Shown: one piece after another, positions 1-64,000 of the stretch
Layout: each line of letters opens with the position of its first letter
Position numbering within the stretch: position 1 is the first letter of the stretch
Assembly (NCBI GenBank): GCA_964406735.1
Contig: CAYOSU010000005.1
Span: forward strand, 11,407 to 75,406
Direction: 5' to 3'
DNA: 64,000 nucleotides
From: an uncultured Clostridia bacterium
Lineage (GTDB): Bacteria; Bacillota; Clostridia; Christensenellales; CAMQZB01
Notes under the pieces: model-generated
The model's input: only the letters and a program-made list of their open reading frames with translations
The model's database searches: none
Told to the model about the DNA's origin: nothing
Program-made: the position numbers and the translations under genes

Positions 1-596
1 GGCGGAGCGATCTCCATAAGCTCGAAGAACCTATCGAAGACGTAATCTCTTTCGCCGTCAAGTATTACTACGTCAAACAAAGTTCTCGGCTTGTCCGTAA
101 CGAGTCCTTTTACGTCGGCAATGACCGTCATAACGTTCTTTTCGCAGTCAGTCTGGAACATCGTAAAGCACGCTCTTTCGTTCAAAGCTCCGTACAAGCG
201 ATAATTGCGACCGTTTCTTACGTAAATAAACTTATGACTGTGTATAACGCCCTTTGTTTCGGGATAATCGTACATAAATTTATCACCTGAAAGAGTGATG
301 TTATGTCTCTTATCAAGGTGTTTTGCAATAAGCGAAAGGTGTTTTTCAACGTCCGTAGGCTTCATTTCAAACGTCTTCGTCCAAGACTGGTAGCCGTTGC
401 AAAGGATCCTATCGTCAAGAGAGTAATTCTGTTCCAAAACAAGTTTTGCCGAAACGAACTCCACCTCTTCACTTGGCGTAAACTCCCCCACTATCCTCTT
501 GCCGCCGTCAATAGCACTTTCTGACAGCTTAAACTCGGGACATTCAGAGGATATTATCCTCTCCATACCGTTTTGCAATACTTTAATCTCTATCAT
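1..596 (-). CDS. alpha-galactosidase-like glycoside hydrolase (GH36-type), N-terminal part; the gene continues past the left window edge
   Basis: My translation of the minus strand from the ATG at 596-594 (GGAGGAAA Shine-Dalgarno just upstream) reads MIEIKVLQNGMERIISSECPEFKLSESAIDGGKRIVGEFTPSEEVEFVSAKLVLEQNYSLDDRILCNGYQSWTKTFEM... and I followed it as open down to about position 360; it appears to continue toward position 1. NGYQSWT resembles the NxWQSW motif of GalA-type GH36 N-termini (from memory). It is absent from the ORF track because no stop lies in the window. Confidence 0.45.
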   Translation of the reverse strand, partial: MIEIKVLQNGMERIISSECPEFKLSESAIDGGKRIVGEFTPSEEVEFVSAKLVLEQNYSLDDRILCNGYQSWTKTFEMKPTDVEKHLSLIAKHLDKRHNITLSGDKFMYDYPETKGVIHSHKFIYVRNGRNYRLYGALNERACFTMFQTDCEKNVMTVIADVKGLVTDKPRTLFDVVILDGERDYVFDRFFELMEIAP

Positions 597-611
597 AATT
601 TCCTCCAAACG

Positions 612-1055
612 TCATTTGATCGTTATGACGTTATTTGTTTCTCCTCTTGAAAAGACTTTGTGTAAGCAATAAATGCCGCCCGTATCATCCGTCTTTCCGT
701 CAAGATCAGACGACAAAACAAAGCTTTTTCCGCTAAAAGTTTTCTTAGAAATCACAAGTCTAAGCTCGCCGATAACAGCCGATAAAACGCGAATATTGAC
801 GGTAAGAGCATCTTTTAATTCCAAATCTACGTCAATATTCTTACCCTCGACATGATACGAAAGCGTAAAACCGTTTTGTTTAAGAGAATACGTTTTAAGT
901 TTATCGGACGTTATCCTCGTTCCGCAAAAAGCATCTACATCAAAAACAGTGCAATTTTCCTCAAACGAAAGCACAAGCTTATTAAGAGCTATAAGCGTAA
1001 GCTTTACCCTTTTGACGTTATCGACTATTCTTATCTCTCGCGGAACACCTTTCAT
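612..1055 (-). CDS. hypothetical protein (147 aa)
   Basis: ORF packed tightly between the lipoprotein gene (stop at 1065) and the GH36-like gene (start at 596) on the same strand. I recognise no family motif. Confidence 0.5.
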   Translation of the reverse strand: MKGVPREIRIVDNVKRVKLTLIALNKLVLSFEENCTVFDVDAFCGTRITSDKLKTYSLKQNGFTLSYHVEGKNIDVDLELKDALTVNIRVLSAVIGELRLVISKKTFSGKSFVLSSDLDGKTDDTGGIYCLHKVFSRGETNNVITIK

Positions 1056-1064
1056 ATTATAGCG

Positions 1065-2192
1065 TTAAGCAGTTCTCCTGACCTTGATATCTATCTCTGT
1101 GTTATTGTAATCTAAGAAAGACTCCGTTATCTTTTCGCTTCCGTAGAATGAATCGGACTCAATAATTATCCTGCATCCTGCCCATACGTCGTAGTTATCG
1201 TCGGACAAGCGATTGGTTACTTTCTGTTTTTCTATCTCGTTGCCCTTTTCGTCAAGGATGCGGATATAATACGAATAGGCTGAAGTCGGTGCTTCTCCCG
1301 GGTCGAAAACCAAATTGACCGTTAAGTTCGCACATTTTATCATTTCAAAATTAGCATCCGTTCTTTCACTTGAAATGATAAGGCTATTGCTCGACTTGTA
1401 AGTTTCCATTCCCGAGCCTGCCCAAACAACGTATTCCGTGCCGTCGTTCTTTAGACCAAAGATCTGATAAGTAGCCTTCCTGTCGTTGCCAGAAACGGAT
1501 ATTACGGATTGAGTATACTTTATGCCGTTTACATACAGGAATACAGTCGGAAGCGTTCCGCTAGTCGGAAAATTCAAAACACCGGAAATAGTATAGGTAT
1601 CTTCGTTTGGAACTGCCGTAAAGGTCGTGTGTCCTGCGTTGTATACCGTTGCCGACGACGGATAGAACGTGAAACCCGCTTTGTAAGGCGTGATCGTCGT
1701 TTTTCCCTTGTTATTGAGAGAATACGCAATACCTTGGAGATTTTCGCTCTTTCTCTGGTCGCCAAACATATATACGACACCAAACAGCTGTGCCCCGTTT
1801 ACCGTATAAGTTGAAGCCGAAACAGCAAAATCCGCCGAGCCCTCGAACAAAATATCGTCAGTTGTATTATTTACGGTATATTCAGTCGAACGGAAAACGT
1901 AATCGCTGAAGATTACTCCTATCTTATTTGTTCCGACAAGAGATCTTATCGAGAATTTGCCGTCTTCATCAGTAAACGCCATAACCTCACCGTTAATGGT
2001 TATTTTGGCATCCTTTAAGCCGTTCTGATTCATATCGGTAACCATTCCTGATACCGTATAGCCGTCCTCGGGATCAACTATTTCGGGATATTCAGGAAGT
2101 TCTTTTTTTGGAAGTATTATTTGCTCTTCACTGCAAGAACACATTGCAAGAAGCATTACTAAAACTAAAAATATGCTGATGACTTTCTTCAT
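1065..2192 (-). CDS. putative lipoprotein with a carboxypeptidase-regulatory-like (beta-sandwich) domain
   Basis: Signal peptide plus lipobox (MKKVISIFLVLVMLLAMCSC). The segment YTVSGMVTDMNQNGLKDAKITINGEVMAFTDEDGKFSI looks like a CarboxypepD_reg-type fold. GGAGGAGG Shine-Dalgarno upstream. The gene sits 13 nt downstream of the ABC gene. Confidence 0.7.
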   Translation of the reverse strand: MKKVISIFLVLVMLLAMCSCSEEQIILPKKELPEYPEIVDPEDGYTVSGMVTDMNQNGLKDAKITINGEVMAFTDEDGKFSIRSLVGTNKIGVIFSDYVFRSTEYTVNNTTDDILFEGSADFAVSASTYTVNGAQLFGVVYMFGDQRKSENLQGIAYSLNNKGKTTITPYKAGFTFYPSSATVYNAGHTTFTAVPNEDTYTISGVLNFPTSGTLPTVFLYVNGIKYTQSVISVSGNDRKATYQIFGLKNDGTEYVVWAGSGMETYKSSNSLIISSERTDANFEMIKCANLTVNLVFDPGEAPTSAYSYYIRILDEKGNEIEKQKVTNRLSDDNYDVWAGCRIIIESDSFYGSEKITESFLDYNNTEIDIKVRRTA

Positions 2193-2204
2193 AATGCCTC
2201 CTCC

Positions 2205-4889
2205 TTAGTTCCTTATTGCGTCGATAGGCTTTTTCCTCGAAATGTTGAATACGGGGATAAAGCTCGATACTATGATTATCGCAAGAGTCAAAAGCGCCAT
2301 TATCACCACATCTATGATGTTAAACGAGACGAGCGTTATCGGTAAGACGGAATACAGGTAAGACGTGAGATAATTTGCCGAAATGACCATCAAAGGCATT
2401 GATACGGCTATTATTATCAACGCTATCAATACACCCTCCGTAATGAATATACCCATTACGTCCAAACTCCTTGCGCCAAGCGCACGGAGTATTCCTATCT
2501 CTTTCTTCTTGTAGACGATAGACGTCGAAATGAAGTTATACAATAAGAGTATTACAAATACTGCAGAAACGCCAGAAACGATGTAAAGCACGAGCGAGGC
2601 TCTTGTCATGATATTCTCTATGCTTTCAAGTGCGCTATCTGAACGGGCGTTAGTCGTATAGCCGTTGTCGTGCATATCGGTTATCAAAAGAGCCATCTCG
2701 TCGGTAGCTAAATTTGCGTTTACCAAAATGCTTTCAGGCTTATATTTTGCCTCGATAACGTTTATGAAATCATAATAATTCATAACGATCGTAGGCTCAC
2801 CGAGTATTTCTATATCGTCGTAGATTCCTACAACTTTATATTTTTGCTCGTATAAAAGCGTATCAGACTTGTCGCTATCCGCCGCCTTGATATAGAACGT
2901 CATAGCGCGAGGCGTTACAAACTCAGCCTCTAACTGTTCAAAGCTCCTTGTTGAGGCATAGCCGTATTTGATGTTACGATAGAAGAGCGCAGAGATATAC
3001 ACCTCACCCTGTTTGAGTTTGTACTTTGAATCTCTTTCTATCTTTGCACCTATAACAGCACCGTCGGCAGAATCACCGTCAGATCTCAATATCATATTTG
3101 CGCTATAATTATATCTTGAAGAAGCAAAGCTCTTTGTGTATCCTTCATTCAAGAGTATCTTGGACATGTACATGCCCTCATCTTGCTTGTAATTAGTGCG
3201 CTTCGAAGAAAGCTCTACGTCGGCAGAAATTTCGTCTTCTGTCAGATCCTCAAAAATGTCCTTATAGATATAGTAATTAGTTTTATATACGCCGACGATA
3301 TCGTACTGTTCACCGCCGACTGTTATAGTCTTTCCGATAAGTTGACTGTAATCGTTGACTACGAGCTTTGTTATAGAGCCGTCCTCCATTCCTATACGCA
3401 TACCGAGCTTGATGAAGTAATCGGCAAACAGATCGGAAATACAGCACTCATCGGCAGATTTCGGGAAGTTTCCGTAAACTATATCGATATCACCCTCTTT
3501 GCATTCCAAAATGCCGGTAAACTCAGAGGGTTTGAATACGGGATGAGTAGAGACCTCATAAAAAGCGGTATCAAGTACTTTTTTCTTGCCAGTAAGGTTT
3601 GTAGTCTCCGCCTGCTCTATCTCGTAGGTCTTGATATATTTACCGTCAAAATATTCGTCAAAGTAATCGAGATCGTCCTGCGATATGGGAACGTCTACGT
3701 ATGCACCGTCGAAGTACTCACGGCTTGAAAGCTCCATTAAATACGCATCGGACTCGTAATAGGTCTTTACGTAAGAGTCCGTTTTGTCGTATTCGGAAAG
3801 CACCATGGAAAAGCCGAACGCAATAAGCGATACTACCGCCAATACAAGCGTTATTACAAGCCTAAAGCTCTTTGATTTGAAGCTCGAGAACGCCATTTTC
3901 ACGACGTCGCCAAACGGAAGACGGGACCTAATAAGCTCAAAGGTCTCCGTATTGCCTGATATTTTCTCTTGATTGGTTACCGTGAAACCGCCGCTACGGT
4001 TTGACGGCTTGACTTCAGCAAGCTTAGGGAATATCTCATTGAACTCCTCTTTGTCAAGGACTGTGATATACCTGTCGCCTGCAATGTCGTTCAAGGTGTT
4101 GTTTATCTCAGAAAGCTCTTTTTCTGTGAGCTTTTTTCCCTTAGGAATGCGAACGGTGGTATCGCTGATAAAAGATATTCCCCCCGTCGTCGCAACTCTG
4201 CCGCTTCGTGAAGATACCGCTCTCGTCTTATCGGAAACTATTACGCCGTCTTTAAGCTCGACTATTCTGTCGGCATATTGCTCGGCGAACTCTCTGTCGT
4301 GCGATACTACGATAACAAGCTTATCGCGAGAAAGTTTTTTAAGCGTCTCAAAGACCTGTGCGCCCGTAACGGAATCCAACGCTCCTGACGGCTCGTCGGC
4401 AAGTATGACGGATGGGTTTTTGATGAGAGCTCTTGCAATCGCAACTCTCTGTTTCTGACCGCCTGAAAGCTCTGAAGGTTTTCTGTCTGCGTAGCCGCCA
4501 AGGTCTACGAGATCGAGAAGCTCGTTTATCTCTTTATCGTCAGCCTTTTTCTGTTGCAGTTGCAACGCAAGTGCAATATTCTTCCCTACCGTGTACTCGT
4601 CAAGGATGTAGAACTCCTGAAAGACGAAGCCCAAGTAAGTGTTCCTGTAGCTGTCAAAATCGGCAAACGAAAAATCTTTACTCGACCTGCCGTTGATTAT
4701 TATCTCGCCCTCGTCGAAAGAGTCAAGTCCACCGATGACGTTAAGCATCGTGGATTTACCGCTACCTGATTTACCTAAAATAAATACCATTCCGCTATCG
4801 CCAAAGCGAAGGTCAATATTATTGAGCGCGGTAACGCCTTCTTTCCCCGAGGTCTTATATGTTTTTGTCAGATTCTTGATTTCAAGCAT
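2205..4889 (-). CDS. fused ABC transporter ATP-binding / FtsX-family permease protein (MacB-like)
   Basis: Walker A GKSGSGKST, signature [15 protein letters not shown], Walker B ILADEPSGALD and H-loop VSHD. One TM follows (FRLVITLVLAVVSLIAFGF), then a large extracytoplasmic region of roughly 400 aa, then three C-terminal TMs typical of FtsX/MacB. Confidence 0.85.
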   Translation of the reverse strand: MLEIKNLTKTYKTSGKEGVTALNNIDLRFGDSGMVFILGKSGSGKSTMLNVIGGLDSFDEGEIIINGRSSKDFSFADFDSYRNTYLGFVFQEFYILDEYTVGKNIALALQLQQKKADDKEINELLDLVDLGGYADRKPSELSGGQKQRVAIARALIKNPSVILADEPSGALDSVTGAQVFETLKKLSRDKLVIVVSHDREFAEQYADRIVELKDGVIVSDKTRAVSSRSGRVATTGGISFISDTTVRIPKGKKLTEKELSEINNTLNDIAGDRYITVLDKEEFNEIFPKLAEVKPSNRSGGFTVTNQEKISGNTETFELIRSRLPFGDVVKMAFSSFKSKSFRLVITLVLAVVSLIAFGFSMVLSEYDKTDSYVKTYYESDAYLMELSSREYFDGAYVDVPISQDDLDYFDEYFDGKYIKTYEIEQAETTNLTGKKKVLDTAFYEVSTHPVFKPSEFTGILECKEGDIDIVYGNFPKSADECCISDLFADYFIKLGMRIGMEDGSITKLVVNDYSQLIGKTITVGGEQYDIVGVYKTNYYIYKDIFEDLTEDEISADVELSSKRTNYKQDEGMYMSKILLNEGYTKSFASSRYNYSANMILRSDGDSADGAVIGAKIERDSKYKLKQGEVYISALFYRNIKYGYASTRSFEQLEAEFVTPRAMTFYIKAADSDKSDTLLYEQKYKVVGIYDDIEILGEPTIVMNYYDFINVIEAKYKPESILVNANLATDEMALLITDMHDNGYTTNARSDSALESIENIMTRASLVLYIVSGVSAVFVILLLYNFISTSIVYKKKEIGILRALGARSLDVMGIFITEGVLIALIIIAVSMPLMVISANYLTSYLYSVLPITLVSFNIIDVVIMALLTLAIIIVSSFIPVFNISRKKPIDAIRN

Positions 4890-5092
4890 TTAATTCCTCA
4901 TTTATTCGATAATAGCCTTTGAGCTTCAACCTATCGTAAAATATCACCACTCAAAGGTCGCTTGCAGAACGCAACTACTGCGTTTAGTTAATTATACAGT
5001 ATAATTTCACCGATTGCAATCTTAATCGTTAAAAAAAATGCAGCCTAAGCCACATTTTTTATTTGATATTTTTTATTTATAAAGCGTATTTA

Positions 5093-5905
5093 TTATAATT
5101 TTGAAACAAATTCAGACGCAGAATCGAAATCTAACGTCTCAAAAGTGCCGTCATCGCACAGTTTTGCGACGCTCGGATCAATAGGAAGCTGCAAGACGTT
5201 GTCTATTCCGTAAGCCTTCGCAGTCTCTTCGATATGACTGTCACCGAACACGAAGTGCTTTTCGCCGCAATTGGGGCATACGTAATAAGACATATTCTCT
5301 ACTAGACCCAAAAGCTTTACGTTCATGAGCTTTGCCATCTTCTCTGCTTTGCCAACAACCATCGAAACGAGGCTTTGCGGCGTCGTAACTACAACAATGC
5401 CGTCAATAGGAATCGACTGAAATACGGTAAGCGGTACGTCGCCCGTTCCCGGAGGACAGTCGATATACATTTCGTCTATATCGCCCCAAACTACGTCAGT
5501 CCAGAACTGCTTGACAGTGCCCGCAATTACAGGACCTCTCCATACGACGGGGTCGGTGTCGTTTTCAAGCAACAGGTTGATGGACATTATCTTGATGCCA
5601 AGCGCAGTTTCCGCAGGATACATAAACTGTCCGTCAGAAAGAGCCTTGTCCCTTATTCCGAATATCTTGGGAATGGACGGACCTGTTATATCGGCATCCA
5701 TAATAGCGACCTTTTTGCCCTGCTTAGCCGCTTTAACAGCGAGCATAGACGTTACAAAAGACTTTCCTACGCCGCCCTTGCCGCTTACTACGGCAATGAC
5801 TTTTTTGACGTTGGAATACATATTCTGATTTTCAATAAAACTCGTTTTTCTCGAATCGCAAGCTGCGGAACACGAGGAACAATCGTGAGTACACTCTTCG
5901 GTCAT
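5093..5905 (-). CDS. Mrp/NBP35 (ApbC-like) iron-sulfur cluster carrier ATPase
   Basis: Deviant Walker A VSGKGGVGKS, a CPNCG motif and an N-terminal Cys-rich CSSCSAAC. The ATG at 5905 has an AAGGAG Shine-Dalgarno; the ORF-track start at 5911 is a TTG two codons upstream. Confidence 0.85.
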   Translation of the reverse strand: MTEECTHDCSSCSAACDSRKTSFIENQNMYSNVKKVIAVVSGKGGVGKSFVTSMLAVKAAKQGKKVAIMDADITGPSIPKIFGIRDKALSDGQFMYPAETALGIKIMSINLLLENDTDPVVWRGPVIAGTVKQFWTDVVWGDIDEMYIDCPPGTGDVPLTVFQSIPIDGIVVVTTPQSLVSMVVGKAEKMAKLMNVKLLGLVENMSYYVCPNCGEKHFVFGDSHIEETAKAYGIDNVLQLPIDPSVAKLCDDGTFETLDFDSASEFVSKL

Positions 5906-6064
5906 TCTCAAATCTCCTTTTATCTTGATAGCGTTTATTTAATTTAACAGATACCATTATATCACATTAAAATAAAAAAGCAAGGAAGTTTATCCGCTTT
6001 TGATTGCTTTTTGCGCTTTTTACGATATAATATATAAAAGACGACGACAAAGGAAAAACAATAA

Positions 6065-7078
6065 ATGAACGTAGAAAAGTACTTAAAACAGCATAGAAAA
6101 AAATACGAGCTTTCTCCTCAAGACGAGATCAAGCTCTTATTTCAAGCACATTTCGGCGGCGGACACTTCGTACCTGAAAACGGAAAGGCTATCTCATATA
6201 TTAAAGAGGAAATGTTATCAATCACGGACGATGAATACTCAAATTACGAGCTTATCGAAAAGGTATCCGACGAGTACTCTCGCATGCACTTAATAAAACT
6301 AAAAGATTTTGGTCTATCGAGCGAAACTGCAGCAAAGATCTTCGTTTTATCGTCAAAAAAATTTGGAGATACCACAGCGTTTGAAGCAGACGTAAGAAGG
6401 CTTGTAAATAAAGAAACAGCAGAAAAGTATTTAAGCGGCGGAATAAGACCTATTTCACACTCGGAAGGGTATCGAGCAAAATACTCGCCCCATTACCGAG
6501 TCATTTCCAACGAATACGTCAAGTACATTCCCCTATTTTGCAAAATAGACGAGCAACTTAAAGAAAAGAAAAAGCTCGTTATCGGCATTGACGGAAAAGC
6601 AGGGTCGGGTAAAAGTACGCTCGCAAACGTTTTGAAAAAGGTATACGGTGCAAGCATCGTGAGAGCAGACGACTTTTTCGTTCCGCTTTCACAAAAAAGC
6701 GACGAGCGACGCAGAGAGATCGGCGGAAATATCGATTACGAGCGGATGAAAAAGGAGGTTTTTGAAAAAATCGCACACGATAGCTTTGAATATACGCCTT
6801 TTTTGTGCAGTTCACAAAGCTTTGGAAAGCCTATTAAAATCGACTCATCTGACATCACCGTAATTGAAGGAAGCTATTCCTCTCATCCGTATTTTGATTT
6901 TAAGTACGACGTATCGGTATTTATCGATATTGACGATACTCTTCAAAAAGAGCGCATTATAGATCGAAACGGAAGCTTTTCTAAAAGATTTTTTGACGAG
7001 TTTATCCCCAAAGAAAACGAATATTTTAAGCATTACCGAATAAAAGAAAAAGCGGATATTATTATAAGTAACCGATAA
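6065..7078 (+). CDS. two-domain protein: unknown N-terminal domain (about 170 aa) fused to a uridine-kinase-family P-loop kinase domain
   Basis: P-loop GIDGKAGSGKSTLA begins near aa 175, and the C-terminal half resembles the uridine kinase / PRK family. I do not recognise the N-terminal half (LLFQAHFGGGHF...). Confidence 0.6.
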   Translation: MNVEKYLKQHRKKYELSPQDEIKLLFQAHFGGGHFVPENGKAISYIKEEMLSITDDEYSNYELIEKVSDEYSRMHLIKLKDFGLSSETAAKIFVLSSKKFGDTTAFEADVRRLVNKETAEKYLSGGIRPISHSEGYRAKYSPHYRVISNEYVKYIPLFCKIDEQLKEKKKLVIGIDGKAGSGKSTLANVLKKVYGASIVRADDFFVPLSQKSDERRREIGGNIDYERMKKEVFEKIAHDSFEYTPFLCSSQSFGKPIKIDSSDITVIEGSYSSHPYFDFKYDVSVFIDIDDTLQKERIIDRNGSFSKRFFDEFIPKENEYFKHYRIKEKADIIISNR

Positions 7079-7081
7079 TAC

Positions 7082-7127
7082 AAAAAAAGACCGACGATAG
7101 AAAATAACATCGTCGGTCTTGGTTTTA
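7082..7127. terminator. bidirectional intrinsic terminator between the convergent genes 6065..7078 and mtnN
   Basis: Perfect 11-bp stem, AGACCGACGAT (7088-7098) paired with ATCGTCGGTCT (7109-7119), flanked by an A-run on the left and T-rich sequence on the right. Confidence 0.7.
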
Positions 7128-7139
7128 AGTAATTTAGTA

Positions 7140-7814
7140 TTATATCGCTTTAATAAGGTTAATAACGGAGGTTGCGACCTTATCTGCTGCGATAAACTCG
7201 AAATCGTCAAAAGTCTGACCTGCGTCGTCGTCCGCTAAGTCCGAGATACATCTCAATACGATGAACGGCTTTTTGTTAGCGTAAGCTACGTGCGCAATAG
7301 ACGCACCCTCCATCTCGCAAGCAATTGCGTCGCCTATCTTCTGTATCTCTTGCTTTTTTGCCGAGGACGTAACGAATACATCTCCCGTTGCGATATTTCC
7401 CAATACAAGGTCTTGAATATCCGTATTTGCGGCAAAGAATTTTTCCACCAACCCTCTATCGGCAGGAAATCTGTCTATCCCGGGGTAGTTCATTTCTAAA
7501 ATCGAAAGGTCAAAGTCGTGATAATACAAAAGATCAGATACTACTATCGAAAGGTGTGGTGCTTTTTCGGAAAGGCTTCCTGCGATACCGCTGTTGATGA
7601 CGTAATCGGGATCAAAGCGATCGATAACTATCTGAGCGGACATTGCGGAGTTTACCTTGCCAACGCCCGAATTACATACTACGAGCTCTTTTCCAAAGAG
7701 CGTACCCGTCGAATACGGGAGTCCGTTTATCTCAAAATCGACTCTATTTTCGAGTCGCTCGGTAAAAAGTCTTCTTTCTGAGCTTAACGCGCAAATAACT
7801 GCAATTTTTGTCAT
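7140..7814 (-). CDS. mtnN: 5'-methylthioadenosine/S-adenosylhomocysteine nucleosidase
   Basis: The 224-aa length, the CEMEGASIAHVA motif and the overall PNP/UDP_1 pattern are typical of Pfs/MtnN. Confidence 0.85.
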   Translation of the reverse strand: MTKIAVICALSSERRLFTERLENRVDFEINGLPYSTGTLFGKELVVCNSGVGKVNSAMSAQIVIDRFDPDYVINSGIAGSLSEKAPHLSIVVSDLLYYHDFDLSILEMNYPGIDRFPADRGLVEKFFAANTDIQDLVLGNIATGDVFVTSSAKKQEIQKIGDAIACEMEGASIAHVAYANKKPFIVLRCISDLADDDAGQTFDDFEFIAADKVATSVINLIKAI

Positions 7815-7832
7815 AGTTATATCTCCTTAAAT

Positions 7833-8735
7833 TTATTTTGTTAATCCTGCAAATACCACGCCTAAAACGACGAGTATACTTCCGACTATCTGATATACCC
7901 CGAACGGTTCAGACAAGAACAATACGCCTGCGACGATGGAAATTACCGTCGAAAGGCTATTGAACACGACGACCTCTTGTATCCTGAGCTTTGCGTATGA
8001 GTAATTTATCGCAAAGAACGCTCCTACGGACGAAAAGCCGGCAAGATAAATTACGTCGAGCCAAAATCTAAGGCTTTTTAGCGGCGTAAATATTAGCTCA
8101 ACATAGCTTCCTTTTGCCGTAATCAAAGCTAAAGCAGTAAACACTACGCTTCCTAGCAAGAACATAACGTAGGTCTTTTCAAAAGCTGTAAATTCTTCTT
8201 TGATAAATCTTGAGAGCAGATTGAAAGCCGTTGCCGCTATGACCGCACCGAAAGCCAAAAGAACGCCTAACAAGGTTATCGAGCCGTTTATCTCCTCACC
8301 AAGCGTCGTTAATATCACGCCTAAAACGGAGATTACAACGAAGATCAACTTTTTATACGTTACCTTTTCTTTCAAGAGTAATGCACCGAAAACGATTGAA
8401 GCAATCGGGCATATCGACGTTATGATTCCGACTAACGACGTCGGCAAAAAGCTTACGGAATATGTTTCGCATATAAAGTATACGACGGGCTGAGTTAAGC
8501 CAAGAAGTAACAACGGCAAGAGCTTTTTTCCCTTACCCTTAATGTTCAAGGAAAAAGGCTTAAATAACAGCATAACGTTCAAAATGGCAAATGCAACTAA
8601 AAATCTTATCGCAAGCAAGACTATAGGAGTTGTAACGGATAATGCGCTTTGCGAAAAGAAAAGCGAAAATCCGAAGATCGTATAGCCGATTATTGCAAGT
8701 ATTATTGATTTTTTTCTTGAAGCGTCGTTTTGCAT
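7833..8735 (-). CDS. DMT superfamily (EamA-type) transporter
   Basis: About ten hydrophobic segments in two EamA-like halves. The probable start is the internal ATG at 8735 (MQNDASRKKSIILAIIGY...); the ORF-track start at 8798 adds an unlikely leader. The gene lies 18 nt upstream of mtnN. Confidence 0.8.
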   Translation of the reverse strand: MQNDASRKKSIILAIIGYTIFGFSLFFSQSALSVTTPIVLLAIRFLVAFAILNVMLLFKPFSLNIKGKGKKLLPLLLLGLTQPVVYFICETYSVSFLPTSLVGIITSICPIASIVFGALLLKEKVTYKKLIFVVISVLGVILTTLGEEINGSITLLGVLLAFGAVIAATAFNLLSRFIKEEFTAFEKTYVMFLLGSVVFTALALITAKGSYVELIFTPLKSLRFWLDVIYLAGFSSVGAFFAINYSYAKLRIQEVVVFNSLSTVISIVAGVLFLSEPFGVYQIVGSILVVLGVVFAGLTK

Positions 8736-8977
8736 TTTCGTTTGCCTTTTTGCATTAAAAATTAGCATTATCTTATCAAAAAATAAATAAAAACACAACT
8801 CAAAGCAGTCGATTTGAAGAAAGTATTAGTTGAAAATTGCAAAAAGAGTATAACTATTCGTAAAACACCTAAATTGTCGGAATAAATTATGATTTAGAAG
8901 CAAAATAAACAGCTCGTTAGATCTTTCCCCTATTAAAAATATTTTGAATAATTATTAAAAAACCCGCATAAAAACAT

Positions 8978-9006
8978 TTGACAAAGGAGCATTTATTTGC
9001 TAATAT
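8978..9006 (+). promoter_or_regulatory. sigma-A-type promoter for the Met T-box leader
   Basis: TTGACA (8978-8983), a 17-nt spacer, then TAATAT (9001-9006). Confidence 0.6.
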
Positions 9007-9014
9007 CATTATGA

Positions 9015-9288
9015 ATTTAATAGCCATACTGAAAGGCAACGAAAAGAAGAGTAAGTTTATTACTGACTTTACAGAGAACCGATTTGAGGCTGAGAGATCG
9101 GAAGTTCAAGTGAAACCGAATATGGTCTTGGAGCTGCGTGGGCGAAATTATTTAGTTCACGACGCGAGTGCGCGTTATAGCACGGTACTGTGATGGCAGT
9201 ACGTCGAGGTTGCAGTCAAACGCAACGAAGTAAGGTGGTACCACGGATATTATATCCCGTCCTTATATTGTAGGACGGGATTTTTTTT
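9015..9288 (+). promoter_or_regulatory. T-box riboswitch leader (probable Met specifier) controlling metNIQ
   Basis: AGAGA-containing stem I and the T-box sequence AAGUAAGGUGGUACCACGG (about 9226-9246). Terminator AUCCCGUCC...GGACGGGAU (9254-9281) plus a U8 run. Candidate specifier AUG at 9122-9124, followed by G, in GAAUAUGG. Confidence 0.85.
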
Positions 9289-9324
9289 ATTAGCAACTTA
9301 AGAATAAAGAAAGGATCTATATAA

Positions 9325-10065
9325 ATGTTAGAGCTAAAGAACGTAAGCAAAAGTTTCATACAGCAAGGCGAGCCGCTACACGCGTTGAACAACGTCTCCC
9401 TCACTATCGACGACGGTAAGATATTCGGCGTTATCGGTCTTTCGGGAGCCGGCAAATCGACGCTTCTGCGCTCTATTGCAGGTCTTGAAAAGATTGACAG
9501 CGGAGAGATACTCATCGACGGAGTAAACTTGAGCGAACTTAAAGGCGATGAGCTGAGAGTTTTCAGAAGCCGAATAGGCGTCGTTTTCCAAGGATTCAAC
9601 CTTTTGATGCAAAGAACGGTATTTGAAAATATCGCTTTCCCATTGAGGCTTTCGAAAACGCCAAAAGACATAATAAACGCTAAAGTAAACGAGCTTATCG
9701 AGCTTGTTGGACTTAAGGGCAAAGAAAAATCTTATCCTGCGGAGCTTTCCGGCGGACAAAAACAAAGAGTTGCGATAGCACGTTCTATCGCCGCAGACCC
9801 CAAGGTTTTGCTCCTTGACGAGGTCACCTCCGCACTCGACCCCTTAACGACAAAGCAAATATTGAACCTTCTCAAAGATATAAACGAAAAAAGCGGCGTT
9901 ACGATGGTATTTATCACTCACGAGATGGGCGTCGTTTCGGCGATATGCGACGAGCTTGCAGTGCTAAACTACGGAGTCGTCGAGGAATGCGGAAAGACGG
10001 CGGACGTACTTTCTAACCCGAAATCGGCTATAGCAAAATTATTACTCGGAAAGGAGCGTCAATAA
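9325..10065 (+). CDS. metN: methionine ABC transporter ATP-binding protein (short form without a C-terminal NIL domain)
   Basis: Walker A GLSGAGKSTLLR, signature LSGGQKQRVAIARS and Walker B LLLDEVTSALD. At 246 aa the protein ends soon after the ABC core. Confidence 0.85.
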   Translation: MLELKNVSKSFIQQGEPLHALNNVSLTIDDGKIFGVIGLSGAGKSTLLRSIAGLEKIDSGEILIDGVNLSELKGDELRVFRSRIGVVFQGFNLLMQRTVFENIAFPLRLSKTPKDIINAKVNELIELVGLKGKEKSYPAELSGGQKQRVAIARSIAADPKVLLLDEVTSALDPLTTKQILNLLKDINEKSGVTMVFITHEMGVVSAICDELAVLNYGVVEECGKTADVLSNPKSAIAKLLLGKERQ

Positions 10066-10066
10066 C

Positions 10067-10732
10067 ATGGAAAGGCTTATTTACCTATTTGATTACTACG
10101 ATATTTGGCTCGAAACGGGAAGAACGCTTCTGATGACCTTCGTTCCCGTAATACTTGCTTACGTTTTCGGTCTTCCGCTCGGAGTTTTGTGCGTCGTTAC
10201 CGACAAGGACGGCATCCGCCCAAATAATACGATAAATCAGATACTCAACGTCATCATTAACCTTGGAAGAAGTATCCCGTTCGTCATCATGGTGTGCATA
10301 CTCATTGGACTTACGAAAGCTATAATGGGAACGAGTCTTGGTTCGGCGGCAGCGTGCGTACCGCTAACAATCTCCTGCATTCCCTTTATCGCAAGAATAA
10401 CGGAGCAGTCCCTCAAGGAGATCGACAAAGGCGTTATCGACGCAGCAAAATGCATGGGCGCAACGGACTTTCAGATAATTACCAGAGTGTATTTGGTTGA
10501 GACTATCCCCTCTCTCGTAAGAGGCTTTGCCATCACTGCAGTAACGCTCGTCGGATATACCGCAATGAGCGGAACGATGGGCGCAGGCGGATTGGGCTAT
10601 CTTGCAGTCAAGTACGGATATGAAAGACATATTACCGACTTAATGTGGCTTTGCGTAGTGCTTATTATCGCACTCGTTGAAATAATTCAGCTGTTTATCG
10701 AGATTATCGCAAAGAGGATCGATAAAAAATAA
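10067..10732 (+). CDS. metI: methionine ABC transporter permease
   Basis: A 221-aa polytopic protein with the EAA-like loop IDKGVIDAAKCMGATDFQII. It starts 2 nt after metN. Confidence 0.85.
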   Translation: MERLIYLFDYYDIWLETGRTLLMTFVPVILAYVFGLPLGVLCVVTDKDGIRPNNTINQILNVIINLGRSIPFVIMVCILIGLTKAIMGTSLGSAAACVPLTISCIPFIARITEQSLKEIDKGVIDAAKCMGATDFQIITRVYLVETIPSLVRGFAITAVTLVGYTAMSGTMGAGGLGYLAVKYGYERHITDLMWLCVVLIIALVEIIQLFIEIIAKRIDKK

Positions 10733-10762
10733 TACGAAATAATTTTAAGGAGAAAATATATT

Positions 10763-11578
10763 ATGAAAAAGTTTTTGGCAATACTTCTCGTTTTAGTAAC
10801 GCTTCTCTCGTTCACCGCTTGCAACAACGGAACGGATGAGAAAACCATCGTCGTTGGAGCATCCTCTGCCCCTCACGCAGAAATTTTGAGACAGTGCGAG
10901 GAATATATCAAATCAAAGGGCTATACGCTTAAAATAGTTGAATATTCCGACTACGTTCAGCCTAACATCGCACTCGAAGACAAGAGCTTGGATGCAAACT
11001 ATTTCCAGCACGAGCCTTATCTGAATACTTTCTGCAAAGACCATGGATACACCGACTTGATCGTTGCCGCTAAGGTACATTTCGAGCCCTTAGGAATTTA
11101 TCTCGGCGGAAAAGGTAAAGATTTTAATTCATTAAAAGTCGGCGACCAGATAGCCGTTCCCGACGACGCAACAAACTGCGCAAGAGCATTACAGCTTTTA
11201 GCAACATACAACGTTATCGAGATAACCAACGACAAGGGTCTTGAAACGACTGTTAAGGATATCGATTCAAAAGGACTTGAAATTATTCCTTTGAGCGCAG
11301 AAACTATTGCAGCAAGACTTGACGAGCTTTCGTTCGCAGTTATCAACGGAAACTACGCAGTTGACTTTAAGATCACAGATAAGGTAGTTGCTCAAGAAGA
11401 TTCCGTATCAGTTGCAGCTAAAACTTATGCAAACATTATTGCTTGCCGTGAAGACAATAAAAACAGTGAAAAAATAACCGTTTTGATCGAGGCTTTGAAA
11501 CAGCAGAAGATCGCAGATTATATCACAAACAGCTACAACGGACTCGTTCTTCCTTACGACGAATTCTTCAAAAACTAA
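10763..11578 (+). CDS. metQ: MetQ/NlpA-family methionine-binding lipoprotein
   Basis: Lipobox LLSFTAC and NlpA-family features (ANYFQHEPYL, INGNYA). Confidence 0.85.
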   Translation: MKKFLAILLVLVTLLSFTACNNGTDEKTIVVGASSAPHAEILRQCEEYIKSKGYTLKIVEYSDYVQPNIALEDKSLDANYFQHEPYLNTFCKDHGYTDLIVAAKVHFEPLGIYLGGKGKDFNSLKVGDQIAVPDDATNCARALQLLATYNVIEITNDKGLETTVKDIDSKGLEIIPLSAETIAARLDELSFAVINGNYAVDFKITDKVVAQEDSVSVAAKTYANIIACREDNKNSEKITVLIEALKQQKIADYITNSYNGLVLPYDEFFKN

Positions 11579-11593
11579 AAACAAAATAATATT

Positions 11594-11623
11594 GGCGAGG
11601 ACCGATTTGGTCTTCGCCTTTTA
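11594..11623 (+). terminator. intrinsic terminator of metNIQ
   Basis: GGCGAGGACC (11594-11603) pairs with GGTCTTCGCC (11609-11618), followed by TTTT. Confidence 0.75.
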
Positions 11624-11767
11624 TTCTTCATGGTGCAAAATTGCAACTTTGTGGTAATCTGTGATTTTCGCGGCACAAGGAAGGGCGCTTCGGTCAGCCG
11701 CTAAAAACGAGGCCTCATGGACTGTTTTCTTAACGCTTTTGTTCGAGTCCCCCCCTATATCTTTTAC

Positions 11768-11803
11768 AAAACAAAAAAGAAGCCAAAGCTTCTTTTTCGT
11801 TTT
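11768..11803. terminator. palindromic bidirectional terminator-like hairpin (repeat copy 1)
   Basis: AAAACAAAAAAGAAGC-caaa-GCTTCTTTTTCGTTTT, with one mismatch relative to copy 2. Confidence 0.5.
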
Positions 11804-11925
11804 GGCGCACCCAGGGGGACTCGCTCTTGCGCGGCACAAGGAAGCCGCGCTTCGGTCAGCCGCTAAAAACAGTCCACTGGACTGTTTTCTTAACGCTTTT
11901 GTTCGAGTCCCCCTATATCTTTTAC

Positions 11926-11961
11926 AAAACAAAAAAGAAGCCAAAGCTTCTTTTTTGTTTT
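11926..11961. terminator. perfect 16-bp palindromic bidirectional terminator abutting the tRNA-Arg CCA end
   Basis: AAAACAAAAAAGAAGC-caaa-GCTTCTTTTTTGTTTT. On the minus strand it begins immediately after the tRNA CCA end and ends in a U-tract. Confidence 0.7.
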
Positions 11962-12037
11962 GGCGCACCCAGGGGGACTCGAACCCTAAGCCTTTGGTTC
12001 CGTAGACCAACGCTCTATCCAATTGAGCTATGGGTGC
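11961..12037 (-). tRNA. tRNA-Arg (anticodon ACG), CCA-encoded, with an unusually weak T stem
   Basis: Hand-folded 77-nt cloverleaf: acceptor GCACCCA/TGGGTGC, D arm GCTC-AATTGGATA-GAGC, anticodon arm TTGGT-CTACGGA-ACCAA, T loop TTCGAGT, discriminator G plus CCA. The T stem TAGGG/CCCCC has only three Watson-Crick pairs. Confidence 0.75.
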
Positions 12038-12201
12038 ATATATGAACTTTTTCAAGCCTATTTATTATATATATTTGAAAAAGTTTTGTCAAATCATAAA
12101 GGGGCTATTTTACTCTCTTTTTAGATTATTTTTCAATTTTTAGATTATCGATCTATTTTTGGCGAAGAAGTTAACGATTTTATCAACAGCCTTAATAAAA
12201 G

Positions 12202-12230
12202 TTGACAAATTTGTTATCCTTTGATATTAT
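12202..12230 (+). promoter_or_regulatory. sigma-A-type promoter (extended -10) for the pnuC leader
   Basis: TTGACA (12202-12207), a 17-nt spacer, then TGaTATTAT (-10 at 12225-12230). Confidence 0.6.
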
Positions 12231-12239
12231 AACATAAAG

Positions 12240-12345
12240 TTAAATATCTGTTGCCACCGGGTAACGCAAGATGCATCGGCATTCGAGTTTTTCGTCGTTA
12301 GGTCTTTGAAGACGAAAAGCACGGGTGCTTATTTTATTTTTGTGA
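12240..12345 (+). promoter_or_regulatory. structured 5' leader with a terminator-like hairpin upstream of pnuC (unassigned attenuator or riboswitch candidate)
   Basis: Hairpins GTTGCC/GGTAAC and GATGC/GCATT, the 8-bp hairpin TTTTCGTC/GACGAAAA (12289-12318), then AAGCAC-GG-GTGCTT (12317-12330) plus ATTTTATTTTT directly before the GAGGAG Shine-Dalgarno. Confidence 0.35.
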
Positions 12346-12351
12346 GGAGTT

Positions 12352-13080
12352 ATGAAAAACGCAATCAAAAAAATTATCAATTATTTTACACTTGGAGAGA
12401 TAATACTATTTCTATCAACCATTATCTCTATTACAGTCTATTATTTTTTATTCGACGGGCAAAATCACCTTACGTTTATCGCTTCTATAATCGGTGCGAC
12501 GTCGCTTATTTTTAACGCCAAGGGGAACCCTATCGGCCAAGCACTCATGATCGTCTTCAGCATTTTATACGGCATAATATCCTACTCTTTTTCCTATTAC
12601 GGAGAGATGATCACTTACCTTTTGATGACAATGCCGATGGCGGCGTTTTCACTCATTTCATGGCTGAAAAACCCGTTTAACGGTAAATCGAGCGAGGTCG
12701 AAGTAAATTCTCTTTCCAAAAAAGAATACGCCTTTATGTTCACAATTTCGCTCATAGTAACCTTTGGTTTTTACTTCATATTAAAGTATTTTAATACTGC
12801 AAATCTCGTCCCAAGCACTATTTCCGTTACGACAAGCTTTATTGGCGTTTATCTCACGTTCATGAGAAGTCCTTATTACGCACTCGGATACGCCGCCAAC
12901 GATGTCGTTCTGATAATCCTTTGGATACTTGCAAGCATCGAGAATATATCTTACATCTCAGTCGTCGTTTGCTTCATCGCTTTTTTAGTCAACGACCTAT
13001 ACGGCTTTTTTGCTTGGAAAAAGCTACATGACAGGCAAAAGAAGCTTAAAGAGACTTCTTTTGAAAAAAGCGGCGTTTAG
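12352..13080 (+). CDS. pnuC: PnuC-family nicotinamide riboside (or related vitamin) transporter
   Basis: A 242-aa protein with about 7-8 TM segments. Pattern typical of PnuC (NAKGNPIGQ, WLKNPF, AANDVVLIILW). Confidence 0.75.
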   Translation: MKNAIKKIINYFTLGEIILFLSTIISITVYYFLFDGQNHLTFIASIIGATSLIFNAKGNPIGQALMIVFSILYGIISYSFSYYGEMITYLLMTMPMAAFSLISWLKNPFNGKSSEVEVNSLSKKEYAFMFTISLIVTFGFYFILKYFNTANLVPSTISVTTSFIGVYLTFMRSPYYALGYAANDVVLIILWILASIENISYISVVVCFIAFLVNDLYGFFAWKKLHDRQKKLKETSFEKSGV

Positions 13081-13224
13081 TCCATATAAAACGAATATTT
13101 TTTCATAAAACAGTTTACTTATCAGCGATATTTTGATAAAATCTATGTATTGGCAAACATATTTGCCGATACCACCCAAAATGGCTACTACGCTATTTTT
13201 ACATAAAACAGTTGAGAGGTAAAC

Positions 13225-14079
13225 ATGAACATTAAGATCACTTCGGATTCCACTTGCGACCTTAGCCAAGAGATACTCCAAAAGCACAATATCGACGTAT
13301 TACCGCTTTATATCGTTATCGACGGCGTTGCTCACAGAGACGGAATCGACATTAAAAAAGAGGACATTTTTAACTACGTTGACAACGAGTTCGCAAAAAC
13401 GGGTGTTATGCCTAAATCTGCGGCTATTAACGTTGAGGATTATATCGGATACTTCACCCCTCTTTCCAAAGAGTACGATGCAGTTATCCACGTTAATATC
13501 TCATCTGACTTTTCGAGCTGCTACCAGAACGCTTGCATGGCAGCAAAGGAATTCAACAACGTTTACGTCGTAGATTCGAGAAACCTTTCCTCCGGTCAGG
13601 GCCATGTCGTTCTTAACGCCGCACTTATGGCTGAGCAGGGACTCGCTCCTCAGGAGATCGTAGACAAGCTCAACGACCTCACCAAGAGAGTCGAAGCAAG
13701 CTTCGTTATCGACAGAATGGACTACTTGCAGAAAGGCGGCAGATGTTCTTCCCTTCTTGCTATCGCCGCAAAAGTCGCTCGCATCAAGCCCTCCATCAAC
13801 GTTATCGACGGCAAGATGGCAGTAGGCAAAAAGTATATGGGAACGTTTACCTTCGCACTTAAAAAATACGTTGAGGACAGACTTAAAGATCGTGACGATA
13901 TTATGACGGACAGGATCTTTATCACCCACCCCGTTTGCTCTCCCGAGATCGTCGAGATGGTAAGAGAAGAGATCAAAAAGTACGCCGACTTTGACGAGAT
14001 AATCGAGACTACCGCAGGAAGCACTATTTCCACCCATTGCGGTCCTTATACACTCGGTATTTTGTTCGTAAGAAAATAA
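13225..14079 (+). CDS. DegV-family fatty-acid-binding protein
   Basis: N-terminus MNIKITSDSTCDL, the 284-aa length, and ISSDFSSCYQNA and GSTISTHCGP typical of DegV. Confidence 0.85.
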   Translation: MNIKITSDSTCDLSQEILQKHNIDVLPLYIVIDGVAHRDGIDIKKEDIFNYVDNEFAKTGVMPKSAAINVEDYIGYFTPLSKEYDAVIHVNISSDFSSCYQNACMAAKEFNNVYVVDSRNLSSGQGHVVLNAALMAEQGLAPQEIVDKLNDLTKRVEASFVIDRMDYLQKGGRCSSLLAIAAKVARIKPSINVIDGKMAVGKKYMGTFTFALKKYVEDRLKDRDDIMTDRIFITHPVCSPEIVEMVREEIKKYADFDEIIETTAGSTISTHCGPYTLGILFVRK

Positions 14080-14096
14080 AATATAGATTTTATGCC

Positions 14097-14127
14097 AAAA
14101 AGCCGCATTTCAACTGCGGCTTTTATT
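14097..14127 (+). terminator. intrinsic terminator after degV
   Basis: AAAAGCCGCA ... TGCGGCTTTT followed by ATT. Confidence 0.7.
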
Positions 14128-14189
14128 GCGTTTTATTCCAAGTTTTGGTATAATTTTGTTAATATACACTTGATTAGAGGTATGACTTT

Positions 14190-16613
14190 ATGGATATGAT
14201 CTCAGTTGAAAAGAAATGGCAAAAAAGGTGGAGCGAAACGAAGGCTAACGCCTTTGACAAATCCAACCCCGACAATAAGTATTACATGCTCGAAATGTTC
14301 TCTTATCCCTCGGGTGCTAAGCTACACTGCGGACATTGGTACAACTTTGCTCCCGCAGACACCTTTGCAAGATATATGAAGATGAAAGGCAAGAACGTAT
14401 TCCAGCCTATGGGCTTCGATGCGTTCGGTCTTCCTGCGGAAAACTATGCTATCAAAACTGGCATCCACCCCAAGGATTCTACGCTCAAAAACGTCGAGAC
14501 CATGGAAAGACAGCTTTCCGAGATGGGAGCTATGTACGATTGGGACAACGAGGTAATTACTTGCAATCCCGATTACTACAAGTGGACGCAGTGGATGTTC
14601 TTGCAGCTTTATAAAAAAGGACTTGCTTACAGAAAGGAAGCACCCGTTAACTGGTGTCCCTCTTGCCAAACCGTTCTTGCTAACGAACAGGTAAAAGAAG
14701 GTCTTTGCGAGCGTTGCGGCTCTGTAGTTACTAGAAAGAACCTTACGCAGTGGTTCTTTAAGATAACGGACTACGCCGAAGAGCTTTTGCAAGGACTTGA
14801 CGGACTCGACTGGCCCGAAAAGACCAAGCTCATGCAGAAAAACTGGATAGGTAAGTCTACGGGCGGAGAGATCGTCTTCGACACCGACTGTGGCGAACAG
14901 GTTACTGTATTTACCACCCACGCCGAAACTATTTTCGGCTCTACCTTTATGGTAATTGCACCCGAGCATAAGCTCATTCACAAGCTCACCACCCCCGAGC
15001 ACAAAGAAGAAGTCGAGGCTTATATCAAAAAAGCCGCAGAATCAACGGAAATCGAGCGTCAGTCTACTACGCGCGAGAAAACGGGTGTTTTCACAGGCTC
15101 TTACGCAATCAACCCCTTGAACGGAGTAAAAATTCCTATCTTTGCCGCCGACTACGTTATAGCAACTTACGGAACGGGTTGCGTTATGGGTGTTCCCGGA
15201 CACGACGAAAGAGACTTCCAATTCGCTAAGAAATACGGTCTCGATATTCCCAAAGTCGTAAGTAAGGGCGATCCTAACGAAGAGCTCCCCATTATTGCCG
15301 AGGGTAACCTCGTGAACTCGGGCAAATACGACGGAATGTCTATCCCCGAGGGCGCAAAAGCTATACTTTCCGACCTTGAAGCTATTGGACACGGCAAATT
15401 CAAAGTAAATTACCGTCTCCGTGATTGGTTGGTATCACGTCAGCGTTATTGGGGTGCACCTATTCCTATCATCTATTGCGATCACTGCGGCGAAGTTCCC
15501 GTTCCTGAAAAGGATCTTCCCGTTGAGCTTCCTTATAACGTAGAATTCAAGCCCGACGGCAAATCTCCTCTTGCTAAGTGCGAGGAATATATGAACACCG
15601 TCTGCCCTATCTGCGGAAGACCTGCAAGAAGAGATCCCGATACGCTCGATACATTCGTATGCTCAAGCTGGTATTTCTTACGCTATCCCGACAACAAAAA
15701 CGCAGATATGCCTTTCTCGCCAGAGGTAGTTAACAAGATGCTCCCCGTAGACAAATACGTCGGCGGTGCAGAGCACGCTTGCATGCACCTTTTGTACGCA
15801 CGTTTCTTTACTAAGGCGTTGAGAGATATGGGTTACCTTAACTTCGACGAGCCGTTCAAGTCCCTCATTCACCAGGGCATGATCTTAGGTCCTGACCACG
15901 AGAAGATGAGTAAGTCGCGCGGAAACGTCGTTTCGCCCGATCCGTACGTTCAGAAGCTCGGCTCAGACGTTTTCAGAATGTACCTTATGTTCAATTACTC
16001 ATTCACCGAAGGCGGCGCATGGTCGGACGATGGCATCAAGCCAGTTTCCAAGTTCCTTGAAAGGGTTGAAAAACTCGTTTTGAGAAGCATCAACGCCGTT
16101 GATGCTGCCCCCGATAAGAAGTGCGACGAGGACCTTGAATTCGTACTCCACAACACGATCAAGTCGTGCGACAGAGACCTTGGCAACTTCTCTTTCAATA
16201 CGGCAATAGCAAGGCTTATGGAGCTTGTAAACGCACTATATAAGTACGAGTCAGACGGACACATCAACGCCGAAGTATTCAAAAATACTTGCAAGACGTT
16301 AGTGCTCCTCATTGCCCCTCTCGCTCCGCATTTTGGCGAAGAATTGTGGGAAACTCTCGGCGGTGAGTATTCGGTCTTCCAGCAGAAATATCCCGAATTT
16401 GACGAGAAAAAAGCCGTTAAAGCAGAGGTCGAGATCGTCGTTCAGGTGAACAGCAAGATCAAGGCTAAGACGTTCGTTCCTACCGATGCTAACGAGGACG
16501 AAGTTCTTGCGATCGCTGTCGAGAACGAAGAGATCAAGCCCCTTATCGACGGAAAGACAATCGTTAAACATATTTTCGTCAAAGGAAGACTTATCAATTT
16601 GATAGTAAGATAA
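14190..16613 (+). CDS. leuS: leucine--tRNA ligase
   Basis: An 807-aa class I synthetase with the HIGH-type motif (HCGHWYN) and KMSKSRGN. The CP1 editing region and zinc-binding Cys pairs are present. Confidence 0.95.
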
Positions 16614-16619
16614 CTTTTC

Positions 16620-16648
16620 GGGGCTTCTTTTGAAGCCCTTATTTTTTA
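16620..16648 (+). terminator. intrinsic terminator after leuS (possibly leaky)
   Basis: GGGGCTTC-TTTT-GAAGCCC followed by TTATTTTTTATT. It overlaps the ORF-track start of the next gene, which argues for the ATG at 16651. Confidence 0.65.
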
Positions 16649-16650
16649 TT

Positions 16651-17373
16651 ATGCACGACATCGAAAGACTATTAGAAAAACTCAATTCTGACAAAGATCA
16701 AAACTTTGCCGTACTTTCCGCTATTGACAAATCGCAAGTTTCAGATATAATATATCATGAAGAGGGCGTTTGCGTGCTGTTATCGGACGATAAAGGATAC
16801 GGAACATATTATATCGTCCATAAAAACAAGGCTACTCTCGATTATTTTTTGAGCGTTATCGGAAAGGGCGTTGAGCTATTCGTCGCAAACTACAACGAAA
16901 GCGAGTGGAAAGGTTTCGAGTTTGAATGGTGTTCCGTTTGCCACCAGTTCGTCTACCCTACTACGACGTTAGAAGAATGCGATATAAACGGTATACACTT
17001 TTCAAGGCTTTTGGAAAAGGACTATTCTTTAGCGCACGATACTTATACTTTCGGTGCGGCTATCTCCTTGGAAGAATTTTCAGAACACATCAAAAACGGC
17101 TTTTCAGTGGCAGCCTACAACCAAAACGAGGAGCTTTGCGGATTTATCGGTACGCACAGCGACGGAAGTATGGGAATGCTCGAAGTCTTGCCTGAGTATC
17201 GCAGACAGCATATCGGTGAGGAGCTTGAACGGAGACTTATCAACGAGATAATCAAAAGTGGAAAAACGCCTTTTTGCCACGTCGTTTTCGGCAATGAAAA
17301 GTCGTTTAATCTTCAATTAAAGCTCGGCGGAAGGTGTTGTCATAGCCTTATCGCATTTTTAGGACTTAAATGA
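16651..17373 (+). CDS. GNAT-family N-acetyltransferase with an unknown N-terminal extension
   Basis: The C-terminal half has a GNAT core pattern (GMLEVLPEYRRQHIGEELERRLI). I do not recognise the N-terminal 120 aa or so. Confidence 0.6.
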   Translation: MHDIERLLEKLNSDKDQNFAVLSAIDKSQVSDIIYHEEGVCVLLSDDKGYGTYYIVHKNKATLDYFLSVIGKGVELFVANYNESEWKGFEFEWCSVCHQFVYPTTTLEECDINGIHFSRLLEKDYSLAHDTYTFGAAISLEEFSEHIKNGFSVAAYNQNEELCGFIGTHSDGSMGMLEVLPEYRRQHIGEELERRLINEIIKSGKTPFCHVVFGNEKSFNLQLKLGGRCCHSLIAFLGLK

Positions 17374-17918
17374 ACGCATTTGAAACAGAAAACTTGATAG
17401 TAAGACCTTATAAACCGTCAGATTACGCTTTGTGGAAAGAGGGAAACGACAACAGATTGCCGCCGCAGAACGAATTTGACGTAGGACGTATCGAAAACAC
17501 AGATAAGGTGTATTTTTACGACTTTCTCTCCTTTCTCGGCGAGATGAAGCGAAAAGACAAGATGTACGTCTTTGCGGCGTTTGAAAAGGAAAGCGGAAAG
17601 CACGTCGGCGTTCTTGAATTCTCGATACTTCTCAGAAACGGCTTCGATTGGGGGCTTTTCGGCATCTCTATCCACAATCAATTCTGGAACAAAGGCTACG
17701 GAAAAGAGCTTACCGAGCTTGCTATTAAGATATCTCCGAACCTCGGTATTATGCGGCTTGAATGCGATATTGAAACAAACAACGAAAGAAGCAAGCGAAT
17801 GATACGGAGATTCGGCTTCGATTATGAAGGAAAGCGAAAGAATTTTTATAATAACGGCGAATCTTACGTCGATATGGACGTTTTTACAAAGATATTAAGA
17901 GGGAAAAGCAATGAGTAA
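17370..17918 (+). CDS. GNAT-family N-acetyltransferase (RimJ/RimL-like)
   Basis: Pattern LIVRPYKPSDY...WNKGYGKELTELAIK...RMIRRFGFDYEG is typical of Acetyltransf_3/RimL. The gene overlaps its upstream neighbour by 4 nt. Confidence 0.8.
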   Translation: MNAFETENLIVRPYKPSDYALWKEGNDNRLPPQNEFDVGRIENTDKVYFYDFLSFLGEMKRKDKMYVFAAFEKESGKHVGVLEFSILLRNGFDWGLFGISIHNQFWNKGYGKELTELAIKISPNLGIMRLECDIETNNERSKRMIRRFGFDYEGKRKNFYNNGESYVDMDVFTKILRGKSNE

Positions 17919-18552
17919 CACAAATGAAAAGAGTACGAATAAGACCTTAGTAATAGGCGTTGCGGGCGGTACAGGTTCAGGAAAGACAACGCTTGCAAAG
18001 AAGCTATATGAAGCATTCTATCCGGACGTTTGCATGCTCTCGCACGACTATTATTACAAAGACAACCACAATATGCCGTTTGACGAGAGAAAAAAGCTTA
18101 ATTACGACCATCCGAATTCTCTCGACACCGATATGATGATCGAGGACATAAAAAAATTGACGTTGGGCGTCCCTATCATGCACCCGACTTACGACTTCGA
18201 GACTCATTTGAGGGCGGAATTTCATCCTATGGAGCCGAAAAAGATAATCATAGTCGAAGGTATACTCCTCTTTGAAAACAAGGCGTTGACCGACTTATTC
18301 GACGTCAAAATATTCGTCGATACGGATGCGGACGTCAGATTTATAAGAAGATTAAAGCGAGACGTTAATAAACGTGGCAGGTCTATGGAATCGGTTATAA
18401 CGCAGTATCTCACGACGGTAAAGCCTATGCACGAGCAGTTCGTCGAGCCGTCGAAGCGTTACGCCGACATTATCGTTCCCGAAGGCGGTCATAACGTCGT
18501 TGCGGTCAATATGATAGTCGACGCAATCAAAAAGCGTTTTGAAAACGAATAA
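17911..18552 (+). CDS. udk: uridine kinase
   Basis: P-loop GVAGGTGSGKTTLA, NYDHPNSLD and FVDTDADVRFIRRLKRD, all classic Udk motifs. Confidence 0.9.
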   Translation: MSNTNEKSTNKTLVIGVAGGTGSGKTTLAKKLYEAFYPDVCMLSHDYYYKDNHNMPFDERKKLNYDHPNSLDTDMMIEDIKKLTLGVPIMHPTYDFETHLRAEFHPMEPKKIIIVEGILLFENKALTDLFDVKIFVDTDADVRFIRRLKRDVNKRGRSMESVITQYLTTVKPMHEQFVEPSKRYADIIVPEGGHNVVAVNMIVDAIKKRFENE

Positions 18553-18571
18553 TAATTCTATCTGAAATATT

Positions 18572-18604
18572 AAAAGGTGTCAGCAAAAGCCGACACCTTT
18601 TTTG
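18572..18604. terminator. bidirectional terminator between udk and the convergent GH gene
   Basis: AAAAGGTGTC-agcaaaagcc-GACACCTTTT, with an A-run on one flank and a T-run on the other. Confidence 0.75.
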
Positions 18605-18616
18605 TTTATATTTTTA

Positions 18617-20665
18617 TTACTTTATTTCGAGAATACACGAATCGTACGCACCGAGCGTTTCGGATATTACGTTCTCGTAATTTCTTTCCGTATTTGCATT
18701 GACGTTGTACGCCGTGCCGACATTCGACATTCCGACCTTTTCGGCAGGTACAGAAACCTCTCTCTCCTCGCCCTCAAAGTTGAACAACGCAACGAAGTGC
18801 CTTCCATCGTGATGCAAGAAGTAGACGTTGGTCGTTCCGTCTCCCATGTACGCAGGAACGAATGCCTTGTGGAAGCGAGCTATCTCGTTTAGCTTGGGAT
18901 TATTTGCAAGCTCTATAGTTCTTCTTCTTGCCTCTTTTATCTGTTCCTCTTCACCGGCAGGACCGTAGTTATCGGAAAGGAGCATTATCGTCCCCGAGAT
19001 AACGGAAGCGTTGAAGCGAGATCTTGCGGAATTGAAGTCCGTAGGTCCTCTTCCGTCTACGAATGATTGCTGAAGTACCGTGTGATCGGGATCGGCAAAC
19101 TGATAAAGCGTACCGTTCGTCCACCAGCCGTAGTTCAAAGCGTTGAGTATATATCTTACGTCCTCGTGATGTCCGAAAGCGTCGCAACAGCATCTTCTGC
19201 CGTGGCCGTATCCTGCAGGGAAAAGCGGAGCGATCGAAAGATCGATAAAGATGTCTCTGCCGACCTTCTCGGGATCTATTTCTTCTCTTAAGATGTTATA
19301 GAACCTCATCATTGCCTGACGACCCGTTCTTATGGACTTATCGTATCTTTCTCCCTCGACTGCGCCGTGAGCCAAGAAGTCGATCTTTATGTAATCAAAG
19401 CCAAGGTCGATAAGCTCTCTTATCGTGAGACGAAGATTTTTCTCTGCCTCGGGAAGGGTTATATCAACGGGCATCGAACCGTCGATAGTGGGATAAGGAT
19501 CACCGTTTTTATCGTGCATGATAAGGTCGAGCAAGTTCTTCGTCGGATCGCTCTTTAAGGGGAGCATGCCGAGCAATTTATGAGCCATCAAAGGTCCCAT
19601 ATAAGAGCCTGCTTTCTGGCCTCTTGACTTTATGTCGCCGATAACTCTTCTCAATTCATTGGGATCTAAGCCAAAGTTTGCGTCTAGGTTGATGTAAGCA
19701 CAGCCCTCGCTATCCTTGAACTCGGGGAGGCTTTCGTGGAAGAACTTTGACGTCGTCTCCCAAGACTGCAACGTATGGAAAAGGGAAACGGAGCAGGAAT
19801 AGCTGTTCCATCCGAAAGGAACTACGTTCTTCCACTTGAAGAAGAACTTATCTTCCATTGCCACCTTGCCGTATTCCTCCATACCACACCTGATATCGTC
19901 GTACCAACCGCAAAGGAACCTTGCAGACATTACACTCTTGCCGATAAGCGTGCCGTGTGGATATATATCGTGCGTACATTCGTCTGCAACACCCGAAAAT
20001 GCCGTATAACATCTTGCATCCCAAGCGGAGCACTTTATTGCGTTCTTCCAAGTATCGAAGTCAAGCGCACCGATGACCAAACCGTTATTCGTGTTAGCCT
20101 CGAAAACTGCAGTTACGTCATAGCTCGTTCTTCCAGGACGCAAATGGTCGGATTCATAGCGTACCCACATGTCGTTATCGTAGGGAACTAAGAGCATTCT
20201 CTGATCAAGAGACAAGAACAAGGGCTTGCACTCTGCGTTAGGATAAGCAAAATCCAAGGGAGCTATGTAATTCGTCTCCGTTTCTTTCGTGAGATCCTCT
20301 ATTTCACCCTGAGCAACGAAATATCTCTTGTCGTTAAACAACGTTATATGGTTTGTAAAACGCAAGCCGTTCTCTTCAAATACGAGGGAAATTTCTTTTC
20401 TGTCTTTCCCCTCGTTCTCATCGGAAGAAACGTACTTTGCCGTTCTCGTATCCAAAACTCTGCCGTCAGCAACGGAAGCTCTTGAATGGCACATCGTTAT
20501 CTTTTCGCCGTCAAGCGAGAAAAAGAATACGTTGTTATCCATTAACGATATCTTCATTCTGCCGTACGAAAACTCCTTGACAGCACAAGGAACTTTCATA
20601 AATTCAGACATCATCTTTTGAAGCAATTCTTCGGGAAGCTTGAACTGCTGTAATAAATCATCCAT
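18617..20665 (-). CDS. clan GH-D (alpha-galactosidase-like, GH27/GH36-related) glycoside hydrolase
   Basis: FGWNSYS, DYIKIDFL and DPDHTVL resemble the GWNSW, DYLKxD and DPDML motifs of the GH27/36 catalytic barrel. Substrate specificity cannot be called. Confidence 0.65.
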   Translation of the reverse strand: MDDLLQQFKLPEELLQKMMSEFMKVPCAVKEFSYGRMKISLMDNNVFFFSLDGEKITMCHSRASVADGRVLDTRTAKYVSSDENEGKDRKEISLVFEENGLRFTNHITLFNDKRYFVAQGEIEDLTKETETNYIAPLDFAYPNAECKPLFLSLDQRMLLVPYDNDMWVRYESDHLRPGRTSYDVTAVFEANTNNGLVIGALDFDTWKNAIKCSAWDARCYTAFSGVADECTHDIYPHGTLIGKSVMSARFLCGWYDDIRCGMEEYGKVAMEDKFFFKWKNVVPFGWNSYSCSVSLFHTLQSWETTSKFFHESLPEFKDSEGCAYINLDANFGLDPNELRRVIGDIKSRGQKAGSYMGPLMAHKLLGMLPLKSDPTKNLLDLIMHDKNGDPYPTIDGSMPVDITLPEAEKNLRLTIRELIDLGFDYIKIDFLAHGAVEGERYDKSIRTGRQAMMRFYNILREEIDPEKVGRDIFIDLSIAPLFPAGYGHGRRCCCDAFGHHEDVRYILNALNYGWWTNGTLYQFADPDHTVLQQSFVDGRGPTDFNSARSRFNASVISGTIMLLSDNYGPAGEEEQIKEARRRTIELANNPKLNEIARFHKAFVPAYMGDGTTNVYFLHHDGRHFVALFNFEGEEREVSVPAEKVGMSNVGTAYNVNANTERNYENVISETLGAYDSCILEIK

Positions 20666-20725
20666 AGTATTTTCTCCTTATCGTTATATTAAGCGCAAGT
20701 TCGCTAAAAGCGATCACGCCAAATT

Positions 20726-22063
20726 TTAATCCATTGCGTTGAGGTCCGTGCCTCTCGTTTCCTTTACCGTGAAAAGGGTTATAAACATACTTATCAAGCT
20801 ATAAGGAACTATTACGGAAAGCGCCGCAACGTTCAAATTGAAGATGTTCATAACTATCATAAGCTGTGCAACTCCCAGGAAGCAACCGCCCATCATAAGC
20901 ATCATTGCTCCTCCCATGATAGAACCGCGAATTCTCGTGGGGACTTTCTCTAAGAGCATGATGCTCATATAGTCAGTACCTACGAAGTAGCCGCCGAGAT
21001 ATATTCCGTTGAGTAAGCCTATTATATACGGATTGATGCCGTTCTTGCAACCCAAAATGAATGCAATGAAGCCAAACGAGGTCATAAGTCCCGACGCTAT
21101 CATAACGGGCTTTCTGCCTATCTTGTCAGCAACTATGCCGCCGATAAAGGAAAGTGCCGCATAGACGAACGGATATACGTAAAGTGCACTCGTTACGTCC
21201 TTAGCCGTAAGTCCGTTAGACGTCATAAGCGATTCGACATATGAGTACGCCGCCATCGAGCACATACCGTGGAACATAAACGCTATGACGGGCAAAAGCA
21301 CCTCTTTATGCTTGAGTATATACCCTATTGCCTTGAATACACCTACGTCGTCCTTTTCTTCTGCCTTTCTCTTTTTCTCAGCCTCGGGAAGACGCAAGAA
21401 ATTAATTCGTTTTTCAATGAACGTATCGGACTCTCTCAAAAAGAGAACGGAAGCAATGCAGATCACGATGCAGATGACCATCGGGACGATGTATACACTC
21501 CTCCACAACGTCGGATCGTTTTGCATGACGGTATCACGAAGAATAGGAACGATGACCATTCCGAGTATTCCGAGTGATTTGACGACTCCGAAAAAGCTAG
21601 TTCCTTTACCTTGCGGTGCAACCTCCATTATGTATATCATCTGAAGGTCGTTTTGCGTGAAGAATGTATAGACCGCAGATCCGATGCAATATATAGCAAC
21701 TACGGGAGACCAATAGCAAAGAAGCATTCCTACGGCAAGACCGAAAGAATTTATTATCATTACTGTCTTTCTTCCAAGAATATCAGCCAAAGACTTATAA
21801 AAAATGGAGAACATCGTGAAGATGCTGACCGCCATGTTTATGAGCGAGTATTTCGTGAGCGCTTGCTCGTAGGTTACTCCGTCTCTAACAAAAAACTCGG
21901 TTACTACAGACGACTGAATATACGTCGAAAGATTGGTAGAAAGCTCGTTTGTGATACGAGTAAGCACTATTATTATCGAGAAAACGATTATATAGCCGCC
22001 ATACGGCTTTTTACCCTTTTGATTTTCTAATTTTTTAAGCTGATTTGACTCAAATCTATTCAT
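20726..22063 (-). CDS. MFS transporter
   Basis: A 445-aa protein with about 12 TM segments and an MFS loop motif (ADILGRK, ADKIGRK). Confidence 0.85.
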   Translation of the reverse strand: MNRFESNQLKKLENQKGKKPYGGYIIVFSIIIVLTRITNELSTNLSTYIQSSVVTEFFVRDGVTYEQALTKYSLINMAVSIFTMFSIFYKSLADILGRKTVMIINSFGLAVGMLLCYWSPVVAIYCIGSAVYTFFTQNDLQMIYIMEVAPQGKGTSFFGVVKSLGILGMVIVPILRDTVMQNDPTLWRSVYIVPMVICIVICIASVLFLRESDTFIEKRINFLRLPEAEKKRKAEEKDDVGVFKAIGYILKHKEVLLPVIAFMFHGMCSMAAYSYVESLMTSNGLTAKDVTSALYVYPFVYAALSFIGGIVADKIGRKPVMIASGLMTSFGFIAFILGCKNGINPYIIGLLNGIYLGGYFVGTDYMSIMLLEKVPTRIRGSIMGGAMMLMMGGCFLGVAQLMIVMNIFNLNVAALSVIVPYSLISMFITLFTVKETRGTDLNAMD

Positions 22064-22115
22064 GGTCTATAAAAATTTCCTCTCTTTATGACGCAATTTT
22101 TTCGCAAATCACTAT

Positions 22116-22143
22116 TGACATAGCGATTATTCGTGATATAATA
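22116..22143 (+). promoter_or_regulatory. sigma-A-type promoter upstream of the TetR gene
   Basis: TTGACA (22116-22121), a 16-nt spacer, then TATAAT (22138-22143). Confidence 0.55.
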
Positions 22144-22147
22144 ATAC

Positions 22148-22180
22148 CAACAAAGTGTTGGATTGTCAACAACAAGTTGG
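22148..22180. promoter_or_regulatory. candidate TetR operator: two adjacent CAAC...GTTG palindromes
   Basis: CCAACA-aag-TGTTGG (22148-22162) and CAAC-aacaa-GTTG (22168-22180), immediately downstream of the -10 box. Confidence 0.35.
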
Positions 22181-22322
22181 AAAACTTTGATATTATTGTA
22201 ACAAAAATGAAAAAATTGTAATGAATGCCGGCGTAATGCCTAATTATTATCGTTAGCCTTAATTTTTTAGCTTTCTACTTTTAATAATTTTGCTTACTAT
22301 TTTTTATATAAAGGAGAAAAAT

Positions 22323-22901
22323 ATGCCAAACAGAAGGACTTTATTGACGAAACGGATAATCAAGGATTCCCTCGTCGATATGCTGAAGAAAAAGCCTATT
22401 GAAAGAATTACGGTAAGCGCACTCTGCATCGAAGCAGACATAAACCGCTCGACTTTCTATTCGCACTATTCTGACGTATGCGACGTTATCGAAGAGATCA
22501 AAGCGGAATTCATTACTAAGTATTGCCCGTTCGTATTCGACATCGAAGACGAGAGCATATCGAGAAATACCTTTATGAAGTTCTTTGAAGCGGTCAGAGC
22601 CAAAAGCGAGCTACTTTCCGTTTTAATGAACAACACAAATATCATCAACGATATTACTCAGCCTGCACGAGTTAACATTAAGGAGCTTTATAAAAAGCGT
22701 TGGGGACGACTTCCCAAATCGGCAGAGCTTTACCTCGATGCAGAATCTACATTCCTTACATTCGGATTCTTTGCAGCAGTAAACAGATGGCTTGAGCTTG
22801 GATGCAGAAACGATCCGTCATATCTTTACGATATGCTCAAGAGCACGATAATCAATTATTACGACAGCTTAGCTGAAGCAATAAGGAACAATCAGTTTTA
22901 A
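22323..22901 (+). CDS. TetR/AcrR-family transcriptional regulator
   Basis: N-terminal HTH ITVSALCIEADINRSTFYSHY. ATG at 22323 with an AAAGGAGAAA Shine-Dalgarno; the ORF-track start at 22290 is less likely. Confidence 0.8.
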   Translation: MPNRRTLLTKRIIKDSLVDMLKKKPIERITVSALCIEADINRSTFYSHYSDVCDVIEEIKAEFITKYCPFVFDIEDESISRNTFMKFFEAVRAKSELLSVLMNNTNIINDITQPARVNIKELYKKRWGRLPKSAELYLDAESTFLTFGFFAAVNRWLELGCRNDPSYLYDMLKSTIINYYDSLAEAIRNNQF

Positions 22902-22976
22902 TATTGACGGTAAGCCGAGGCGTTATGATTGCTATCGGCTTATTGTTTCGAAAAATATATGATAAGGAGAAATGAC

Positions 22977-24587
22977 ATGAAATCACTATTTAAAGTCAAC
23001 GGCAAGCCCTTCTTCTCTATCGGAGGGCAGGTAAACAACTCCTCTTCTTCTAACGCAGAGGTTATGAAAGTTGCTTTCGCTACGTCAAAGGGGTTGGGCC
23101 TTAATACTATCGCCGCACCCGTACATTGGGAGCTTTTTGAGCCGACGGAGAGCAATTACGACTTTACGCAAGTCAAAATGCTCATCGAAGGCGCAAGAGC
23201 GACGGGACTTAAACTCGTAATTCTTTGGTTCGGAAGCTGGAAAAACGGCAATTCGCACTACGTTCCGAGCTGGATAAAGCTCCAAAAAGACCGCTTCTTG
23301 TGGGCAAAAGCCGCTGACGGCGTAGAGATCCGCTCTCTTTCCCCCATCTGCGAAGAAACGAGGCTTGCAGACGAAAAGGCGTTCGTTACACTTTGCAAGT
23401 TCATCGCAGAGAATAATTTTGACGACACCGTTATCGGCGTGCAGGTAGAAAACGAGCCTGGTCTTATCGGTTCACCGAGAGATTATTCACCTATGGCAAA
23501 CGCGCTATTCAACGCCGAAGTTCCTCAAGAGGTAGCTGAATTTGCCGGTAAAAACGGAAATTGGGAAGAAGTGTTCGGATTCTACGGCGCAGAGTATTTC
23601 TCGGCTTATCACTTCGTAAAATACATAGACTCTATAACCGCAAAAGGCAAAGAAGTTCTCGATCTTCCGATGTATATCAACGTTTGGCTCGGCGAGATGT
23701 ATTCTCATATCCCCGGAACGAACTATCCGTCGGGTGGCGCTACTACGAGAACGTTCTCGCTTTGGAAGCACTTTGCTAAGCACATCGACGCTATTGCGCC
23801 CGATATTTACCTTTCCGATTACGCAACCTGCGACGCACTGTTTAAGACATATTCTTCTTGCGACAACACCTTCTATCTCCCCGAGTCGATGCCTACGCCT
23901 CAAGCTATTATCAACTCAATGAGAGCCGTTGCGGAATACGGGCTTTGCGGAATACATTTCTTTGGTATCGACATGTTTGCCGCACTCACAAATCCGCAGT
24001 TTAAGGATATGCTCGGTTCTATGGGCGACGACCCGATGATGAAGCAGCTTCTCCCGATGGTCGGCGAGATCACAGGCTCAATCAAAATACTCAACAGCGC
24101 AAAGCCTCTCATAGAGGAATATCAGGGCACGGGCAAGCTTTACGCAGTCGGTCAGTACGAAGGTCAGGCTAACGGGTACATCGATTTTGGCGACTATATC
24201 GGCTCGATACGCTTCCTCAACCCCACCGGTCTTGCCCTCGGCGCAGGCGGAGATACCAACATGGACAATCGCCATATGGCGGCGGCATACCCCGGATACA
24301 GAGCAAAGGGCTTTATCGTATACAAAGGAAACGGTGAGTTCTATTTGACGGGAGACGCTTACAGATTGATGCTCTTCCCGAAGAAAAACATCGTTGAAAC
24401 GACGAGCGCAGTACACGCAGGCGATTTCCTTAACCAAAGAAGCCAAGGCTACGTTTCGGTTACTGAGGGATTCTTCTCGGAAGACGGAAATTACGTCCCG
24501 ACTATCATCAGAAACGGCGACGAATACGATTACGGTCTTTGGGTAACGAACGACATCGGAGTATTGCACGTTCAGATGGATAGATAA
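22977..24587 (+). CDS. clan GH-A glycoside hydrolase, GH35-like beta-galactosidase type (DUF5597-like C-terminus)
   Basis: HWELFEPTESNYDF, LVILWFGSWKNGNSHYVPSW and VQVENEPG (NEP acid/base motif). ATG at 22977 with an AAGGAGA Shine-Dalgarno. Confidence 0.6.
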   Translation: MKSLFKVNGKPFFSIGGQVNNSSSSNAEVMKVAFATSKGLGLNTIAAPVHWELFEPTESNYDFTQVKMLIEGARATGLKLVILWFGSWKNGNSHYVPSWIKLQKDRFLWAKAADGVEIRSLSPICEETRLADEKAFVTLCKFIAENNFDDTVIGVQVENEPGLIGSPRDYSPMANALFNAEVPQEVAEFAGKNGNWEEVFGFYGAEYFSAYHFVKYIDSITAKGKEVLDLPMYINVWLGEMYSHIPGTNYPSGGATTRTFSLWKHFAKHIDAIAPDIYLSDYATCDALFKTYSSCDNTFYLPESMPTPQAIINSMRAVAEYGLCGIHFFGIDMFAALTNPQFKDMLGSMGDDPMMKQLLPMVGEITGSIKILNSAKPLIEEYQGTGKLYAVGQYEGQANGYIDFGDYIGSIRFLNPTGLALGAGGDTNMDNRHMAAAYPGYRAKGFIVYKGNGEFYLTGDAYRLMLFPKKNIVETTSAVHAGDFLNQRSQGYVSVTEGFFSEDGNYVPTIIRNGDEYDYGLWVTNDIGVLHVQMDR

Positions 24588-24600
24588 TTATTTCAAAAAT

Positions 24601-24632
24601 AAAACGCAAGGCGAAAACCTTGCGTTTTTTGT
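24601..24632. terminator. bidirectional terminator between the GH35-like gene and trxB
   Basis: AAAACGCAAGG-cgaaaa-CCTTGCGTTTT followed by TTG. Confidence 0.75.
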
Positions 24633-24656
24633 TTGTTTTATTGCATATTATTAAAA

Positions 24657-25553
24657 CTAATTTAAGCTGGCCTCTATGGCGTTTGCCGCTATTGCTCCAT
24701 CAGCGCAAGCGGTTACTATCTGCCTTAGCGGCGAAGCGGTAATATCGCCAACGGCGTACACGCCGTAAACGCTCGTCATTTTGTTTTTATCAACTATTAT
24801 AAAGCCGTAATCGTCCTTTTTTACGTCAAAATCGTCTGACGAAGGGATGATTCCTACCGCTTCAAAAAGTGCTAAAACGGCAAGCTTTTTCTCTCCATCA
24901 TTTGTTTTGACAGTAACACTTTGAAGTGTCTCTTCGCCATCAAAACCCGTTACGGTCGAAGACAACACGAACTCTACGTTGTCGCGATTTTTTAGCTCGT
25001 CGATATATTTTTGAGTGCCCCTAAACGAGTCTCTCCTATGAATAAGGTAGACTTTCTCACAGATACCGGATAGATACAGTGCATCGGTCAATGCAGTATC
25101 TCCTCCGCCTACGACTGCTACGGTCTTATCTTTAAAAAAGTAGCCGTCGCAATGGGCACAGAACGATATCCCTTTGCCGATATACTCTTCTTCATGTTCA
25201 AGCCCGAGCTTTTTCGGAGTCGCTCCGCAAGCTATTATCACATTCCTTGCCGACACCTCTTTATCAGACACTTTGAGGGTTTTTACCTTAGAGTTAAGGT
25301 CTACTGGAGTAGCAGTCCCGTACTTTATTTCAAGTCCTGCCTCTTTGCATTGCTTTGAAAGCTCATAGGAAAGCTCAAAGCCAGTCTTGCCGACTACAGA
25401 CGGGTAGTTTTCTATTACGCCGGCGTTATTCGTCTGACCGCCTAAAACGGTCTTTTCTACCAAAAGAACTTTCTTCCCGCCACGCAAAAGATACAGAGCT
25501 GCAGTCATTCCCGAAGGTCCACCGCCGATTATTATTACGTCGTATACTTCCAT
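24657..25553 (-). CDS. trxB: thioredoxin-disulfide reductase
   Basis: FAD motif IIGGGPSG, redox pair CAHCDG, NADPH motifs VVGGGDTA and HRRDSFRG, and C-terminal GDITASPLRQ. Confidence 0.85.
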   Translation of the reverse strand: MEVYDVIIIGGGPSGMTAALYLLRGGKKVLLVEKTVLGGQTNNAGVIENYPSVVGKTGFELSYELSKQCKEAGLEIKYGTATPVDLNSKVKTLKVSDKEVSARNVIIACGATPKKLGLEHEEEYIGKGISFCAHCDGYFFKDKTVAVVGGGDTALTDALYLSGICEKVYLIHRRDSFRGTQKYIDELKNRDNVEFVLSSTVTGFDGEETLQSVTVKTNDGEKKLAVLALFEAVGIIPSSDDFDVKKDDYGFIIVDKNKMTSVYGVYAVGDITASPLRQIVTACADGAIAANAIEASLN

Positions 25554-25561
25554 AATACCTC

Positions 25562-25984
25562 TTACACTCCGAGTTTCTGATTTGACGGAGCGAAATACTC
25601 GGGGATAATATCTTTGAGCAAAAACTCCTTATAATCGTCTTCGCTTTTTGCAACTATCACCCTAAACTTATCCGGATCGCAAAATTCGAGCATAACTTGT
25701 CTGCAAACTCCGCACGGCATAGCGTAAGTAGATATTTCTTTCCCCTCTACGCCGCCTATTACCGCAATAGCTAAAAACTCGCTTGCGCCCTCCGAAACCG
25801 CCTTGAAAAACGCCGTTCTTTCAGCACAATTAGTCGCTGAAAAACCGATGTTTTCTATATTGCATCCCTTATATATTTCTCCATTTTTGGTAAGCAGCGC
25901 CGCACCTACCTTGAAATGCGAGTAAGGAGCATAAGCAGATTCCCTTGCTGTTATCGCTTCATTTATAAGCTTCTTTATATCCAT
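25562..25984 (-). CDS. cdd: cytidine deaminase
   Basis: CAERTA and PCGVCRQ zinc-binding motifs; 140 aa. Confidence 0.9.
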   Translation of the reverse strand: MDIKKLINEAITARESAYAPYSHFKVGAALLTKNGEIYKGCNIENIGFSATNCAERTAFFKAVSEGASEFLAIAVIGGVEGKEISTYAMPCGVCRQVMLEFCDPDKFRVIVAKSEDDYKEFLLKDIIPEYFAPSNQKLGV

Positions 25985-26150
25985 AGTATCTCCAAATGAT
26001 ATTAGTTTATAAGACGAATACTTAAACGTCTTATTAAATTTATTTTACCACAATAAAAATTAAAATTCAACTATTGATTTATGGTAAATGTGGGTGTATA
26101 ATAACTAGGTAAGATCGTCAGATCATGGATTTTTAGACAAGGAGAAAATT

Positions 26151-26921
26151 ATGAGCATTTTTACAACAATTTATAAGAAAGCATTTGGCATTCCGCCTAT
26201 GGACGGCTTTAACAGATACCTTTTCGTCAGCCCTCACCCCGACGACACAGACGTTAGTTGCGGTGCTCTTATTTCAAGACTGAAAAGAGAAGGCAAAGAA
26301 GTATATATTCTTAACGTCACAGACGGTCGCTACGGCGATATCGAATACAGACCTGACGTTACTATTCCTATGAGACAGCAAGAAGAGCTTGCCGCAAAAA
26401 AAGAATACGGCATTGACGAAAGCCACGTTATATTCCTTCCCTTTGTCGACGGCGGCGAATACGATACGGACGACGCAGCAAGAGCTATCGCACAAGAGAT
26501 CCTTCGCATTAAGCCCGAGGTCGTCGTTGCAGTTGACGGAAAGACTCTTTCAGAATGCCATGTTGACCATCAAAAGGTTGGTCTTGCGGCAGAGCATTCT
26601 ATACTTTTCTCAGGGAACACGGGTGTCGTTCAAAACAGATTCGGTGAGAAAGAAGGATTTAATATTTCCGAGATGGCATTTTATAATACCGATCACCCGA
26701 ATAAGTACGTCAAGGTTACGAAAGAAGACCTTGCAACACAGATCAGGGCTATTCGTCATCACAAATCGCAATTCTCTGAAGAGGAATTCAAGAGCTTTGA
26801 GACGTTCTTCAAAATAAGAGCTATAAGAGCCGGTCTACACGCAGGTTGCAAGTACGCAGAAAGGTACAGGGTCGTTACAAGATTCTTATCGCACTGCATT
26901 CCTGAAGGCAGCGAGATCTAA
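26151..26921 (+). CDS. PIG-L/LmbE-family deacetylase
   Basis: SPHPDDTD motif near the N-terminus and HVDHQ further downstream. Confidence 0.75.
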   Translation: MSIFTTIYKKAFGIPPMDGFNRYLFVSPHPDDTDVSCGALISRLKREGKEVYILNVTDGRYGDIEYRPDVTIPMRQQEELAAKKEYGIDESHVIFLPFVDGGEYDTDDAARAIAQEILRIKPEVVVAVDGKTLSECHVDHQKVGLAAEHSILFSGNTGVVQNRFGEKEGFNISEMAFYNTDHPNKYVKVTKEDLATQIRAIRHHKSQFSEEEFKSFETFFKIRAIRAGLHAGCKYAERYRVVTRFLSHCIPEGSEI

Positions 26922-26935
26922 AACATCAAAAAAAC

Positions 26936-26971
26936 AACGCCGAGGTCATTTGCCTCGGCGTTATTGCTTTT
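26936..26971. terminator. terminator between the convergent PIG-L and zinc-ribbon genes
   Basis: AACGCCGAGG-tcatttg-CCTCGGCGTT followed by ATTGCTTTT. Confidence 0.7.
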
Positions 26972-26985
26972 AATTTAAGTTTTAT

Positions 26986-27687
26986 TTATTTATAGATAAT
27001 TCTTCCGCATTCCTCGCACTCGATAACGTGCTTTTCTTTGAGCTTTGACATCATATTCATTGAAAGCTCCATACGGCAACCTCCGCAGGATTCACCGTTT
27101 ACGGCAACGATAGCGGGATATATCTTCTTTTCGCGGACTTTCTTATATAATCCGAAGACCTCTTTATCGCTACCGGGAACGGTCTTTTCGATCGCATCAA
27201 GCTCTCCTCTTATTCTATCAAAATCTTTCTGGTGAGACTTTTTGAGATCGTCGTATTTTTTCTTATAGGACTCAAACTCCTCTTTTGCGGTCTTGACTTT
27301 CTTTTTATAGTCGTCAAATGCGATAAGCAGAGCTTTTACGTCGGATATTATCTTCGATGCGTCGTTTTCGGCAGAAGAAAGCTCTTCGTCAAGCCTTGCA
27401 ACTTTCTTTACGAAGTAATTGATCTCAGCTTCGTCTGCGCTCTTATTGAGAAGTGCGTTATATTCTTCAAGCTCAGATGCAAGTTTTTCGATCTTCTCCT
27501 TCAAAGCGTCAAAATTAGCGTTAAGCGCAGCCGCTTTGTCGTCCATTTCCTTTATATTTTTGTCGACGTCCTGCAAAAAAGCTCTCGCTTTGACAAGCTT
27601 TCTTCTCTCATCGCTCTGCGATAAGCTCTTTTCAAGATCGATCAACTCTTTTTCTTTTCTCTGATAGTCTAAAATCTCTTGATACAT
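26986..27687 (-). CDS. coiled-coil protein with a C-terminal C4 zinc ribbon (COG1579/DUF164-like)
   Basis: A long heptad-rich Lys/Glu region followed by CGGCRM...CEECGRI. It takes the conserved position downstream of nif3. Confidence 0.7.
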   Translation of the reverse strand: MYQEILDYQRKEKELIDLEKSLSQSDERRKLVKARAFLQDVDKNIKEMDDKAAALNANFDALKEKIEKLASELEEYNALLNKSADEAEINYFVKKVARLDEELSSAENDASKIISDVKALLIAFDDYKKKVKTAKEEFESYKKKYDDLKKSHQKDFDRIRGELDAIEKTVPGSDKEVFGLYKKVREKKIYPAIVAVNGESCGGCRMELSMNMMSKLKEKHVIECEECGRIIYK

Positions 27688-27766
27688 AGTTATCTCCTTA
27701 CGAGAACGGTCAAAACGCCCGCCCTCTCTTTTAATTCATATTATAAGCTCCGTTTGTGCGGAGAAA

Positions 27767-28537
27767 TTATATCAGTCTGAAATCCGTTTTGCAATAATAC
27801 TTTTCAACGCCTAAGTCAAGGCTTTCAAATATTCGTTTGAAAAAATAGTACTCGCTTTCACCGTGATTGAGTGCTATTACAGATATTCCGTTTTCGTTAA
27901 GCTCTACTAAGTGCTGATGATCTATATCACAGGAAACGAACAAATCTGCATGCTCTTTTATTGCAAAGCGAACGTCGCTTCCCGACGCTTTTCCGCAAAA
28001 AGAAGCTATTTTTGAAACAGTCTTCTCTTTATCACCAAAGCACCTTACGGAAGAAAAGTCTTTTTTCAGGCTCTTAATGAGTTCGCCTACAGTCTTTTCT
28101 TCTATCGACACGACTTTGCCGTAGGAATAGCTTTTCTCATCTATCATTTTTGAAAGCAGTGTTTCTCCGAAATACTCTGAAAATCTGTCATCAATTCCAC
28201 CAAAGGTCATATCCATAGGTAAATGCGAAGAATATACGCTTATTCCGTTTTGGACAAGACGCCTTATCAGTCTTCCTTTGTAATCATCTTCCGTTACGGA
28301 CGAAATGGGAGAATAGATAAAGGGATGATGCGAAATAATAAGATTGCAGCCTTTTTCTAAGGCAAGATCTATCGCATCGTTGCAAACGTCGACTGTTACA
28401 ACTACACCGTCTGCTTCTACGTTTTTATCCCCTATCAAAAAGCCGCTGTTGTCGTAATCGCCTTTTGCTATCAGGTTATAAGATATATCGAGCGGTGCAT
28501 ACTGTTCAATTTTTGAAACGATGTCGCGAATTATCAT
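27767..28537 (-). CDS. Nif3-like dinuclear metal centre protein
   Basis: NSGFLIG, LIISHHPFIY and the C-terminal GHGESEY pattern typical of NIF3/YqfO. Confidence 0.85.
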   Translation of the reverse strand: MIIRDIVSKIEQYAPLDISYNLIAKGDYDNSGFLIGDKNVEADGVVVTVDVCNDAIDLALEKGCNLIISHHPFIYSPISSVTEDDYKGRLIRRLVQNGISVYSSHLPMDMTFGGIDDRFSEYFGETLLSKMIDEKSYSYGKVVSIEEKTVGELIKSLKKDFSSVRCFGDKEKTVSKIASFCGKASGSDVRFAIKEHADLFVSCDIDHQHLVELNENGISVIALNHGESEYYFFKRIFESLDLGVEKYYCKTDFRLI

Positions 28538-29151
28538 TGCATGATCTCCGTTATTCTTTGTATATATTCATTTAACTCGGCTTTTCTTTTTCCGTTAGCA
28601 GAAATTAATATCTGCTTCGATTTTTCAAGCTCTGATCCAAGATAGTCCATAAAATCGGATGACTTACTTTGCAGGTTGGTTCGCCCAAACAATTTTTCGT
28701 TTTCCGTCAGCTCGTCTTTGCCCGGCGCAACGACGATAATATTATAATACTTGCCGTCGAAAACTATTTCGTCCGACAGTATCATATACCCGTTATCAAC
28801 CAAAAAAGTTCGGAACACGTCGACGTTTTTCATCGGCTGAAAAAGCGCATGTACGGGAGGTTTTTCGGAAAGTATCTTCATTATTTCTCTTCCGCCCATG
28901 CCAGCTATGACAAGAAAGTCATTTTCTTTTATTGCGCACGGTATTCCGTCGGCCACAAAGTAGTTGCCTTTTTCACCGATAAGTGTTTTAGCTTTTTCAA
29001 GGGACGGAGCGGATATATCGGAGCAGACAACTTTTTTGGCAACACCGCTATTTAAGGCTTCATACGATACGTAGCCGTGATCGCATCCTACGTCGACGAG
29101 CGTATCGCATTGTGGTATTCTTTTTACTATTTCGTCGATACGCTTTGTCAT
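28534..29151 (-). CDS. trmK: tRNA (adenine22-N1)-methyltransferase
   Basis: SAM-binding motif LVDVGCDHGYV and the AGMGG motif. It takes the YqfN/TrmK position after sigA. Confidence 0.85.
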   Translation of the reverse strand: MTKRIDEIVKRIPQCDTLVDVGCDHGYVSYEALNSGVAKKVVCSDISAPSLEKAKTLIGEKGNYFVADGIPCAIKENDFLVIAGMGGREIMKILSEKPPVHALFQPMKNVDVFRTFLVDNGYMILSDEIVFDGKYYNIIVVAPGKDELTENEKLFGRTNLQSKSSDFMDYLGSELEKSKQILISANGKRKAELNEYIQRITEIMQ

Positions 29152-29212
29152 AAACCGCTCCTTATTTGCTAATTGTTCGCAAAATTATCTGATTTTGAGA
29201 ATAAATAAGCAT

Positions 29213-30289
29213 TTATTCGGTGAAATCTTTGATCTGAGCACTACGCTTGGGGTGACGAAGCTTTCTGAGTGCCTTTGCTTCTATCTGCCTGATACGCTCT
29301 CTCGTAACGTCAAACTCCTTGCCCACCTCTTCCAACGTTTTGGGTTTTCCGTCGTCAAGACCGTAGCGAAGACGTATTACTTTTTCTTCTCTTGGCGTCA
29401 ACGTCGAAAGCACAGAAATGAGTTTTTCTTTTAGCATTTGATTGGAGACGAGGTCGGTCGGCGATACGGACGTTTCGTCTTCGATAAAGTCGCCTAAGTG
29501 AGTATCCTCTTCTTCTCCGATAGGAGTTTCTAACGAAACGGGGTCGAGTGCTATCCTTTGTATTTCAAGAACTCTCTCGACGGGAACGCCCATCTCTTCC
29601 GCAATCTCCTCTACTGTCGGCTCTCTGCCTAAGCGTTGAAGAAGAACTCTCGTTGCTCTCGTCTTTCTGTTTATCGTCTCGACCATATGTACGGGGACTC
29701 TTATCGTTCTTGCCTGGTCTGCGATAGCTCTCGTTATGGACTGCCTTATCCACCAGGTTGCGTATGTAGAAAATTTGAAGCCCTTGGTGTAATCGAACTT
29801 CTCAATGGCTTTCATAAGTCCCATATTGCCCTCTTGTACGAGGTCGAGAAGCTGTAAGCCTCTTCCGACATACCTCTTTGCAATCGAGACTACAAGACGT
29901 AAATTCGCCTCTGCGAGCTTTCTTTTTGCACTTTCATCGCCTGCAAGCATCGCTTGCGCAGTCGCAACCTCTTCTTCTGCAGAAAGAAGAGGAACTTTTC
30001 CTATATCTTTGAGATAGAGCTTGACCGGGTCGTTGATACCGAGATCGTCGGTATAAAGCTCGTTCGCTATCTCTGCGGATATTTCTTCTCTCAAAAGCTC
30101 ATCTGTATCGTCGATGATCTTTATGTTGTTTTCTTCGAGCTGTTGATATATCTCGTCTATCTTATCGGGAGAAAGATCGAGTTTTTCAAGATGATCGAAT
30201 ATTTCGTCAGCAGTTACCTTTCCTGTTTTTTTACCTTCTTCGATAAGCGAGGCAACTGCGCTTATCTTAGTTACTTCTTGGTCAGTCAT
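29213..30289 (-). CDS. sigA: primary-type RNA polymerase sigma-70 factor, paralog 1 (distal copy)
   Basis: Regions 1.2 through 4.2 are complete: [46 protein letters not shown] and [42 protein letters not shown]. Confidence 0.9.
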
Positions 30290-30352
30290 TTAACGGTCCT
30301 TTGTCCTTTTTCCCGAACACGTCGGGTTGCTTATATAATTTCAAACGAATAA

Positions 30353-31414
30353 TTATTCGGTTTCAAATTCCTTGAATTTTTTTGCTCTCGTAGGGCTTCT
30401 GAGCTTTCTTAACGCCTTAGCCTCTATCTGCCTTATACGCTCTCTCGTTACACGGAAGTCTCTGCCGACCTCTTCCAACGTCTTGGGCTTTCCGTCGTCA
30501 AGACCGTAGCGAAGACGTATTACCTTTTCCTCTCTTGGCGTAAGCGTCGAGAGTATTTCGGAGAATTGGTCTCTCAATGCCTTGCTCGTCATATTCTCTT
30601 CAGGAGAAATAACGTGCTCATCCTCTATGAAATCGCCTAAGTGCGTATCGTCCTCTTCTCCGATAGGAGACTCTAACGAGACAGGATCGAGCGCAATTTT
30701 TTGTATTTCAAGCACTTTATCTTCCGAAACGTTGAGTCGTTCCGCTATTTCCGCAACGGTAGGCTCACGACCGAGCTCTTGCAGTAATGCACGCGCCGCT
30801 TTTGTCTGGCGGTTTATCGTTTCTACCATATGAACGGGTATCCTTATCGTTCTTGCTTGATCGGCAATAGAACGAGTGATAGCCTGCCTTATCCACCAAG
30901 TTGCGTAAGTAGAGAACTTGAATCCCTTTGTGTAGTCGAATTTCTCTACCGCTTTCATTAGACCTAAATTGCCTTCCTGAATAAGGTCGAGAAGCTGCAA
31001 GCCTCTGCCGACATATCTTTTTGCTATCGATACGACAAGGCGCAGGTTTGCTTCCGACAAAATGAGCTTTGCATTTTCGTCGCCCTCGAGCATACGCTTT
31101 GCAACTTCAACTTCTTCTTCACTTGAAAGCAGGGGAACTTTGCCTATATCTTTCAAATACATCTTGACGGGATCGTCAACACTAACTTGTGCGGCGATCT
31201 CGTTAAAATCGGTGTCTATCTTTGTATATTCATTAGTCTCTATGATGCGAATGTTGTTCTCTTCGAGTATCGAATATACAGTCTCAAAGCACTCGGGCGG
31301 TATATGACGCTTTTCAAGCTTATCGAAAAGCTCTTCGCTCGTTATTTCGCCGGCAGATTTGTAGGAAGCAACGATCTCTTTCGCTAAATTTTCAACAAAT
31401 TCCTTAATTTCCAT
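30353..31414 (-). CDS. sigA: primary-type RNA polymerase sigma-70 factor, paralog 2 (dnaG-proximal copy)
   Basis: Same full domain set: [46 protein letters not shown] and [42 protein letters not shown]. The start overlaps the dnaG stop by 11 nt. Confidence 0.9.
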
Positions 31415-33197
31415 TGCGCATATTCCCTCTTTTTGCGTTATTCTTAAGCTGTTTGGATACTTCTAATATATCTGCAGTTATCTGCTTTTTCTCGGCGAGA
31501 TCATCCGTCTCGCGATACATTTCTTTTAATCGTGCAAGCGTTTCTTGCTTGGATTTCAAGTACACCGCTCGCATGCAGTCGTCAAAGTACTCTTCTAAGT
31601 TATCTTCCGTTATTCCCTCTCTGTCGGAAAACTCAAGGATAGTCGTCAATTCTTCGTACTCCGACTCGTCGAGAACGTTGAAAAGCATACTTCCGTTGAT
31701 AGCTACGCCTTTTTTTTCTTTCAGATATTCGTATATCTTTCTGTGCGTATCGTTTGATATATACTCTTCAAGCTGAGAGATATCGGCAAGCGACTTTTTC
31801 CCGTCGATGCATAGCGACAGACCGAAGCGAACTGCTTTCGTGATGCCGTCTACCGTTTTTTCGGCATTCGTCTCTAAATTAATCTCGGGTTTTTCGCCCT
31901 TATCGACCTTTTGAAGGTCTCTTTTTAAGCTATCGACAGATATTGACGTATATTCGGAAGTCTTTTTGAGCCATTCCTCTTTCTCGGCTTCCGTCTGCAG
32001 CGTTGATATTACCCTCAATGCGTTCTCAAGGTACTTCTTTTTGCCAGTCAAGTCCGAAACGTCGAATTTATCGGACAGTATCTTGAACTTAAACTCTGTA
32101 CCTGTTAAAGCGGTATCTAACGCTTTTTGGTACTCTTCCTTGCCGTAGCGGCGAATTACCTCGTCGGGGTCTAAATTATCTCTCAAAATGACGATCTTTG
32201 CGTTTATTCCCTCGTCTTCGAGTATCTTTTGACCAAGAACCGCCCCTTTTATGCCTGCGGCGTCGCCATCGTAGGAGATATATACGTCTTCTGTTACGTA
32301 GTGCATAAGCTTTGCCTGCTCTTTCGTAAGTGCAGTACCCATGCTCGCAACGACATTATGAAAGCCTTGCTCGTAAACGGATATAGCGTCCATATAGCCC
32401 TCTACGAGTATCAGGTTCTTTATCGGCTCTTTTAGCTTTTGCTTTTTGACTAAGTTTAATCCGTATAAGACCTTACGCTTATTGAAAGCGATGGTGTCGC
32501 TGGTGTTTTTATACTTTGCTTGCGCATGCTTGTCCATAGTCCTGCCGCCGAAAGCGACCACTTGACCGTAGGAGTCAATTATCGGAATGATTATCCTTGT
32601 TCCGTAAGCATCGTATATCCTGCCCTTATCGCTTTTTCCCGCAACGCCCGCCTCTAACATCTCCTCTTCGGTGTATTTAAGGGACTTTAAGTGTCTGATC
32701 ACTCCCGTCCAGTCGGTAGATGCGCCTATTCCAAAGCGAGTTATCGTCTTTTGAGATATTCCTCTATCGAACAAGTATTGCAGCTTTGCGGCGTTTTCGG
32801 GCTTGTATATCTCTTTGTTATAATACTTTGCCGCATCTTTGAGGAGCGCATAAGCACGTTCACGCTTTTTCTTGTTTATTGAAAGCTCGTCCTTATTGCC
32901 GCCTGAAAAAGCAGGAACTTCCATCCCCGCAAGCTTTGCCAAATGCGTTATCGCACCGATGAAATCTGTAGATTCTGCGTTTTGAACGAATTTTATTACG
33001 TCACCCGATTCGTGGCAACCGAAGCAATAATAGAACTGTTTTATCTCGTCAATCGCAAAAGAGGGAGTACGCTCATGGTGAAAAGGGCAACAACCCCAAT
33101 ATTTGTTGCCTTTCCTTTGCAAAGTCATATAACGACTTGCAACGTCAACTATGTTGACCTTACTTTTCAGTTGTTCGAGAAAAGTATTTAACTCCAT
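31404..33197 (-). CDS. dnaG: DNA primase
   Basis: Zinc finger [31 protein letters not shown] and TOPRIM motifs LVEGYMD and YDGDAAG. ATG at 33197; the ORF-track TTG at 33203 is an alternative start. Confidence 0.95.
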
Positions 33198-33206
33198 AAG
33201 CAATTA

Positions 33207-34205
33207 TCAATAAAAACCTCTCATTTTAGGTTCAAACAGGCTTCTGAACGTATCAAGCGCAAAGCTATCGGTCATCGTTGATATATAATCGGCAACAACC
33301 GTCTCTTTGCGGTATTTATCCAAAAGTTCACGGTAAAAGGGCGGTAGATCGTCCGGATTTTTTATGTACCAATCGAAAAGATAACGAAGCATTATATCTA
33401 CCTTTTCTTCTTCCTTTCGCTTATCCTCGGAAAAATATACCCTTTCAAACATAAACTTTCTCAAAACGTCCGCCGCTTCCTTTACCTCATCGGTATAACC
33501 GACTTTCGGTTTGTTGAGTGAAGCGTTATATACCGACATTATCATCGTATTGATTCGTTTTGAGAACGTATCTCCCAAGACGTCTACGACAGACTTGGGA
33601 ATATCTTGCTGCGTGATTATGCCAGCTCTTATAGAATCTTCTATGTCGTGATTTAGATACGCTATTCTATCCGCCAGGTGAACCACTGCACCCTCGAGCG
33701 TCTTCGGATGACCTGCGGAGTTGTGGTTTACTATGCCGTCCTTTACCTCAAAGGTCAAATTCAAGCCCTTACCGTTGTTTTCAAGAACGTCCACTACTCT
33801 GAGCGACTGGCGTTCGTGCAAAAACTCTCCACCTGTCAAGTCGTTAAGCGTACGTTCACCTGCATGTCCGAACGGCGTATGACCAAGGTCGTGTCCTAAT
33901 GCGATCGCCTCGGTCAAATCCTCGTTAAGGTTGCATATCCTCGATATCGTCCTTCCTATCTGCGCAACGTCCAGAGTATGAGTCAAGCGAGTCATATAGT
34001 GATCGCCCTCGGGTTTTATAAATACCTGCGTCTTGTTTTTTAAGCGTCTGAACGCCTTACAGTGGATTATTCTATCCCTATCTCTTTGGAACTCCGTTCT
34101 CGTCGGACAAAGCTCTTCAAAGACCTTTCTGCCTTTCGTATCCTTGGACTTCATCGCATAAGGCGAAAGAAATTTTTCTTCAATTAAGTACGTCTTATTC
34201 TCCAC
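33207..34205 (-). CDS. dGTP triphosphohydrolase-like HD-domain protein
   Basis: FQRDRDRIIHCKAFRRLKNKTQVF and HD motif GHDLGHTPFGHAGE. It sits directly upstream of dnaG. Confidence 0.85.
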   Translation of the reverse strand: MENKTYLIEEKFLSPYAMKSKDTKGRKVFEELCPTRTEFQRDRDRIIHCKAFRRLKNKTQVFIKPEGDHYMTRLTHTLDVAQIGRTISRICNLNEDLTEAIALGHDLGHTPFGHAGERTLNDLTGGEFLHERQSLRVVDVLENNGKGLNLTFEVKDGIVNHNSAGHPKTLEGAVVHLADRIAYLNHDIEDSIRAGIITQQDIPKSVVDVLGDTFSKRINTMIMSVYNASLNKPKVGYTDEVKEAADVLRKFMFERVYFSEDKRKEEEKVDIMLRYLFDWYIKNPDDLPPFYRELLDKYRKETVVADYISTMTDSFALDTFRSLFEPKMRGFY

Positions 34206-34302
34206 GAGTTCATCTCCAATATTATTCTAATAGTATTATACAAATAATTTTTTCGTTTTTCCTTTATATTAAGCGAAAAACCAAGTATTTTTAGCGAATA
34301 AA

Positions 34303-34340
34303 GAAAAGAGCAGAAGCTTTCGCCTCTGCCCGTGAAACTC
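34303..34340 (-). terminator. intrinsic terminator of gap
   Basis: On the minus strand, GCAGAGGC-GAAA-GCTTCTGC is followed by TCTTTTCTTTATT. Confidence 0.6.
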
Positions 34341-34349
34341 TTTTTAGAA

Positions 34350-35381
<1,032 letters not shown>

Positions 35382-35396
35382 TCAAAATACATGTTC

Positions 35397-35425
35397 ATTA
35401 TAACAATATCAATACAAAAACGCAA
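35397..35425 (-). promoter_or_regulatory. sigma-A-type promoter of gap
   Basis: On the minus strand, TTGCGT (35425-35420), a 17-nt spacer, then TATAAT (35402-35397). Confidence 0.5.
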
Positions 35426-35532
35426 CCTTTTTTTGCTCCTTTTCTCTTTTTTCGTTAAGAATTTCACAAGAGCGAAAATTGCACTTTCGTGTGATAAAGT
35501 CTATTCAAACGCACTTGTTGCGTTTTGCGTGA

Positions 35533-36648
35533 TTATTTCAAATTCTCGGGATTCAAGCACTCAAGCTCGGGAATAACGAAGCGGCCGTCTTTTCTTATCA
35601 AAACGTCGTCGAAATAGATCTCTCCGCCGCCCCACTCGGGAGTCTGAATGTGTACGAGATCCCAATGTATCGCACTGTTGTTTCCGTTAGGTGCTTCGTC
35701 GTAGCATGCACCCGGCGTGAAGTGGATAGAACCTGCGATCTTTTCGTCGAACAGTATGTCGAGCATAGGTTTGTTGACGTACGGGTTAACGCCGATAGCG
35801 AATTCTCCTACGTATCTTGCGCCCTCATCGGTATTGAATACGTTCTCGATATCCGCAGTTCTTGAAGACGTAGCCTTTACTATCTTTCCGTCCTTGAATT
35901 CAAGACGGATGTCGTCGTGCCTTATTCCGTTATAAATAGACGGCGCAGAGTAGCTTATGTAGCCGTTTACAGAATCCTTTACGGGAGCGGTGTATACTTC
36001 GCCGTCGGGAATATTGCAATAGCCTGCGCAAGGAATTGCAGGAATATCTTTGATGGAGAACCTAAGGTCGGTCTTTGCGTCCAATATCCTGACTTTATCA
36101 GTTCTGTTCATAAGGTCTACGAGCGGCTGCATTGCCTTGCCCATCTTTGCATAGTCAAGACAGCATACGTCGAAGAAAAAGTCTTCAAAGCTCTCGGTAG
36201 ACATTCCGGCAGCCTGCGCAAAAGATGCGGTAGGATAACGGAGAACAACCCAACGGGTCTTTGCAACTCTTATCTCGTGATGTACCTTGTGGAAATACTC
36301 GCTGTTGAAAAGCTGCATATTCTCTGCAGGTACGTCGGAAAGGTCGAAGCTGTTCTCTCCTCCACGGATGCCGATATAGCAGTCCATATCAGCCATTCTC
36401 TCTGCGTCCCACTTAACCCAGTAGTCCATCTGCTCTTTGGTTACGCCCATGAGCATTGCACGCTTCGTCGTGGGGTCTGTGTAATTATAATACGGGTAAG
36501 CCCCTACCTTATAGCATTCCTTTATGCACTCGTTGAGAAGAGGTGCGTCGGAAAAGCTTCCCTCAATAAGTACCTTGTCTCCTTTTTTAGCACGGACGGA
36601 ATTGTTTACAAGATTTTTTGCAAGTAATTTAATTCTTTCGTCAACCAT
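35533..36648 (-). CDS. M29-family aminopeptidase (AmpS/PepS-like)
   Basis: 371 aa. LAKNLVNNSVRAKKGDKVLI, IPDGEVYTAP and EFAIGVNP are typical of peptidase M29. Confidence 0.85.
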   Translation of the reverse strand: MVDERIKLLAKNLVNNSVRAKKGDKVLIEGSFSDAPLLNECIKECYKVGAYPYYNYTDPTTKRAMLMGVTKEQMDYWVKWDAERMADMDCYIGIRGGENSFDLSDVPAENMQLFNSEYFHKVHHEIRVAKTRWVVLRYPTASFAQAAGMSTESFEDFFFDVCCLDYAKMGKAMQPLVDLMNRTDKVRILDAKTDLRFSIKDIPAIPCAGYCNIPDGEVYTAPVKDSVNGYISYSAPSIYNGIRHDDIRLEFKDGKIVKATSSRTADIENVFNTDEGARYVGEFAIGVNPYVNKPMLDILFDEKIAGSIHFTPGACYDEAPNGNNSAIHWDLVHIQTPEWGGGEIYFDDVLIRKDGRFVIPELECLNPENLK

Positions 36649-36678
36649 TTTGTTTATCTCCTTTATTTTTACTCTTAT

Positions 36679-37614
36679 TTATTCTAAATTATATTTCTCG
36701 TCGACGATATAGTTCGGGCGATTCTTGACCTCGTCGTATATCCTGCCGACGTATAAGTTAGTGATTCCGTTTGATACCAGCATTCCTGCAAGCGCAATGA
36801 CTAATACGTCTATCGTCCAAAGGTCGATAGGAAGAGGCTGAGTTACGCCGCACGCCGACAATATCGCAAACACTATTAGTGCAAGAAGCCCCAAAACGCC
36901 TATTACGCCGAACGCAATGCCAAACCCAAGCGCTAAATACAGCGGCTTTGAGGAGTTTGAGATGATACCGTCGCTTGCGAGCTTGACCATCTTCTTCATC
37001 GTGTACTTAGTCTCGCCTGCAAAGCGCGCCTCTCTCTCGTATTCGAGAGCGTAGGTTCTGAATCCCACGAAGGCGTTCATGCCTCTGAGGTACCTATTGT
37101 GTTCGGGCATAGCGTTGAGAGTGTCGATGACCTTTCTCGATATGAGGCGGAAATCGCCCGAATCCTTGGGTATTTCAAACTCGGAAAGTCCGTTGACTAT
37201 GCGGTAGTAAAAGAACGCCGTAAGCTTCTTGAACGCCGTCTCTCCTGCTCTTGCTTTGCGCTTTCCGTAGACGATGTCGTAGCCCTCTTTCCACTTGGCA
37301 ACCATATCGTATATTACTTTGGGCGGGTCTTGAAGGTCGGCGTCGATGATTATCGCCGCATCGCCGCTTGCGTGCTGCATGCCGCAGGTTACCGCCGCCT
37401 GATGTCCGAAGTTCCTCGAAAACGACAGTACCTTTGCGCTCTTATTCTCCTTAGCGATAGCTTTAAGCAGCTCTAAGGACTTATCGCGGCTACCGTCGTT
37501 TACGAACACGAGCTCATAAGGTTCGCCTAAATTCTCGGCAACCTCTTTGATCCTTTCATAGGAAGTAGGCAATACTTCCTCTTCGTTGTATACGGGAATA
37601 ATAATTGAAATCAT
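36679..37614 (-). CDS. GT2 polyprenyl-phosphate glycosyltransferase (GtrB/ArnC-like)
   Basis: IIIPVYNEE, VNDGSRD and DADLQDPP, plus two C-terminal TMs. The ATG at 37614 has well-spaced GGAGA; the ORF-track GTG at 37620 sits too close to the Shine-Dalgarno. Confidence 0.85.
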   Translation of the reverse strand: MISIIIPVYNEEEVLPTSYERIKEVAENLGEPYELVFVNDGSRDKSLELLKAIAKENKSAKVLSFSRNFGHQAAVTCGMQHASGDAAIIIDADLQDPPKVIYDMVAKWKEGYDIVYGKRKARAGETAFKKLTAFFYYRIVNGLSEFEIPKDSGDFRLISRKVIDTLNAMPEHNRYLRGMNAFVGFRTYALEYEREARFAGETKYTMKKMVKLASDGIISNSSKPLYLALGFGIAFGVIGVLGLLALIVFAILSACGVTQPLPIDLWTIDVLVIALAGMLVSNGITNLYVGRIYDEVKNRPNYIVDEKYNLE

Positions 37615-37852
37615 TTTCACATTCTCCTACGAGTTTATTGTAGCACAAAAATACTTTCTTACAAACTTTTTTTGAACGATTTAACGATTTTATTTACTTT
37701 CAAATATTATTTAGGTTGTTTATGAGCCGAAATTGTGCTATACTTATGATAGTTTTGCGTAAAAACGCTTGCTTATTATAATTAACACTCGAGCAAGGTA
37801 AAAGTGCGCAGGCTTAAAGATATTATTAACAAATCTTGGAGGTTTATAAATA

Positions 37853-38791
37853 ATGCCACTCGTAACAAGCAAAGAAATGTTTGAAAAGGCTTATAACGGC
37901 GGTTATGCCGTAGGCGCATTCAACGTCAACAACATGGAAATGGTTCAGGCTATCGTAGAAGCTGCTAACGAACTTAAATCCCCCGTTATCCTGCAGGTAT
38001 CCGCAGGTGCAAGAAAGTACGCTAACCCCGTTTATCTTCGCCACTTGGTAGCTGCAGCAGTTGAAACGACGGAAATTCCTATCGTCATGCACCTCGACCA
38101 CGGCGCAAACTTCGAGGTCTGCAAGTCGGCTATCGACGACGGATTCACTTCCGTCATGATCGACGCAAGCAGCATGTCCTGGGAAGACAATATCGCAGAG
38201 ACCAAGAAGGTAGTTGAATACGCTCACGCTCGCGGAGTCGTTGTTGAAGCTGAGCTTGGTAAGCTCGCAGGCGTTGAGGACGACGTTAAGGTCGAAGCTG
38301 AGGACGCTCTTTTCACAAGCCCCGACGAAGTCGAGGAGTTCGTTTCGAGAACAGGCATCGACAGCCTCGCTATCGCTATCGGCACGAGCCACGGCGCATA
38401 TAAGTTCAAACCCGGTCAGGATCCTAAGCTCCGCCTCGACATCCTTGAGGAGATCGGCAAGCGTCTTCCTAACTTCCCCATCGTTCTCCACGGCGCAAGC
38501 TCCGTTCCACAGGACAAGGTAGCTATCGTTAACGAGTTTGGCGGACATATGCCCGACGCTATCGGTATTCCCGAGTCCGAGCTCAGAAAAGCTGCTAAGA
38601 TGGCAGTTTGCAAGATAAACATCGACAGCGACTTACGCCTCTCTTTCACCGCAGCAGTTCGTAAACACTTCGTTGAGCATCCCGATCACTTCGATCCCAG
38701 ACAGTATCTCGGCGACGCACGTACGATGATGAAAGAAGAAGTTAAGAGAAAGATCGTTGAAGTTCTCGGCAGCGCAGGCAAAGCTGAATAA
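37853..38791 (+). CDS. fba: class II fructose-1,6-bisphosphate aldolase
   Basis: YAVGAFNVNNME, HLDHG, AIAIGTSHGAYKF and LHGASS. Confidence 0.95.
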   Translation: MPLVTSKEMFEKAYNGGYAVGAFNVNNMEMVQAIVEAANELKSPVILQVSAGARKYANPVYLRHLVAAAVETTEIPIVMHLDHGANFEVCKSAIDDGFTSVMIDASSMSWEDNIAETKKVVEYAHARGVVVEAELGKLAGVEDDVKVEAEDALFTSPDEVEEFVSRTGIDSLAIAIGTSHGAYKFKPGQDPKLRLDILEEIGKRLPNFPIVLHGASSVPQDKVAIVNEFGGHMPDAIGIPESELRKAAKMAVCKINIDSDLRLSFTAAVRKHFVEHPDHFDPRQYLGDARTMMKEEVKRKIVEVLGSAGKAE

Positions 38792-38807
38792 TTATAAATA
38801 TAATTTT

Positions 38808-38838
38808 GCTCCCTTGTTTTTCAAGGGAGCTTTTTTTT
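38808..38838 (+). terminator. intrinsic terminator of fba
   Basis: GCTCCCTT-gtttttc-AAGGGAGC followed by T8. Confidence 0.85.
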
Positions 38839-39109
38839 ATTTCCATAAAGCGTGATCGCAGTTGAGAGCATAGCCATCAACAGAGTTTGCATATCATTAT
38901 ATATTTTTTATTGAGCGTATTTAAGCGGGAGGTCGAGTATATCTGATTCCCGTTTTTATCTTCTCTTCCCTTGCGTACTTTTGACGAATAATATTGGTTT
39001 TTTGCGCATAAAAATCGTCTAAAAACGCCCTCAGCTTTAACAATGTTTTTTATAGCTTAAAAGAGGTGAAAAAATATTCGAAAAATGTCGCAAAACGGTA
39101 TTAAAATAA

Positions 39110-39138
39110 TTGACATTGAGAGAGGTTAAATATATAAT
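39110..39138 (+). promoter_or_regulatory. consensus sigma-A promoter for the regulator-potABCD unit
   Basis: TTGACA (39110-39115), a 17-nt spacer, then TATAAT (39133-39138). Confidence 0.65.
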
Positions 39139-39152
39139 CAACCTTGTAATTA

Positions 39153-39225
39153 AAGTTTAGTAAAAATAAACTTAGGGTTTATTATTACAAACCTCGGTAA
39201 ACTTTCGGTTTATATTAGGTAAACT
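39153..39225. promoter_or_regulatory. candidate operator array: two 15-bp TAAAC-N5-GTTTA palindromes plus flanking half-sites
   Basis: TAAACttaggGTTTA (39167-39181) and TAAACtttcgGTTTA (39198-39212) are 31 bp apart. Additional half-sites AAGTTTA (39153-39159) and GGTAAACT (39218-39225). All lie between the promoter and the regulator's start codon. Confidence 0.4.
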
Positions 39226-39323
39226 GCAAGGCTACGGTCTTGAAAAACCCAAATTATCGAACGGTTACCGTTATGCTATATCATTCGAGGCTTAATTCCA
39301 AACAAAGAAGGTGCTTAAAAACT

Positions 39324-39857
39324 ATGGAAATCGGCAGTAAAATCAAGGGCTTAAGGCTTGCGGTAGGACTTACTCAAGAAGAGCTTGCGGACAGATGCGA
39401 CTTGACGAAAGGTTACATCAGCCAGCTTGAAAACGATCTTACCTCCCCCGCTATTTCGACGCTCGAGGATCTCCTCGCTGCGCTCGGTACGGACTTAAGC
39501 GAGTTTTTCTCGTCCGAATCGGACGAAAGAGTGGTCTTCACCGAAGACGACTATTTCGTCAAGGAATACGACGACGAAAAGACTACTTGGCTGGTGCCTA
39601 ACAGTCAAAGAAACAGCATGGAGCCTATTAAATGCACTCTTTCGGGAAAGGCGAAAACGGACGTTGACAACCCGCACGAGGGCGAGGAGTTCGGCTACGT
39701 TTTGTCGGGCGAGGTTATACTTCATACCGGCGGCAAGAGATTCAGAGTGAAAAAAGGACAGTCTTTTTATTTCACTTCTTCCACCAACCATTTCCTGGAA
39801 AACCCCTCAAACGAGATCGCTGAGATAATCTGGGTCTCGTCTCCCCCTAACTTTTAA
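39324..39857 (+). CDS. XRE-family HTH regulator with a C-terminal cupin domain (PuuR-like architecture)
   Basis: HTH LTQEELADRCDLTKGYISQLEN, then a cupin segment HEGEEFGYVLSGEVILHTGGKRFRVKKGQSFYF. The ATG at 39324 is preferred over the ORF-track TTG at 39240. Confidence 0.8.
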   Translation: MEIGSKIKGLRLAVGLTQEELADRCDLTKGYISQLENDLTSPAISTLEDLLAALGTDLSEFFSSESDERVVFTEDDYFVKEYDDEKTTWLVPNSQRNSMEPIKCTLSGKAKTDVDNPHEGEEFGYVLSGEVILHTGGKRFRVKKGQSFYFTSSTNHFLENPSNEIAEIIWVSSPPNF

Positions 39858-39948
39858 TATAAAAAGATCGTATTAAACGACTTATATACCAAACTTTCAA
39901 AAGCTATCTGCTTTGGCTTACGCTAAGGCAATGGAAAGGAGTATGTTT

Positions 39949-41454
39949 ATGGAAAACAAAATTATCGAGCTTAAAAACATCACTAAACGCTACGGAGACT
40001 TTACTGCGGTGGACAACCTCAACCTTTACATAAGAAAGGGTGAGTTCGTAACCCTTTTAGGTCCGTCAGGTTGCGGCAAGACGACTACTCTTCGCATGAT
40101 CGCAGGCTTCGAGATGCCTGACGAGGGCGAAGTGCTTTTTAACGGAAAGGACATTTCCGAAATACCGCCGTATAAGCGCAATATCAATACAGTTTTCCAA
40201 CGATACGCTCTTTTCCCCCATTATAACGTATTCAACAACATCGCATTCGGTCTTAAATTGAAGACCTTTGAAAAAGATTACGTCGACAAAAACGGCGTTA
40301 CCAAGACCAAAAAGGTACACTACTCAAAGGCGGAAATCGCCAAAAAGGTCAAAAACGCTCTTAAAATAGTAGGACTTTCAGACTACGAGGACAGAGACGT
40401 CTCCTCTCTTTCGGGCGGTCAGCAGCAAAGAGTCGCTATCGCAAGAGCTATCGTTAACGAGCCCGAGATCCTTCTTCTCGACGAGCCTTTGGGCGCACTC
40501 GACCTTAAGATGAGAAAGGACATGCAGCTCGAGCTTAAAGCGATGCACAAAAAGCTCGGCATCACGTTTATTTACGTTACGCACGACCAAGAGGAAGCGC
40601 TCACGATGAGCGACACCATAGTCGTTATGAAGGACGGAGAGATCCAGCAGATCGGTACGCCGATAGACATCTACAACGAGCCTAAAAACGCTTTCGTTGC
40701 TGACTTTATCGGAGAGTCCAACATCGTTGACGGCGTTATGAAAAAGGACTTCCTCGTAGAGTTCGACAACGTAACGGCAAAATGTACAGACCACGGCTTC
40801 GGCGAAAACGAGAGAGTCGACGTCGTTATACGTCCCGAGGACTTTTATATCACCGATCCTACCGAAAAGGGTCTTATTTCGGGAACTATCGTTTCCTCCG
40901 TATTCAAGGGTATGGACTACGAAATGGAGGTTAAGTCCGATTCGGGCTGTGAATTCTTGGTAAAAGATACTAAGTTCCGCCCCGTAGGAAGCGAGGTATC
41001 GCTCTTTATCGACCCCGATGACATCCATATCATGAAGAAGATGCACGTCGAAAACGACTTGGAGGGTGTCATCTCCGATTTCAACGAAATAGAGCTTTCG
41101 GGCGGCTATTTTGCTTGCAACACCAACGCACTCACTTCTTATTCCTCTCTCGACGAGGACGGAAAGCCTCTTGACGAGAACGGCGAAATAATCGACCTTA
41201 AAGGCAGAAAGGTACGTGTAGTTATTCCTTTCGACAAGGTCGAGCTTACGGACGACGAGGCGGACGGCGTTATCGGCGCAGACGTCATTACCATTCTCTT
41301 CAAGGGTAACCATTATCAGTACGGCGTTAAGACGGACGCTAACGATTTCTTCTATTGCGACAGCCTCGACCAGTGGGACGACGGCGACAGAGTAGGCATT
41401 AAGGTAGATCCTAAGGACATCACCTTGGAGCTTTTGAGCGAGGTGGAAGAATAA
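39949..41454 (+). CDS. potA: spermidine/putrescine-type ABC transporter ATP-binding protein with an extended C-terminus
   Basis: [23 protein letters not shown] and [14 protein letters not shown] at 39949 with an AAGGAG Shine-Dalgarno. About 500 aa, that is, extra sequence after the first TOBE-like region. Confidence 0.85.
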
Positions 41455-42236
41455 TGAGAGTTTTTTCCAGAAAGACGTTGAGTATTCCTTACGGAGTATT
41501 CCTTGCGGTCTTCATCATAATTCCGCTTATACTTATCGTATTTTACGCTTTTACCGATAGAGAAGGTAACGTAACTTTTTCTAACTTCGTTTCATTCTTC
41601 TCTAACGGCGAAGCGATAAACGCTTTCCTCTATTCCGTTTATGTAGCAGTTATAACTACCGTTTGCTGTCTCGTTTTAGCCTTCCCGGTTGCATTGATAC
41701 TTTCTAACCCAAAGCTCAACAAGTCTAAGGTTACGGTCGTTCTCTTTATTCTCCCTATGTGGATGAACTTCCTTTTGAGAACGCTTGCTATAAGAGAAAT
41801 GTTCTTCTTTGCTGACATAAGGCTTGGTGAGTTTACCACAATACTCGGTATGGTATATAACTTCTTGCCGTTTATGATACTTCCCATCTACAACAGCCTC
41901 ACAAAGATAGACAAATCTTATTCCGAGGCAGCGGAAGACCTCGGCGCAACGCCTTTACACGTTCTTGTTAAGGTTACCATACCTCTTTCCGTTCCCGGAA
42001 TAATGTCGGGCGTTTTGATGGTATTTATGCCCTCTATCTCGACGTTCGTTATCTCCGACCTTTTGTCTGTCGGACGTATACAGCTTCTCGGAAACCTCAT
42101 CAACCTCAACTTTACGACGGGCAACAACTGGAACTACGGTTCGGCTATATCGCTGATACTTCTTATTCTTATCGGTATCACGATGTTCATAACCGACCAA
42201 AAGGAAACTGAAAAAGCAGGAGGCGGATTATGGTAA
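41454..42236 (+). CDS. potB: polyamine ABC transporter permease
   Basis: A 260-aa protein with 6 TM segments and the EAA loop SYSEAAEDLGATPLHVLVKVTIP. Confidence 0.85.
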   Translation: MRVFSRKTLSIPYGVFLAVFIIIPLILIVFYAFTDREGNVTFSNFVSFFSNGEAINAFLYSVYVAVITTVCCLVLAFPVALILSNPKLNKSKVTVVLFILPMWMNFLLRTLAIREMFFFADIRLGEFTTILGMVYNFLPFMILPIYNSLTKIDKSYSEAAEDLGATPLHVLVKVTIPLSVPGIMSGVLMVFMPSISTFVISDLLSVGRIQLLGNLINLNFTTGNNWNYGSAISLILLILIGITMFITDQKETEKAGGGLW

Positions 42237-43021
42237 AGAAAACTTTTGCTTGGATATATATCGGAATAGTTCTTGCCTTTATATACCTCCCCATCGCATT
42301 CATCATCGTATATTCCTTTACTACGAGCAAGGTAATCGGAAGCTGGAGCGGCTTTACGTTCGAGCTATATAAAGAGGTCTTCGTAGGAGCAGAAAGCGAA
42401 AAGATACTTACCGCACTCAAAAATACAGTTGTTTTAGGACTTTCGTCCTCACTTATCGCAACGATACTCGGAACGGTAGGCGCAATAGGAATATTTAACC
42501 TTAAACACAAAACGCAAAAGTTATTTTCCACGATAAACCAGATACCTATCCTTAACGCCGACATCGTTACGGGTGTATCCCTCCTTTTGCTATTTGTTTT
42601 CCTCAACATCGAAAGAGGCTTTTTGACAGTTCTTATCTGCCACGTTTCATTCTCTGCACCATACGTTCTTTTGAACGTTATGCCAAGGCTTGAAAGTATG
42701 GACAATTCTACTTACGAAGCAGCTCTCGATCTCGGCGCAACGCCTATGCAGGCACTTTTCAAAGTAATTATCCCCGACATATTCCCCGGAATGGTATCGG
42801 GTTTCATGCTCGCATTCACGCTTTCCATCGACGATTTCGTCATCACCGTATTCAACAACGGTTCTTTCCAGACGCTTTCGACGTTTATTTATGCAGACGC
42901 CAAAAAAGGCGGTCTTACGCCGTCGCTTCGTGCGCTATCGACCCTCATATTCCTGGTCGTTTTGACGCTCTTACTCGTAGTCAACCTGCGTACTGCTAAG
43001 GCAAAGGAGGGTAAAAAATGA
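42230..43021 (+). CDS. potC: polyamine ABC transporter permease
   Basis: A 263-aa protein with the EAA loop TYEAALDLGATPMQALFKVIIP and an AGGAGG Shine-Dalgarno. Confidence 0.85.
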   Translation: MVKKTFAWIYIGIVLAFIYLPIAFIIVYSFTTSKVIGSWSGFTFELYKEVFVGAESEKILTALKNTVVLGLSSSLIATILGTVGAIGIFNLKHKTQKLFSTINQIPILNADIVTGVSLLLLFVFLNIERGFLTVLICHVSFSAPYVLLNVMPRLESMDNSTYEAALDLGATPMQALFKVIIPDIFPGMVSGFMLAFTLSIDDFVITVFNNGSFQTLSTFIYADAKKGGLTPSLRALSTLIFLVVLTLLLVVNLRTAKAKEGKK

Positions 43022-44385
43022 AAAGACTTACTAAAATTTTAGCTATCATCCTCTGCCTCGTACTAGTTCTTTCCGCCTTTTCAGGCTGCAAGGACGAGAG
43101 ATCTACCGTTCTTCGCATATATAACTGGGAAGATTATATCGACCCCGAGGTCTTGGACGATTTCGTTGAGTATTATTACGACAAATACGGTATTTGGTTG
43201 ACTATATCTTACGAGACATTCGACACCAACGAGACGATGTATACTAAGATCGAAAAGGCGCACGAGGATTACGACCTCTGCGCACCGAGTGAGTATATGA
43301 TCGAGAAGATGAAAAACGAAGGACTTATTCAGCAGATGGATGAGGAGATCGTCGGAGAGGTATATAAACAGTACGTACCTAAGTATATCAGAGATCAGTT
43401 TGCGATCGTTACGGGAAACACCGACACGGAGCTTTACGCAGTAGGCTATATGTGGGGAACGCTCGGAATCATATATAACAAGGACAAAGTTCCTCTCGAA
43501 GAGCTTGAAGAAAAAGGCTGGGGCATCCTCTGGGATGAGAAATACTCGGGCAAGATATTTATGAAGGACTCTATAAGAGATTCTTACGCAGTCGGAAACC
43601 TTTACGTTTTCAGAGAACAGTATTTCGCTTTGAGAGATCAGTACGACAACGGAGAATTGACTCTTTCGGAGTATCAGGCAAATATACAAGAGCTTTTCAA
43701 CAGGACGGACGACGAGACGGTCGCACTCATCGAAGAGGCACTCATCAACCAAAAAGAGACCGTTGACGCAATGTACGACGTCGATAACGACAAGAACGCT
43801 ATGGTAAACGGTACGGCATACCTCGACGTTGCTTGGTCGGGCGATGCGAGATGGGCTATCGTCGAGTCAAACGAGACCGACAACGGCGTAAATCTCGGCT
43901 ACTACATCCCCCGTGAAGGCACGAACGTTTGGTTTGACGGTTGGATCATCCCGAAGTACGCTAAGAACGTGCAGGCGGCTAACGAATTTGCGGCGTTCCT
44001 GATGCTCCCCGAAAATTCCATACGCATTATGGACTATATCGGATATCCCTCATGCGTCGGCGGCGACGAGGTTTATGAATACGCAAAAGAGCAGGCGTTC
44101 GAGACGGACACAGAGGATCTTGACGTTTCGTACTTCTTTGAAGGCAAAGATCCTGCCGTCGTTACGGATACTATGTATCCTGACCTTAGCCAAATCACCT
44201 CTGCGGCAGTTATGCAGGACTTTGGCGAGGCGAACTCCTCTATCAACGAGATGTGGGCAAGAGTTAAGGGCAATACCCTTACGCCGATGATAATCATCGT
44301 TGACTCCATCGTTGCGGCAGGACTTTTGTTTATGGTCGCAAGAAAGATCTTCAGGTTCGCAAAAAAGAAGTCAAGGGCCAAATAA
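43018..44385 (+). CDS. potD: polyamine-type substrate-binding lipoprotein with an additional C-terminal TM anchor
   Basis: Lipobox LSAFSGC and the PotD-like start LRIYNWEDYIDPEV. The C-terminus PMIIIVDSIVAAGLLFMVARKIFRFAKKKSRAK is a hydrophobic helix with a basic tail. Confidence 0.8.
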   Translation: MKRLTKILAIILCLVLVLSAFSGCKDERSTVLRIYNWEDYIDPEVLDDFVEYYYDKYGIWLTISYETFDTNETMYTKIEKAHEDYDLCAPSEYMIEKMKNEGLIQQMDEEIVGEVYKQYVPKYIRDQFAIVTGNTDTELYAVGYMWGTLGIIYNKDKVPLEELEEKGWGILWDEKYSGKIFMKDSIRDSYAVGNLYVFREQYFALRDQYDNGELTLSEYQANIQELFNRTDDETVALIEEALINQKETVDAMYDVDNDKNAMVNGTAYLDVAWSGDARWAIVESNETDNGVNLGYYIPREGTNVWFDGWIIPKYAKNVQAANEFAAFLMLPENSIRIMDYIGYPSCVGGDEVYEYAKEQAFETDTEDLDVSYFFEGKDPAVVTDTMYPDLSQITSAAVMQDFGEANSSINEMWARVKGNTLTPMIIIVDSIVAAGLLFMVARKIFRFAKKKSRAK

Positions 44386-44400
44386 GCAACAAAAATTTAA

Positions 44401-44430
44401 GGCACTCTCGCTTGAGAGTGCCCTTTTATT
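44401..44430 (+). terminator. intrinsic terminator of the pot operon
   Basis: GGCACTCTC-gctt-GAGAGTGCC followed by CTTTTATTTG. Confidence 0.8.
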
Positions 44431-44707
44431 TGTAATTTTTGCCGTTTTGCGGATAAAACGCAGTTTTTGCCTATTTCGCTTTTGCCGCCAATTTGTGCTT
44501 GCGATAGCTTGTAGTTGTTACGATGCAAACGGTTGGGCGATCGGTCAAAACAGCGGCATAATATGCCATCGTTAGATTTTTATTGACACCAGCACCCAAC
44601 ACTAACTCTACGGACGGCGTTCTGTTTTGCGTTTTGCATAAGTAGACTTCAAATCATAAACGACAGCCTATTTTCAAGAACGTTCGCTATGACGCAAGCG
44701 ACGAGTA

Positions 44708-46144
44708 TTATTCTTTGTCGTCGGTAATGCCGAGGATATCATTCATTACTTTCTCTGTTTCGAGAAGGTAATTGCCTTTTCTTATCCTTTTCCTGATAGA
44801 GGTGTATTTGGCGTTTGCATCTCTGTTTTTCGTTATGGTGCGCATTACGTCAATAGGCGGATATAAGCCAAACTCTTCTAAATAGCGATCGACGACAAGT
44901 ATACCGTCGCAGTATCCCCTGAAAAGCATTGCAAGCTTGTCCTGAGTAAACATATGTCGTGTCGCATCCATAAGACGGTTCAAATTCATTGTGAAAAGCA
45001 ACGTTATCGAGCCGCCAGTACTTGTATTGCGCGCAAGAATAAACAGGTCTTGGAAAAGGCTTAATGCTTCAAGCTCGCGGTCATTGCTCGTTTCGGCGTA
45101 TTTGACTAATAGCTTCATGACGTCTTCGAGCGCATCGATAACGAATATTATATCCTTGCCGTCAGCGTAATCTCTCTTGACGTTAGCAACGACGTACCTG
45201 AATGTTGAAAACTGAAAGTCATCACTCTTGTCCACTACCCTATACTCAGTTTCACTCTCGGGAACGTTGTTTTTATAGCCCTTTAGGTCGAGCGTATATA
45301 CGACGGCAATTTTTTCAAGAGCACGCCTTATATTGTACAATAAAGGGGACATCTTCGCTTCAGTGTTCGTCGTGATTATCATCCTTTCACCAAAACGCAA
45401 AGGCGTTAGTTCACTTAACACAGCACCTAAAGCCTTATCGTCCAAAAGCGCGGCAAAATCTATCTTTTTCTTTGGCTTTATTATCCCTTTGCTGATATAC
45501 GGGTCGCAATACTTCGTTCCGAACGGCACACCGTTTACCGTCATTACCTCGTCTATTATCTCGTACGGACCTTTGATCTTGACGTGAACACGCAATTTAT
45601 CTCCGACTTGCAGCTTTTTGCTTTGATAGAAGTCCTCGGTTATTATCGGGTCGCCGCTTTCAGGTCCGTATTTCCCGTGTTGCAGGAAATACCTATTATA
45701 AACGCCGTTGACTATTCCCTCGGTCTCGTAGTCCGTTCTTTCGGTGATCGTAGCTTGATACATCTCTAAGTCGAAAGCTACATCGTCTTGCGTCGAAGAA
45801 GACGAAGCATCATTGTCGCCGTGGAAATACGATATGCCGTTTTCGTCGTTATAGCGACGGGAAACATCTTCAAGAAGAGTGATAATATCTTCATACGGCG
45901 CATTATCATAAAGCGCACGGTCTTCCGCAAAACCGTCGCACTTAAAAGCCATAAGGCGGTCTTTTAAGGCTGCCATGCTATCTTTAATTGATGGCTTTGC
46001 ACCTATTATCTCGCATAATGCGATAAGCTGTTCTTTATACAGAAGATCAAGCACTTCCGTACATACGTTATAGCCTCGAAGAATTGTTAAAAGCTTTGAT
46101 TGTAAAGGGGTCAAGTCTTTGTTTCTATCGTTAGCTTGCGACAA
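44708..46144 (-). CDS. Rho-like protein (Rho_N-like, OB/CSD-like and RecA-like core) with degenerate Walker A and catalytic motifs
   Basis: By-eye collinear similarity to E. coli Rho: FGERMIITTNTEAKMSPLLYNI vs GQRGLIVAPPKAGKTMLLQNI, GGSITLLFT vs GGSLTIIAT, LYPPIDVMRT vs VFPAIDYNRS, and LQVGDKLRVHVK vs [12 protein letters not shown]. TTG start at 46144 with a GGAGGAG Shine-Dalgarno. Confidence 0.6.
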   Translation of the reverse strand: MSQANDRNKDLTPLQSKLLTILRGYNVCTEVLDLLYKEQLIALCEIIGAKPSIKDSMAALKDRLMAFKCDGFAEDRALYDNAPYEDIITLLEDVSRRYNDENGISYFHGDNDASSSSTQDDVAFDLEMYQATITERTDYETEGIVNGVYNRYFLQHGKYGPESGDPIITEDFYQSKKLQVGDKLRVHVKIKGPYEIIDEVMTVNGVPFGTKYCDPYISKGIIKPKKKIDFAALLDDKALGAVLSELTPLRFGERMIITTNTEAKMSPLLYNIRRALEKIAVVYTLDLKGYKNNVPESETEYRVVDKSDDFQFSTFRYVVANVKRDYADGKDIIFVIDALEDVMKLLVKYAETSNDRELEALSLFQDLFILARNTSTGGSITLLFTMNLNRLMDATRHMFTQDKLAMLFRGYCDGILVVDRYLEEFGLYPPIDVMRTITKNRDANAKYTSIRKRIRKGNYLLETEKVMNDILGITDDKE

Positions 46145-46518
46145 TTTCTTTCTCCTCCGAATATCATATCATAAGTAACATCAATGCGAAGTGTGCCTTC
46201 GTCCTCTTTAAGCGCATAGGAAAAAGTCTCCACATCGCCGACAAGTCTTCCTTGCGGAAGCCTTATTATGCAAGAAGTCTTTTCGTTTGGCTTTATTAAT
46301 ATAGCCATTTTAGCGTCGCCGCTACGCTTTATTTTGAGCTGGTCGTGCGATGCGGTAAGTTCATAATCGGACTTTTGTCCGTCGTCCTCGTGAACGTAAG
46401 CCAGCTTATGTATTCCATCAATGCACTCCCAATATCCGTCGTACGAATAGGGCGCTTCGCTTTCGTTTGTAATCGTTATCTTGCAATTTTTCATGAGCGT
46501 ATTGTAACACAAAAGCAT
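46111..46518 (-). CDS. DUF1934 (YwiB-like) beta-barrel protein
   Basis: Pattern ...LKIKRSGDAKMAILIKPNEKTSCIIRLPQGRLVGDVETFSYALKEDEGTLRIDVTYDM... fits my recollection of DUF1934. The start is ambiguous (46518 or 46494). The 3' end overlaps the Rho-like gene by 34 nt. Confidence 0.55.
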   Translation of the reverse strand: MLLCYNTLMKNCKITITNESEAPYSYDGYWECIDGIHKLAYVHEDDGQKSDYELTASHDQLKIKRSGDAKMAILIKPNEKTSCIIRLPQGRLVGDVETFSYALKEDEGTLRIDVTYDMIFGGERNCRKLTIETKT

Positions 46519-46712
46519 TCACTATGCAAGATAAATTGCAAAGTAAATGCTTTTTCTTCGTAATAAAAGGTCTATTATGCCTATTTTATGGTGATTTTAC
46601 GCTAAAAACGGTGATTATGCTTTTTGTCTTATCGATACGACCAACTGCGATTTATCCTTAAACGACTTGCGCTTTTTTGATATACTTAATTGCAGTTGGG
46701 AATAAGCTTTTC

Positions 46713-48185
46713 TCACAAGATTATGCAGACGACTCCGCCTCTTCCCTCGTTTACTATCCTCGAAACGGTCTTTCTCATCTTGGTCTTTACTTCCTGAGGC
46801 ATTGCCGCAAGCTTGTTGTTCAAGCCGTCGTTTACCAACGTATTGAGGGACTTGCCGAACAGCTTCGTTTCCCAAATGCCGTCAGGGTTATTCTCAAATT
46901 CCGAAAGCAGGCTCTTTACAAGCTCCTCGCCCTGCTGTTCGGTTGCGACTATAGGGTTTATCTCGGTATCGACGTCAACTCGCATTATGTGCATAGAGGG
47001 AGCTTGCGCTTTAAGCGATACACCGTACTGACCATTCTGAGAGGTAACTTTCGGTTCGAACAGAGTCATCTCGTCTACGGTCGGCGTTACGACGCCGTAG
47101 CCAGATACCTTGACTTCTTCAAGCGCTTCCCTTATCTTATCGTAGCCGTTCTTTGCGGAAATAAGCTCGGAAAGCAGGGTTATCAGCTCGAAATCATCCT
47201 TTATTTCGACGCCGGTAGAGTCGCTTATTACTTTATAGAAAAGCCCGTCTTTCGCCGTGATTTCAGCCGTTATGACACCGCTCCCCATGTTGGCGTTAGG
47301 CTTTATCGAATCGACGTATTCGGAGGACGAGAAAATATCTTCAAGAAATGCAGAAGAGTCCATTTTGTCGAATATATCGACATTGTCTTTCAGGCGTGTC
47401 AAAATATCCGCTATTATCTCGTGATCGGGAGGCAGTGCACTCATCCACTTGGGAAGACCAATCTCAACTTGCTCAACGGGAAATTCGGTCAAAAGAGTAG
47501 CAAGTATCTCCTCTACGCCGTGCTTGTTGAGCTTTGCGAGATTTTTTGGTATTACCGAAACGCCGTATTTTTCCGAAAGCTCCGTTGCCAAGCCTTTTAC
47601 GCTCTCTGCATCGGGAGTTTTTGAGTTGAGCACTATGACGAAGGGCTTTTTGCACGATCTTAAGTCGTTCACGATACGCTCTTCGCTTTCAACGTAGTTT
47701 TCTCGAGGAAGGTCGGAAATACTTCCGTCGCACGTTACCATTACGCCGACGACGGAATGCTCTTCTATGACTTTTTTTGTTCCTAAAGTGGCGGCTTCTT
47801 CAAAGGGCATCTCCTTATCGCTCCAAGGAGTCTTTATGTACCGCTTCTTTTCGCCGTCCTCTTTGCCTATCGCTCCGTCAACGAGGTAGCCTACGCAATC
47901 GACTAAGCGCACGTTGAGTTCGACGTTATTGTCAAGGTTGAGCGTTATCGCAGTGCCGGGGACGAATTTCGGCTCGGTGGTCGTTATCGTCTTGCCGCTA
48001 CCGCTTTGCGGAAGCTCGTCTTTTATTCGTTCACGCTCGCTTTTGCTTTGTACGTTCGGAATGACTGTCGATTCCATAAACCTGCTGATAAACGTCGATT
48101 TCCCCGTGCGAGTGGGGCCAACCACCCCTATATAGATATCTCCGCCGAAGCGGCTCGCTATATCGGCATAGAAGCTATTTCCCAT
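46713..48185 (-). CDS. spoIVA: stage IV sporulation protein A (spore coat morphogenetic ATPase)
   Basis: DIYIGVVGPTRTGKSTFI Walker A, the 490-aa length and the conserved C-terminus ...RIVNEGRGGVVCIIL. Confidence 0.95.
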   Translation of the reverse strand: MGNSFYADIASRFGGDIYIGVVGPTRTGKSTFISRFMESTVIPNVQSKSERERIKDELPQSGSGKTITTTEPKFVPGTAITLNLDNNVELNVRLVDCVGYLVDGAIGKEDGEKKRYIKTPWSDKEMPFEEAATLGTKKVIEEHSVVGVMVTCDGSISDLPRENYVESEERIVNDLRSCKKPFVIVLNSKTPDAESVKGLATELSEKYGVSVIPKNLAKLNKHGVEEILATLLTEFPVEQVEIGLPKWMSALPPDHEIIADILTRLKDNVDIFDKMDSSAFLEDIFSSSEYVDSIKPNANMGSGVITAEITAKDGLFYKVISDSTGVEIKDDFELITLLSELISAKNGYDKIREALEEVKVSGYGVVTPTVDEMTLFEPKVTSQNGQYGVSLKAQAPSMHIMRVDVDTEINPIVATEQQGEELVKSLLSEFENNPDGIWETKLFGKSLNTLVNDGLNNKLAAMPQEVKTKMRKTVSRIVNEGRGGVVCIIL

Positions 48186-48214
48186 ACAATACCTCCAAGT
48201 ATTTCATACTTTTA

Positions 48215-48243
48215 AGTATATGAGTTAATAGAGCAAGATATGA
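48215..48243 (-). promoter_or_regulatory. possible sigma-E-type promoter of spoIVA
   Basis: On the minus strand, TCATATC (48243-48237) and CATATACT (48222-48215) resemble the sigma-E -35 (ATA-rich) and -10 (CATAcanT) elements. The spacing is shorter than consensus, so this is weak. Confidence 0.25.
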
Positions 48244-48268
48244 TAGGGAAAAATCATATTAAAAAACG

Positions 48269-48297
48269 TTGACAAGAGATTACTTATATGATATATT
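48269..48297 (+). promoter_or_regulatory. sigma-A-type promoter for the brnQ T-box leader
   Basis: TTGACA (48269-48274), a 17-nt spacer, then TATATT (48292-48297). Confidence 0.55.
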
Positions 48298-48304
48298 ACT
48301 TGCA

Positions 48305-48586
48305 ACCTAATAAAAGGCTATGACGAAGACGGATACCGCAAAGCGTTTTACAGAGAGTCGGGGACGATGAGATCCCGATAAACAACGGCGGAACATCCCA
48401 TCACTTCCGAGCCGAGTCTCTCAAAAGCTTTTTGGTTAGTAGAGGACTCCGTGCAGGCTACGTTAGTGCATAGGGCTTGTCAGAGCCTGAAAGTGGCATA
48501 GGTTTATCCTAAGCAAATTGAGTGGTACCGCGGGTAATTTTGTATATAAAGCTCGTCTCAAGAAGAATTGAGACGGGCTTTTTTTA
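48305..48586 (+). promoter_or_regulatory. T-box riboswitch leader (candidate Ile specifier) controlling brnQ
   Basis: AGAGAG box and T-box sequence AAAUUGAGUGGUACCGCGGG (about 48516-48534). Terminator AGCTCGTCTCA...TGAGACGGGCT (48550-48579) plus a T-run. Candidate specifier AUC followed by A at 48400-48403. Confidence 0.8.
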
Positions 48587-48616
48587 TATCCATTAAAACA
48601 ACAGGAGAAAATTCCA

Positions 48617-49957
48617 ATGAAATTGAACAAGAAAAACATGGTGCTGATAAGTTTTATGCTCTTTTCTCTATTTTTTGGAGCAGGAAATCTTATATTCCCT
48701 CCCTTTTTGGGACAAAGTGCAGGCAAGAATACGATTCCTGCGACGATAGGTTTTCTTATTACCGCCGTTATTCTCCCCGTTTTAGGCGTTATAGTCGTTT
48801 CTCGCTTTGACGGACTTGACAAATTAAGCCAAAAGGTCGGTACAAAATTCGGCTTGGTTTTTACTGTTCTTATCTACCTCTCGATAGGTCCCGGTCTCGG
48901 TATTCCGAGAGCGGCATCCGTTCCGTTTGAAATGGCGTTTGCACCGTATCTTCCCGAAAACGCTAATTCGTCTTTGTGGATGGCAGTATATTCCCTCATA
49001 TTCTTTGCCGTTGCATTATGGCTATGCCTAACTCCAAGCAAGCTAGTTAGTAGGATCGGTAATTTCTTAACGCCTACACTTTTAATTCTTCTCGTCGTCT
49101 TGTTTGTGGGATTTCTTGTTAAAGGGGAAGTCAACGTCGTTCCACCGCAGAACGAATACGACGACTCGCCTTTCTTGAAAGGCTTTACGGAAGGCTACAA
49201 CACCATGGACGCAATAGCAGCATTGAACTTCGGATTGGTCATATCTACGACATTAGGATCATTCGGGCTTTCCGATAAAAAAGACGTCGTCCGACATACC
49301 GTTCTTGCAGGTATTTTTGCCGGTATGATATTAACTCTCGTTTACGTTATGCTGATTTTTATGGGCATGTGTTCGTCGGGCGTTTATACACTTCCCGAAA
49401 ACGGCGCACAGACTCTCAGAGCAATAGTTTATCAAGTGTTCGGCGTTCCCGGTGCAGTTTTATTGGCGGCAATATTTACACTTGCATGCCTCACTACCTG
49501 CGTTGGGCTCATTAACTCTATATCGCAGTATTTCTCTACGCTATTTAGCAAGCTATCATACCGAAAATGGGTAGTTGTTATCACGGTTTTTTCTTTCTTA
49601 GTCTGCAATCTCGGACTTAATACAATTCTTAGCATATCAGTCCCTGTTCTAAATGCAATCTACCCTATTTCGATAGTCTTAATTCTACTAGGGCTTACTA
49701 ATAAGCTTTGGGGAAATAACCGCTACGTCTACCCCTGCACCGTTATAGGAACTGCAGTGGTAAGCATTATATACGCAATGGATTCGGCAGGACTTCCTAA
49801 ACTTCTTGCGACCTATTTACCACTTTATTCCGAGGGCTACGGATGGATATTGATCGCCATAGCAATGATCTTCGTCGGGGGCATATTGCATATTGTAAAC
49901 AGAAAAAAGCCTCACAATACACCAACCATAAAAGACTTGGAAAATGAAAAAGAATAA
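48617..49957 (+). CDS. brnQ: branched-chain amino acid transport system II carrier protein
   Basis: A 446-aa protein with about 12 TM segments. The N-terminus FMLFSLFFGAGNLIFPPFLGQSAG is typical of BrnQ/LIVCS. Confidence 0.9.
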   Translation: MKLNKKNMVLISFMLFSLFFGAGNLIFPPFLGQSAGKNTIPATIGFLITAVILPVLGVIVVSRFDGLDKLSQKVGTKFGLVFTVLIYLSIGPGLGIPRAASVPFEMAFAPYLPENANSSLWMAVYSLIFFAVALWLCLTPSKLVSRIGNFLTPTLLILLVVLFVGFLVKGEVNVVPPQNEYDDSPFLKGFTEGYNTMDAIAALNFGLVISTTLGSFGLSDKKDVVRHTVLAGIFAGMILTLVYVMLIFMGMCSSGVYTLPENGAQTLRAIVYQVFGVPGAVLLAAIFTLACLTTCVGLINSISQYFSTLFSKLSYRKWVVVITVFSFLVCNLGLNTILSISVPVLNAIYPISIVLILLGLTNKLWGNNRYVYPCTVIGTAVVSIIYAMDSAGLPKLLATYLPLYSEGYGWILIAIAMIFVGGILHIVNRKKPHNTPTIKDLENEKE

Positions 49958-49965
49958 AGTAAATA

Positions 49966-49997
49966 AAAAAAAACAGGCCGTATAAGGTCTGTTTTTT
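49966..49997. terminator. terminator between the convergent brnQ and der genes
   Basis: AAAAACAGGCC-gtata-AGGTCTGTTTTT, an imperfect stem flanked by an A-run and a T-run. Confidence 0.6.
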
Positions 49998-50026
49998 CAG
50001 TGTTCTAATTGGTTTTTAACTATTTT

Positions 50027-51337
50027 TTAGTCGTCGTTCTTATTAGAGAATACGAGTTTTATCGGAGTTCCCGAGAAGTCAAAGGCTTTGCGGAGTTGAT
50101 TTTCGAGGTAACGCCTATAAGAGAAATGCACTAATTCGCTATCGTTTACAGAGAAGACAATAACGGGCGGATTGGTTGCCGTTGACGTAACGAAGTATAT
50201 CTTGAGGCGTCTGCCTTTATACGAAGGGGGTTCGTTGACGGCGAAAGCATCCTGAATAATATCGTTGAGAACGCCTGTTGAGGGACGGAATGATGCGTGA
50301 GAGTAGACTTCGTTTACGAGCGTCATAATTTTTTCTACTCTCTGACCGGTCTTTGCCGAGATATATACGGGAACGAAGTAGTCCATAAACGCCAAGGACG
50401 TATGGAGATTGTCGTTATATTTATTGACCGTGTTGGTGTCCTTTTCTATCGTATCCCACTTATTCATGACTACGACTGAGGGCTTGCCCATTCTGTGAAC
50501 GTAGCCTGCGATCCTGACGTCCTGTTCGGATATCTCCTCGGAAGCGTCCATGACGATGAGTACGACGTCGGCTTTCCTTATCGCCGCCATAGCACGGAGT
50601 ACGGAGTAGTGCTCTACGTCGTCGTCGATACTGCGCTTTCTTCTTATGCCTGCGGTGTCGATTATCGAATACTTCTGTCCGTTGTACTCAAACTTGGTGT
50701 CTATCGCATCACGGGTCGTTCCCGAAACGTTGGAAACTATGCTCCTGTCGTAGCCGAGCAGTTTGTTCGTAAGGCTGGATTTACCGACGTTGGGCTTGCC
50801 GACGATGGCTATCTTTATTCTGTCGGGCTCTTCCTCTACCTCGACGGTCTCTAAGTACGAAACAGCCTCGTCGAGTACGTCGCCCGTACCCTGTCCCTGC
50901 TCTGCGGTCATCGCTATCGGGTCGCCAAGACCCAAGGAGTAAAACTCGAATACCTTGGACTCGTCGTAATTGTCAATCTTGTTTACGGCAAGGACGATCG
51001 GCTTTTTGCTCTTTCTGAGAAGAGCTGCTACTTCGTAATCGTCGTGAAGAAGCCCTTGCTTGCCGTCTACCATGAATATGATGACGTCGGCAAGGTCTAC
51101 TGCCGTCATCGCCTGTTCTTTTATGTGCACGAACATCTCGTCGGTGGACTTTACTTCAAGTCCGCCCGTGTCAGCCAAGGTGAACTTCTTGCCACCCCAC
51201 TCTGCGTCGCAATACACCCTATCACGCGTAACTCCCGGGCGGTCGTCTACTATAGACAGTCTTTCGCCCGCTACGCGGTTAAAAAAGGTGGATTTTCCTA
51301 CGTTTGGTCTTCCTACTATAGCTATCGTCGGTTTCAT
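50027..51337 (-). CDS. der: ribosome biogenesis GTPase Der (EngA)
   Basis: Two G domains (GRPNVGKST and GKPNVGKSS; DTGG and DTAG; NKID and NKWD) plus a KH-like C-terminus. Confidence 0.95.
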   Translation of the reverse strand: MKPTIAIVGRPNVGKSTFFNRVAGERLSIVDDRPGVTRDRVYCDAEWGGKKFTLADTGGLEVKSTDEMFVHIKEQAMTAVDLADVIIFMVDGKQGLLHDDYEVAALLRKSKKPIVLAVNKIDNYDESKVFEFYSLGLGDPIAMTAEQGQGTGDVLDEAVSYLETVEVEEEPDRIKIAIVGKPNVGKSSLTNKLLGYDRSIVSNVSGTTRDAIDTKFEYNGQKYSIIDTAGIRRKRSIDDDVEHYSVLRAMAAIRKADVVLIVMDASEEISEQDVRIAGYVHRMGKPSVVVMNKWDTIEKDTNTVNKYNDNLHTSLAFMDYFVPVYISAKTGQRVEKIMTLVNEVYSHASFRPSTGVLNDIIQDAFAVNEPPSYKGRRLKIYFVTSTATNPPVIVFSVNDSELVHFSYRRYLENQLRKAFDFSGTPIKLVFSNKNDD

Positions 51338-51367
51338 ATAATAACCTCTAAATCGTCTTATTTTTGC

Positions 51368-52630
51368 CTATAAAAGCTTGTACAGGTCGCCGCCGCTTCT
51401 TGGCGATACCACTACCTCGCAGCCGACCTTTTCGGCAAACTCGCTTAGCGTCGTTCCGTCCAAAAAGACGTCGCCGAATTCTTTTAATATATTGGACGGC
51501 AATATTATCCGCTTGTACTTTTTATCGTCCATCTGCGCTATTATATCGGTCGGTGTAAGCAGTCCTGCGACCGTTACCGAACGACCGAAAAAGTCGTTTT
51601 TGACGCACAATATCTCGTGCGGACAATTTACGCTCTCGATAAGTTTTTTGAGCGTCGGATAAAAGGATACGCCCGTTACGAGCAACGTTTTTTTCTTCGA
51701 GAACGCTTTTTTCGGCGTTATCTCTTCGTTGAACTCCTCTATGAACTTGCGAACTAAGCCTACGCCGTTTTCGATCTGGTCGTATGCGCCGTAAAAATCA
51801 GCGGTCGGAACTTCTCTTCCCGCCAAGCAATAAAACTCGTCGGAAAGGTATACGAAGGGCTCGCCGTGCTTTGAAAAAAAGTACTTCGCGCAAGGCTCGA
51901 CCTCGTCTATCACCTTTGACGCACTTTCTTTATCGAAAAGCTTGAGGTCATACAACCCCTCACGGTGTCTCGTCGTGCCGACGGGAACTATCGCCAAGGT
52001 CTTTACCATCGGGTACAAAGAATACAGGTCTGCGATCGTCTTGTGAAGGATATCTCCGTCGTTGAGACCTTTGCAAAGGACCACCTGCGTGTGGACCTCT
52101 ATGCCGCCTGCGGTGAGCTTTTTCAGCTGAGACATAAGTTTCCCTGCGAAGCGATTATGCAACAGCTCGCAACGTACTTTCTCGTCGGTGGCGTGAACGG
52201 AAACGTATAACGGAGACAAATGAAGCGCAATTATGCGGTCTATCTCCGCATCGGAGTCGTTTGTGAGCGTTACGTAGCTCCCCGATATAAAGGACAGCCT
52301 GTAATCGTCGTCCTTTACGTACAGCGTGTCTCGAAGCCCTTTTGGCATCTGATCTACGAAGCAGAATACGCACTTATTCTGGCAGGTGCGTATCTTCAGT
52401 TCTTCCTCGAACGTCAAGCCTATATCCTCGTCAAGCTCACGCTCGACATCTAACGTGTAGGTCTCGCCGTTTGAAAGTACATCTAAAGTAAACTCAGTTT
52501 CTCCCTCTAAGTACAGATAATCGAGTATGTCCTCTACGTCTTTGCCGTTTATCGTCGAAAGTACATCGCCTGCTTCTATGCCAAGCTCCTCGGCTATTGA
52601 GTTTTTTTCAACGCTTTTTACCGTGAGCAT
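51368..52630 (-). CDS. DUF512-domain protein with an N-terminal PDZ-like domain (radical-SAM-related family)
   Basis: PDZ-like IAEELGIEAGDVLSTINGK and a Cys cluster CQNKCVFCF. It takes the conserved position upstream of der. Confidence 0.75.
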   Translation of the reverse strand: MLTVKSVEKNSIAEELGIEAGDVLSTINGKDVEDILDYLYLEGETEFTLDVLSNGETYTLDVERELDEDIGLTFEEELKIRTCQNKCVFCFVDQMPKGLRDTLYVKDDDYRLSFISGSYVTLTNDSDAEIDRIIALHLSPLYVSVHATDEKVRCELLHNRFAGKLMSQLKKLTAGGIEVHTQVVLCKGLNDGDILHKTIADLYSLYPMVKTLAIVPVGTTRHREGLYDLKLFDKESASKVIDEVEPCAKYFFSKHGEPFVYLSDEFYCLAGREVPTADFYGAYDQIENGVGLVRKFIEEFNEEITPKKAFSKKKTLLVTGVSFYPTLKKLIESVNCPHEILCVKNDFFGRSVTVAGLLTPTDIIAQMDDKKYKRIILPSNILKEFGDVFLDGTTLSEFAEKVGCEVVVSPRSGGDLYKLL

Positions 52631-53089
52631 TTATTTTTTCTCTTTGAGCATCTTTTCAAGCTCTTTCATGAACGAAGATATGTCCTTGAACTCGCGGTAA
52701 ACGGACGCAAAACGCACGTACGCAACCTCGTTGAGGTTTTTGAGCTCGTCCATTACGAGCTCGCCGATCTGCTCGGACGTTATTTCCGATTCGAGATTGT
52801 TGGATATCTTTTTCTTGATGTGGCTGACTACTCCGTCGATGTCGGACATCGATACGGGGCACTTCTCGCAGGACTTAACTATACCCATTTTGAGCTTCGC
52901 CTGATCGAACTGTTCACGTCTGCCGTCTCGCTTTATGACCAAAACAGGCGCAGTCTCTACGCTCTCGTACGTCGTGAAGCGTCTGCCGCAGGAAATGCAC
53001 TCGCGGCGACGGCGTATACTCGTTCCGTCCTCTGACGGGCGAGAGTCTATTACCTTTGTGTCATCATATCCGCAAAAACAACATTTCAT
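52631..53089 (-). CDS. nrdR: transcriptional repressor NrdR
   Basis: Zinc ribbon MKCCFCG...CISCGRRFTT followed by an ATP-cone; 152 aa. Confidence 0.95.
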   Translation of the reverse strand: MKCCFCGYDDTKVIDSRPSEDGTSIRRRRECISCGRRFTTYESVETAPVLVIKRDGRREQFDQAKLKMGIVKSCEKCPVSMSDIDGVVSHIKKKISNNLESEITSEQIGELVMDELKNLNEVAYVRFASVYREFKDISSFMKELEKMLKEKK

Positions 53090-53304
53090 AGTATTTCTCC
53101 TTTAAGAAAAAGAACTCGTTACTATGTAATTTTACAATAAATATGACTAAAACGCAACCCATTTTGTAGTATTTGGCTCGTTTCCTACAATATTTTGTGG
53201 TAGGACTACGGTTTGTGGGATATTTTTAGTAGATTTAATATACGAACAAAGCGTTTTGCATAAATAAGTCAAAAAGTTACGATAATAATACGAAGAGGTA
53301 GGTT

Positions 53305-53919
53305 ATGATAATTTTGAAAATTGCGGCGGTTGCGTATTTTATCGCAATAAACGCTTACGGCGCGATGCTTTTATTTATGCAACGCAAGGAGCGTGAAGCG
53401 GTAAGTTGCGATAGTACAAGCGAAAACGGTGCACGTAATCAAAAATGCCGAAATGACGTCGAAAACGAGAATATCGGCGACGTTGCAAACGGCTTTGATA
53501 AATCACAAGAACGTGATGAAAAATGCGATGATAAGGCTGTGAGTGCCTTAGATATGCCGCATAAAAGCGATAGCGGTGAAGCGACGAACGAAAATTGCGA
53601 AAGTGTGATATATCTTTCGGGAAAGTGCGTTAAAAGCGGCAAATACGACGATACTGCAACGAAAAACGCAGTCGCAAATAAAGACTCGAAAGCAAAAAAA
53701 GAAAGCAAAAATGCGGCGTTTTCATCCGTCAAAGAGGTATCGGATATGCAGCTTTTTCTTACAGCGTTAGCAGGCGGTTCGCTTGGACTGTTCATAACGC
53801 TTATCGTGCTGAGATACCGACTCAAAAACATGCCGCTCGTCGTAGGGCTTCCCGTACTTTCCGCCGTATATCTTGCAGTCGTAGTTATATTCGCTTTCGG
53901 CATAAGCCTTGTCCAATAA
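53305..53919 (+). CDS. DUF1294-like membrane protein with a long hydrophilic insertion
   Basis: The N-terminal TM (IAAVAYFIAINAYGAMLLFMQRKE) and C-terminal TMs (LFLTALAGGSLGLFITLIVLRYRLKN...) fit the DUF1294 ends. They are separated by about 110 aa rich in Asp, Glu, Lys, Asn and Cys. Confidence 0.5.
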   Translation: MIILKIAAVAYFIAINAYGAMLLFMQRKEREAVSCDSTSENGARNQKCRNDVENENIGDVANGFDKSQERDEKCDDKAVSALDMPHKSDSGEATNENCESVIYLSGKCVKSGKYDDTATKNAVANKDSKAKKESKNAAFSSVKEVSDMQLFLTALAGGSLGLFITLIVLRYRLKNMPLVVGLPVLSAVYLAVVVIFAFGISLVQ

Positions 53920-53926
53920 AACGTAC

Positions 53927-53958
53927 AGAACGAGCGAAAATTTCGCCCGTTCTCTTTT
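53927..53958. terminator. terminator between the convergent DUF1294 and ylmC genes
   Basis: AGAACGAGCGAAA / TTTCGCCCGTTCT stem with one mismatch, followed by CTTTTATTT. Confidence 0.6.
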
Positions 53959-54250
53959 ATTTCGGCCTGTCGCCGTCGTCCTCTATTTTCCCCTGCAAAG
54001 CCTCGGTCTTGACCTCTTGACAGACCTCGACGAGTATTACGTCGCTACCGATGCGCTTTATGTTTTTCCATGGGATATATAAGTCGTCGGAGGATTTGAA
54101 AAGCGAAAAGCCTTTGTTCCCGGGAACGACTATACCTCGGATTCCGCCTATTACGGTATCGATGATGAGATCGACCGTTTTCCCAAGCTTTTTGCCGTCG
54201 GATACGTTGACGACGTCCTTTGATCTGAGATCTGAATATTCTACGTTCAT
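53957..54250 (-). CDS. YlmC/YmxH-family PRC-barrel sporulation protein
   Basis: 97 aa. SDLRSKDVVNVSDGKKLGKTVDLIID...GIVVPG is the typical YlmC/YmxH pattern. Confidence 0.8.
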   Translation of the reverse strand: MNVEYSDLRSKDVVNVSDGKKLGKTVDLIIDTVIGGIRGIVVPGNKGFSLFKSSDDLYIPWKNIKRIGSDVILVEVCQEVKTEALQGKIEDDGDRPK

Positions 54251-54299
54251 GACATACCTTTTTTATCAATGATATGCCGTTTGCGCTTTTTGTGTTACT

Positions 54300-55076
54300 T
54301 TATGAGTTTATGTCCTCTCTTATTCGCTTTAAGGCGCATTTTTCAAGGCGTGAGACCTGCGCTTGCGAAATACCTACCGCACGAGATACTTCCATTTGCG
54401 TTTTTCCGACAAAGTAGCGAAGGTACAGTATCTCTCTTTCTTTTTCTTCGAGAGCATTCAAGCAATCTGAAAGAGCGACCTCGTTCGTCCACTTTTCCGT
54501 CGATACGGTCTTATCGGAAAGCTGGTCCATCAACAGCAGTTCATCTCCGTTTTTGTTGTATACGGGATCGAAAATGGAGACGGGATCTGCTATTGCGTCG
54601 AGCGCATAGGCTATCTTTTCTACGGGAAGCTCACAGAGCGTGGCAATATCCTCAACTGTGCATTCCTTTGAGTTGACCCTTTCAAAGCGTTCCTTTGCGC
54701 ACAACGCCTTATACGCTACGTCTCGAATAGACCTCGTTACCTTGACGGAGGTTGAATCACGAAGAAAACGCCTTATCTCACCCGTTATCATAGGAACTGC
54801 GTAGGTAGAAAAGCGAACGTTGAGCGTTACGTCGAAGTTGTCTATTGCCTTTATTAAGCCGACGCACCCAACCTGAAAGAGGTCGTCAACGCTTAAATTC
54901 GCCTTATTAAAGCGCTGTATGACACTGAGTACAAGTCTCATATTGCCGACGATAAAAGCATCTCTTGCGCCCTTTTCACCCTTTTTTAGCCTTATCATAA
55001 GCTCGTCCGTCTCCCTCGCCGATAATTTCGGAAGACTTGACGTATCTAATCCGCATATCTCTACTCTCGCTCTCAA
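54300..55076 (-). CDS. sigG: sporulation sigma factor SigG
   Basis: VEICGLDTSSLPKL, LVLSVIQRFN, DDLFQVGCVGLIKAIDNFD and ISQAQVSRLEK closely parallel B. subtilis SigG. The TTG at 55076 (GAGGG Shine-Dalgarno) is preferred; the ORF-track TTG at 55106 is possible. Confidence 0.9.
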   Translation of the reverse strand: MRARVEICGLDTSSLPKLSARETDELMIRLKKGEKGARDAFIVGNMRLVLSVIQRFNKANLSVDDLFQVGCVGLIKAIDNFDVTLNVRFSTYAVPMITGEIRRFLRDSTSVKVTRSIRDVAYKALCAKERFERVNSKECTVEDIATLCELPVEKIAYALDAIADPVSIFDPVYNKNGDELLLMDQLSDKTVSTEKWTNEVALSDCLNALEEKEREILYLRYFVGKTQMEVSRAVGISQAQVSRLEKCALKRIREDINS

Positions 55077-55158
55077 TATCCTACCCTCGTTTGTATTTTG
55101 CGCCAAAACGCCTTAATATTGTGCCAAAACGAGGGCGTAATTATACTTAGACCGCTTT

Positions 55159-55863
55159 CTATGCGAGCTTATCGAGTTCCTTTTTTAACTTGAAAAGTAT
55201 CTTCTTTTCAAGGCGTGAAATATAGCTTTGAGATATTCCCAAGGTATCTGCGACCTCTTTTTGGGTCATTTCCTTTATTCCGAAAAGCCCGAAGCGCATC
55301 TTCATGATATACTTTTCCTTTTGCGACAGCTTTTCATAGGCATCGTACAATAGCTTTGTTTCCGTCTGCGCTTCTATATTATCGTACACTTCCTCGGGAG
55401 AAGTGCCTAAAACGTCGGACAACAGCAGTTCGTTGCCCTCGCTATCCGTGTTCAGCGGTTCTTCAAGCGACAGCTCGGCTTTTTTCCTTACGGCTTTTCT
55501 CAGGTGCATAAGTATCTCGTTCTCTATGCACCTCGACGCATAAGTTGCGAGCTTTATGTTTTTATCGGGGTCGAATGAATTTACTGCCTTTATTAACCCT
55601 ATGCAACCGACCGATACGAGATCTTCGGTATCGCAACCCGTATTTTCAAACTTTTTTGCTATATACACGACAAGCCTTAAATTGTGTTCTATGAGAACGG
55701 ATTTATATTTTTCATCGCCCTTTTTTATCATTTCAAGCGCCGCACTCTCCTCTTCCTTTGAAAGTGGAGTCGGCAGTGCGCCGTTGCCGCATATGTAATA
55801 AAGTGCGTTTTTCCCTAAAAGCCGTTTTATTATAAGTCGTATCTTTGAAAAAAATCTATTCAT
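55159..55863 (-). CDS. sigE: sporulation sigma factor SigE (pro-sigma-E)
   Basis: YYICGNGALPTPLSKEEE pro-sequence junction, ERNLRLVVYIAKKFENTG and ISQSYISRLEKKI. The ATG at 55863 with AAGGAGAC removes the apparent overlap with spoIIGA. Confidence 0.9.
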   Translation of the reverse strand: MNRFFSKIRLIIKRLLGKNALYYICGNGALPTPLSKEEESAALEMIKKGDEKYKSVLIEHNLRLVVYIAKKFENTGCDTEDLVSVGCIGLIKAVNSFDPDKNIKLATYASRCIENEILMHLRKAVRKKAELSLEEPLNTDSEGNELLLSDVLGTSPEEVYDNIEAQTETKLLYDAYEKLSQKEKYIMKMRFGLFGIKEMTQKEVADTLGISQSYISRLEKKILFKLKKELDKLA

Positions 55864-55877
55864 GTAAGTCTCCTTTA

Positions 55878-56690
55878 TTACTTGATAAGTTCGGGTGATA
55901 TAAGCGCGTCGAACTCCTCCGAAAAGCCTGATATTGCGATACAAGCCGTCATATCGGTATATTTATACGTCTTGTCTTCGTAGTTGATCACAAGCCTTTT
56001 CAGCTTTATCTCTTTGAGTGAGAAATCGCTGCCTGCGGTCTTTACCGAAAAGTCTTTGAGCCGTTCAAACGACGGATATTCAAGGCTTGACGCTATGGCA
56101 AAATAATTGATAACAGGTATCGAGCGGGAGCTTTTATCGTCATAGATCATATTCCCGCTATCGATAAAGGCTTTTAGCTCCACCGTTTTGCCGTTATCAA
56201 GCATAACTAAAACGTCGCACACAAAGCGTTGGATCATATTGCGCCGCCTGATCCTCCCTACGGAAAACGCAGTCAACGCAAGAAGGGAAAACGCAGACAG
56301 AAACAGCGTTAATATCGGGTGGTCGTCGTAGATATAGAAGGCGTTTATTCCTTTTATCGGCAAGGCTTCTTTGAGCAAGAGTCCTAAGCCGAAAAGTCCT
56401 CCAACGACTGAAAAAGAGACCAATATTAGCGTCATTAAGCACTTAAAAAGCTTGTTTTTCGGTATCTTTAACGGTAAAAGCAAAATTAAGCCTTCACACA
56501 GTTTGACTATTAGCGTAAAGCCGAAAAAGTATTCTTTTATCGGTACAAGTGAAAGCAAGCCGCCTAAACAAGCTGACAGAGCAAGCCGTGAATAGCAGGT
56601 CTTTACGCCACAAAGCCTTAGCGCACAAAACAGCATCGCGTAATCGAGCGCAAAATTGGTTATTAAGACGTCCTCTACGTATATCTCCAC
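55878..56690 (-). CDS. spoIIGA: sigma-E processing peptidase SpoIIGA
   Basis: The N-terminus (GTG) EIYVEDVLITNF parallels B. subtilis MKIYLDVIWLLNF. Five TMs and the aspartic protease motif FIDSGN. Confidence 0.85.
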   Translation of the reverse strand: MEIYVEDVLITNFALDYAMLFCALRLCGVKTCYSRLALSACLGGLLSLVPIKEYFFGFTLIVKLCEGLILLLPLKIPKNKLFKCLMTLILVSFSVVGGLFGLGLLLKEALPIKGINAFYIYDDHPILTLFLSAFSLLALTAFSVGRIRRRNMIQRFVCDVLVMLDNGKTVELKAFIDSGNMIYDDKSSRSIPVINYFAIASSLEYPSFERLKDFSVKTAGSDFSLKEIKLKRLVINYEDKTYKYTDMTACIAISGFSEEFDALISPELIK

Positions 56691-56736
56691 ACTTAGATTA
56701 TAGAAAAAAGCCCACTGTTTTGCGTGAGCTTTATGT

Positions 56737-56775
56737 CGAAAAGAAAAAGTCCTCTCGCAAAAAGCGAAAGGACTT
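56737..56775 (-). terminator. intrinsic terminator after ftsZ
   Basis: On the minus strand, AAAGTCCTTTCGC...GCGAGAGGACTTT is followed by TTCTTTTC. Confidence 0.55.
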
Positions 56776-56790
56776 TTGAAAACTTTCTAA

Positions 56791-57966
56791 TTATTTATTG
56801 CGTTTGAGACGGCGAAGGAACGGAGGGATGCTCGAATCCTCGTCATCGTCAAGGCTTACCGTCGTGTTGGGGATAACCTCAGCAGGCTTTACCTGTTCAA
56901 CGGGCTTTTCCTCTTTTACTGCTGCGGGCGCGGGGTTCTGAGGAGCGGTAACTACATTGTTCTTTGCTTCCTCGAGCTTGCCAAAGCCCGTAGCGATGAT
57001 GGTAACTACTACTTCGTCACTCAAGTTATCATCGATAGTCGTACCGAAGATGATGTTTGCGGAGTCGTCAACAACTTCACGAACGAGGCTGGATGCTTCG
57101 TATACTTCTTCCAATGTAAGCTCGTCGCTGTTACCCGTGATGTTCAAGATGATACCGGTTGCACCCTCGATAGTCGTTTCAAGAAGCGGAGATGCGACTG
57201 CCTGACGAACTGCCTCGAGCATTCTCTTCTCACCTTTACCTCTGCCGATACCCATGTGAGCCATACCCTGATCCTGCATGATAGCTTTTACGTCTGCAAA
57301 GTCGAGGTTGATCATACCGGGGTTGACGATAAGGTCGGAAATACCCTGAATACCCTGACGGAGCGTGTCGTCTGCTACCTTGAACGCATCGATCATTCTT
57401 GCGCCCTTGGGAACTACCTGCATGAGCTTCTCGTTAGGAATAACGACCAAGGTGTCAACGTGCTTTTTGAGCTCGTTGATACCAGCCTGAGCGTTAGCAG
57501 CTCTCTTTATTCCCTCAAACAAGAAAGGTCTCGTTACTACTGCAACGGTAAGAATACCCTGCTCTTTTGCGATCTGCGCAATGATAGGAGTAGCACCGGT
57601 TCCTGTGCCGCCGCCCATTCCGCAGGTGATGAAAAGAAGGTCTGTATCTTTAACGATCTCTGCGATGAGATCTCTACTCTCTTCTGCTGCCTTTTTGCCG
57701 ATCTCGGGCTGTGCACCAGCGCCAAGTCCCTTAGTGAGTTTTTCACCTATCTGTACGAGCTTGTCTGCATTGGAAAGAATAAGGTCCTGCTTATCGGTGT
57801 TTACGGCAATAAACTCCGCGCTCTTTACGCCAGCAAGTTTCATTCTCTTGACCGCATTGTTTCCGCCGCCGCCTACGCCGATAACCTTGATCCTTGCTAC
57901 CTGAAACTGGCTTTCAGCGTATTCCTGCGCGCTTTCATAAGTGGTGTTGTCGAAATAATCTTCCAT
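56791..57966 (-). CDS. ftsZ: cell division protein FtsZ
   Basis: [10 protein letters not shown], the tubulin signature [13 protein letters not shown] and the C-terminal peptide IPPFLRR. Confidence 0.97.
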
Positions 57967-57981
57967 TTTTGCTCTCCTTTG

Positions 57982-59136
57982 TTATTTGAAAACTCTGTCG
58001 ATAAATTTTCTTGGTTTATTTTGTTTCAGTGCCAGATCAAGCACTGCATACGTCGAACTCATGTGCGGATAGTCAAGCTGAGGTATAGCGTTCTTCGCTA
58101 AGTCTATGTTCTTGCCTATCGCTCTGCCGAGGTACTCCTTTGCACCTCTCATATAAGAGATCCCGCCGCCCGTCAGTTTGAAATTTATGTAGCTCGGGAA
58201 CTCAACGTCGCATACCTTTACGCACTTGTTGATAAGCTGTGCGATGTGGTCAAGCCTTGCCTCCACTACGTCGTGAGCTTGTCTTGCGTCAAAGGTATAA
58301 GTCTTATCCTTTGAAACGACTTCGTATTTGTCGTTCTCGCCGACCGCAAAGGTAAGCGATATTTTTCTCTTTAAGTCCTCTGCAATGTGGAAAGGAACTG
58401 AGAAGCATTCGTACAGATCCGCCGCAATATGCGCTCCGCCTACCGGGAAAGACTTCATGTAAAGCAAGCCCTCGCCGCGGATGACCATAAAGGTCGAGGT
58501 CGTATAGCCTATATCGAGCAAAACGGCGTATCTGTCTCTTGAATAAGCGTCGAGAAGATATAAGCTTTCAGCTAAGCACGAGGAGACGAACTCAATGCGC
58601 TTGAAGTCGTATTGCATGAGTATCTGCGAAACGATGTCGGTGAAGCGTCTCTTTGCGAGCACGAATGAAAGCTGTCCTGTGAGCTTTGACGTCCTCGCCT
58701 CTCTTGCGTCTATCAGAAGTCTGCCGTCGTCGCCGACGTAATATATCGGGGAACGGTTGATCAAGATGAACTCAGGGTGATCCTTGAAGGTATCGCCGCT
58801 CTCAAACAGTTCGTCTATCTCTACGTCCGTTATCTTCCTCTTGCCCTCGAAGGTAAGCGTCGGCTTTTTCAATACGACAGAGGTGAACTCGCCGGGGACT
58901 CCGACGTATACTTCCGTCATCTTAAAGCCGCACGAGCTTTCGGCGTTTTCTATGGAATAACCGAGGACGTGATATAATTCTTCCTCGTTCAAAAATTCAC
59001 CGTTCAAGTATCCGCTATATTCCATTTCGCTTCTGCCGAGGATATTGAAGGTGTTGTTTACACCCCTTTCGGCTATCATTACGTTGATCGTTGACGAACC
59101 GAAATCTATTACGGCAACCGCGCCTTTACCTGCCAC
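57982..59136 (-). CDS. ftsA: cell division protein FtsA (actin-like ATPase)
   Basis: VAVIDFGSSTINVMI phosphate-1 motif, DIGYTTSTF and LTGGGISYMRG. GTG start with a GGAGAG Shine-Dalgarno. Confidence 0.8.
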   Translation of the reverse strand: MAGKGAVAVIDFGSSTINVMIAERGVNNTFNILGRSEMEYSGYLNGEFLNEEELYHVLGYSIENAESSCGFKMTEVYVGVPGEFTSVVLKKPTLTFEGKRKITDVEIDELFESGDTFKDHPEFILINRSPIYYVGDDGRLLIDAREARTSKLTGQLSFVLAKRRFTDIVSQILMQYDFKRIEFVSSCLAESLYLLDAYSRDRYAVLLDIGYTTSTFMVIRGEGLLYMKSFPVGGAHIAADLYECFSVPFHIAEDLKRKISLTFAVGENDKYEVVSKDKTYTFDARQAHDVVEARLDHIAQLINKCVKVCDVEFPSYINFKLTGGGISYMRGAKEYLGRAIGKNIDLAKNAIPQLDYPHMSSTYAVLDLALKQNKPRKFIDRVFK

Positions 59137-59232
59137 TACTTACTCTCCTTTCAAGAGTATATAATACTCTTGCAACTGTTATGTTTGATTATAAACTAAA
59201 ACTACTGAAATGTCAATAAAAGTATGTACTAT

Positions 59233-60018
59233 TTATCTTTTTTTGAGAACGGGCATAAGGTCGTCGCCTATCACTATGACCGATTGAGGCTCGGAGGCTA
59301 GTCCGCTCGTATACGCACCCATGATATTTGCGACCTTGATATTGGTGCTTTCGCTGAAATCGTATATCAAAAGCTGAGTTCCGTATCTCGTCGTCGCCAA
59401 AAGGTTATCGTCTACGTCTACCTCTACGCTTACGAAGAAGCCCTTTATCTGAACCTCGGTGTATTCGTAATCGAGGCTATTGAGCGTTGTGAAGAAGGTG
59501 ATAGCCTTGGTTACGGCGTCGTCTTTCGTCACCTTGGGCTCGCCGCCTGCTTTTTCTACCGACTTCAACGTCTCTAAATTCTCCTTCGAGATACCCTCTA
59601 TGAGAACGCAAGCGTAGTCGCCGTCGCCGCCGACGTTCGACTGCGATATTTCAAGAAGGTGCGCACCCTTGTCGAAGATATAGTACTTGGAGTTGTAATT
59701 TATCGCAAAAAGCGGAGTGCGCTCACGAAGGGTCACTATTATCTTCGAGGGGAAGACTATCTCGATATGCTCTATCTCGGCGTAAGGGCAGTTCTCCTCG
59801 ATATCTTTGGTGAACGATGATTTTGAGAAGGTAAAGACGTTTTTGCCTTTATATTCCTCCGCAATGCCCTCCACTACATTAGTGTCGAGTCTGTTTTGTA
59901 CGCTCGTGTAATTAAACTCTATCTCGCTTATCGAAAAGAGCAGGACGAATATCCCGACCAAAACGAGAAGGACGAGAAGTACTATCAATATGGCAAACAA
60001 TGCACCTTTTTTCTTCAT
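59233..60018 (-). CDS. ftsQ: FtsQ/DivIB-type cell division protein
   Basis: Single N-terminal TM (ALFAILIVLLVLLVLVGIFVLLF) followed by a POTRA-like region. The gene sits between murA and ftsA. Confidence 0.7.
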   Translation of the reverse strand: MKKKGALFAILIVLLVLLVLVGIFVLLFSISEIEFNYTSVQNRLDTNVVEGIAEEYKGKNVFTFSKSSFTKDIEENCPYAEIEHIEIVFPSKIIVTLRERTPLFAINYNSKYYIFDKGAHLLEISQSNVGGDGDYACVLIEGISKENLETLKSVEKAGGEPKVTKDDAVTKAITFFTTLNSLDYEYTEVQIKGFFVSVEVDVDDNLLATTRYGTQLLIYDFSESTNIKVANIMGAYTSGLASEPQSVIVIGDDLMPVLKKR

Positions 60019-60021
60019 TTC

Positions 60022-61272
60022 TTATATCCTTGTTACGTCGGCGCCCAAGCTCCTCAGCTCGCTTTCGATGCTCTCGTAACCCCTGTCAACGTGGTATACG
60101 TCAGATATCTTCGACGTTCCCTCCGCCCTCATTGCGGCAAGAACGGTTGCCGCTCCGCCTCGAAGGTCAAAGCATCTCAGCGTCGTGCCGTGCAGGCTCT
60201 TTACGCCGTTTATTATCGCGGTCTTGCCGCGGATCGTTATATCCGCACCCATTCGGATAAGCTCCGACGTGTGGCGGAAGCGGGTCTCGAACATGTTTTC
60301 TTCCACGATCGACAGTCCGTCTGATACGCAGGAAAGCGCTATCATCTGCGCTTGAAGATCGGTCGGAAACCCCGGATACGGCGACGTTATCACGTTTTTT
60401 ACCGCAATAGGCTCGCCTTTCGATACTAATGTTATTTTAGCATTATTTGCGTATATTTTGCAAGCAGTTTCCCTAAGTTTTGATATTATTGCCGAAATAT
60501 GTCCGTCGTTGATGCTATTTAGCGTTATTTCACCGCCGCACATAGCACCTGCAATGAGGTAAGTGCCTGCGACTATCCTATCGGGGATAGGGCGATACGC
60601 ACAAGGGGTAAGGCGTTTTACGCCCTCTATTGCGATCTTACTCGTGCCGCCGCCGAATACCTTGCCGCCCATCTTGTTGATGAACGCCGCAAGATCCGCA
60701 ATTTCAGGCTCAGTTGCGGCGTTTTTTATTACCGTTCTTCCCGATATAAGCGTTGCCGCCATCATCAGGTTTTCGGTCGTTCCGACGGAGGGGAAATCGA
60801 GCGTTATCTCTGCTCCTTTCATTTCGCTTCCGTCGCAGATAAGGTAGCCGCCCTCCTCTCTTATTTTTACTCCAAGCCTTTTTAAGCCGTCGATATGTAA
60901 GTTTATCGGTCTTAGCCCTATGTCGCAACCGCCCGGGTACGCTATGACCGCACGCTTGAATTTCGACAGCAACGCACCCAAAAGGAATATCGAGCTTCGC
61001 ATTTTTCTCGCACGCTCTTCGGATATCGAGTAGCTTTTTATGCCGCCGGGGTCTACTATCATATCGCCGTTCTCTCTCGCCACCTTGCACCCTAAGTCGC
61101 AAAGTATCTCCTGCATCGCCGTTACGTCCGATATTTTCGGACACGCTATTATCCTCGACGCACCGTCAGCCATTATGCTTGCCGCAAGAAGGGGCAAAAC
61201 GGCGTTCTTTGCTGAGTAAATATTAAGCTCGCCGCACAGCTTTTTGCCGCCGACGACTTTTAGCTTTGACAT
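60022..61272 (-). CDS. murA: UDP-N-acetylglucosamine 1-carboxyvinyltransferase
   Basis: GELNIYSAKNAVLPLLAAS, PGGCDIGLRPINLH (active-site Cys) and YPGFPTDLQAQ. Confidence 0.9.
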   Translation of the reverse strand: MSKLKVVGGKKLCGELNIYSAKNAVLPLLAASIMADGASRIIACPKISDVTAMQEILCDLGCKVARENGDMIVDPGGIKSYSISEERARKMRSSIFLLGALLSKFKRAVIAYPGGCDIGLRPINLHIDGLKRLGVKIREEGGYLICDGSEMKGAEITLDFPSVGTTENLMMAATLISGRTVIKNAATEPEIADLAAFINKMGGKVFGGGTSKIAIEGVKRLTPCAYRPIPDRIVAGTYLIAGAMCGGEITLNSINDGHISAIISKLRETACKIYANNAKITLVSKGEPIAVKNVITSPYPGFPTDLQAQMIALSCVSDGLSIVEENMFETRFRHTSELIRMGADITIRGKTAIINGVKSLHGTTLRCFDLRGGAATVLAAMRAEGTSKISDVYHVDRGYESIESELRSLGADVTRI

Positions 61273-61297
61273 ATCATCCCTCCGTTACGTTCATAGT

Positions 61298-62416
61298 TCA
61301 TCCTATGGCAAAGCCTTGATTTTTGTGAGAGCGTGAGAGTATTCCGCCTATCGCCATGAAGACTATTATCTGCGTATTGCCCGACGAGATGAACGGAAGC
61401 GGAAGCCCTGTCGGCGGAATACTACCCGTTACCACGGCAACGTTTATTATTACCTGTACGGCTATTACGGAAGTTCCGCCAAAGCGCAACATGAAGTCGT
61501 AGCGGTCGCTTGACCTTATCGCTTGCCGAAAACCTGACAGTATCAACAAAAGGTAGCAAGACAAAAGCACGAAACAGCCGAACAGTCCGAACTCCTCCGC
61601 TATGACGGAGAAAATGAAGTCCGATTCCGAAAAAGGTAAAAACTTTTTGGCTTGACGGGAGCTTAAATAACCCGTGCCGAACAATCCGCCGTTTGATATT
61701 CCGTACAGCGACTGAATGAGCTGATAACCCTCTGCCTTGGGGCTTTGCCACGGGTCGAGAAAGGCGGCAAGCCTTGCCATGCGGTAAGGCTCTGCGATTA
61801 TCAGTATGGGTATCGCCAATACGCCTACGCCAAAGCCCAAGAGAATAAGCCTTTTATCAAGCCCTGCCGCTATCGCAATAAGAAGTGTTATCAAGGCGAT
61901 ATCGACAGTTACAGAGAGATTCGGTTCGATTATTATCAGTGCCGCAAAAGCTCCGCCGACCGCCAATATTGGCAGTATCCCCCTTAAACTCGGCGTATTT
62001 TCGTGATGTTTTGCGTAGTATTCCGCTGAAAAGAGTACCAAAGCGAGCTTGCAAAGCTCTGACGGCTGTATCGTGAAAAAGCCAAAATTCAACCATCTTT
62101 TTGCGCCGTAATTTTCTACGCCTATTCCCGGTACGAATACGAGAGCAAGCAGTATCACACACGCTATCGGGAAAGCGATATATGCCTTTCTAAAATACTT
62201 ATAGTCGAGATTTTTAGCAATAAAAAAGCCGATAGTCCCTATTCCGACGCCTACCGCCTGCTTTTTCATGTACAAAAAGCCGTCACCGTACAAGCTGTTT
62301 GCCTGGTAGTAGCTTGCTGAATATACCGCCGCAATGCCGAAAAGGCTTAACGCAAAGACGAGCACACCAACGCAGATCGGCGTTTGGTCTTTATAGGCTT
62401 CTGACGATCTCTTCAA
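61298..62416 (-). CDS. ftsW: SEDS-family peptidoglycan polymerase FtsW/SpoVE
   Basis: About 10 TM segments, FTIQPSELCKL, and FLPFSESDFIFSVIAEEFG. The TTG at 62416 (GGGGAG Shine-Dalgarno) is preferred; the ORF-track ATG at 62455 lies deep inside murD. Confidence 0.85.
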   Translation of the reverse strand: MKRSSEAYKDQTPICVGVLVFALSLFGIAAVYSASYYQANSLYGDGFLYMKKQAVGVGIGTIGFFIAKNLDYKYFRKAYIAFPIACVILLALVFVPGIGVENYGAKRWLNFGFFTIQPSELCKLALVLFSAEYYAKHHENTPSLRGILPILAVGGAFAALIIIEPNLSVTVDIALITLLIAIAAGLDKRLILLGFGVGVLAIPILIIAEPYRMARLAAFLDPWQSPKAEGYQLIQSLYGISNGGLFGTGYLSSRQAKKFLPFSESDFIFSVIAEEFGLFGCFVLLSCYLLLILSGFRQAIRSSDRYDFMLRFGGTSVIAVQVIINVAVVTGSIPPTGLPLPFISSGNTQIIVFMAIGGILSRSHKNQGFAIG

Positions 62417-63668
62417 AGCGTTCTCCCCTTTCCTCGTAGGACGAAAACATATCAAAGCTTGACGTAGCAGGGCTTAGCAAGACGTTACCGCTTTTTATCA
62501 GATACCTTGAAAGCAAGACGCATTCTTTTAAGCTATTAGCCCGCCATATCGCTTTATAGCCGCATCTTTCCGCACTTTCAAGTACTCTATCCGCGTTTTC
62601 ACCAAAGACGACGACGGCTTTTATTTTGCTCATATCGGAGCTAAACAGCTCGTCGTAGTCTACACCCTTTTCCTTGCCGCCTAAAATAAGCACGGTATCG
62701 CCCTGCATTGCCTCTATCGCAACGAGAGTGGAGCTTACGTTCGTGCCCTTGGAGTCGTTGTAATACCTGACTTTGTCTATTTCTTTTACGAACGCTATTC
62801 TGTGCGGAACGCCGTAGAAGGAGCTTATCGCACGCTCTATGTAGGTATTCTGAACTTTCAGAAGCTTTGCCATCGTTACGGCGGCAAGAACGTTATCTAC
62901 GTTATGTCTTCCGACTATCTTTAAGTTGCTGAGCCCCGTTATATAGTCGCCGTTTCCGAAAACTATGTTGTTTTTATCTAAATGAGCACCGTTGGTCTTC
63001 TCAGTTTGAGAGAAATAATATCGCTTTGACCTACCGCCGCACTCGTTTTTTAAGCTATCTGGAAGCACCAAAAAGTCTTTCTCGTCCTGGTTTTCGTATA
63101 TACGCTTCTTTGCCATAAAGTAGCTTTCTTTCGTCTTATGCCTATCGAGATGATCGGGAGAAAGATTTAATATTGCCGCTATTTTCGGCTTGAAGCCGCT
63201 TATTCCCTCAAGCTGAAAGGATGAGCACTCAACGACCGCTACAAAGTCGTTTTTTGGCTTTATCGCCGTTATCGGAAAGCCTATATTTCCGCACAAAGCA
63301 CTTTCTTTTCCCTCTTCTTTGAGCATCTTTGAGAGCAATGTTACCGTCGTCGTCTTTCCGTTAGTACCCGTTACCGCGACTATATCGCAGCTAAAAAAGC
63401 TCGCTCCGTATTCAAGCTCGGATATTACGTTTATATCATGGCTTTTGAGAAAACCGACAAGCTCTATATCAAGCGGAACGCCGGGAGATATTACCGCAAG
63501 AGATATTTTGTTGCCGCTTATCAGCTCCTTTATCTCGCTTTCAGTCAGGTAGCCGCTTTTTTGATCGTATATATACGCTTTTCTGCCTTGCTCTATTACC
63601 TTTTTTGCGACCGCTTTGCCGCTTTGTCCGTAGCCTATTACCAAAACGCCGTTATCTGAATATTCCAT
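62391..63668 (-). CDS. murD: UDP-N-acetylmuramoylalanine--D-glutamate ligase
   Basis: VTGTNGKTTT P-loop, the Mur ligase middle and C-terminal patterns, and the N-terminus VIGYGQSGKA. Confidence 0.9.
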   Translation of the reverse strand: MEYSDNGVLVIGYGQSGKAVAKKVIEQGRKAYIYDQKSGYLTESEIKELISGNKISLAVISPGVPLDIELVGFLKSHDINVISELEYGASFFSCDIVAVTGTNGKTTTVTLLSKMLKEEGKESALCGNIGFPITAIKPKNDFVAVVECSSFQLEGISGFKPKIAAILNLSPDHLDRHKTKESYFMAKKRIYENQDEKDFLVLPDSLKNECGGRSKRYYFSQTEKTNGAHLDKNNIVFGNGDYITGLSNLKIVGRHNVDNVLAAVTMAKLLKVQNTYIERAISSFYGVPHRIAFVKEIDKVRYYNDSKGTNVSSTLVAIEAMQGDTVLILGGKEKGVDYDELFSSDMSKIKAVVVFGENADRVLESAERCGYKAIWRANSLKECVLLSRYLIKSGNVLLSPATSSFDMFSSYEERGERFEEIVRSL

Positions 63669-64000
63669 CGTTACCTCCGAATACGGAAAAAAGAACTAAA
63701 ACCGCCGCAACTATCGTTACAAGAGCGTATATCGCTACTATCCTATTCTCGTGCAAGCCCTTTTTCTGCAAGTGGTGATGCAAAGGAGCCATCAGAAATA
63801 TTCGCTTTCCACCCGTTATTTTGAAATAAACGACCTGCAATATATCCGAAAGCCCGGTAATTACGTACGCTATGCCTATTATCGGAATAAAAAGCGTTAA
63901 GCCCGTAGATACCGTCATTGCGGACAAAAACGCACCCAAAAACAGCGAGCCGACATCTCCCATAAATACGTATGCGGGAAAGCAGTTGACTATGAAATAG
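63652..64000 (-). CDS. mraY: phospho-N-acetylmuramoyl-pentapeptide transferase, C-terminal part (the gene continues past the right window edge)
   Basis: GDVGSLFLGAFL...RIFLMAPLHHHLQKKG is the conserved MraY C-terminus. The reading frame stays open to position 64000. Confidence 0.9.
   Translation of the reverse strand, partial: YFIVNCFPAYVFMGDVGSLFLGAFLSAMTVSTGLTLFIPIIGIAYVITGLSDILQVVYFKITGGKRIFLMAPLHHHLQKKGLHENRIVAIYALVTIVAAVLVLFSVFGGNDGIFR

Follow-up and report, generated by a model that had tools for sequence, protein, structure and literature searches.

The signature of genomic islands inserted into tRNA and tmRNA genes, an attP of about 250 bp, and crossover subsites at the T-loop and at the junction have been described (PMC4383910). 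The island-finding pipeline of the same work discards candidates that are shorter than 2 kb or lack an integrase, and therefore modules of the kind reported here, gene-less units designated U, would be missed. The U modules resemble islands moved by tyrosine integrases in that the tDNA on one side is complete, while the other side carries its 3' part, spanning T-loop to CCA, displaced but in the same orientation. Favored targets (Ser, Leu, Arg, and tmRNA), tandem arrays with the newest member next to the tDNA, and strain-dependent presence are also common to both. However, a module is about 140–170 bp long, which is the size of an attP, as compared to 2–200 kb for an island. It carries neither an integrase nor any other gene, has a conserved body with covarying hairpins, and contains the target T-loop copied in inverted form, a feature for which islands have no known requirement.

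Accretion of elements has been described together with integrase-less CIMEs (PMC5704250), and newcomer elements displace older ones outward (bioRxiv 10.1101/2020.12.28.424599). CIMEs are remnants of ICEs or IMEs that keep attL and attR after the loss of genes for integration and transfer. Like them, U modules have att-like flanking repeats and no recombinase of their own, accrete at the 3' ends of tRNA genes, and presumably move in trans. A CIME, however, is a kilobase-sized decay product of an identifiable parent, whereas the module, about 100 times smaller, has no parent seen in 60 loci, and its sequence and structure are conserved across many species and targets.

MITEs and REP/REPIN repeats are also small, gene-less, hairpin-rich, and present in several copies per genome, and module copies, like theirs, are more alike within a genome than between genomes. 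Unlike these repeats, modules keep one polarity, are confined to the 3' sides of tRNA and tmRNA genes, and are not scattered over unrelated sites. The "terminal inverted repeat" of a module, in contrast to that of a MITE, is a copy of the target T-arm that varies by site, and the flanking direct repeat consists of 18–24 nt of the tRNA and not of a short target-site duplication. In integron attC arrays and at the hairpin sites of CTX-phi and other IMEX, gene-less units also stack in order by a fixed entry point, and inverted repeats with a spacing of about 100 nt might fold as a duplex mimicking a recombination site. For the module, however, no IntI- or Xer-type enzyme or site was identified, and its predicted fold-back helix copies the tRNA T-arm and not a conserved core site. 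Literature searches found no description of such modules.

RESULTS

Two tandem modules behind a tRNA-Arg gene

The window, i.e., the whole 64-kb stretch of DNA that was analyzed, contains a tRNA-Arg(ACG) gene followed by two modules in a locus flanked by metNIQ, pnuC, degV, and leuS. From the tRNA promoter outward, the features are as follows (no strand is given where none is assigned):

12064–12092, minus strand: tRNA-Arg promoter TTGACA-17-TATAAT, 12/12 match to the consensus in the promoter scan
11961–12037, minus strand: target gene, tRNA-Arg(ACG), identified by ARAGORN and Rfam (Rfam tRNA model, 58.8 bits)
11925–11962: bidirectional intrinsic terminator directly after CCA, part of the proximal module, with perfect 17-bp arms
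11901–11914, plus strand (reads in the tRNA sense): inverted copy of the tRNA T-loop and 3' T-stem, proximal module, a 14-nt perfect inverted repeat with 11971–11984
11824–11900: body of the proximal module (covariance model match 11803–11913, 107.6 bits)
11889–11900: CTTAACGCTTTT, proximal body
11866–11888: terminator-like hairpin hp1, proximal body
11850–11870: invariant core CTTCGGTCAGCCGCTAAAAAC, proximal body
11829–11850: hairpin hp2, proximal body
11824–11829: CTCTTG, proximal body
11803–11823, minus strand: displaced tRNA 3' end CGAGTCCCCCTGGGTGCGCCA, attR-like part of the proximal module, an exact 21-nt direct repeat of 11961–11981
11767–11804: second terminator copy, part of the distal (older) module, 17-nt arms, 94% complementary
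11741–11753, plus strand: inverted T-loop copy of the distal module, an exact 13-mer
11666–11740: distal module body, with its outer end truncated (alignment of both copies; weak covariance model match, 56.9 bits)

Tandem Repeats Finder reported a repeat at 11669–11981 with a period of 158, 2.0 copies, and 94% matches (score 559). The sequence GTTCGAGTCCCCC occurs three times in the window (11741 and 11901 on the plus strand, 11972 on the minus strand; chance expectation, 0.02), and the invariant 21-nt core occurs twice, with 0 occurrences expected by chance. The repeated segment, designated B, represents the last 21 nt of tRNA-Arg (11981–11961), from C56 of the T-loop to CCA, and its copy at 11803–11823 sits within a 73-nt block that is 99% identical to 11909–11981.

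Most of this organization had been outlined in a first-pass annotation made from the letters of the window, and its description proved accurate. Besides the tRNA-Arg(ACG) gene on the minus strand, it had noted a perfect palindromic terminator past the CCA end, for which we measured fully complementary arms of 17 nt (11925–11941 and 11946–11962). The 13-nt reverse complement of the T-loop and 3' T-stem is indeed an exact 13-mer, extended to 14 nt in the proximal inverted match, and the tRNA 3' end is copied exactly over 21 nt. Repetition of the whole unit over the region 11669–11823 agrees with the tandem repeat found, and the comparison of both copies bore out the replacement of the 7-bp hairpin of the proximal copy by another sequence in the distal one.

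The locus is thus composed of two tandem copies of a gene-less module, the proximal one intact and the distal one older, truncated, and decaying. The distal copy is 5'-truncated on the plus strand and lacks CTCTTG and a tRNA-end copy of its own; its hp1 is disrupted and its hp2 is altered. Neither the core search nor the covariance model revealed further module copies elsewhere in the 64-kb window.

A family of modules at tRNA and tmRNA genes

Searches for the 21-nt core located it in 31 loci from genomes, in 27 from metagenomes, and on a few contigs with prophage borders. A covariance model (R1) recovered about 73 strong copies in 60 loci from genomes and metagenomes of Christensenellaceae and related Clostridia; the carriers are Christensenellaceae-like gut and rumen bacteria. 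A tRNA or tmRNA gene was present within 1 kb, on the expected side and strand, for 51 of the 73 strong copies, and 9 copies lay at contig ends. For the remaining 13, the explanation is a prophage or Tn7-like element in between, a tmRNA missed by ARAGORN, or too little sequence. Where the sequence suffices, modules always follow the 3' end of either tmRNA or the operon's final tRNA, in a single polarity. The targets include tRNA-Arg (ACG), Ser (TGA, GCT, and CGA), Leu (CAG, TAG, and CAA), Glu (CTC), Gln (TTG and CTG), Ala (CGC), and Pro (CGG), as well as tmRNA, while many tRNAs in the loci examined have no module. An ordinary MITE, which the first-pass annotation had named as one possible outcome, does not fit this distribution: the unit is dispersed, yet solely behind tRNA and tmRNA genes. 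Shufflon-like inversion between the alternating T-loop sites was rejected since all 73 strong copies have one polarity relative to the tRNA.

Modules share their sites with prophages and Tn7-like elements. Contigs of the same strain were observed to terminate inside the repeat.

The module is about 160–190 bp in size, with the repeated tRNA end included. On the tRNA strand, the tRNA, whose last 21–23 nt from the T-loop to CCA are duplicated, is followed by the module-borne terminator, a short spacer, and a 9–15-nt inverted copy of the T-loop and 3' T-stem of the target. The body comprises the terminator-like hp1, the invariant GTTTTTAGCGGCTGACCGAAG, hp2, and CAAGAG, after which comes the displaced tRNA 3' end. 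The distance from CCA to the start of the terminator is 0–5 nt in 33 distinct tRNA loci. Both tRNA-derived segments match the adjacent tRNA: the inverted T-loop copy is located at +47 to +60 behind tRNAs, and the direct copy, 18–24 nt long in most loci, ends at +175 to +210. Several unrelated body types have this end architecture in common, and the inverted T-loop copy is present in every module type. In one locus (L028), the direct copy is mutated and the fold-back helix is broken, and the copy is still kept.

Covarying hairpins and the small-RNA reading

Hairpins hp1 and hp2 covary across the family, with the invariant 21-mer between them. Paired cells accounted for 92.4% versus 71.2% in shuffles, and 130 cells were changed on both sides versus 32.6 in shuffles; both observed values exceeded those of all 500 shuffles. 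This pattern indicates selection on the structure.

The first-pass annotation had alternatively read each unit as a structured small RNA of about 130 nt on the plus strand. A gene for such an RNA on this or the tRNA strand, with its own promoter and terminator and duplicated once, would agree with the hairpin covariation and with the folding of the proximal copy, which is far better than that of shuffled controls on both strands (z-scores of −6.2 and −5.4). It would also agree with the motif TGgTAATCT upstream of the distal copy. This motif, proposed as an extended −10 element, is present at 11650–11658, but the promoter scan called nothing there and nothing comparable is conserved in the about 70 copies of the family. 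Moreover, the copy adjoining this putative −10 element is the decayed one, in which the structure has been lost (z-score of −0.8 versus −6.2 for the proximal copy). The internal hp1, with A and T runs on its flanks, would terminate transcripts of either strand. Counts of G-U versus A-C pairs, by which we attempted to assign the functional strand, were contradictory, as hp2 favors the tRNA strand and hp1 the opposite one. The search against Rfam 15 returned only tRNA and T-box at the gathering score and nothing credible for the unit at E-values up to 10, in line with the first-pass annotation, which could assign it to no familiar RNA family. With neither an Rfam match, a conserved promoter, nor a consistent strand, and with a bidirectional terminator-like hairpin inside the unit, the plus-strand small RNA was not supported, and we regard a small-RNA gene on either strand as highly improbable.

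Filled and empty sites

In a sister species with PnuC 77% identical, the orthologous locus comprises the promoter, tRNA-Arg, a terminator of its own that differs from that following the same tRNA in the window, and pnuC. The module is absent, and this is an empty site. The promoter region and the 5' part of tRNA-Arg are 86% identical between the two species, but inverted relative to metQ. A filled and an empty site were also found within one gut species in loci with flanks 98.4% identical. In one of them (L054), tRNA-Ser(GCT) is directly followed by terminator F, and in the other (L048), a 164-nt U module and a 21-nt repeat are located between tRNA-Ser(GCT) and the same terminator. These sites support the footprint of tRNA-targeted integration that the first-pass annotation had recognized in the 21-nt duplicate. 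Among strains of this gut species, the order of modules U and E varies, and each module moves together with its own terminator.

The empty site also bears on a purely local origin, either by tandem duplication of the tRNA 3' flank or as the scar of a deleted prophage or ICE. The window copies are adjacent, their terminator and tRNA-end blocks are 99% identical, and in comparison with the sister species the locus has undergone rearrangement, as a local accident might leave it. However, modules also lie behind 13 further tRNA types and behind tmRNA, across about 60 loci from many species, and the related genome has an empty site with no prophage or ICE, contrary to the deletion scar considered earlier. 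We find such an accident extremely hard to credit.

Paralogous U copies (those at tmRNA and tRNA-Arg in SVHG01, and those of L022 and L032) share about 93–95% identity that is limited to the body and the T-loop-like flanks, while their terminators, spacers, and acceptor parts are unrelated. Such restriction is expected of gene conversion and would suit a device that is selected by the host and not mobile. The module would then be part of the 3' flank of tRNA/tmRNA operons and would act either as stacked bidirectional terminators insulating against convergent transcription or as an RNA or DNA structure pairing with the T-arm and 3' end; duplication and gene conversion would account for its spread and uniformity, and selection would keep its ends. 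The invariant 21-mer and the covarying hairpins persist over family-level divergence while spacers vary freely, the polarity and the position behind the last tRNA of the operon are strictly kept, and, even when species differ in the acceptor stem, the module ends match the local tRNA. In addition, hp1 and the spacer hairpins are terminator-like on both strands. A host device is difficult to reconcile with the clean insertion polymorphism with a 21-nt direct repeat inside one species, the empty site in the sister species, and the many module-free tRNAs in the same loci. Several unrelated body types with the same end architecture, the decay of copies such as the distal one in the window, and the lack of a conserved promoter and of a consistent strand signal also speak against it. 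Taken together, we consider this explanation rather unlikely.

Search for a mobilizing enzyme

No recombinase gene is linked to the modules. The unit contains no ORF, and the 103 neighboring ORFs are housekeeping genes; the absence of an integrase stated in the first-pass annotation holds for the window locus, with metNIQ, pnuC, degV, and leuS as neighbors. No enrichment of tyrosine integrases was seen among the 103 ORFs, the window Pfam summary covering the top families only, and no autonomous relative of the module was found in 60 loci. Only two to three large serine recombinases were present among the neighbors, and they were assigned to separate prophages or transposons. They were rejected as the mobilizing enzyme because they adjoin U only in L012, L039, L040, and L075, where the junction is a different one, with the prophage or transposon attached to the CCA end. 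It was also considered that U could be the end of a large island (L027, L038, and L046). However, the 718-aa neighbor is RNase R, and tmRNA lies 60 nt before the module; the candidate island in L027 consists of rnr and tmRNA plus a nested insertion, about 270 nt long, that has 20-bp inverted repeats at its ends. BLAST searches against phage and plasmid collections yielded only noise from the A/T-run terminator, and degenerate scans of viral contigs for U in free phage genomes gave prophage-border cases and one chance match.

Insertion could have proceeded by a chemistry other than recombination between double-stranded attP and attB. One option is a Cas1/casposase- or transposase-type integrase making a staggered cut, with the 21–23-bp tRNA end as the target-site duplication. 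Another is a single-stranded hairpin substrate, as in CTX-phi/Xer, integron attC, or HUH systems, in which pairing of the inverted copy with the copy of the tRNA end would imitate the target duplex. In every module type, the inverted and direct copies can pair as a 10–13-bp helix identical to the target duplex, and the repeat stops exactly at CCA. The covarying hairpins, with few G-T intermediates and no favored strand, are as expected of DNA hairpins. Casposons insert at the 3' ends of tRNA genes with a 14–15-bp duplication, and CTX-phi relies on a pair of inverted dif-like sites separated by about 90 nt. On the other hand, modules lack terminal inverted repeats that are specific to the element, the neighboring ORFs include no linked gene of the Cas1, HUH, or Xer type, and the fold-back helix has no second half-site beyond the T-loop. 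To our knowledge, a target duplication of 21–23 bp is unprecedented among transposases, and the mutated direct copy of L028 has been retained with its helix broken. Such a mechanism therefore appears quite unlikely. Body-less hairpins of inverted and direct copies, which could represent a pre-insertion target, were searched for and none were found.

DISCUSSION

The modules have the topology attL-island-attR left by integrases that cross over within or close to the T-loop, yet they are attP-sized and gene-less, and for this reason we read them as non-autonomous attP-sized elements. Judging from comparison of loci, U is probably, albeit by no means certainly, a family of mini-elements of about attP size that insert site-specifically, are moved in trans, and stack in tandem. 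A recombinase supplied in trans would integrate the element into the 3' end of a tRNA or tmRNA gene, and new modules would enter adjacent to the tRNA and displace older ones outward, leading to tandem accretion. The insertion would thus be site-specific recombination, and the present 3' end of the tRNA would be derived from the module. The T stem of the window tRNA-Arg (TAGGG/CCCCC) has two mismatches, which suggested a chimeric tRNA with an element-supplied 3' end. This was not supported, as the tRNA of the empty site in the sister species already has CCCCC, and the T stem in the window differs from it only by G50 to A.

Several properties do not sit easily with mobile mini-elements. Excision by a tyrosine integrase would have to yield a circle of about 170–190 bp, which is very small. 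The inverted T-loop copy is not needed by a standard attP, yet it is found in every module type. A hopping circle would carry the terminator, spacer, and acceptor part along, but the paralogs match in the body and T-loop-like flanks only. The hairpin covariation resembles that of a functional structure and is not required of an attP that only binds proteins. Tandem copies and differing module orders could alternatively arise from unequal crossing-over and deletion between repeats.

If U modules are mobile mini-elements, tRNA-targeted integration can be exploited by gene-free elements of about one attP, which would set a lower bound on element size. Island finders discard such elements by design through length and integrase filters (PMC4383910). 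As a more speculative extension, which we put forward tentatively, the modules may represent an unrecognized class of mobile DNA, namely, recombinase-less bare attachment sites that parasitize enzymes acting on tRNA T-arms. Their targeting part, the inverted and direct copies of the target T-loop, T-stem, and 3' end, would either be modular or be copied from the target as a template, so that one body could colonize many tRNAs and tmRNA, perhaps by a fold-back mimic of the target duplex instead of a classical attP. Target-matched inverted and direct copies on one conserved body hint at modular or programmable recognition of tRNA genes, a property that would interest developers of tools for site-specific insertion. 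In Christensenellaceae, a gut family that has been studied intensively, the modules are common and pose an annotation hazard by creating tandem tRNA-end fragments and breaking assemblies. They may also influence which prophages can use these tRNA sites.

Insertion modules at the tRNA-Arg locus

The tandem repeat behind tRNA-Arg(ACG) is a member of a family of insertion modules without genes of their own, which is widespread at the 3' ends of tRNA and tmRNA genes. The family is previously undescribed, and literature searches returned no account of modules like these. The module type present here, designated U, is about 160–190 bp long including the repeated tRNA end, and the window carries an intact proximal copy and a decayed distal copy. 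The features of the locus are the following.

12092–12064, minus strand: tRNA-Arg promoter, perfect TTGACA-17-TATAAT (promoter scan)
12037–11961, minus strand: tRNA-Arg(ACG), the target gene (ARAGORN and Rfam)
11962–11925: palindromic terminator with 17-bp arms, beginning directly 3' of the CCA
After an 11-nt spacer behind the terminator: inverted copy of the tRNA T-loop and 3' T-stem, GGGGGACTCGAAC, 13–14 nt perfect
Between the inverted copy and the tRNA-end copy: GC-rich body of the proximal module
11823–11803, minus strand: displaced fragment, an exact 21-nt copy of the tRNA 3' end

Tandem Repeats Finder reported a single array at 11669–11981 (period 158, 2.0 copies, 94% identity, score 559), and the 13-mer of the inverted T-loop copy occurred three times in the window versus 0.02 expected. 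The distal copy is cut off at its outer end and lacks both the CTCTTG motif and a tRNA-end copy of its own. The proximal copy folded better than shuffled sequence on both strands (z = -6.2 and -5.4); folding of the distal copy was no better than that of shuffled sequence (z = -0.8). All sequence statements of the first-pass annotation on this repeat proved correct.

The gene neighbourhood is ordinary: metNIQ, preceded by a T-box leader, lies upstream, and the genes on the opposite side are pnuC, degV, and leuS. The T-box leader occupies 9030–9267 of the plus strand (109.5 bits). A 19-nt tandem repeat (TTTTTAGATTAT…, 2.5 copies, 12114–12160) lies between the tRNA and pnuC promoters. The pnuC promoter is strong (TTGACA-17-TATTAT, 12202–12230, plus strand) and is followed by a leader of about 120 nt with a terminator-like hairpin at its end (window 12202–12351, plus strand; locus L068, 215–383). 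This leader is conserved in a sister species as GTTGCCRCCGGGTAAC…GGCATTCG…TTTTTCGTC…GACGAAAA…GCTTATTTTATTTTT and matched no Rfam family at E-values up to 10; it may control the nicotinamide riboside/NMN transporter as a riboswitch or attenuator not yet described.

Architecture and conserved hairpins

Across the family, the module terminator begins 0–5 nt 3' of the CCA, and the inverted T-loop copy (9–15 nt) follows 5–25 nt 3' of the terminator. The direct tRNA-end copy (18–24 nt, from T-loop position 54–57 to the CCA) ends 175–210 nt past the gene. Both copies match the neighbouring tRNA whatever its type, and the conserved U body sits between these target-derived ends. Antisense to the tRNA, the body comprises CTCTTG, hairpin hp2, an invariant 21-mer, hairpin hp1, and TTTTCTTAACGCTCTC; the stem of hp2 measures about 13 bp and its loop varies, and hp1 is bordered by A and T runs and is terminator-like on both strands.

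In 24 diverse copies, standard pairs filled 92.4% of pair cells versus 71.2% in column shuffles, and 130 cells were changed on both sides versus 32.6. None of 500 shuffles matched any observed measure, and the signal was lost on sliding partners. Judging from this excess of covariation over shuffles, the U hairpins are under selection. The first-pass annotation had also proposed a plus-strand small RNA of about 130 nt, a reading that found no support: G-T/A-C counts in hp1 and hp2 indicate opposite strands, the family has no conserved σ70-type promoter, and no Rfam family matches the module, all of which argues against a simple sRNA gene. The data are compatible with DNA-level hairpins or terminators.

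The same end architecture was found on other body types, some of which coincide in part with that of U.

Behind Leu-CAA and Leu-TAG: L025
Behind Ser-TGA: L009
Behind Pro-CGG: L013 and L045, up to three tandem copies
Behind Ser-CGA: L026 and L036
Behind Ser-GCT (type E): L039 and L054

Distribution and targets

The 21-nt core common to both window copies, CTTCGGTCAGCCGCTAAAAAC, was present in 31 loci of species-representative genomes, labelled nearly always as Christensenellaceae, Christensenella, or Clostridia MAGs, as well as in 27 contigs of human-gut and rumen metagenomes and a few viral contigs. The covariance model R1, built on 24 copies, recovered about 73 strong copies across 60 loci. 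A tRNA or tmRNA gene was located within 1 kb on the expected side and strand for 51 of the 73, and nine lay at contig ends. For the remaining 13, the explanation was a prophage or Tn7-like element separating the module from its tRNA, a tmRNA missed by ARAGORN and found by Rfam, or too little sequence. The targets were Arg-ACG, Ser-TGA/GCT/CGA, Leu-CAG/TAG/CAA, Glu-CTC, Gln-TTG/CTG, Ala-CGC, Pro-CGG, and tmRNA, in every case the last gene of the tRNA operon. No inverted modules were found among the strong R1 copies.

Empty and filled sites

The sister species (MetQ 82–83% and PnuC 77% identical to those of the window) carries no module at this site: behind the same promoter, its tRNA-Arg(ACG) leads into a different terminator and then pnuC. 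Its tRNA-Arg is reversed relative to metQ. The promoter-plus-tRNA-Arg block (window 12011–12140 versus L003 4549–4672; L068 1–400) is inverted relative to metQ and pnuC, the order in the sister species being metQ, promoter, tRNA, terminator, pnuC; the inversion breakpoints fall at the module-bearing side of tRNA-Arg.

Closer pairs came from one human-gut species, in which the tRNA-side flanks are 98.4%–98.6% identical over 3.7–5.4 kb. In L054, tRNA-Ser(GCT) is directly followed by a terminator, F, and module E, and L048-type contigs contain a 164-nt U and a 21-nt tRNA-end repeat exactly between the CCA and F. Other samples of this species showed, along the tRNA strand, the orders tRNA-U-E, tRNA-E-U-E', and prophage-U-E-U. 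Each module is accompanied by its own terminator on the tRNA-proximal side, as expected if it enters within the repeated tRNA segment. Distal copies decay and the tRNAs remain intact; except in the window, the acceptor and T stems of all tRNAs next to a module are perfect.

The empty and filled sites and the 21-nt direct repeat, together with the absence of recombinase enrichment nearby, support the earlier suggestion of a tRNA-integration footprint. The module does not qualify as a MITE: it has neither element-specific terminal repeats nor a short target duplication, and its copies are not scattered over unrelated sites. It behaves like a tDNA-integrated island or a CIME, but it lacks the integrase gene of the former, and no autonomous parent of the kind expected for the latter turned up among the 60 loci.

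Recombinases and neighbouring elements

The 103 neighbouring ORFs are housekeeping genes and showed no recombinase enrichment. The Islander paper (PMC4383910) names tyrosine integrases as the sole type known to target tDNAs. The few large serine recombinases near modules are parts of separate elements with a different junction and were dropped as the module driver. A prophage with such genes (Recombinase and Zn_ribbon_recom domains; L039 1400–2822, L075 560–3955, L040 1090–1265) is joined between …GTTTTGTTTG and CGGTTGCCC…, at the CCA end of tRNA-Ser(GCT), beside U modules. U as a phage component was also tested and dropped.

In L022 (2330–2420) and L032 (3330–3460), an element end starting TGTGTG(G/C)C… and carrying repeated ATTTCGGACAC-like motifs in the style of Tn7-like ends meets the U spacer exactly at the expected tRNA CCA position. 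A large island initially considered in L027 was discarded, the real order being rnr, tmRNA, and a U module with a nested insertion of about 270 nt. This insertion (L027 5150–5440; also in L038 and L046) is bounded by 20-bp inverted repeats, TTAGCCATTAGAGAGTTAAAG, and appears to be a small element of a second kind. The 3.1-kb contig L012 (1–3102), with a chloramphenicol acetyltransferase gene between two large serine recombinase genes and U in between, is a resistance-gene mosaic at a tRNA-end hotspot.

Possible mechanism

The published signature of a tDNA-integrated island is a complete tDNA, inserted DNA, and a displaced 3' fragment in direct orientation, and the module has this topology. For such islands, crossover subsites have been placed within the T-loop or where the T and acceptor stems join, and the attP measures about 250 bp (PMC4383910). 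The insert of the module is itself just attP-sized and non-coding, which favours a non-autonomous attP-like mini-element whose integration would depend on a trans-supplied recombinase. Such elements would then accrete in tandem, as in CIME/IME arrays (PMC5704250) and tycheposons (bioRxiv 10.1101/2020.12.28.424599). We infer the trans-acting enzyme, the recombination chemistry, and which tRNA-end copy is the newcomer. In the window, the younger module would be 11824–11981, whose last 21 nt have become the tRNA end, with 11803–11823 as the displaced fragment and 11666–11802 as the older, truncated module. The two copies may equally have arisen by unequal crossing-over; their terminator and tRNA-end blocks are 99% identical and their bodies differ more, on numbers too small to favour either origin.

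A classical attP has no need of an inverted T-loop copy, yet one is present in every module type. This copy can pair with the displaced tRNA-end copy, forming a 10–13-bp helix identical to the target duplex; pairing across the terminator, with the tRNA gene itself, is possible too. U paralogues within one genome (tmRNA versus tRNA-Arg copy in SVHG01; L022 versus L032) are 93%–95% identical, only over the body and T-loop-like flanks; each target has its own terminator, spacer, inverted copy, and acceptor part. Identity confined in this way requires modular exchange, gene conversion, or target-templated ends. Together, the universal inverted copy and the target-specific ends keep alive three alternatives to the favoured mini-element: a host-selected structured flank module, a staggered-cut integrase duplicating the tRNA end, and a single-stranded substrate that folds back on itself, like CTX-phi or attC. 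Body-less hairpins, a possible pre-insertion target, were searched for and not found. It is possible, though rather unlikely, that a new targeting mechanism underlies the inverted and direct ends matched to each target.

Representation in genome assemblies

The T stem of the window tRNA-Arg(ACG) (11961–12037, minus strand; Rfam 58.8 bits) has just three Watson-Crick pairs (TAGGG/CCCCC); that of the sister species is TGGGG/CCCCC. A chimeric tRNA-Arg was dropped, since the CCCCC strand is already present in the sister's empty-site tRNA. Contig breaks within the tRNA-Arg gene indicate paralogous copies, so the window copy may be partly impaired.

Standard island pipelines require a minimum of 2 kb and an integrase (PMC4383910) and would therefore discard these modules, which are shorter and have no integrase. 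Among Logan short-read contigs of the same strain, L001 and L002 end at window position 11747 and L006 starts at 12001, that is, inside the module and inside the tRNA. The module repeats thus fragment assemblies, and their under-representation in MAGs is to be expected.

What the first reader, a model, noticed from the sequence alone, without database searches (positions are those of the whole stretch)
44708..46518. Full-length Rho homolog with lost ATPase motifs, overlapped with a DUF1934 gene beside spoIVA
The 478-aa ORF is collinear by eye with transcription terminator Rho across all three modules.
- N-terminus: a Rho_N/SAP-like helix pair (LTPLQSKLL...EQLIALCEIIG...MAALKDRLMAF).
- RNA-binding module: an OB/CSD-like segment (GIVNGVYNRYFLQHGKYGPESGDPIITEDFYQSKKLQVGDKLRVHVK vs E. 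coli GVLEILQDGFGFLR...[23 protein letters not shown]).
- RecA-like core: GGSITLLFT vs GGSLTIIAT, ARN retained, and LYPPIDVMRT vs VFPAIDYNRS.

The chemistry-bearing positions, however, are replaced.
- Walker A PPKAGKT becomes TNTEAKMS.
- The catalytic DERPEE region becomes DLKGYKNN.
- The KGTGN R-loop becomes RGYCDG.
- The Arg-finger region SGTRKEE becomes ITKNRDA.

This predicts an RNA-binding, hexamer-compatible scaffold that cannot hydrolyse ATP. I do not know of a described pseudo-Rho of this kind.

The gene starts at a TTG with a strong GGAGGAG Shine-Dalgarno buried in the last 34 nt of the upstream DUF1934 ORF, which suggests translational coupling. The pair sits immediately downstream of spoIVA on the same strand, so a sporulation-linked role is conceivable.
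Basis: partly seen in the sequence, partly recalled or inferred. Interest (0 to 1): 0.7.

Follow-up and report, generated by a model that had tools for sequence, protein, structure and literature searches.

The report
ATPase-dead Rho relic paired with DUF1934
A spore-forming Clostridia bacterium carries, at the chromosomal spot where relatives keep the transcription terminator Rho, a fast-evolving but selectively maintained Rho descendant that has lost every residue needed to burn ATP, so Rho can apparently persist as a non-motor protein.

Summary
Window 44708-46144 (minus strand) encodes a 478-aa protein homologous to Rho across the OB RNA-binding domain and the RecA-type core: hhalign E 6e-33, family profile vs PDB Rho E 1e-16, Foldseek top 50 hits all Rho.

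The catalytic apparatus is gone. The Walker A Gly/Lys, catalytic Glu211, Arg valve, R269 and Arg finger are replaced. The Q-loop is shortened and the R-loop lysine is not kept. Only the Walker B Asp survives.

It is not a pseudogene. Five lineages (25-87% identity) keep intact ORFs, and dN/dS is 0.17.

It does evolve 5-7 times faster than its flanking genes. Against one relative it is 34% identical, while SpoIVA is 82% and PotD 87-89%.

New here: it sits convergent to the same HTH-cupin/potABCD operon as a canonical Rho in a more distant relative, so it descends from the resident rho locus. One intermediate relative has deleted it.

Its overlap with a DUF1934/YwiB gene is conserved and recurs with other catalytically impaired Rho-like genes.

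The pair has its own sigma-A-type promoter, so the sporulation link is unsupported. RNA binding is uncertain, because R66 and Y80 are lost.

Whether a canonical rho exists elsewhere in the genome could not be tested. Verdict: new variant of a known kind.

The parts
44708..46144 (-). Rho-derived pseudo-ATPase gene (478 aa, TTG start)
   Evidence: ORF. Rho homology. Intact orthologous ORFs in L001-L005. dN/dS 0.167 vs L002.
45920..46066 (-). Residues 27-75: helix-extended-helix motif resembling Rho_N (L..L..eQL..L...IG......L...I..FK)
   Evidence: hhalign of the family N-terminus vs the N-termini of Rho relatives: probability 52%, P 1.4e-4, in register with E. coli residues 3-49. No Pfam Rho_N hit. 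AF2 helices 29-32, 37-46 and 57-70.
45764..45895 (-). Residues 84-127: family-specific helix plus a conserved acidic/aromatic motif (S..DD.PFDF) in a low-confidence linker
   Evidence: Invariant L91, N99, I104, S117, D120, F124, D125 in alignment A1. pLDDT below 50 for residues 110-132. Absent from canonical Rho N-terminal regions.
45530..45730 (-). Residues 139-205: OB-fold homologous to the Rho RNA-binding domain, with the primary RNA site only partly conserved
   Evidence: hhalign columns. Pfam Rho_RNA_bind hits 3 of 5 members, best E 0.0024. F64 and D78 kept; R66 to Q/K; Y80 to I/L/V. Lowest dN/dS, 0.084.
44825..45436 (-). Residues 237-440: RecA-type core homologous to the Rho ATPase domain, catalytically degenerate
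   Evidence: Pfam ATP-synt_ab hits 5 of 5 members below cutoff. hhalign. Motif table.
45347..45370 (-). Residues 259-266, TNTEAKMS, in place of the Walker A P-loop APPKAGKT
   Evidence: Alignments. No [AG]xxxxGK[ST] anywhere in any family member. The segment is not conserved within the family.
45134..45136 (-). D337, the retained Walker B aspartate (E. coli D265)
   Evidence: Invariant in all 39 aligned sequences.
44828..44830 (-). K439 at the arginine-finger position (E. coli R366)
   Evidence: K/K/D/K/K in the family; R in 17 of 17 canonical sequences.
44750..44794 (-). Residues 451-465, RKRIRKGNYLLETEK: the most conserved family signature, in the C-terminal helices
   Evidence: Invariant R451, K452, I454, R455, G457, E462, T463. 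Used as the scan pattern.
46152..46158 (-). Shine-Dalgarno GGAGGAG, 7 nt upstream of the TTG, inside the DUF1934 coding sequence (codons for FGGE)
   Evidence: Conserved in L001-L003; GGAAGGGG in L004.
46111..46144 (-). 34-nt overlap of the DUF1934 3' end with the Rho-like 5' end (translational coupling)
   Evidence: Overlaps of 37 nt in L003 and L004, and 4 nt (ATGA) in L009-L011.
46111..46494 (-). DUF1934/YwiB-like gene. Probable true start is M9 at 46494; the longest ORF reaches 46518.
   Evidence: Pfam DUF1934, 44 bits. PDB 1R0U, E 7e-9. Homologs start at the M9 position. 55% identical to the L003 copy while flanking genes are 82-89%.
46501..46529 (-). Sigma-A-type promoter: TTGCAT, 17 nt with TGn, then TACAAT, ending 6 nt before the DUF1934 ATG (candidate leaderless mRNA)
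   Evidence: Read from the sequence. Same architecture in L003. Extended -10 promoters also in L005 and L011, and a plain -35/-10 in L012. It falls below the threshold of the consensus scan (8 of 12 matches).
44399..44424 (.). Bidirectional hairpin terminator between the convergent potD and Rho-like genes
   Evidence: 11-bp and 9-bp stems with T-runs on both strands.
39240..44385 (+). HTH-cupin regulator plus potABCD-like ABC operon, convergent with the Rho-like gene; this is the synteny anchor
   Evidence: Pfam. The same operon (38-55% aa identity) is convergent with canonical Rho P0013 in L013/L014.
46713..48185 (-). spoIVA, the upstream neighbour (context only)
   Evidence: 82% identical in L003, where it is also adjacent.

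Best explanation
The gene is a degenerate descendant of the chromosomal rho gene of an uncultured spore-forming Clostridia lineage. It is a natural pseudo-enzyme form of Rho.

Shown:
- It is homologous to Rho from the OB domain to the C-terminus, with a weakly Rho_N-like N-terminus.
- It lacks the P-loop Gly/Lys, the catalytic Glu, the Arg valve, R269 and the Arg finger. The Q-loop is shortened and the R-loop lysine is not kept.
- It lies in the same position and orientation relative to an HTH-cupin/potABCD operon as a canonical Rho in a more distant relative.
- It is kept as an intact ORF under purifying selection in five lineages, while evolving 5-7 times faster than its flanking genes.
- It is transcribed with, and overlaps, a DUF1934/YwiB-like gene that has its own sigma-A-type promoter.

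Inferred:
- It cannot bind or hydrolyse ATP in the Rho manner, so it cannot translocate on RNA or terminate transcription as a motor.
- What selection preserves is a structural or binding role of the fold. The conserved elements are the OB domain, the family-specific N-terminal domain with its acidic PFDF motif, and the C-terminal RKxIRxG signature.
- This role is most likely carried out together with the co-translated DUF1934 protein, which is also fast-evolving. The pair would act as an ATP-independent RNA- or transcription-complex-binding factor.

The lineage is in the course of giving up motor-driven Rho termination, as 30% of Bacillota have done. One relative has already deleted the gene.
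For: Homology:
-; N-terminus.

Motif loss:
-.
- The P-loop segment differs in every member, so no alternative nucleotide site is conserved there.

Selection:
- WIN vs L002: dS 0.395, dN 0.066, omega 0.167. The OB domain has omega 0.084.
- L003 vs L004: omega about 0.18.
- Intact ORFs persist at 25-36% identity although synonymous sites of flanking genes are saturated (dS 1.5-2.8).
- The Shine-Dalgarno sequence and the overlap are conserved.

Acceleration:
- dN is 0.62-0.67, against 0.09-0.12 for spoIVA and potD.
- The gene is a local divergence peak in an otherwise 95%-identical 8.6-kb alignment.

Locus continuity:
- L014 carries HTH-cupin (55%), PotA (54%), PotB (48%), PotC (45%) and PotD (38%) convergent with canonical Rho P0013. 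A member of that cluster is named Rho by NCBI.
- sleB-ypeB lies upstream of both pseudo-Rho P0005 and canonical Rho P0011.
- DUF1934-MBL-rho occurs in L012, and MBL-rho in L015.

Loss in a relative:
- L016 (PotD 66% identical) has DUF1934 convergent with potD and no Rho-like ORF or remnant.

Native origin and context:
- GC composition is native.
- No defence-system or phage family match.

Literature:
- The ATPase domain is reported as highly conserved in all functional Rho, and 30.4% of Bacillota lack Rho (PMC11347177).
Against: - No biochemical or expression data exist for this protein.
- The rest of the genome could not be searched, so a canonical rho elsewhere is not excluded. If present, this gene would be a paralogous or accessory subunit.
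- The 5-7-fold acceleration, the extreme rarity of the family and its deletion in L016 also fit a gene of marginal value. The family comprises five 50%-identity clusters among 1.8 billion representatives. It has one locus in 185,579 GTDB species and none in the JGI metagenomes.
- Primary RNA-site residues R66 and Y80 are replaced, which weakens the RNA-binding inference.
- Interaction with DUF1934 is inferred only from operon structure and parallel acceleration.
- The AF2 model rests on an MSA made mostly of Rho relatives, so it is not independent evidence for the fold.
Confidence: 0.55

Rival explanations
1. Slowly decaying relic. After Rho became dispensable in this lineage, the gene lost its activity. 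It is drifting towards loss with only residual constraint, for example to avoid toxic misfolding or to preserve expression of the operon, and has no new function.
For: - All catalytic motifs are lost.
- dN is 5-7 times that of flanking genes.
- The gene is a local divergence hot spot, with dS also raised to 0.395 against 0.15-0.19 in neighbours.
- The gene is deleted in L016 and absent beside pot in L017.
- Rho loss is frequent in Bacillota (PMC11347177).
- The family is very rare.
Against: - Omega is 0.17, clearly below 1, in the only unsaturated pair.
- About 50 residues are invariant across members that are only 25% identical, including regions outside the Rho core.
- There are no stops or frameshifts in five lineages despite saturated synonymous divergence.
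- The start context and the overlap are conserved.
Confidence: 0.2
2. Non-catalytic accessory subunit or antagonist of a canonical Rho encoded elsewhere in the genome. It would co-assemble into mixed rings, like the non-catalytic alpha/B subunits of F1/V1 ATPases, or titrate Rho partners. This would tune termination, possibly during stationary phase or sporulation.
For: - The RecA-core fold and the strand/helix motifs that build the Rho ring are retained (GQR, DVxFVID, GGS, YPPID).
- Heterohexamers have been proposed for species with two rho genes (PMC11347177).
- Rho levels are developmentally controlled in B. subtilis sporulation (PMC11599450).
- The organism is a spore former: spoIVA, spoIIGA-sigE-sigG.
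Against: - The gene occupies the position where a relative has its canonical rho, which suggests replacement rather than addition.
- No canonical rho lies in the 64-kb window.
- The interface-forming Arg finger and the P-loop are themselves lost.
- The promoter is of the housekeeping type, and no conserved sporulation-sigma promoter was found.
Confidence: 0.17
3. The protein is still an active NTPase/translocase that uses non-canonical residues, or the alignment register is wrong and the motifs are present.
For: - The Walker B Asp is invariant, and Ser/Thr is kept at the T185 position in 4 of 5 members.
Against: - Four independent alignments (phmmer vs PDB, MAFFT L-INS-i, hhalign, HMMER profile) give the same register.
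- No GK[ST] in P-loop context exists anywhere in the family.
- The P-loop-equivalent segment is not conserved between members.
Confidence: 0.03
4. The gene is not Rho-derived. It would be a divergent FliI/T3SS-type or F1-type ATPase relative, or a horizontally acquired or mobile-element gene.
For: - There are weak NCBIfam and PDB hits to FliI/SctN (E 1e-5 to 0.04), restricted to the C-terminal 70-130 residues.
Against: - Rho matches cover 330 columns including the OB domain, and are 10 or more orders of magnitude better with profiles.
- GC is 43.1% against 44.1% for the window.
- Chromosomal synteny is conserved.
- No PHROGs or PADLOC hit.
Confidence: 0.01

Closest known systems
Canonical transcription termination factor Rho (E. 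coli P0AG30 type; NCBIfam TIGR00767/PRK09376; Pfam Rho_N, Rho_RNA_bind, ATP-synt_ab)
   Same: - Collinear architecture: HeH-like N-terminus, OB fold, RecA-type core and C-terminal helices.
- Shared structural motifs: GQR, Walker B DVxxxxD, ARN..GGS, and [FY]P[AP]ID.
- Same chromosomal neighbourhood as a canonical Rho of a related Clostridia genome.
   Different: - Walker A Gly/Lys, E211, R212, R269 and R366 are all replaced. The Q-loop is shortened and R-loop K326 is not kept.
- PBS residues R66 and Y80 are replaced.
- An extra conserved N-terminal helix and an acidic PFDF motif are present.
- Scores are 16-28 bits against curated cutoffs of 315-509 bits.
- It evolves several-fold faster than neighbouring genes, whereas Rho is normally highly conserved.
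Second rho copies: 'Group B' incomplete Rho / NCBIfam NF041509 paralog_Rho2 short form (D'Heygere 2013, as cited in PMC11347177)
   Same: These are also atypical Rho-family proteins that depart from the three-domain E. coli type.
   Different: - Those paralogs lack the N-terminal domain but keep the catalytic residues and the bicyclomycin pocket (PMC11347177).
- This protein keeps all domains and loses the catalytic residues.
- NF041509 scores 21 bits against a cutoff of 628.
Other catalytically impaired Rho-like proteins found here (P0006, P0007, P0009/10/25/27/28, P0019, P0023, P0037); apparently undescribed
   Same: - Rho-like proteins from uncultured Clostridia MAGs and metagenomes with E211, K184 or R366 replaced.
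- P0009 is overlapped by a DUF1934 gene, and P0007 has DUF1934 two genes upstream.
- NCBI names P0007 and P0009 'hypothetical protein'.
   Different: - They score 260-324 bits against a canonical Rho HMM, compared with 43-107 bits for this family.
- Most keep the GKT P-loop and still hit Pfam Rho_RNA_bind or ATP-synt_ab.
- This family is the most degenerate end of the series.
Non-catalytic subunits of related RecA-type rings (F1-ATPase alpha, V1-ATPase B)
   Same: They belong to the same ATPase superfamily (Pfam ATP-synt_ab) and set a precedent for catalytically dead ring subunits maintained by selection. This is established knowledge.
   Different: - F1 alpha still has a P-loop and binds nucleotide, and it partners with a catalytic paralog.
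- Here the P-loop is destroyed and no catalytic partner is known.
YwiB / DUF1934 (PDB 1R0U, B. subtilis)
   Same: The upstream, overlapping gene belongs to this family.
   Different: - In B. subtilis, ywiB is not operonic with rho. This is from my own knowledge of the B. subtilis map, not tested here.
- Its function is unknown. One paper lists it as a 'putative RNA binding protein' by context only (PMC3814617).
- The coupling to Rho-like genes seen here is not described in the papers searched.

Membership tests
Transcription termination factor Rho | Homologous, collinear OB RNA-binding domain plus RecA-type C-terminal domain | tested here: met
   hhalign probability 99.9%, E 6e-33, 330 columns. 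Profile vs PDB Rho, E 1.4e-16. Foldseek top 50 hits all Rho.
Transcription termination factor Rho | Score above curated family thresholds (TIGR00767 509 bits; PRK09376 315 bits; Pfam Rho_RNA_bind 27; ATP-synt_ab 29.5) | tested here: not met
   16.1, 27.6, 15.3 and 17.3 bits respectively.
Transcription termination factor Rho | Walker A P-loop GxxxxGK[TS] (E. coli 178-185) | tested here: not met
   TNTEAKMS: G183 to K, K184 to M. The motif is absent in all 5 family members.
Transcription termination factor Rho | Catalytic Glu211 and Arg valve R212 (DERPEE) | tested here: not met
   Gap in WIN, P0002 and P0003; K/T and Y/R in P0004 and P0005. E and R are present in 17 of 17 canonical sequences.
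Transcription termination factor Rho | Arginine finger R366 | tested here: not met
   K/K/D/K/K in the family.
Transcription termination factor Rho | Walker B aspartate D265 | tested here: met
   D337 is invariant in all 39 aligned sequences.
Transcription termination factor Rho | Secondary RNA-binding site: Q-loop (278-290) and R-loop (322-326, K326) | tested here: not met
   The Q-loop is shortened, with a gap over K283-T286 in three members. The K326 position is H/R/G/-/T.
Transcription termination factor Rho | Primary RNA-binding site residues (F62, F64, R66, D78, Y80, Y110) | tested here: inconclusive
   F64 and D78 are conserved, and F62 is aromatic in 3 of 5 members. R66 becomes Q/K, Y80 becomes I/L/V, and Y110 is kept in 3 of 5.
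Transcription termination factor Rho | Rho_N helical N-terminal domain | tested here: inconclusive
   No Pfam Rho_N hit at E up to 10. hhalign probability 52%, P 1.4e-4, in register.
Transcription termination factor Rho | Homohexameric ring; RNA-dependent ATPase; termination activity | not testable with these tools
   No multimer prediction or biochemistry is available.
Rho short-form paralog (NF041509 paralog_Rho2) | Score above the curated cutoff (628 bits); lacks the N-terminal domain; catalytic residues intact | tested here: not met
   21.2 bits. The protein has a long N-terminal domain, and its catalytic residues are lost.
FliI / T3SS / F1 ATPases | Best and full-length match to these families, with an intact P-loop | tested here: not met
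   Hits cover only the C-terminal 70-130 residues, at 12-25 bits against cutoffs of 380-715. With the profile, a T3SS ATPase scores 6e-4 against Rho at 1e-16.
Pseudoenzyme (catalytically dead homolog maintained by selection) | Loss of catalytic residues together with evidence of purifying selection | tested here: met
   Motif table. Omega 0.167, and intact ORFs in five lineages.
DUF1934 / YwiB (upstream gene) | Pfam PF09148 above the gathering score | tested here: met
   44 bits against 22.5. PDB 1R0U, E 7e-9.

The most novel reading that the evidence does not exclude
DUF1934/YwiB is an unrecognised partner of Rho-family proteins in Clostridia. In this lineage the pair has replaced motor-driven Rho termination with an ATP-independent RNA- or RNA-polymerase-binding regulator. 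That would be the first natural pseudo-enzyme form of Rho. It would be one end of a wider, undescribed series of catalytically impaired Rho-like proteins in uncultured Clostridia.
Probability: 0.3. Interest if true: 0.8.

Novelty: new variant of a known kind. Interest (0 to 1): 0.62.

Why it matters
Rho is treated as a universally conserved ATP-driven motor. The latest survey of 2,730 genomes reports its ATPase domain as highly conserved in every functional Rho, and classes genomes without detectable domains as Rho-less (PMC11347177).

A Rho descendant that has lost all motor chemistry, yet is still kept by selection at the rho locus, would have three consequences:
1. Some 'Rho-less' Bacillota may in fact retain cryptic Rho derivatives.
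2. It offers a natural experiment on which Rho surfaces have ATP-independent value.
3. It nominates DUF1934/YwiB, a widespread Firmicute protein of unknown function, as a Rho-associated factor.

If the gene is only a decaying relic, it still documents an intermediate stage of Rho loss.

Tried and rejected
Approaches that led nowhere:
- Single-sequence AF2 gave a useless model (pLDDT 33). It was replaced by the MSA-based model.
- The word-indexed protein search found only near-identical copies.
- The family-profile word search added only canonical Rho.
- The GTDB genome scan found a single locus identical to L003.
- Two JGI metagenome scans, one with the family profile and one with SpoIVA, found nothing.
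- The DUF1934 alignment was too divergent to scan with.
- Rfam found nothing at the locus.
- PADLOC and PHROGs gave no hits.
- Literature searches returned nothing relevant on ATPase-dead Rho, DUF1934 or YwiB.

Sporulation promoter search:
- I looked for sporulation-sigma promoters upstream of DUF1934.
- Only a partial sigma-G-like element (GCGTA, 18 nt, CATAATA) is present in WIN and L002.
- It is not conserved in L003 or L005, so it is not used as evidence.

Readings considered and rejected:
- FliI/F1 relationship: the hits are partial and far weaker than those to Rho.
- Horizontal acquisition: GC and synteny are native.
- Pseudogene: ORFs are intact and omega is below 1.
- Alternative P-loop elsewhere in the protein: none found. 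The GKT in P0004 lies in a non-conserved, non-P-loop context.

Not achievable: searching the rest of the genome for a canonical rho. Only the 64-kb window is held, and it contains no other Rho-like ORF.


Full report
**What is there**

The finding spans two overlapping minus-strand ORFs.
- A 478-aa ORF at 44708-46144, with a TTG start.
- A DUF1934 ORF at 46111-46518.

spoIVA lies upstream on the same strand at 46713-48185. A GGAGGAG Shine-Dalgarno sits 7 nt before the TTG, inside the DUF1934 coding sequence. The two ORFs overlap by 34 nt.

Homologs of DUF1934 begin at the second methionine. The real start is therefore probably 46494, not 46518.

**Is it a Rho homolog?**

Yes. A single-sequence search already points to Rho.
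- NCBIfam PRK09376: E 1.2e-6 over residues 120-453.
- Best PDB sequence hit: Rho 8hsj.

An exhaustive phmmer search of 1.84 billion cluster representatives found only four relatives of the same family: P0002 (87%), P0003 (36%), P0004 (34%) and P0005 (27%). After those come Rho and Rho-like proteins at E around 1e-6.

A profile of the five family members gives much stronger evidence.
- It hits canonical Rho at E 2e-13 in a 5.8-billion-protein database.
- It hits 11 Rho chains in the PDB at E 1.4e-16 to 4e-8. The next hit, a T3SS ATPase, is at 6e-4.
- It aligns to a 19-member canonical Rho profile with hhalign probability 99.9%, E 6e-33, over 330 columns from the OB domain to the C-terminal helices.

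An AF2 model built with a 39-sequence alignment has pLDDT 86.9. Its top 50 Foldseek PDB hits are all Rho. The MSA was made mostly of Rho relatives, so the model is not independent of the sequence evidence.

The N-terminus gets no Pfam Rho_N hit. A focused hhalign places residues 27-75 in register with E. coli Rho residues 3-49, at probability 52% and P 1.4e-4. That is suggestive only.

**Are the motifs lost?**

Yes. I anchored the alignment on the E. coli Rho sequence. The replacements are as follows.

| E. coli residue | State in the family |
|---|---|
| K181 | E |
| G183 | K |
| K184 | M |
| E211/R212 | gap, or K/T and Y/R |
| R269 | D/E |
| Q-loop | shortened |
| R-loop K326 | H/R/G/-/T |
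| R366 | K/K/D/K/K |
| D265 (Walker B) | retained, invariant |

- No member has a GK[ST] in a P-loop context.
- The P-loop-equivalent segment differs in every member.
The R-loop is DTGSK (322-326).

The primary RNA site is only partly kept. F64 and D78 are conserved. R66 becomes Q/K and Y80 becomes I/L/V.

**Is it a decaying pseudogene?**

No.
- Against the 95%-ANI relative L002, the gene has dS 0.395, dN 0.066 and omega 0.167. The OB domain is at 0.084.
- L003 vs L004 gives omega of about 0.18.
- ORFs are intact in five lineages even though synonymous sites of flanking genes are saturated.
- About 50 residues are invariant across the family. They include an N-terminal domain, an S..DD.PFDF motif in the linker and a C-terminal RKxIRxGN[YF]L.ETE signature.

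The gene is nevertheless strikingly fast.
- Between the window and L003, SpoIVA is 82% identical and PotD 87-89%. DUF1934 is 55% and the Rho-like protein 34-35%.
- dN is 0.62, against 0.09-0.12 in the flanking genes.
- The gene is a local divergence peak in an otherwise 95-99% identical alignment.
- GC content is native.

**Where did it come from?**

Synteny changes the picture.
- In L013/L014, a canonical Rho sits convergent to an HTH-cupin/potABCD operon. This is P0013: GKT, DERPEE and R366 intact, and a cluster member is named Rho by NCBI. The operon's proteins are 38-55% identical to the window's. The position and orientation match those of the pseudo-Rho here.
- In L005, the most divergent family member follows sleB-ypeB-DUF1934.
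- In L015, a canonical Rho lies a few genes downstream of sleB-ypeB and directly after an MBL-fold gene.
- In L012, the order is DUF1934-MBL-rho.

The gene therefore descends from the resident rho locus rather than being an unrelated insertion.

Two further relatives show loss.
- In L016 (PotD 66% identical), DUF1934 is convergent with potD and nothing Rho-like lies between them.
- L017 (PotD 59%) has neither gene there.

The locus thus shows canonical, dead and deleted states among related Clostridia. This fits the report that 30.4% of Bacillota lack Rho (PMC11347177).

No other Rho-like ORF lies in the 64-kb window. The rest of the genome could not be examined.

**The DUF1934 connection**

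The upstream DUF1934 gene is present with every family member whose upstream region is held.
- WIN, L001 and L002 overlap the Rho-like gene by 34 nt.
- L003 overlaps it by 37 nt.
- L004's upstream ORF fragment also overlaps by 37 nt.
- L005 has a 42-nt gap instead.

DUF1934 also accompanies less degenerate Rho-like genes.
- P0009 has an intact GKT but E211 replaced by Q, and a 4-nt overlap with DUF1934.
- P0007 has E211 replaced by R, with an MBL-fold gene between it and DUF1934.

The two fully canonical Rho loci I sampled lack an adjacent DUF1934. That is a small sample.

DUF1934 is YwiB-like (PDB 1R0U) and of unknown function.

**Regulation**

All DUF1934/Rho-like pairs carry a sigma-A-type promoter directly upstream, and in four of five cases it has an extended -10.
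- In the window it reads TTGCAT, 17 nt with TGn, then TACAAT, at 46529-46501.
- It ends 6 nt before the ATG at 46494.
- L003 has the same geometry, which suggests a leaderless mRNA.

In L003, L005 and L012, hairpins with T-runs separate the pair from the upstream gene.

I found no conserved sporulation-sigma promoter. The spoIVA adjacency is seen in the closest relatives I could check (L001, L003).

The organism is a spore former, carrying spoIVA, spoIIGA-sigE-sigG, and ftsA-ftsZ. Rho is developmentally regulated in B. subtilis (PMC11599450). Nothing here ties this gene specifically to sporulation.

**Most likely mechanism**

Shown:
- a Rho-derived fold without any motor chemistry;
- maintained by selection;
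- co-expressed with DUF1934.

Inferred:
- it cannot translocate on RNA or terminate transcription as Rho does;
- it acts through binding surfaces (the OB domain, the N-terminal domain with its PFDF motif, the C-terminal signature);
- it probably acts with DUF1934, as an ATP-independent RNA- or transcription-complex-binding factor.

Rivals:
- a slowly decaying relic;
- a non-catalytic partner or antagonist of a canonical Rho encoded elsewhere;
- residual activity through non-canonical residues (unlikely);
- a non-Rho origin (rejected).

**Novelty**

- The 2024 survey of 2,730 genomes describes the ATPase domain as highly conserved among functional Rho, and mentions no catalytically dead form.
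- NCBI annotates related impaired proteins as hypothetical.
- Among the 32 non-family hits of the exhaustive search, 14 have K184, E211 or R366 replaced. Impaired Rho-like proteins therefore seem to be a broader, undescribed phenomenon, of which this family is the extreme.
- I rate the finding a new variant of a known kind, with interest 0.62.

Noticed in passing
window 29213-30289 (-) and 30353-31414 (-): Two tandem full-length rpoD/sigA-type sigma factor genes (regions 1.1 to 4), 68% identical to each other. They sit directly after dnaG (31404-33203) and a dgt-like HD gene.
   Followed up: partly
window 46492-46529 (-); L003 about 1460-1500: The DUF1934 gene appears to be leaderless. A sigma-A-type promoter with an extended -10 ends 6 nt before the ATG, both in the window and in the 55%-identical L003 copy. 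The longer ORF start at 46518 lies inside the promoter spacer.
   Followed up: partly
proteins P0006-P0037; loci L007, L009-L012: 14 of 32 Rho-like cluster representatives recovered by the exhaustive search have K184, E211 or R366 replaced. A five-member subgroup (P0009, 10, 25, 27, 28) has an intact GKT but E211 replaced by Q. P0009 is overlapped by a DUF1934 gene and sits beside nrdD/nrdG. NCBI calls P0007 and P0009 hypothetical proteins.
   Followed up: partly
L016 4319-4886: A relative with PotD 66% identical has ispE-DUF1934 convergent with potD. Only 163 bp lie between them, with no Rho-like remnant, so the Rho-like gene has been cleanly deleted.
   Followed up: yes
L001 1-2238 vs window 48266 onward: The 99.7%-identical strain L001 carries a split EcoRI-like methylase plus a GmrSD/HNH gene upstream of spoIVA. 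These are absent from the window, so this is a strain-specific restriction/defence islet.
   Followed up: partly
window 44708-46144 vs L002: Synonymous divergence of the Rho-like gene (dS 0.395) is about twice that of the adjacent pot and DUF1934 genes (0.15-0.19). The peak is at 45400-45600 (81% nt identity). The cause could be lower codon constraint, recombination or a local mutation bias, and it remains unexplained.
   Followed up: partly
window 9030-9267 (+); 11961-12037 (-): A T-box leader (109.5 bits) lies upstream of the ORF at 9325-10065, and there is a tRNA-Arg(ACG) gene.
   Followed up: no
window 34332-35576 (+) / 34350-35357 (-): Two long, mutually overlapping ORFs lie on opposite strands. 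The plus-strand one (414 aa) has no Pfam hit, and which of the two is coding was not resolved.
   Followed up: no
window 50027-59136 (-): A conserved developmental and cell-division block: ftsA, ftsZ, spoIIGA, sigE-like, sigG-like, nrdR, a DUF512 radical-SAM gene and der. This confirms a spore-forming Clostridia chromosome.
   Followed up: yes
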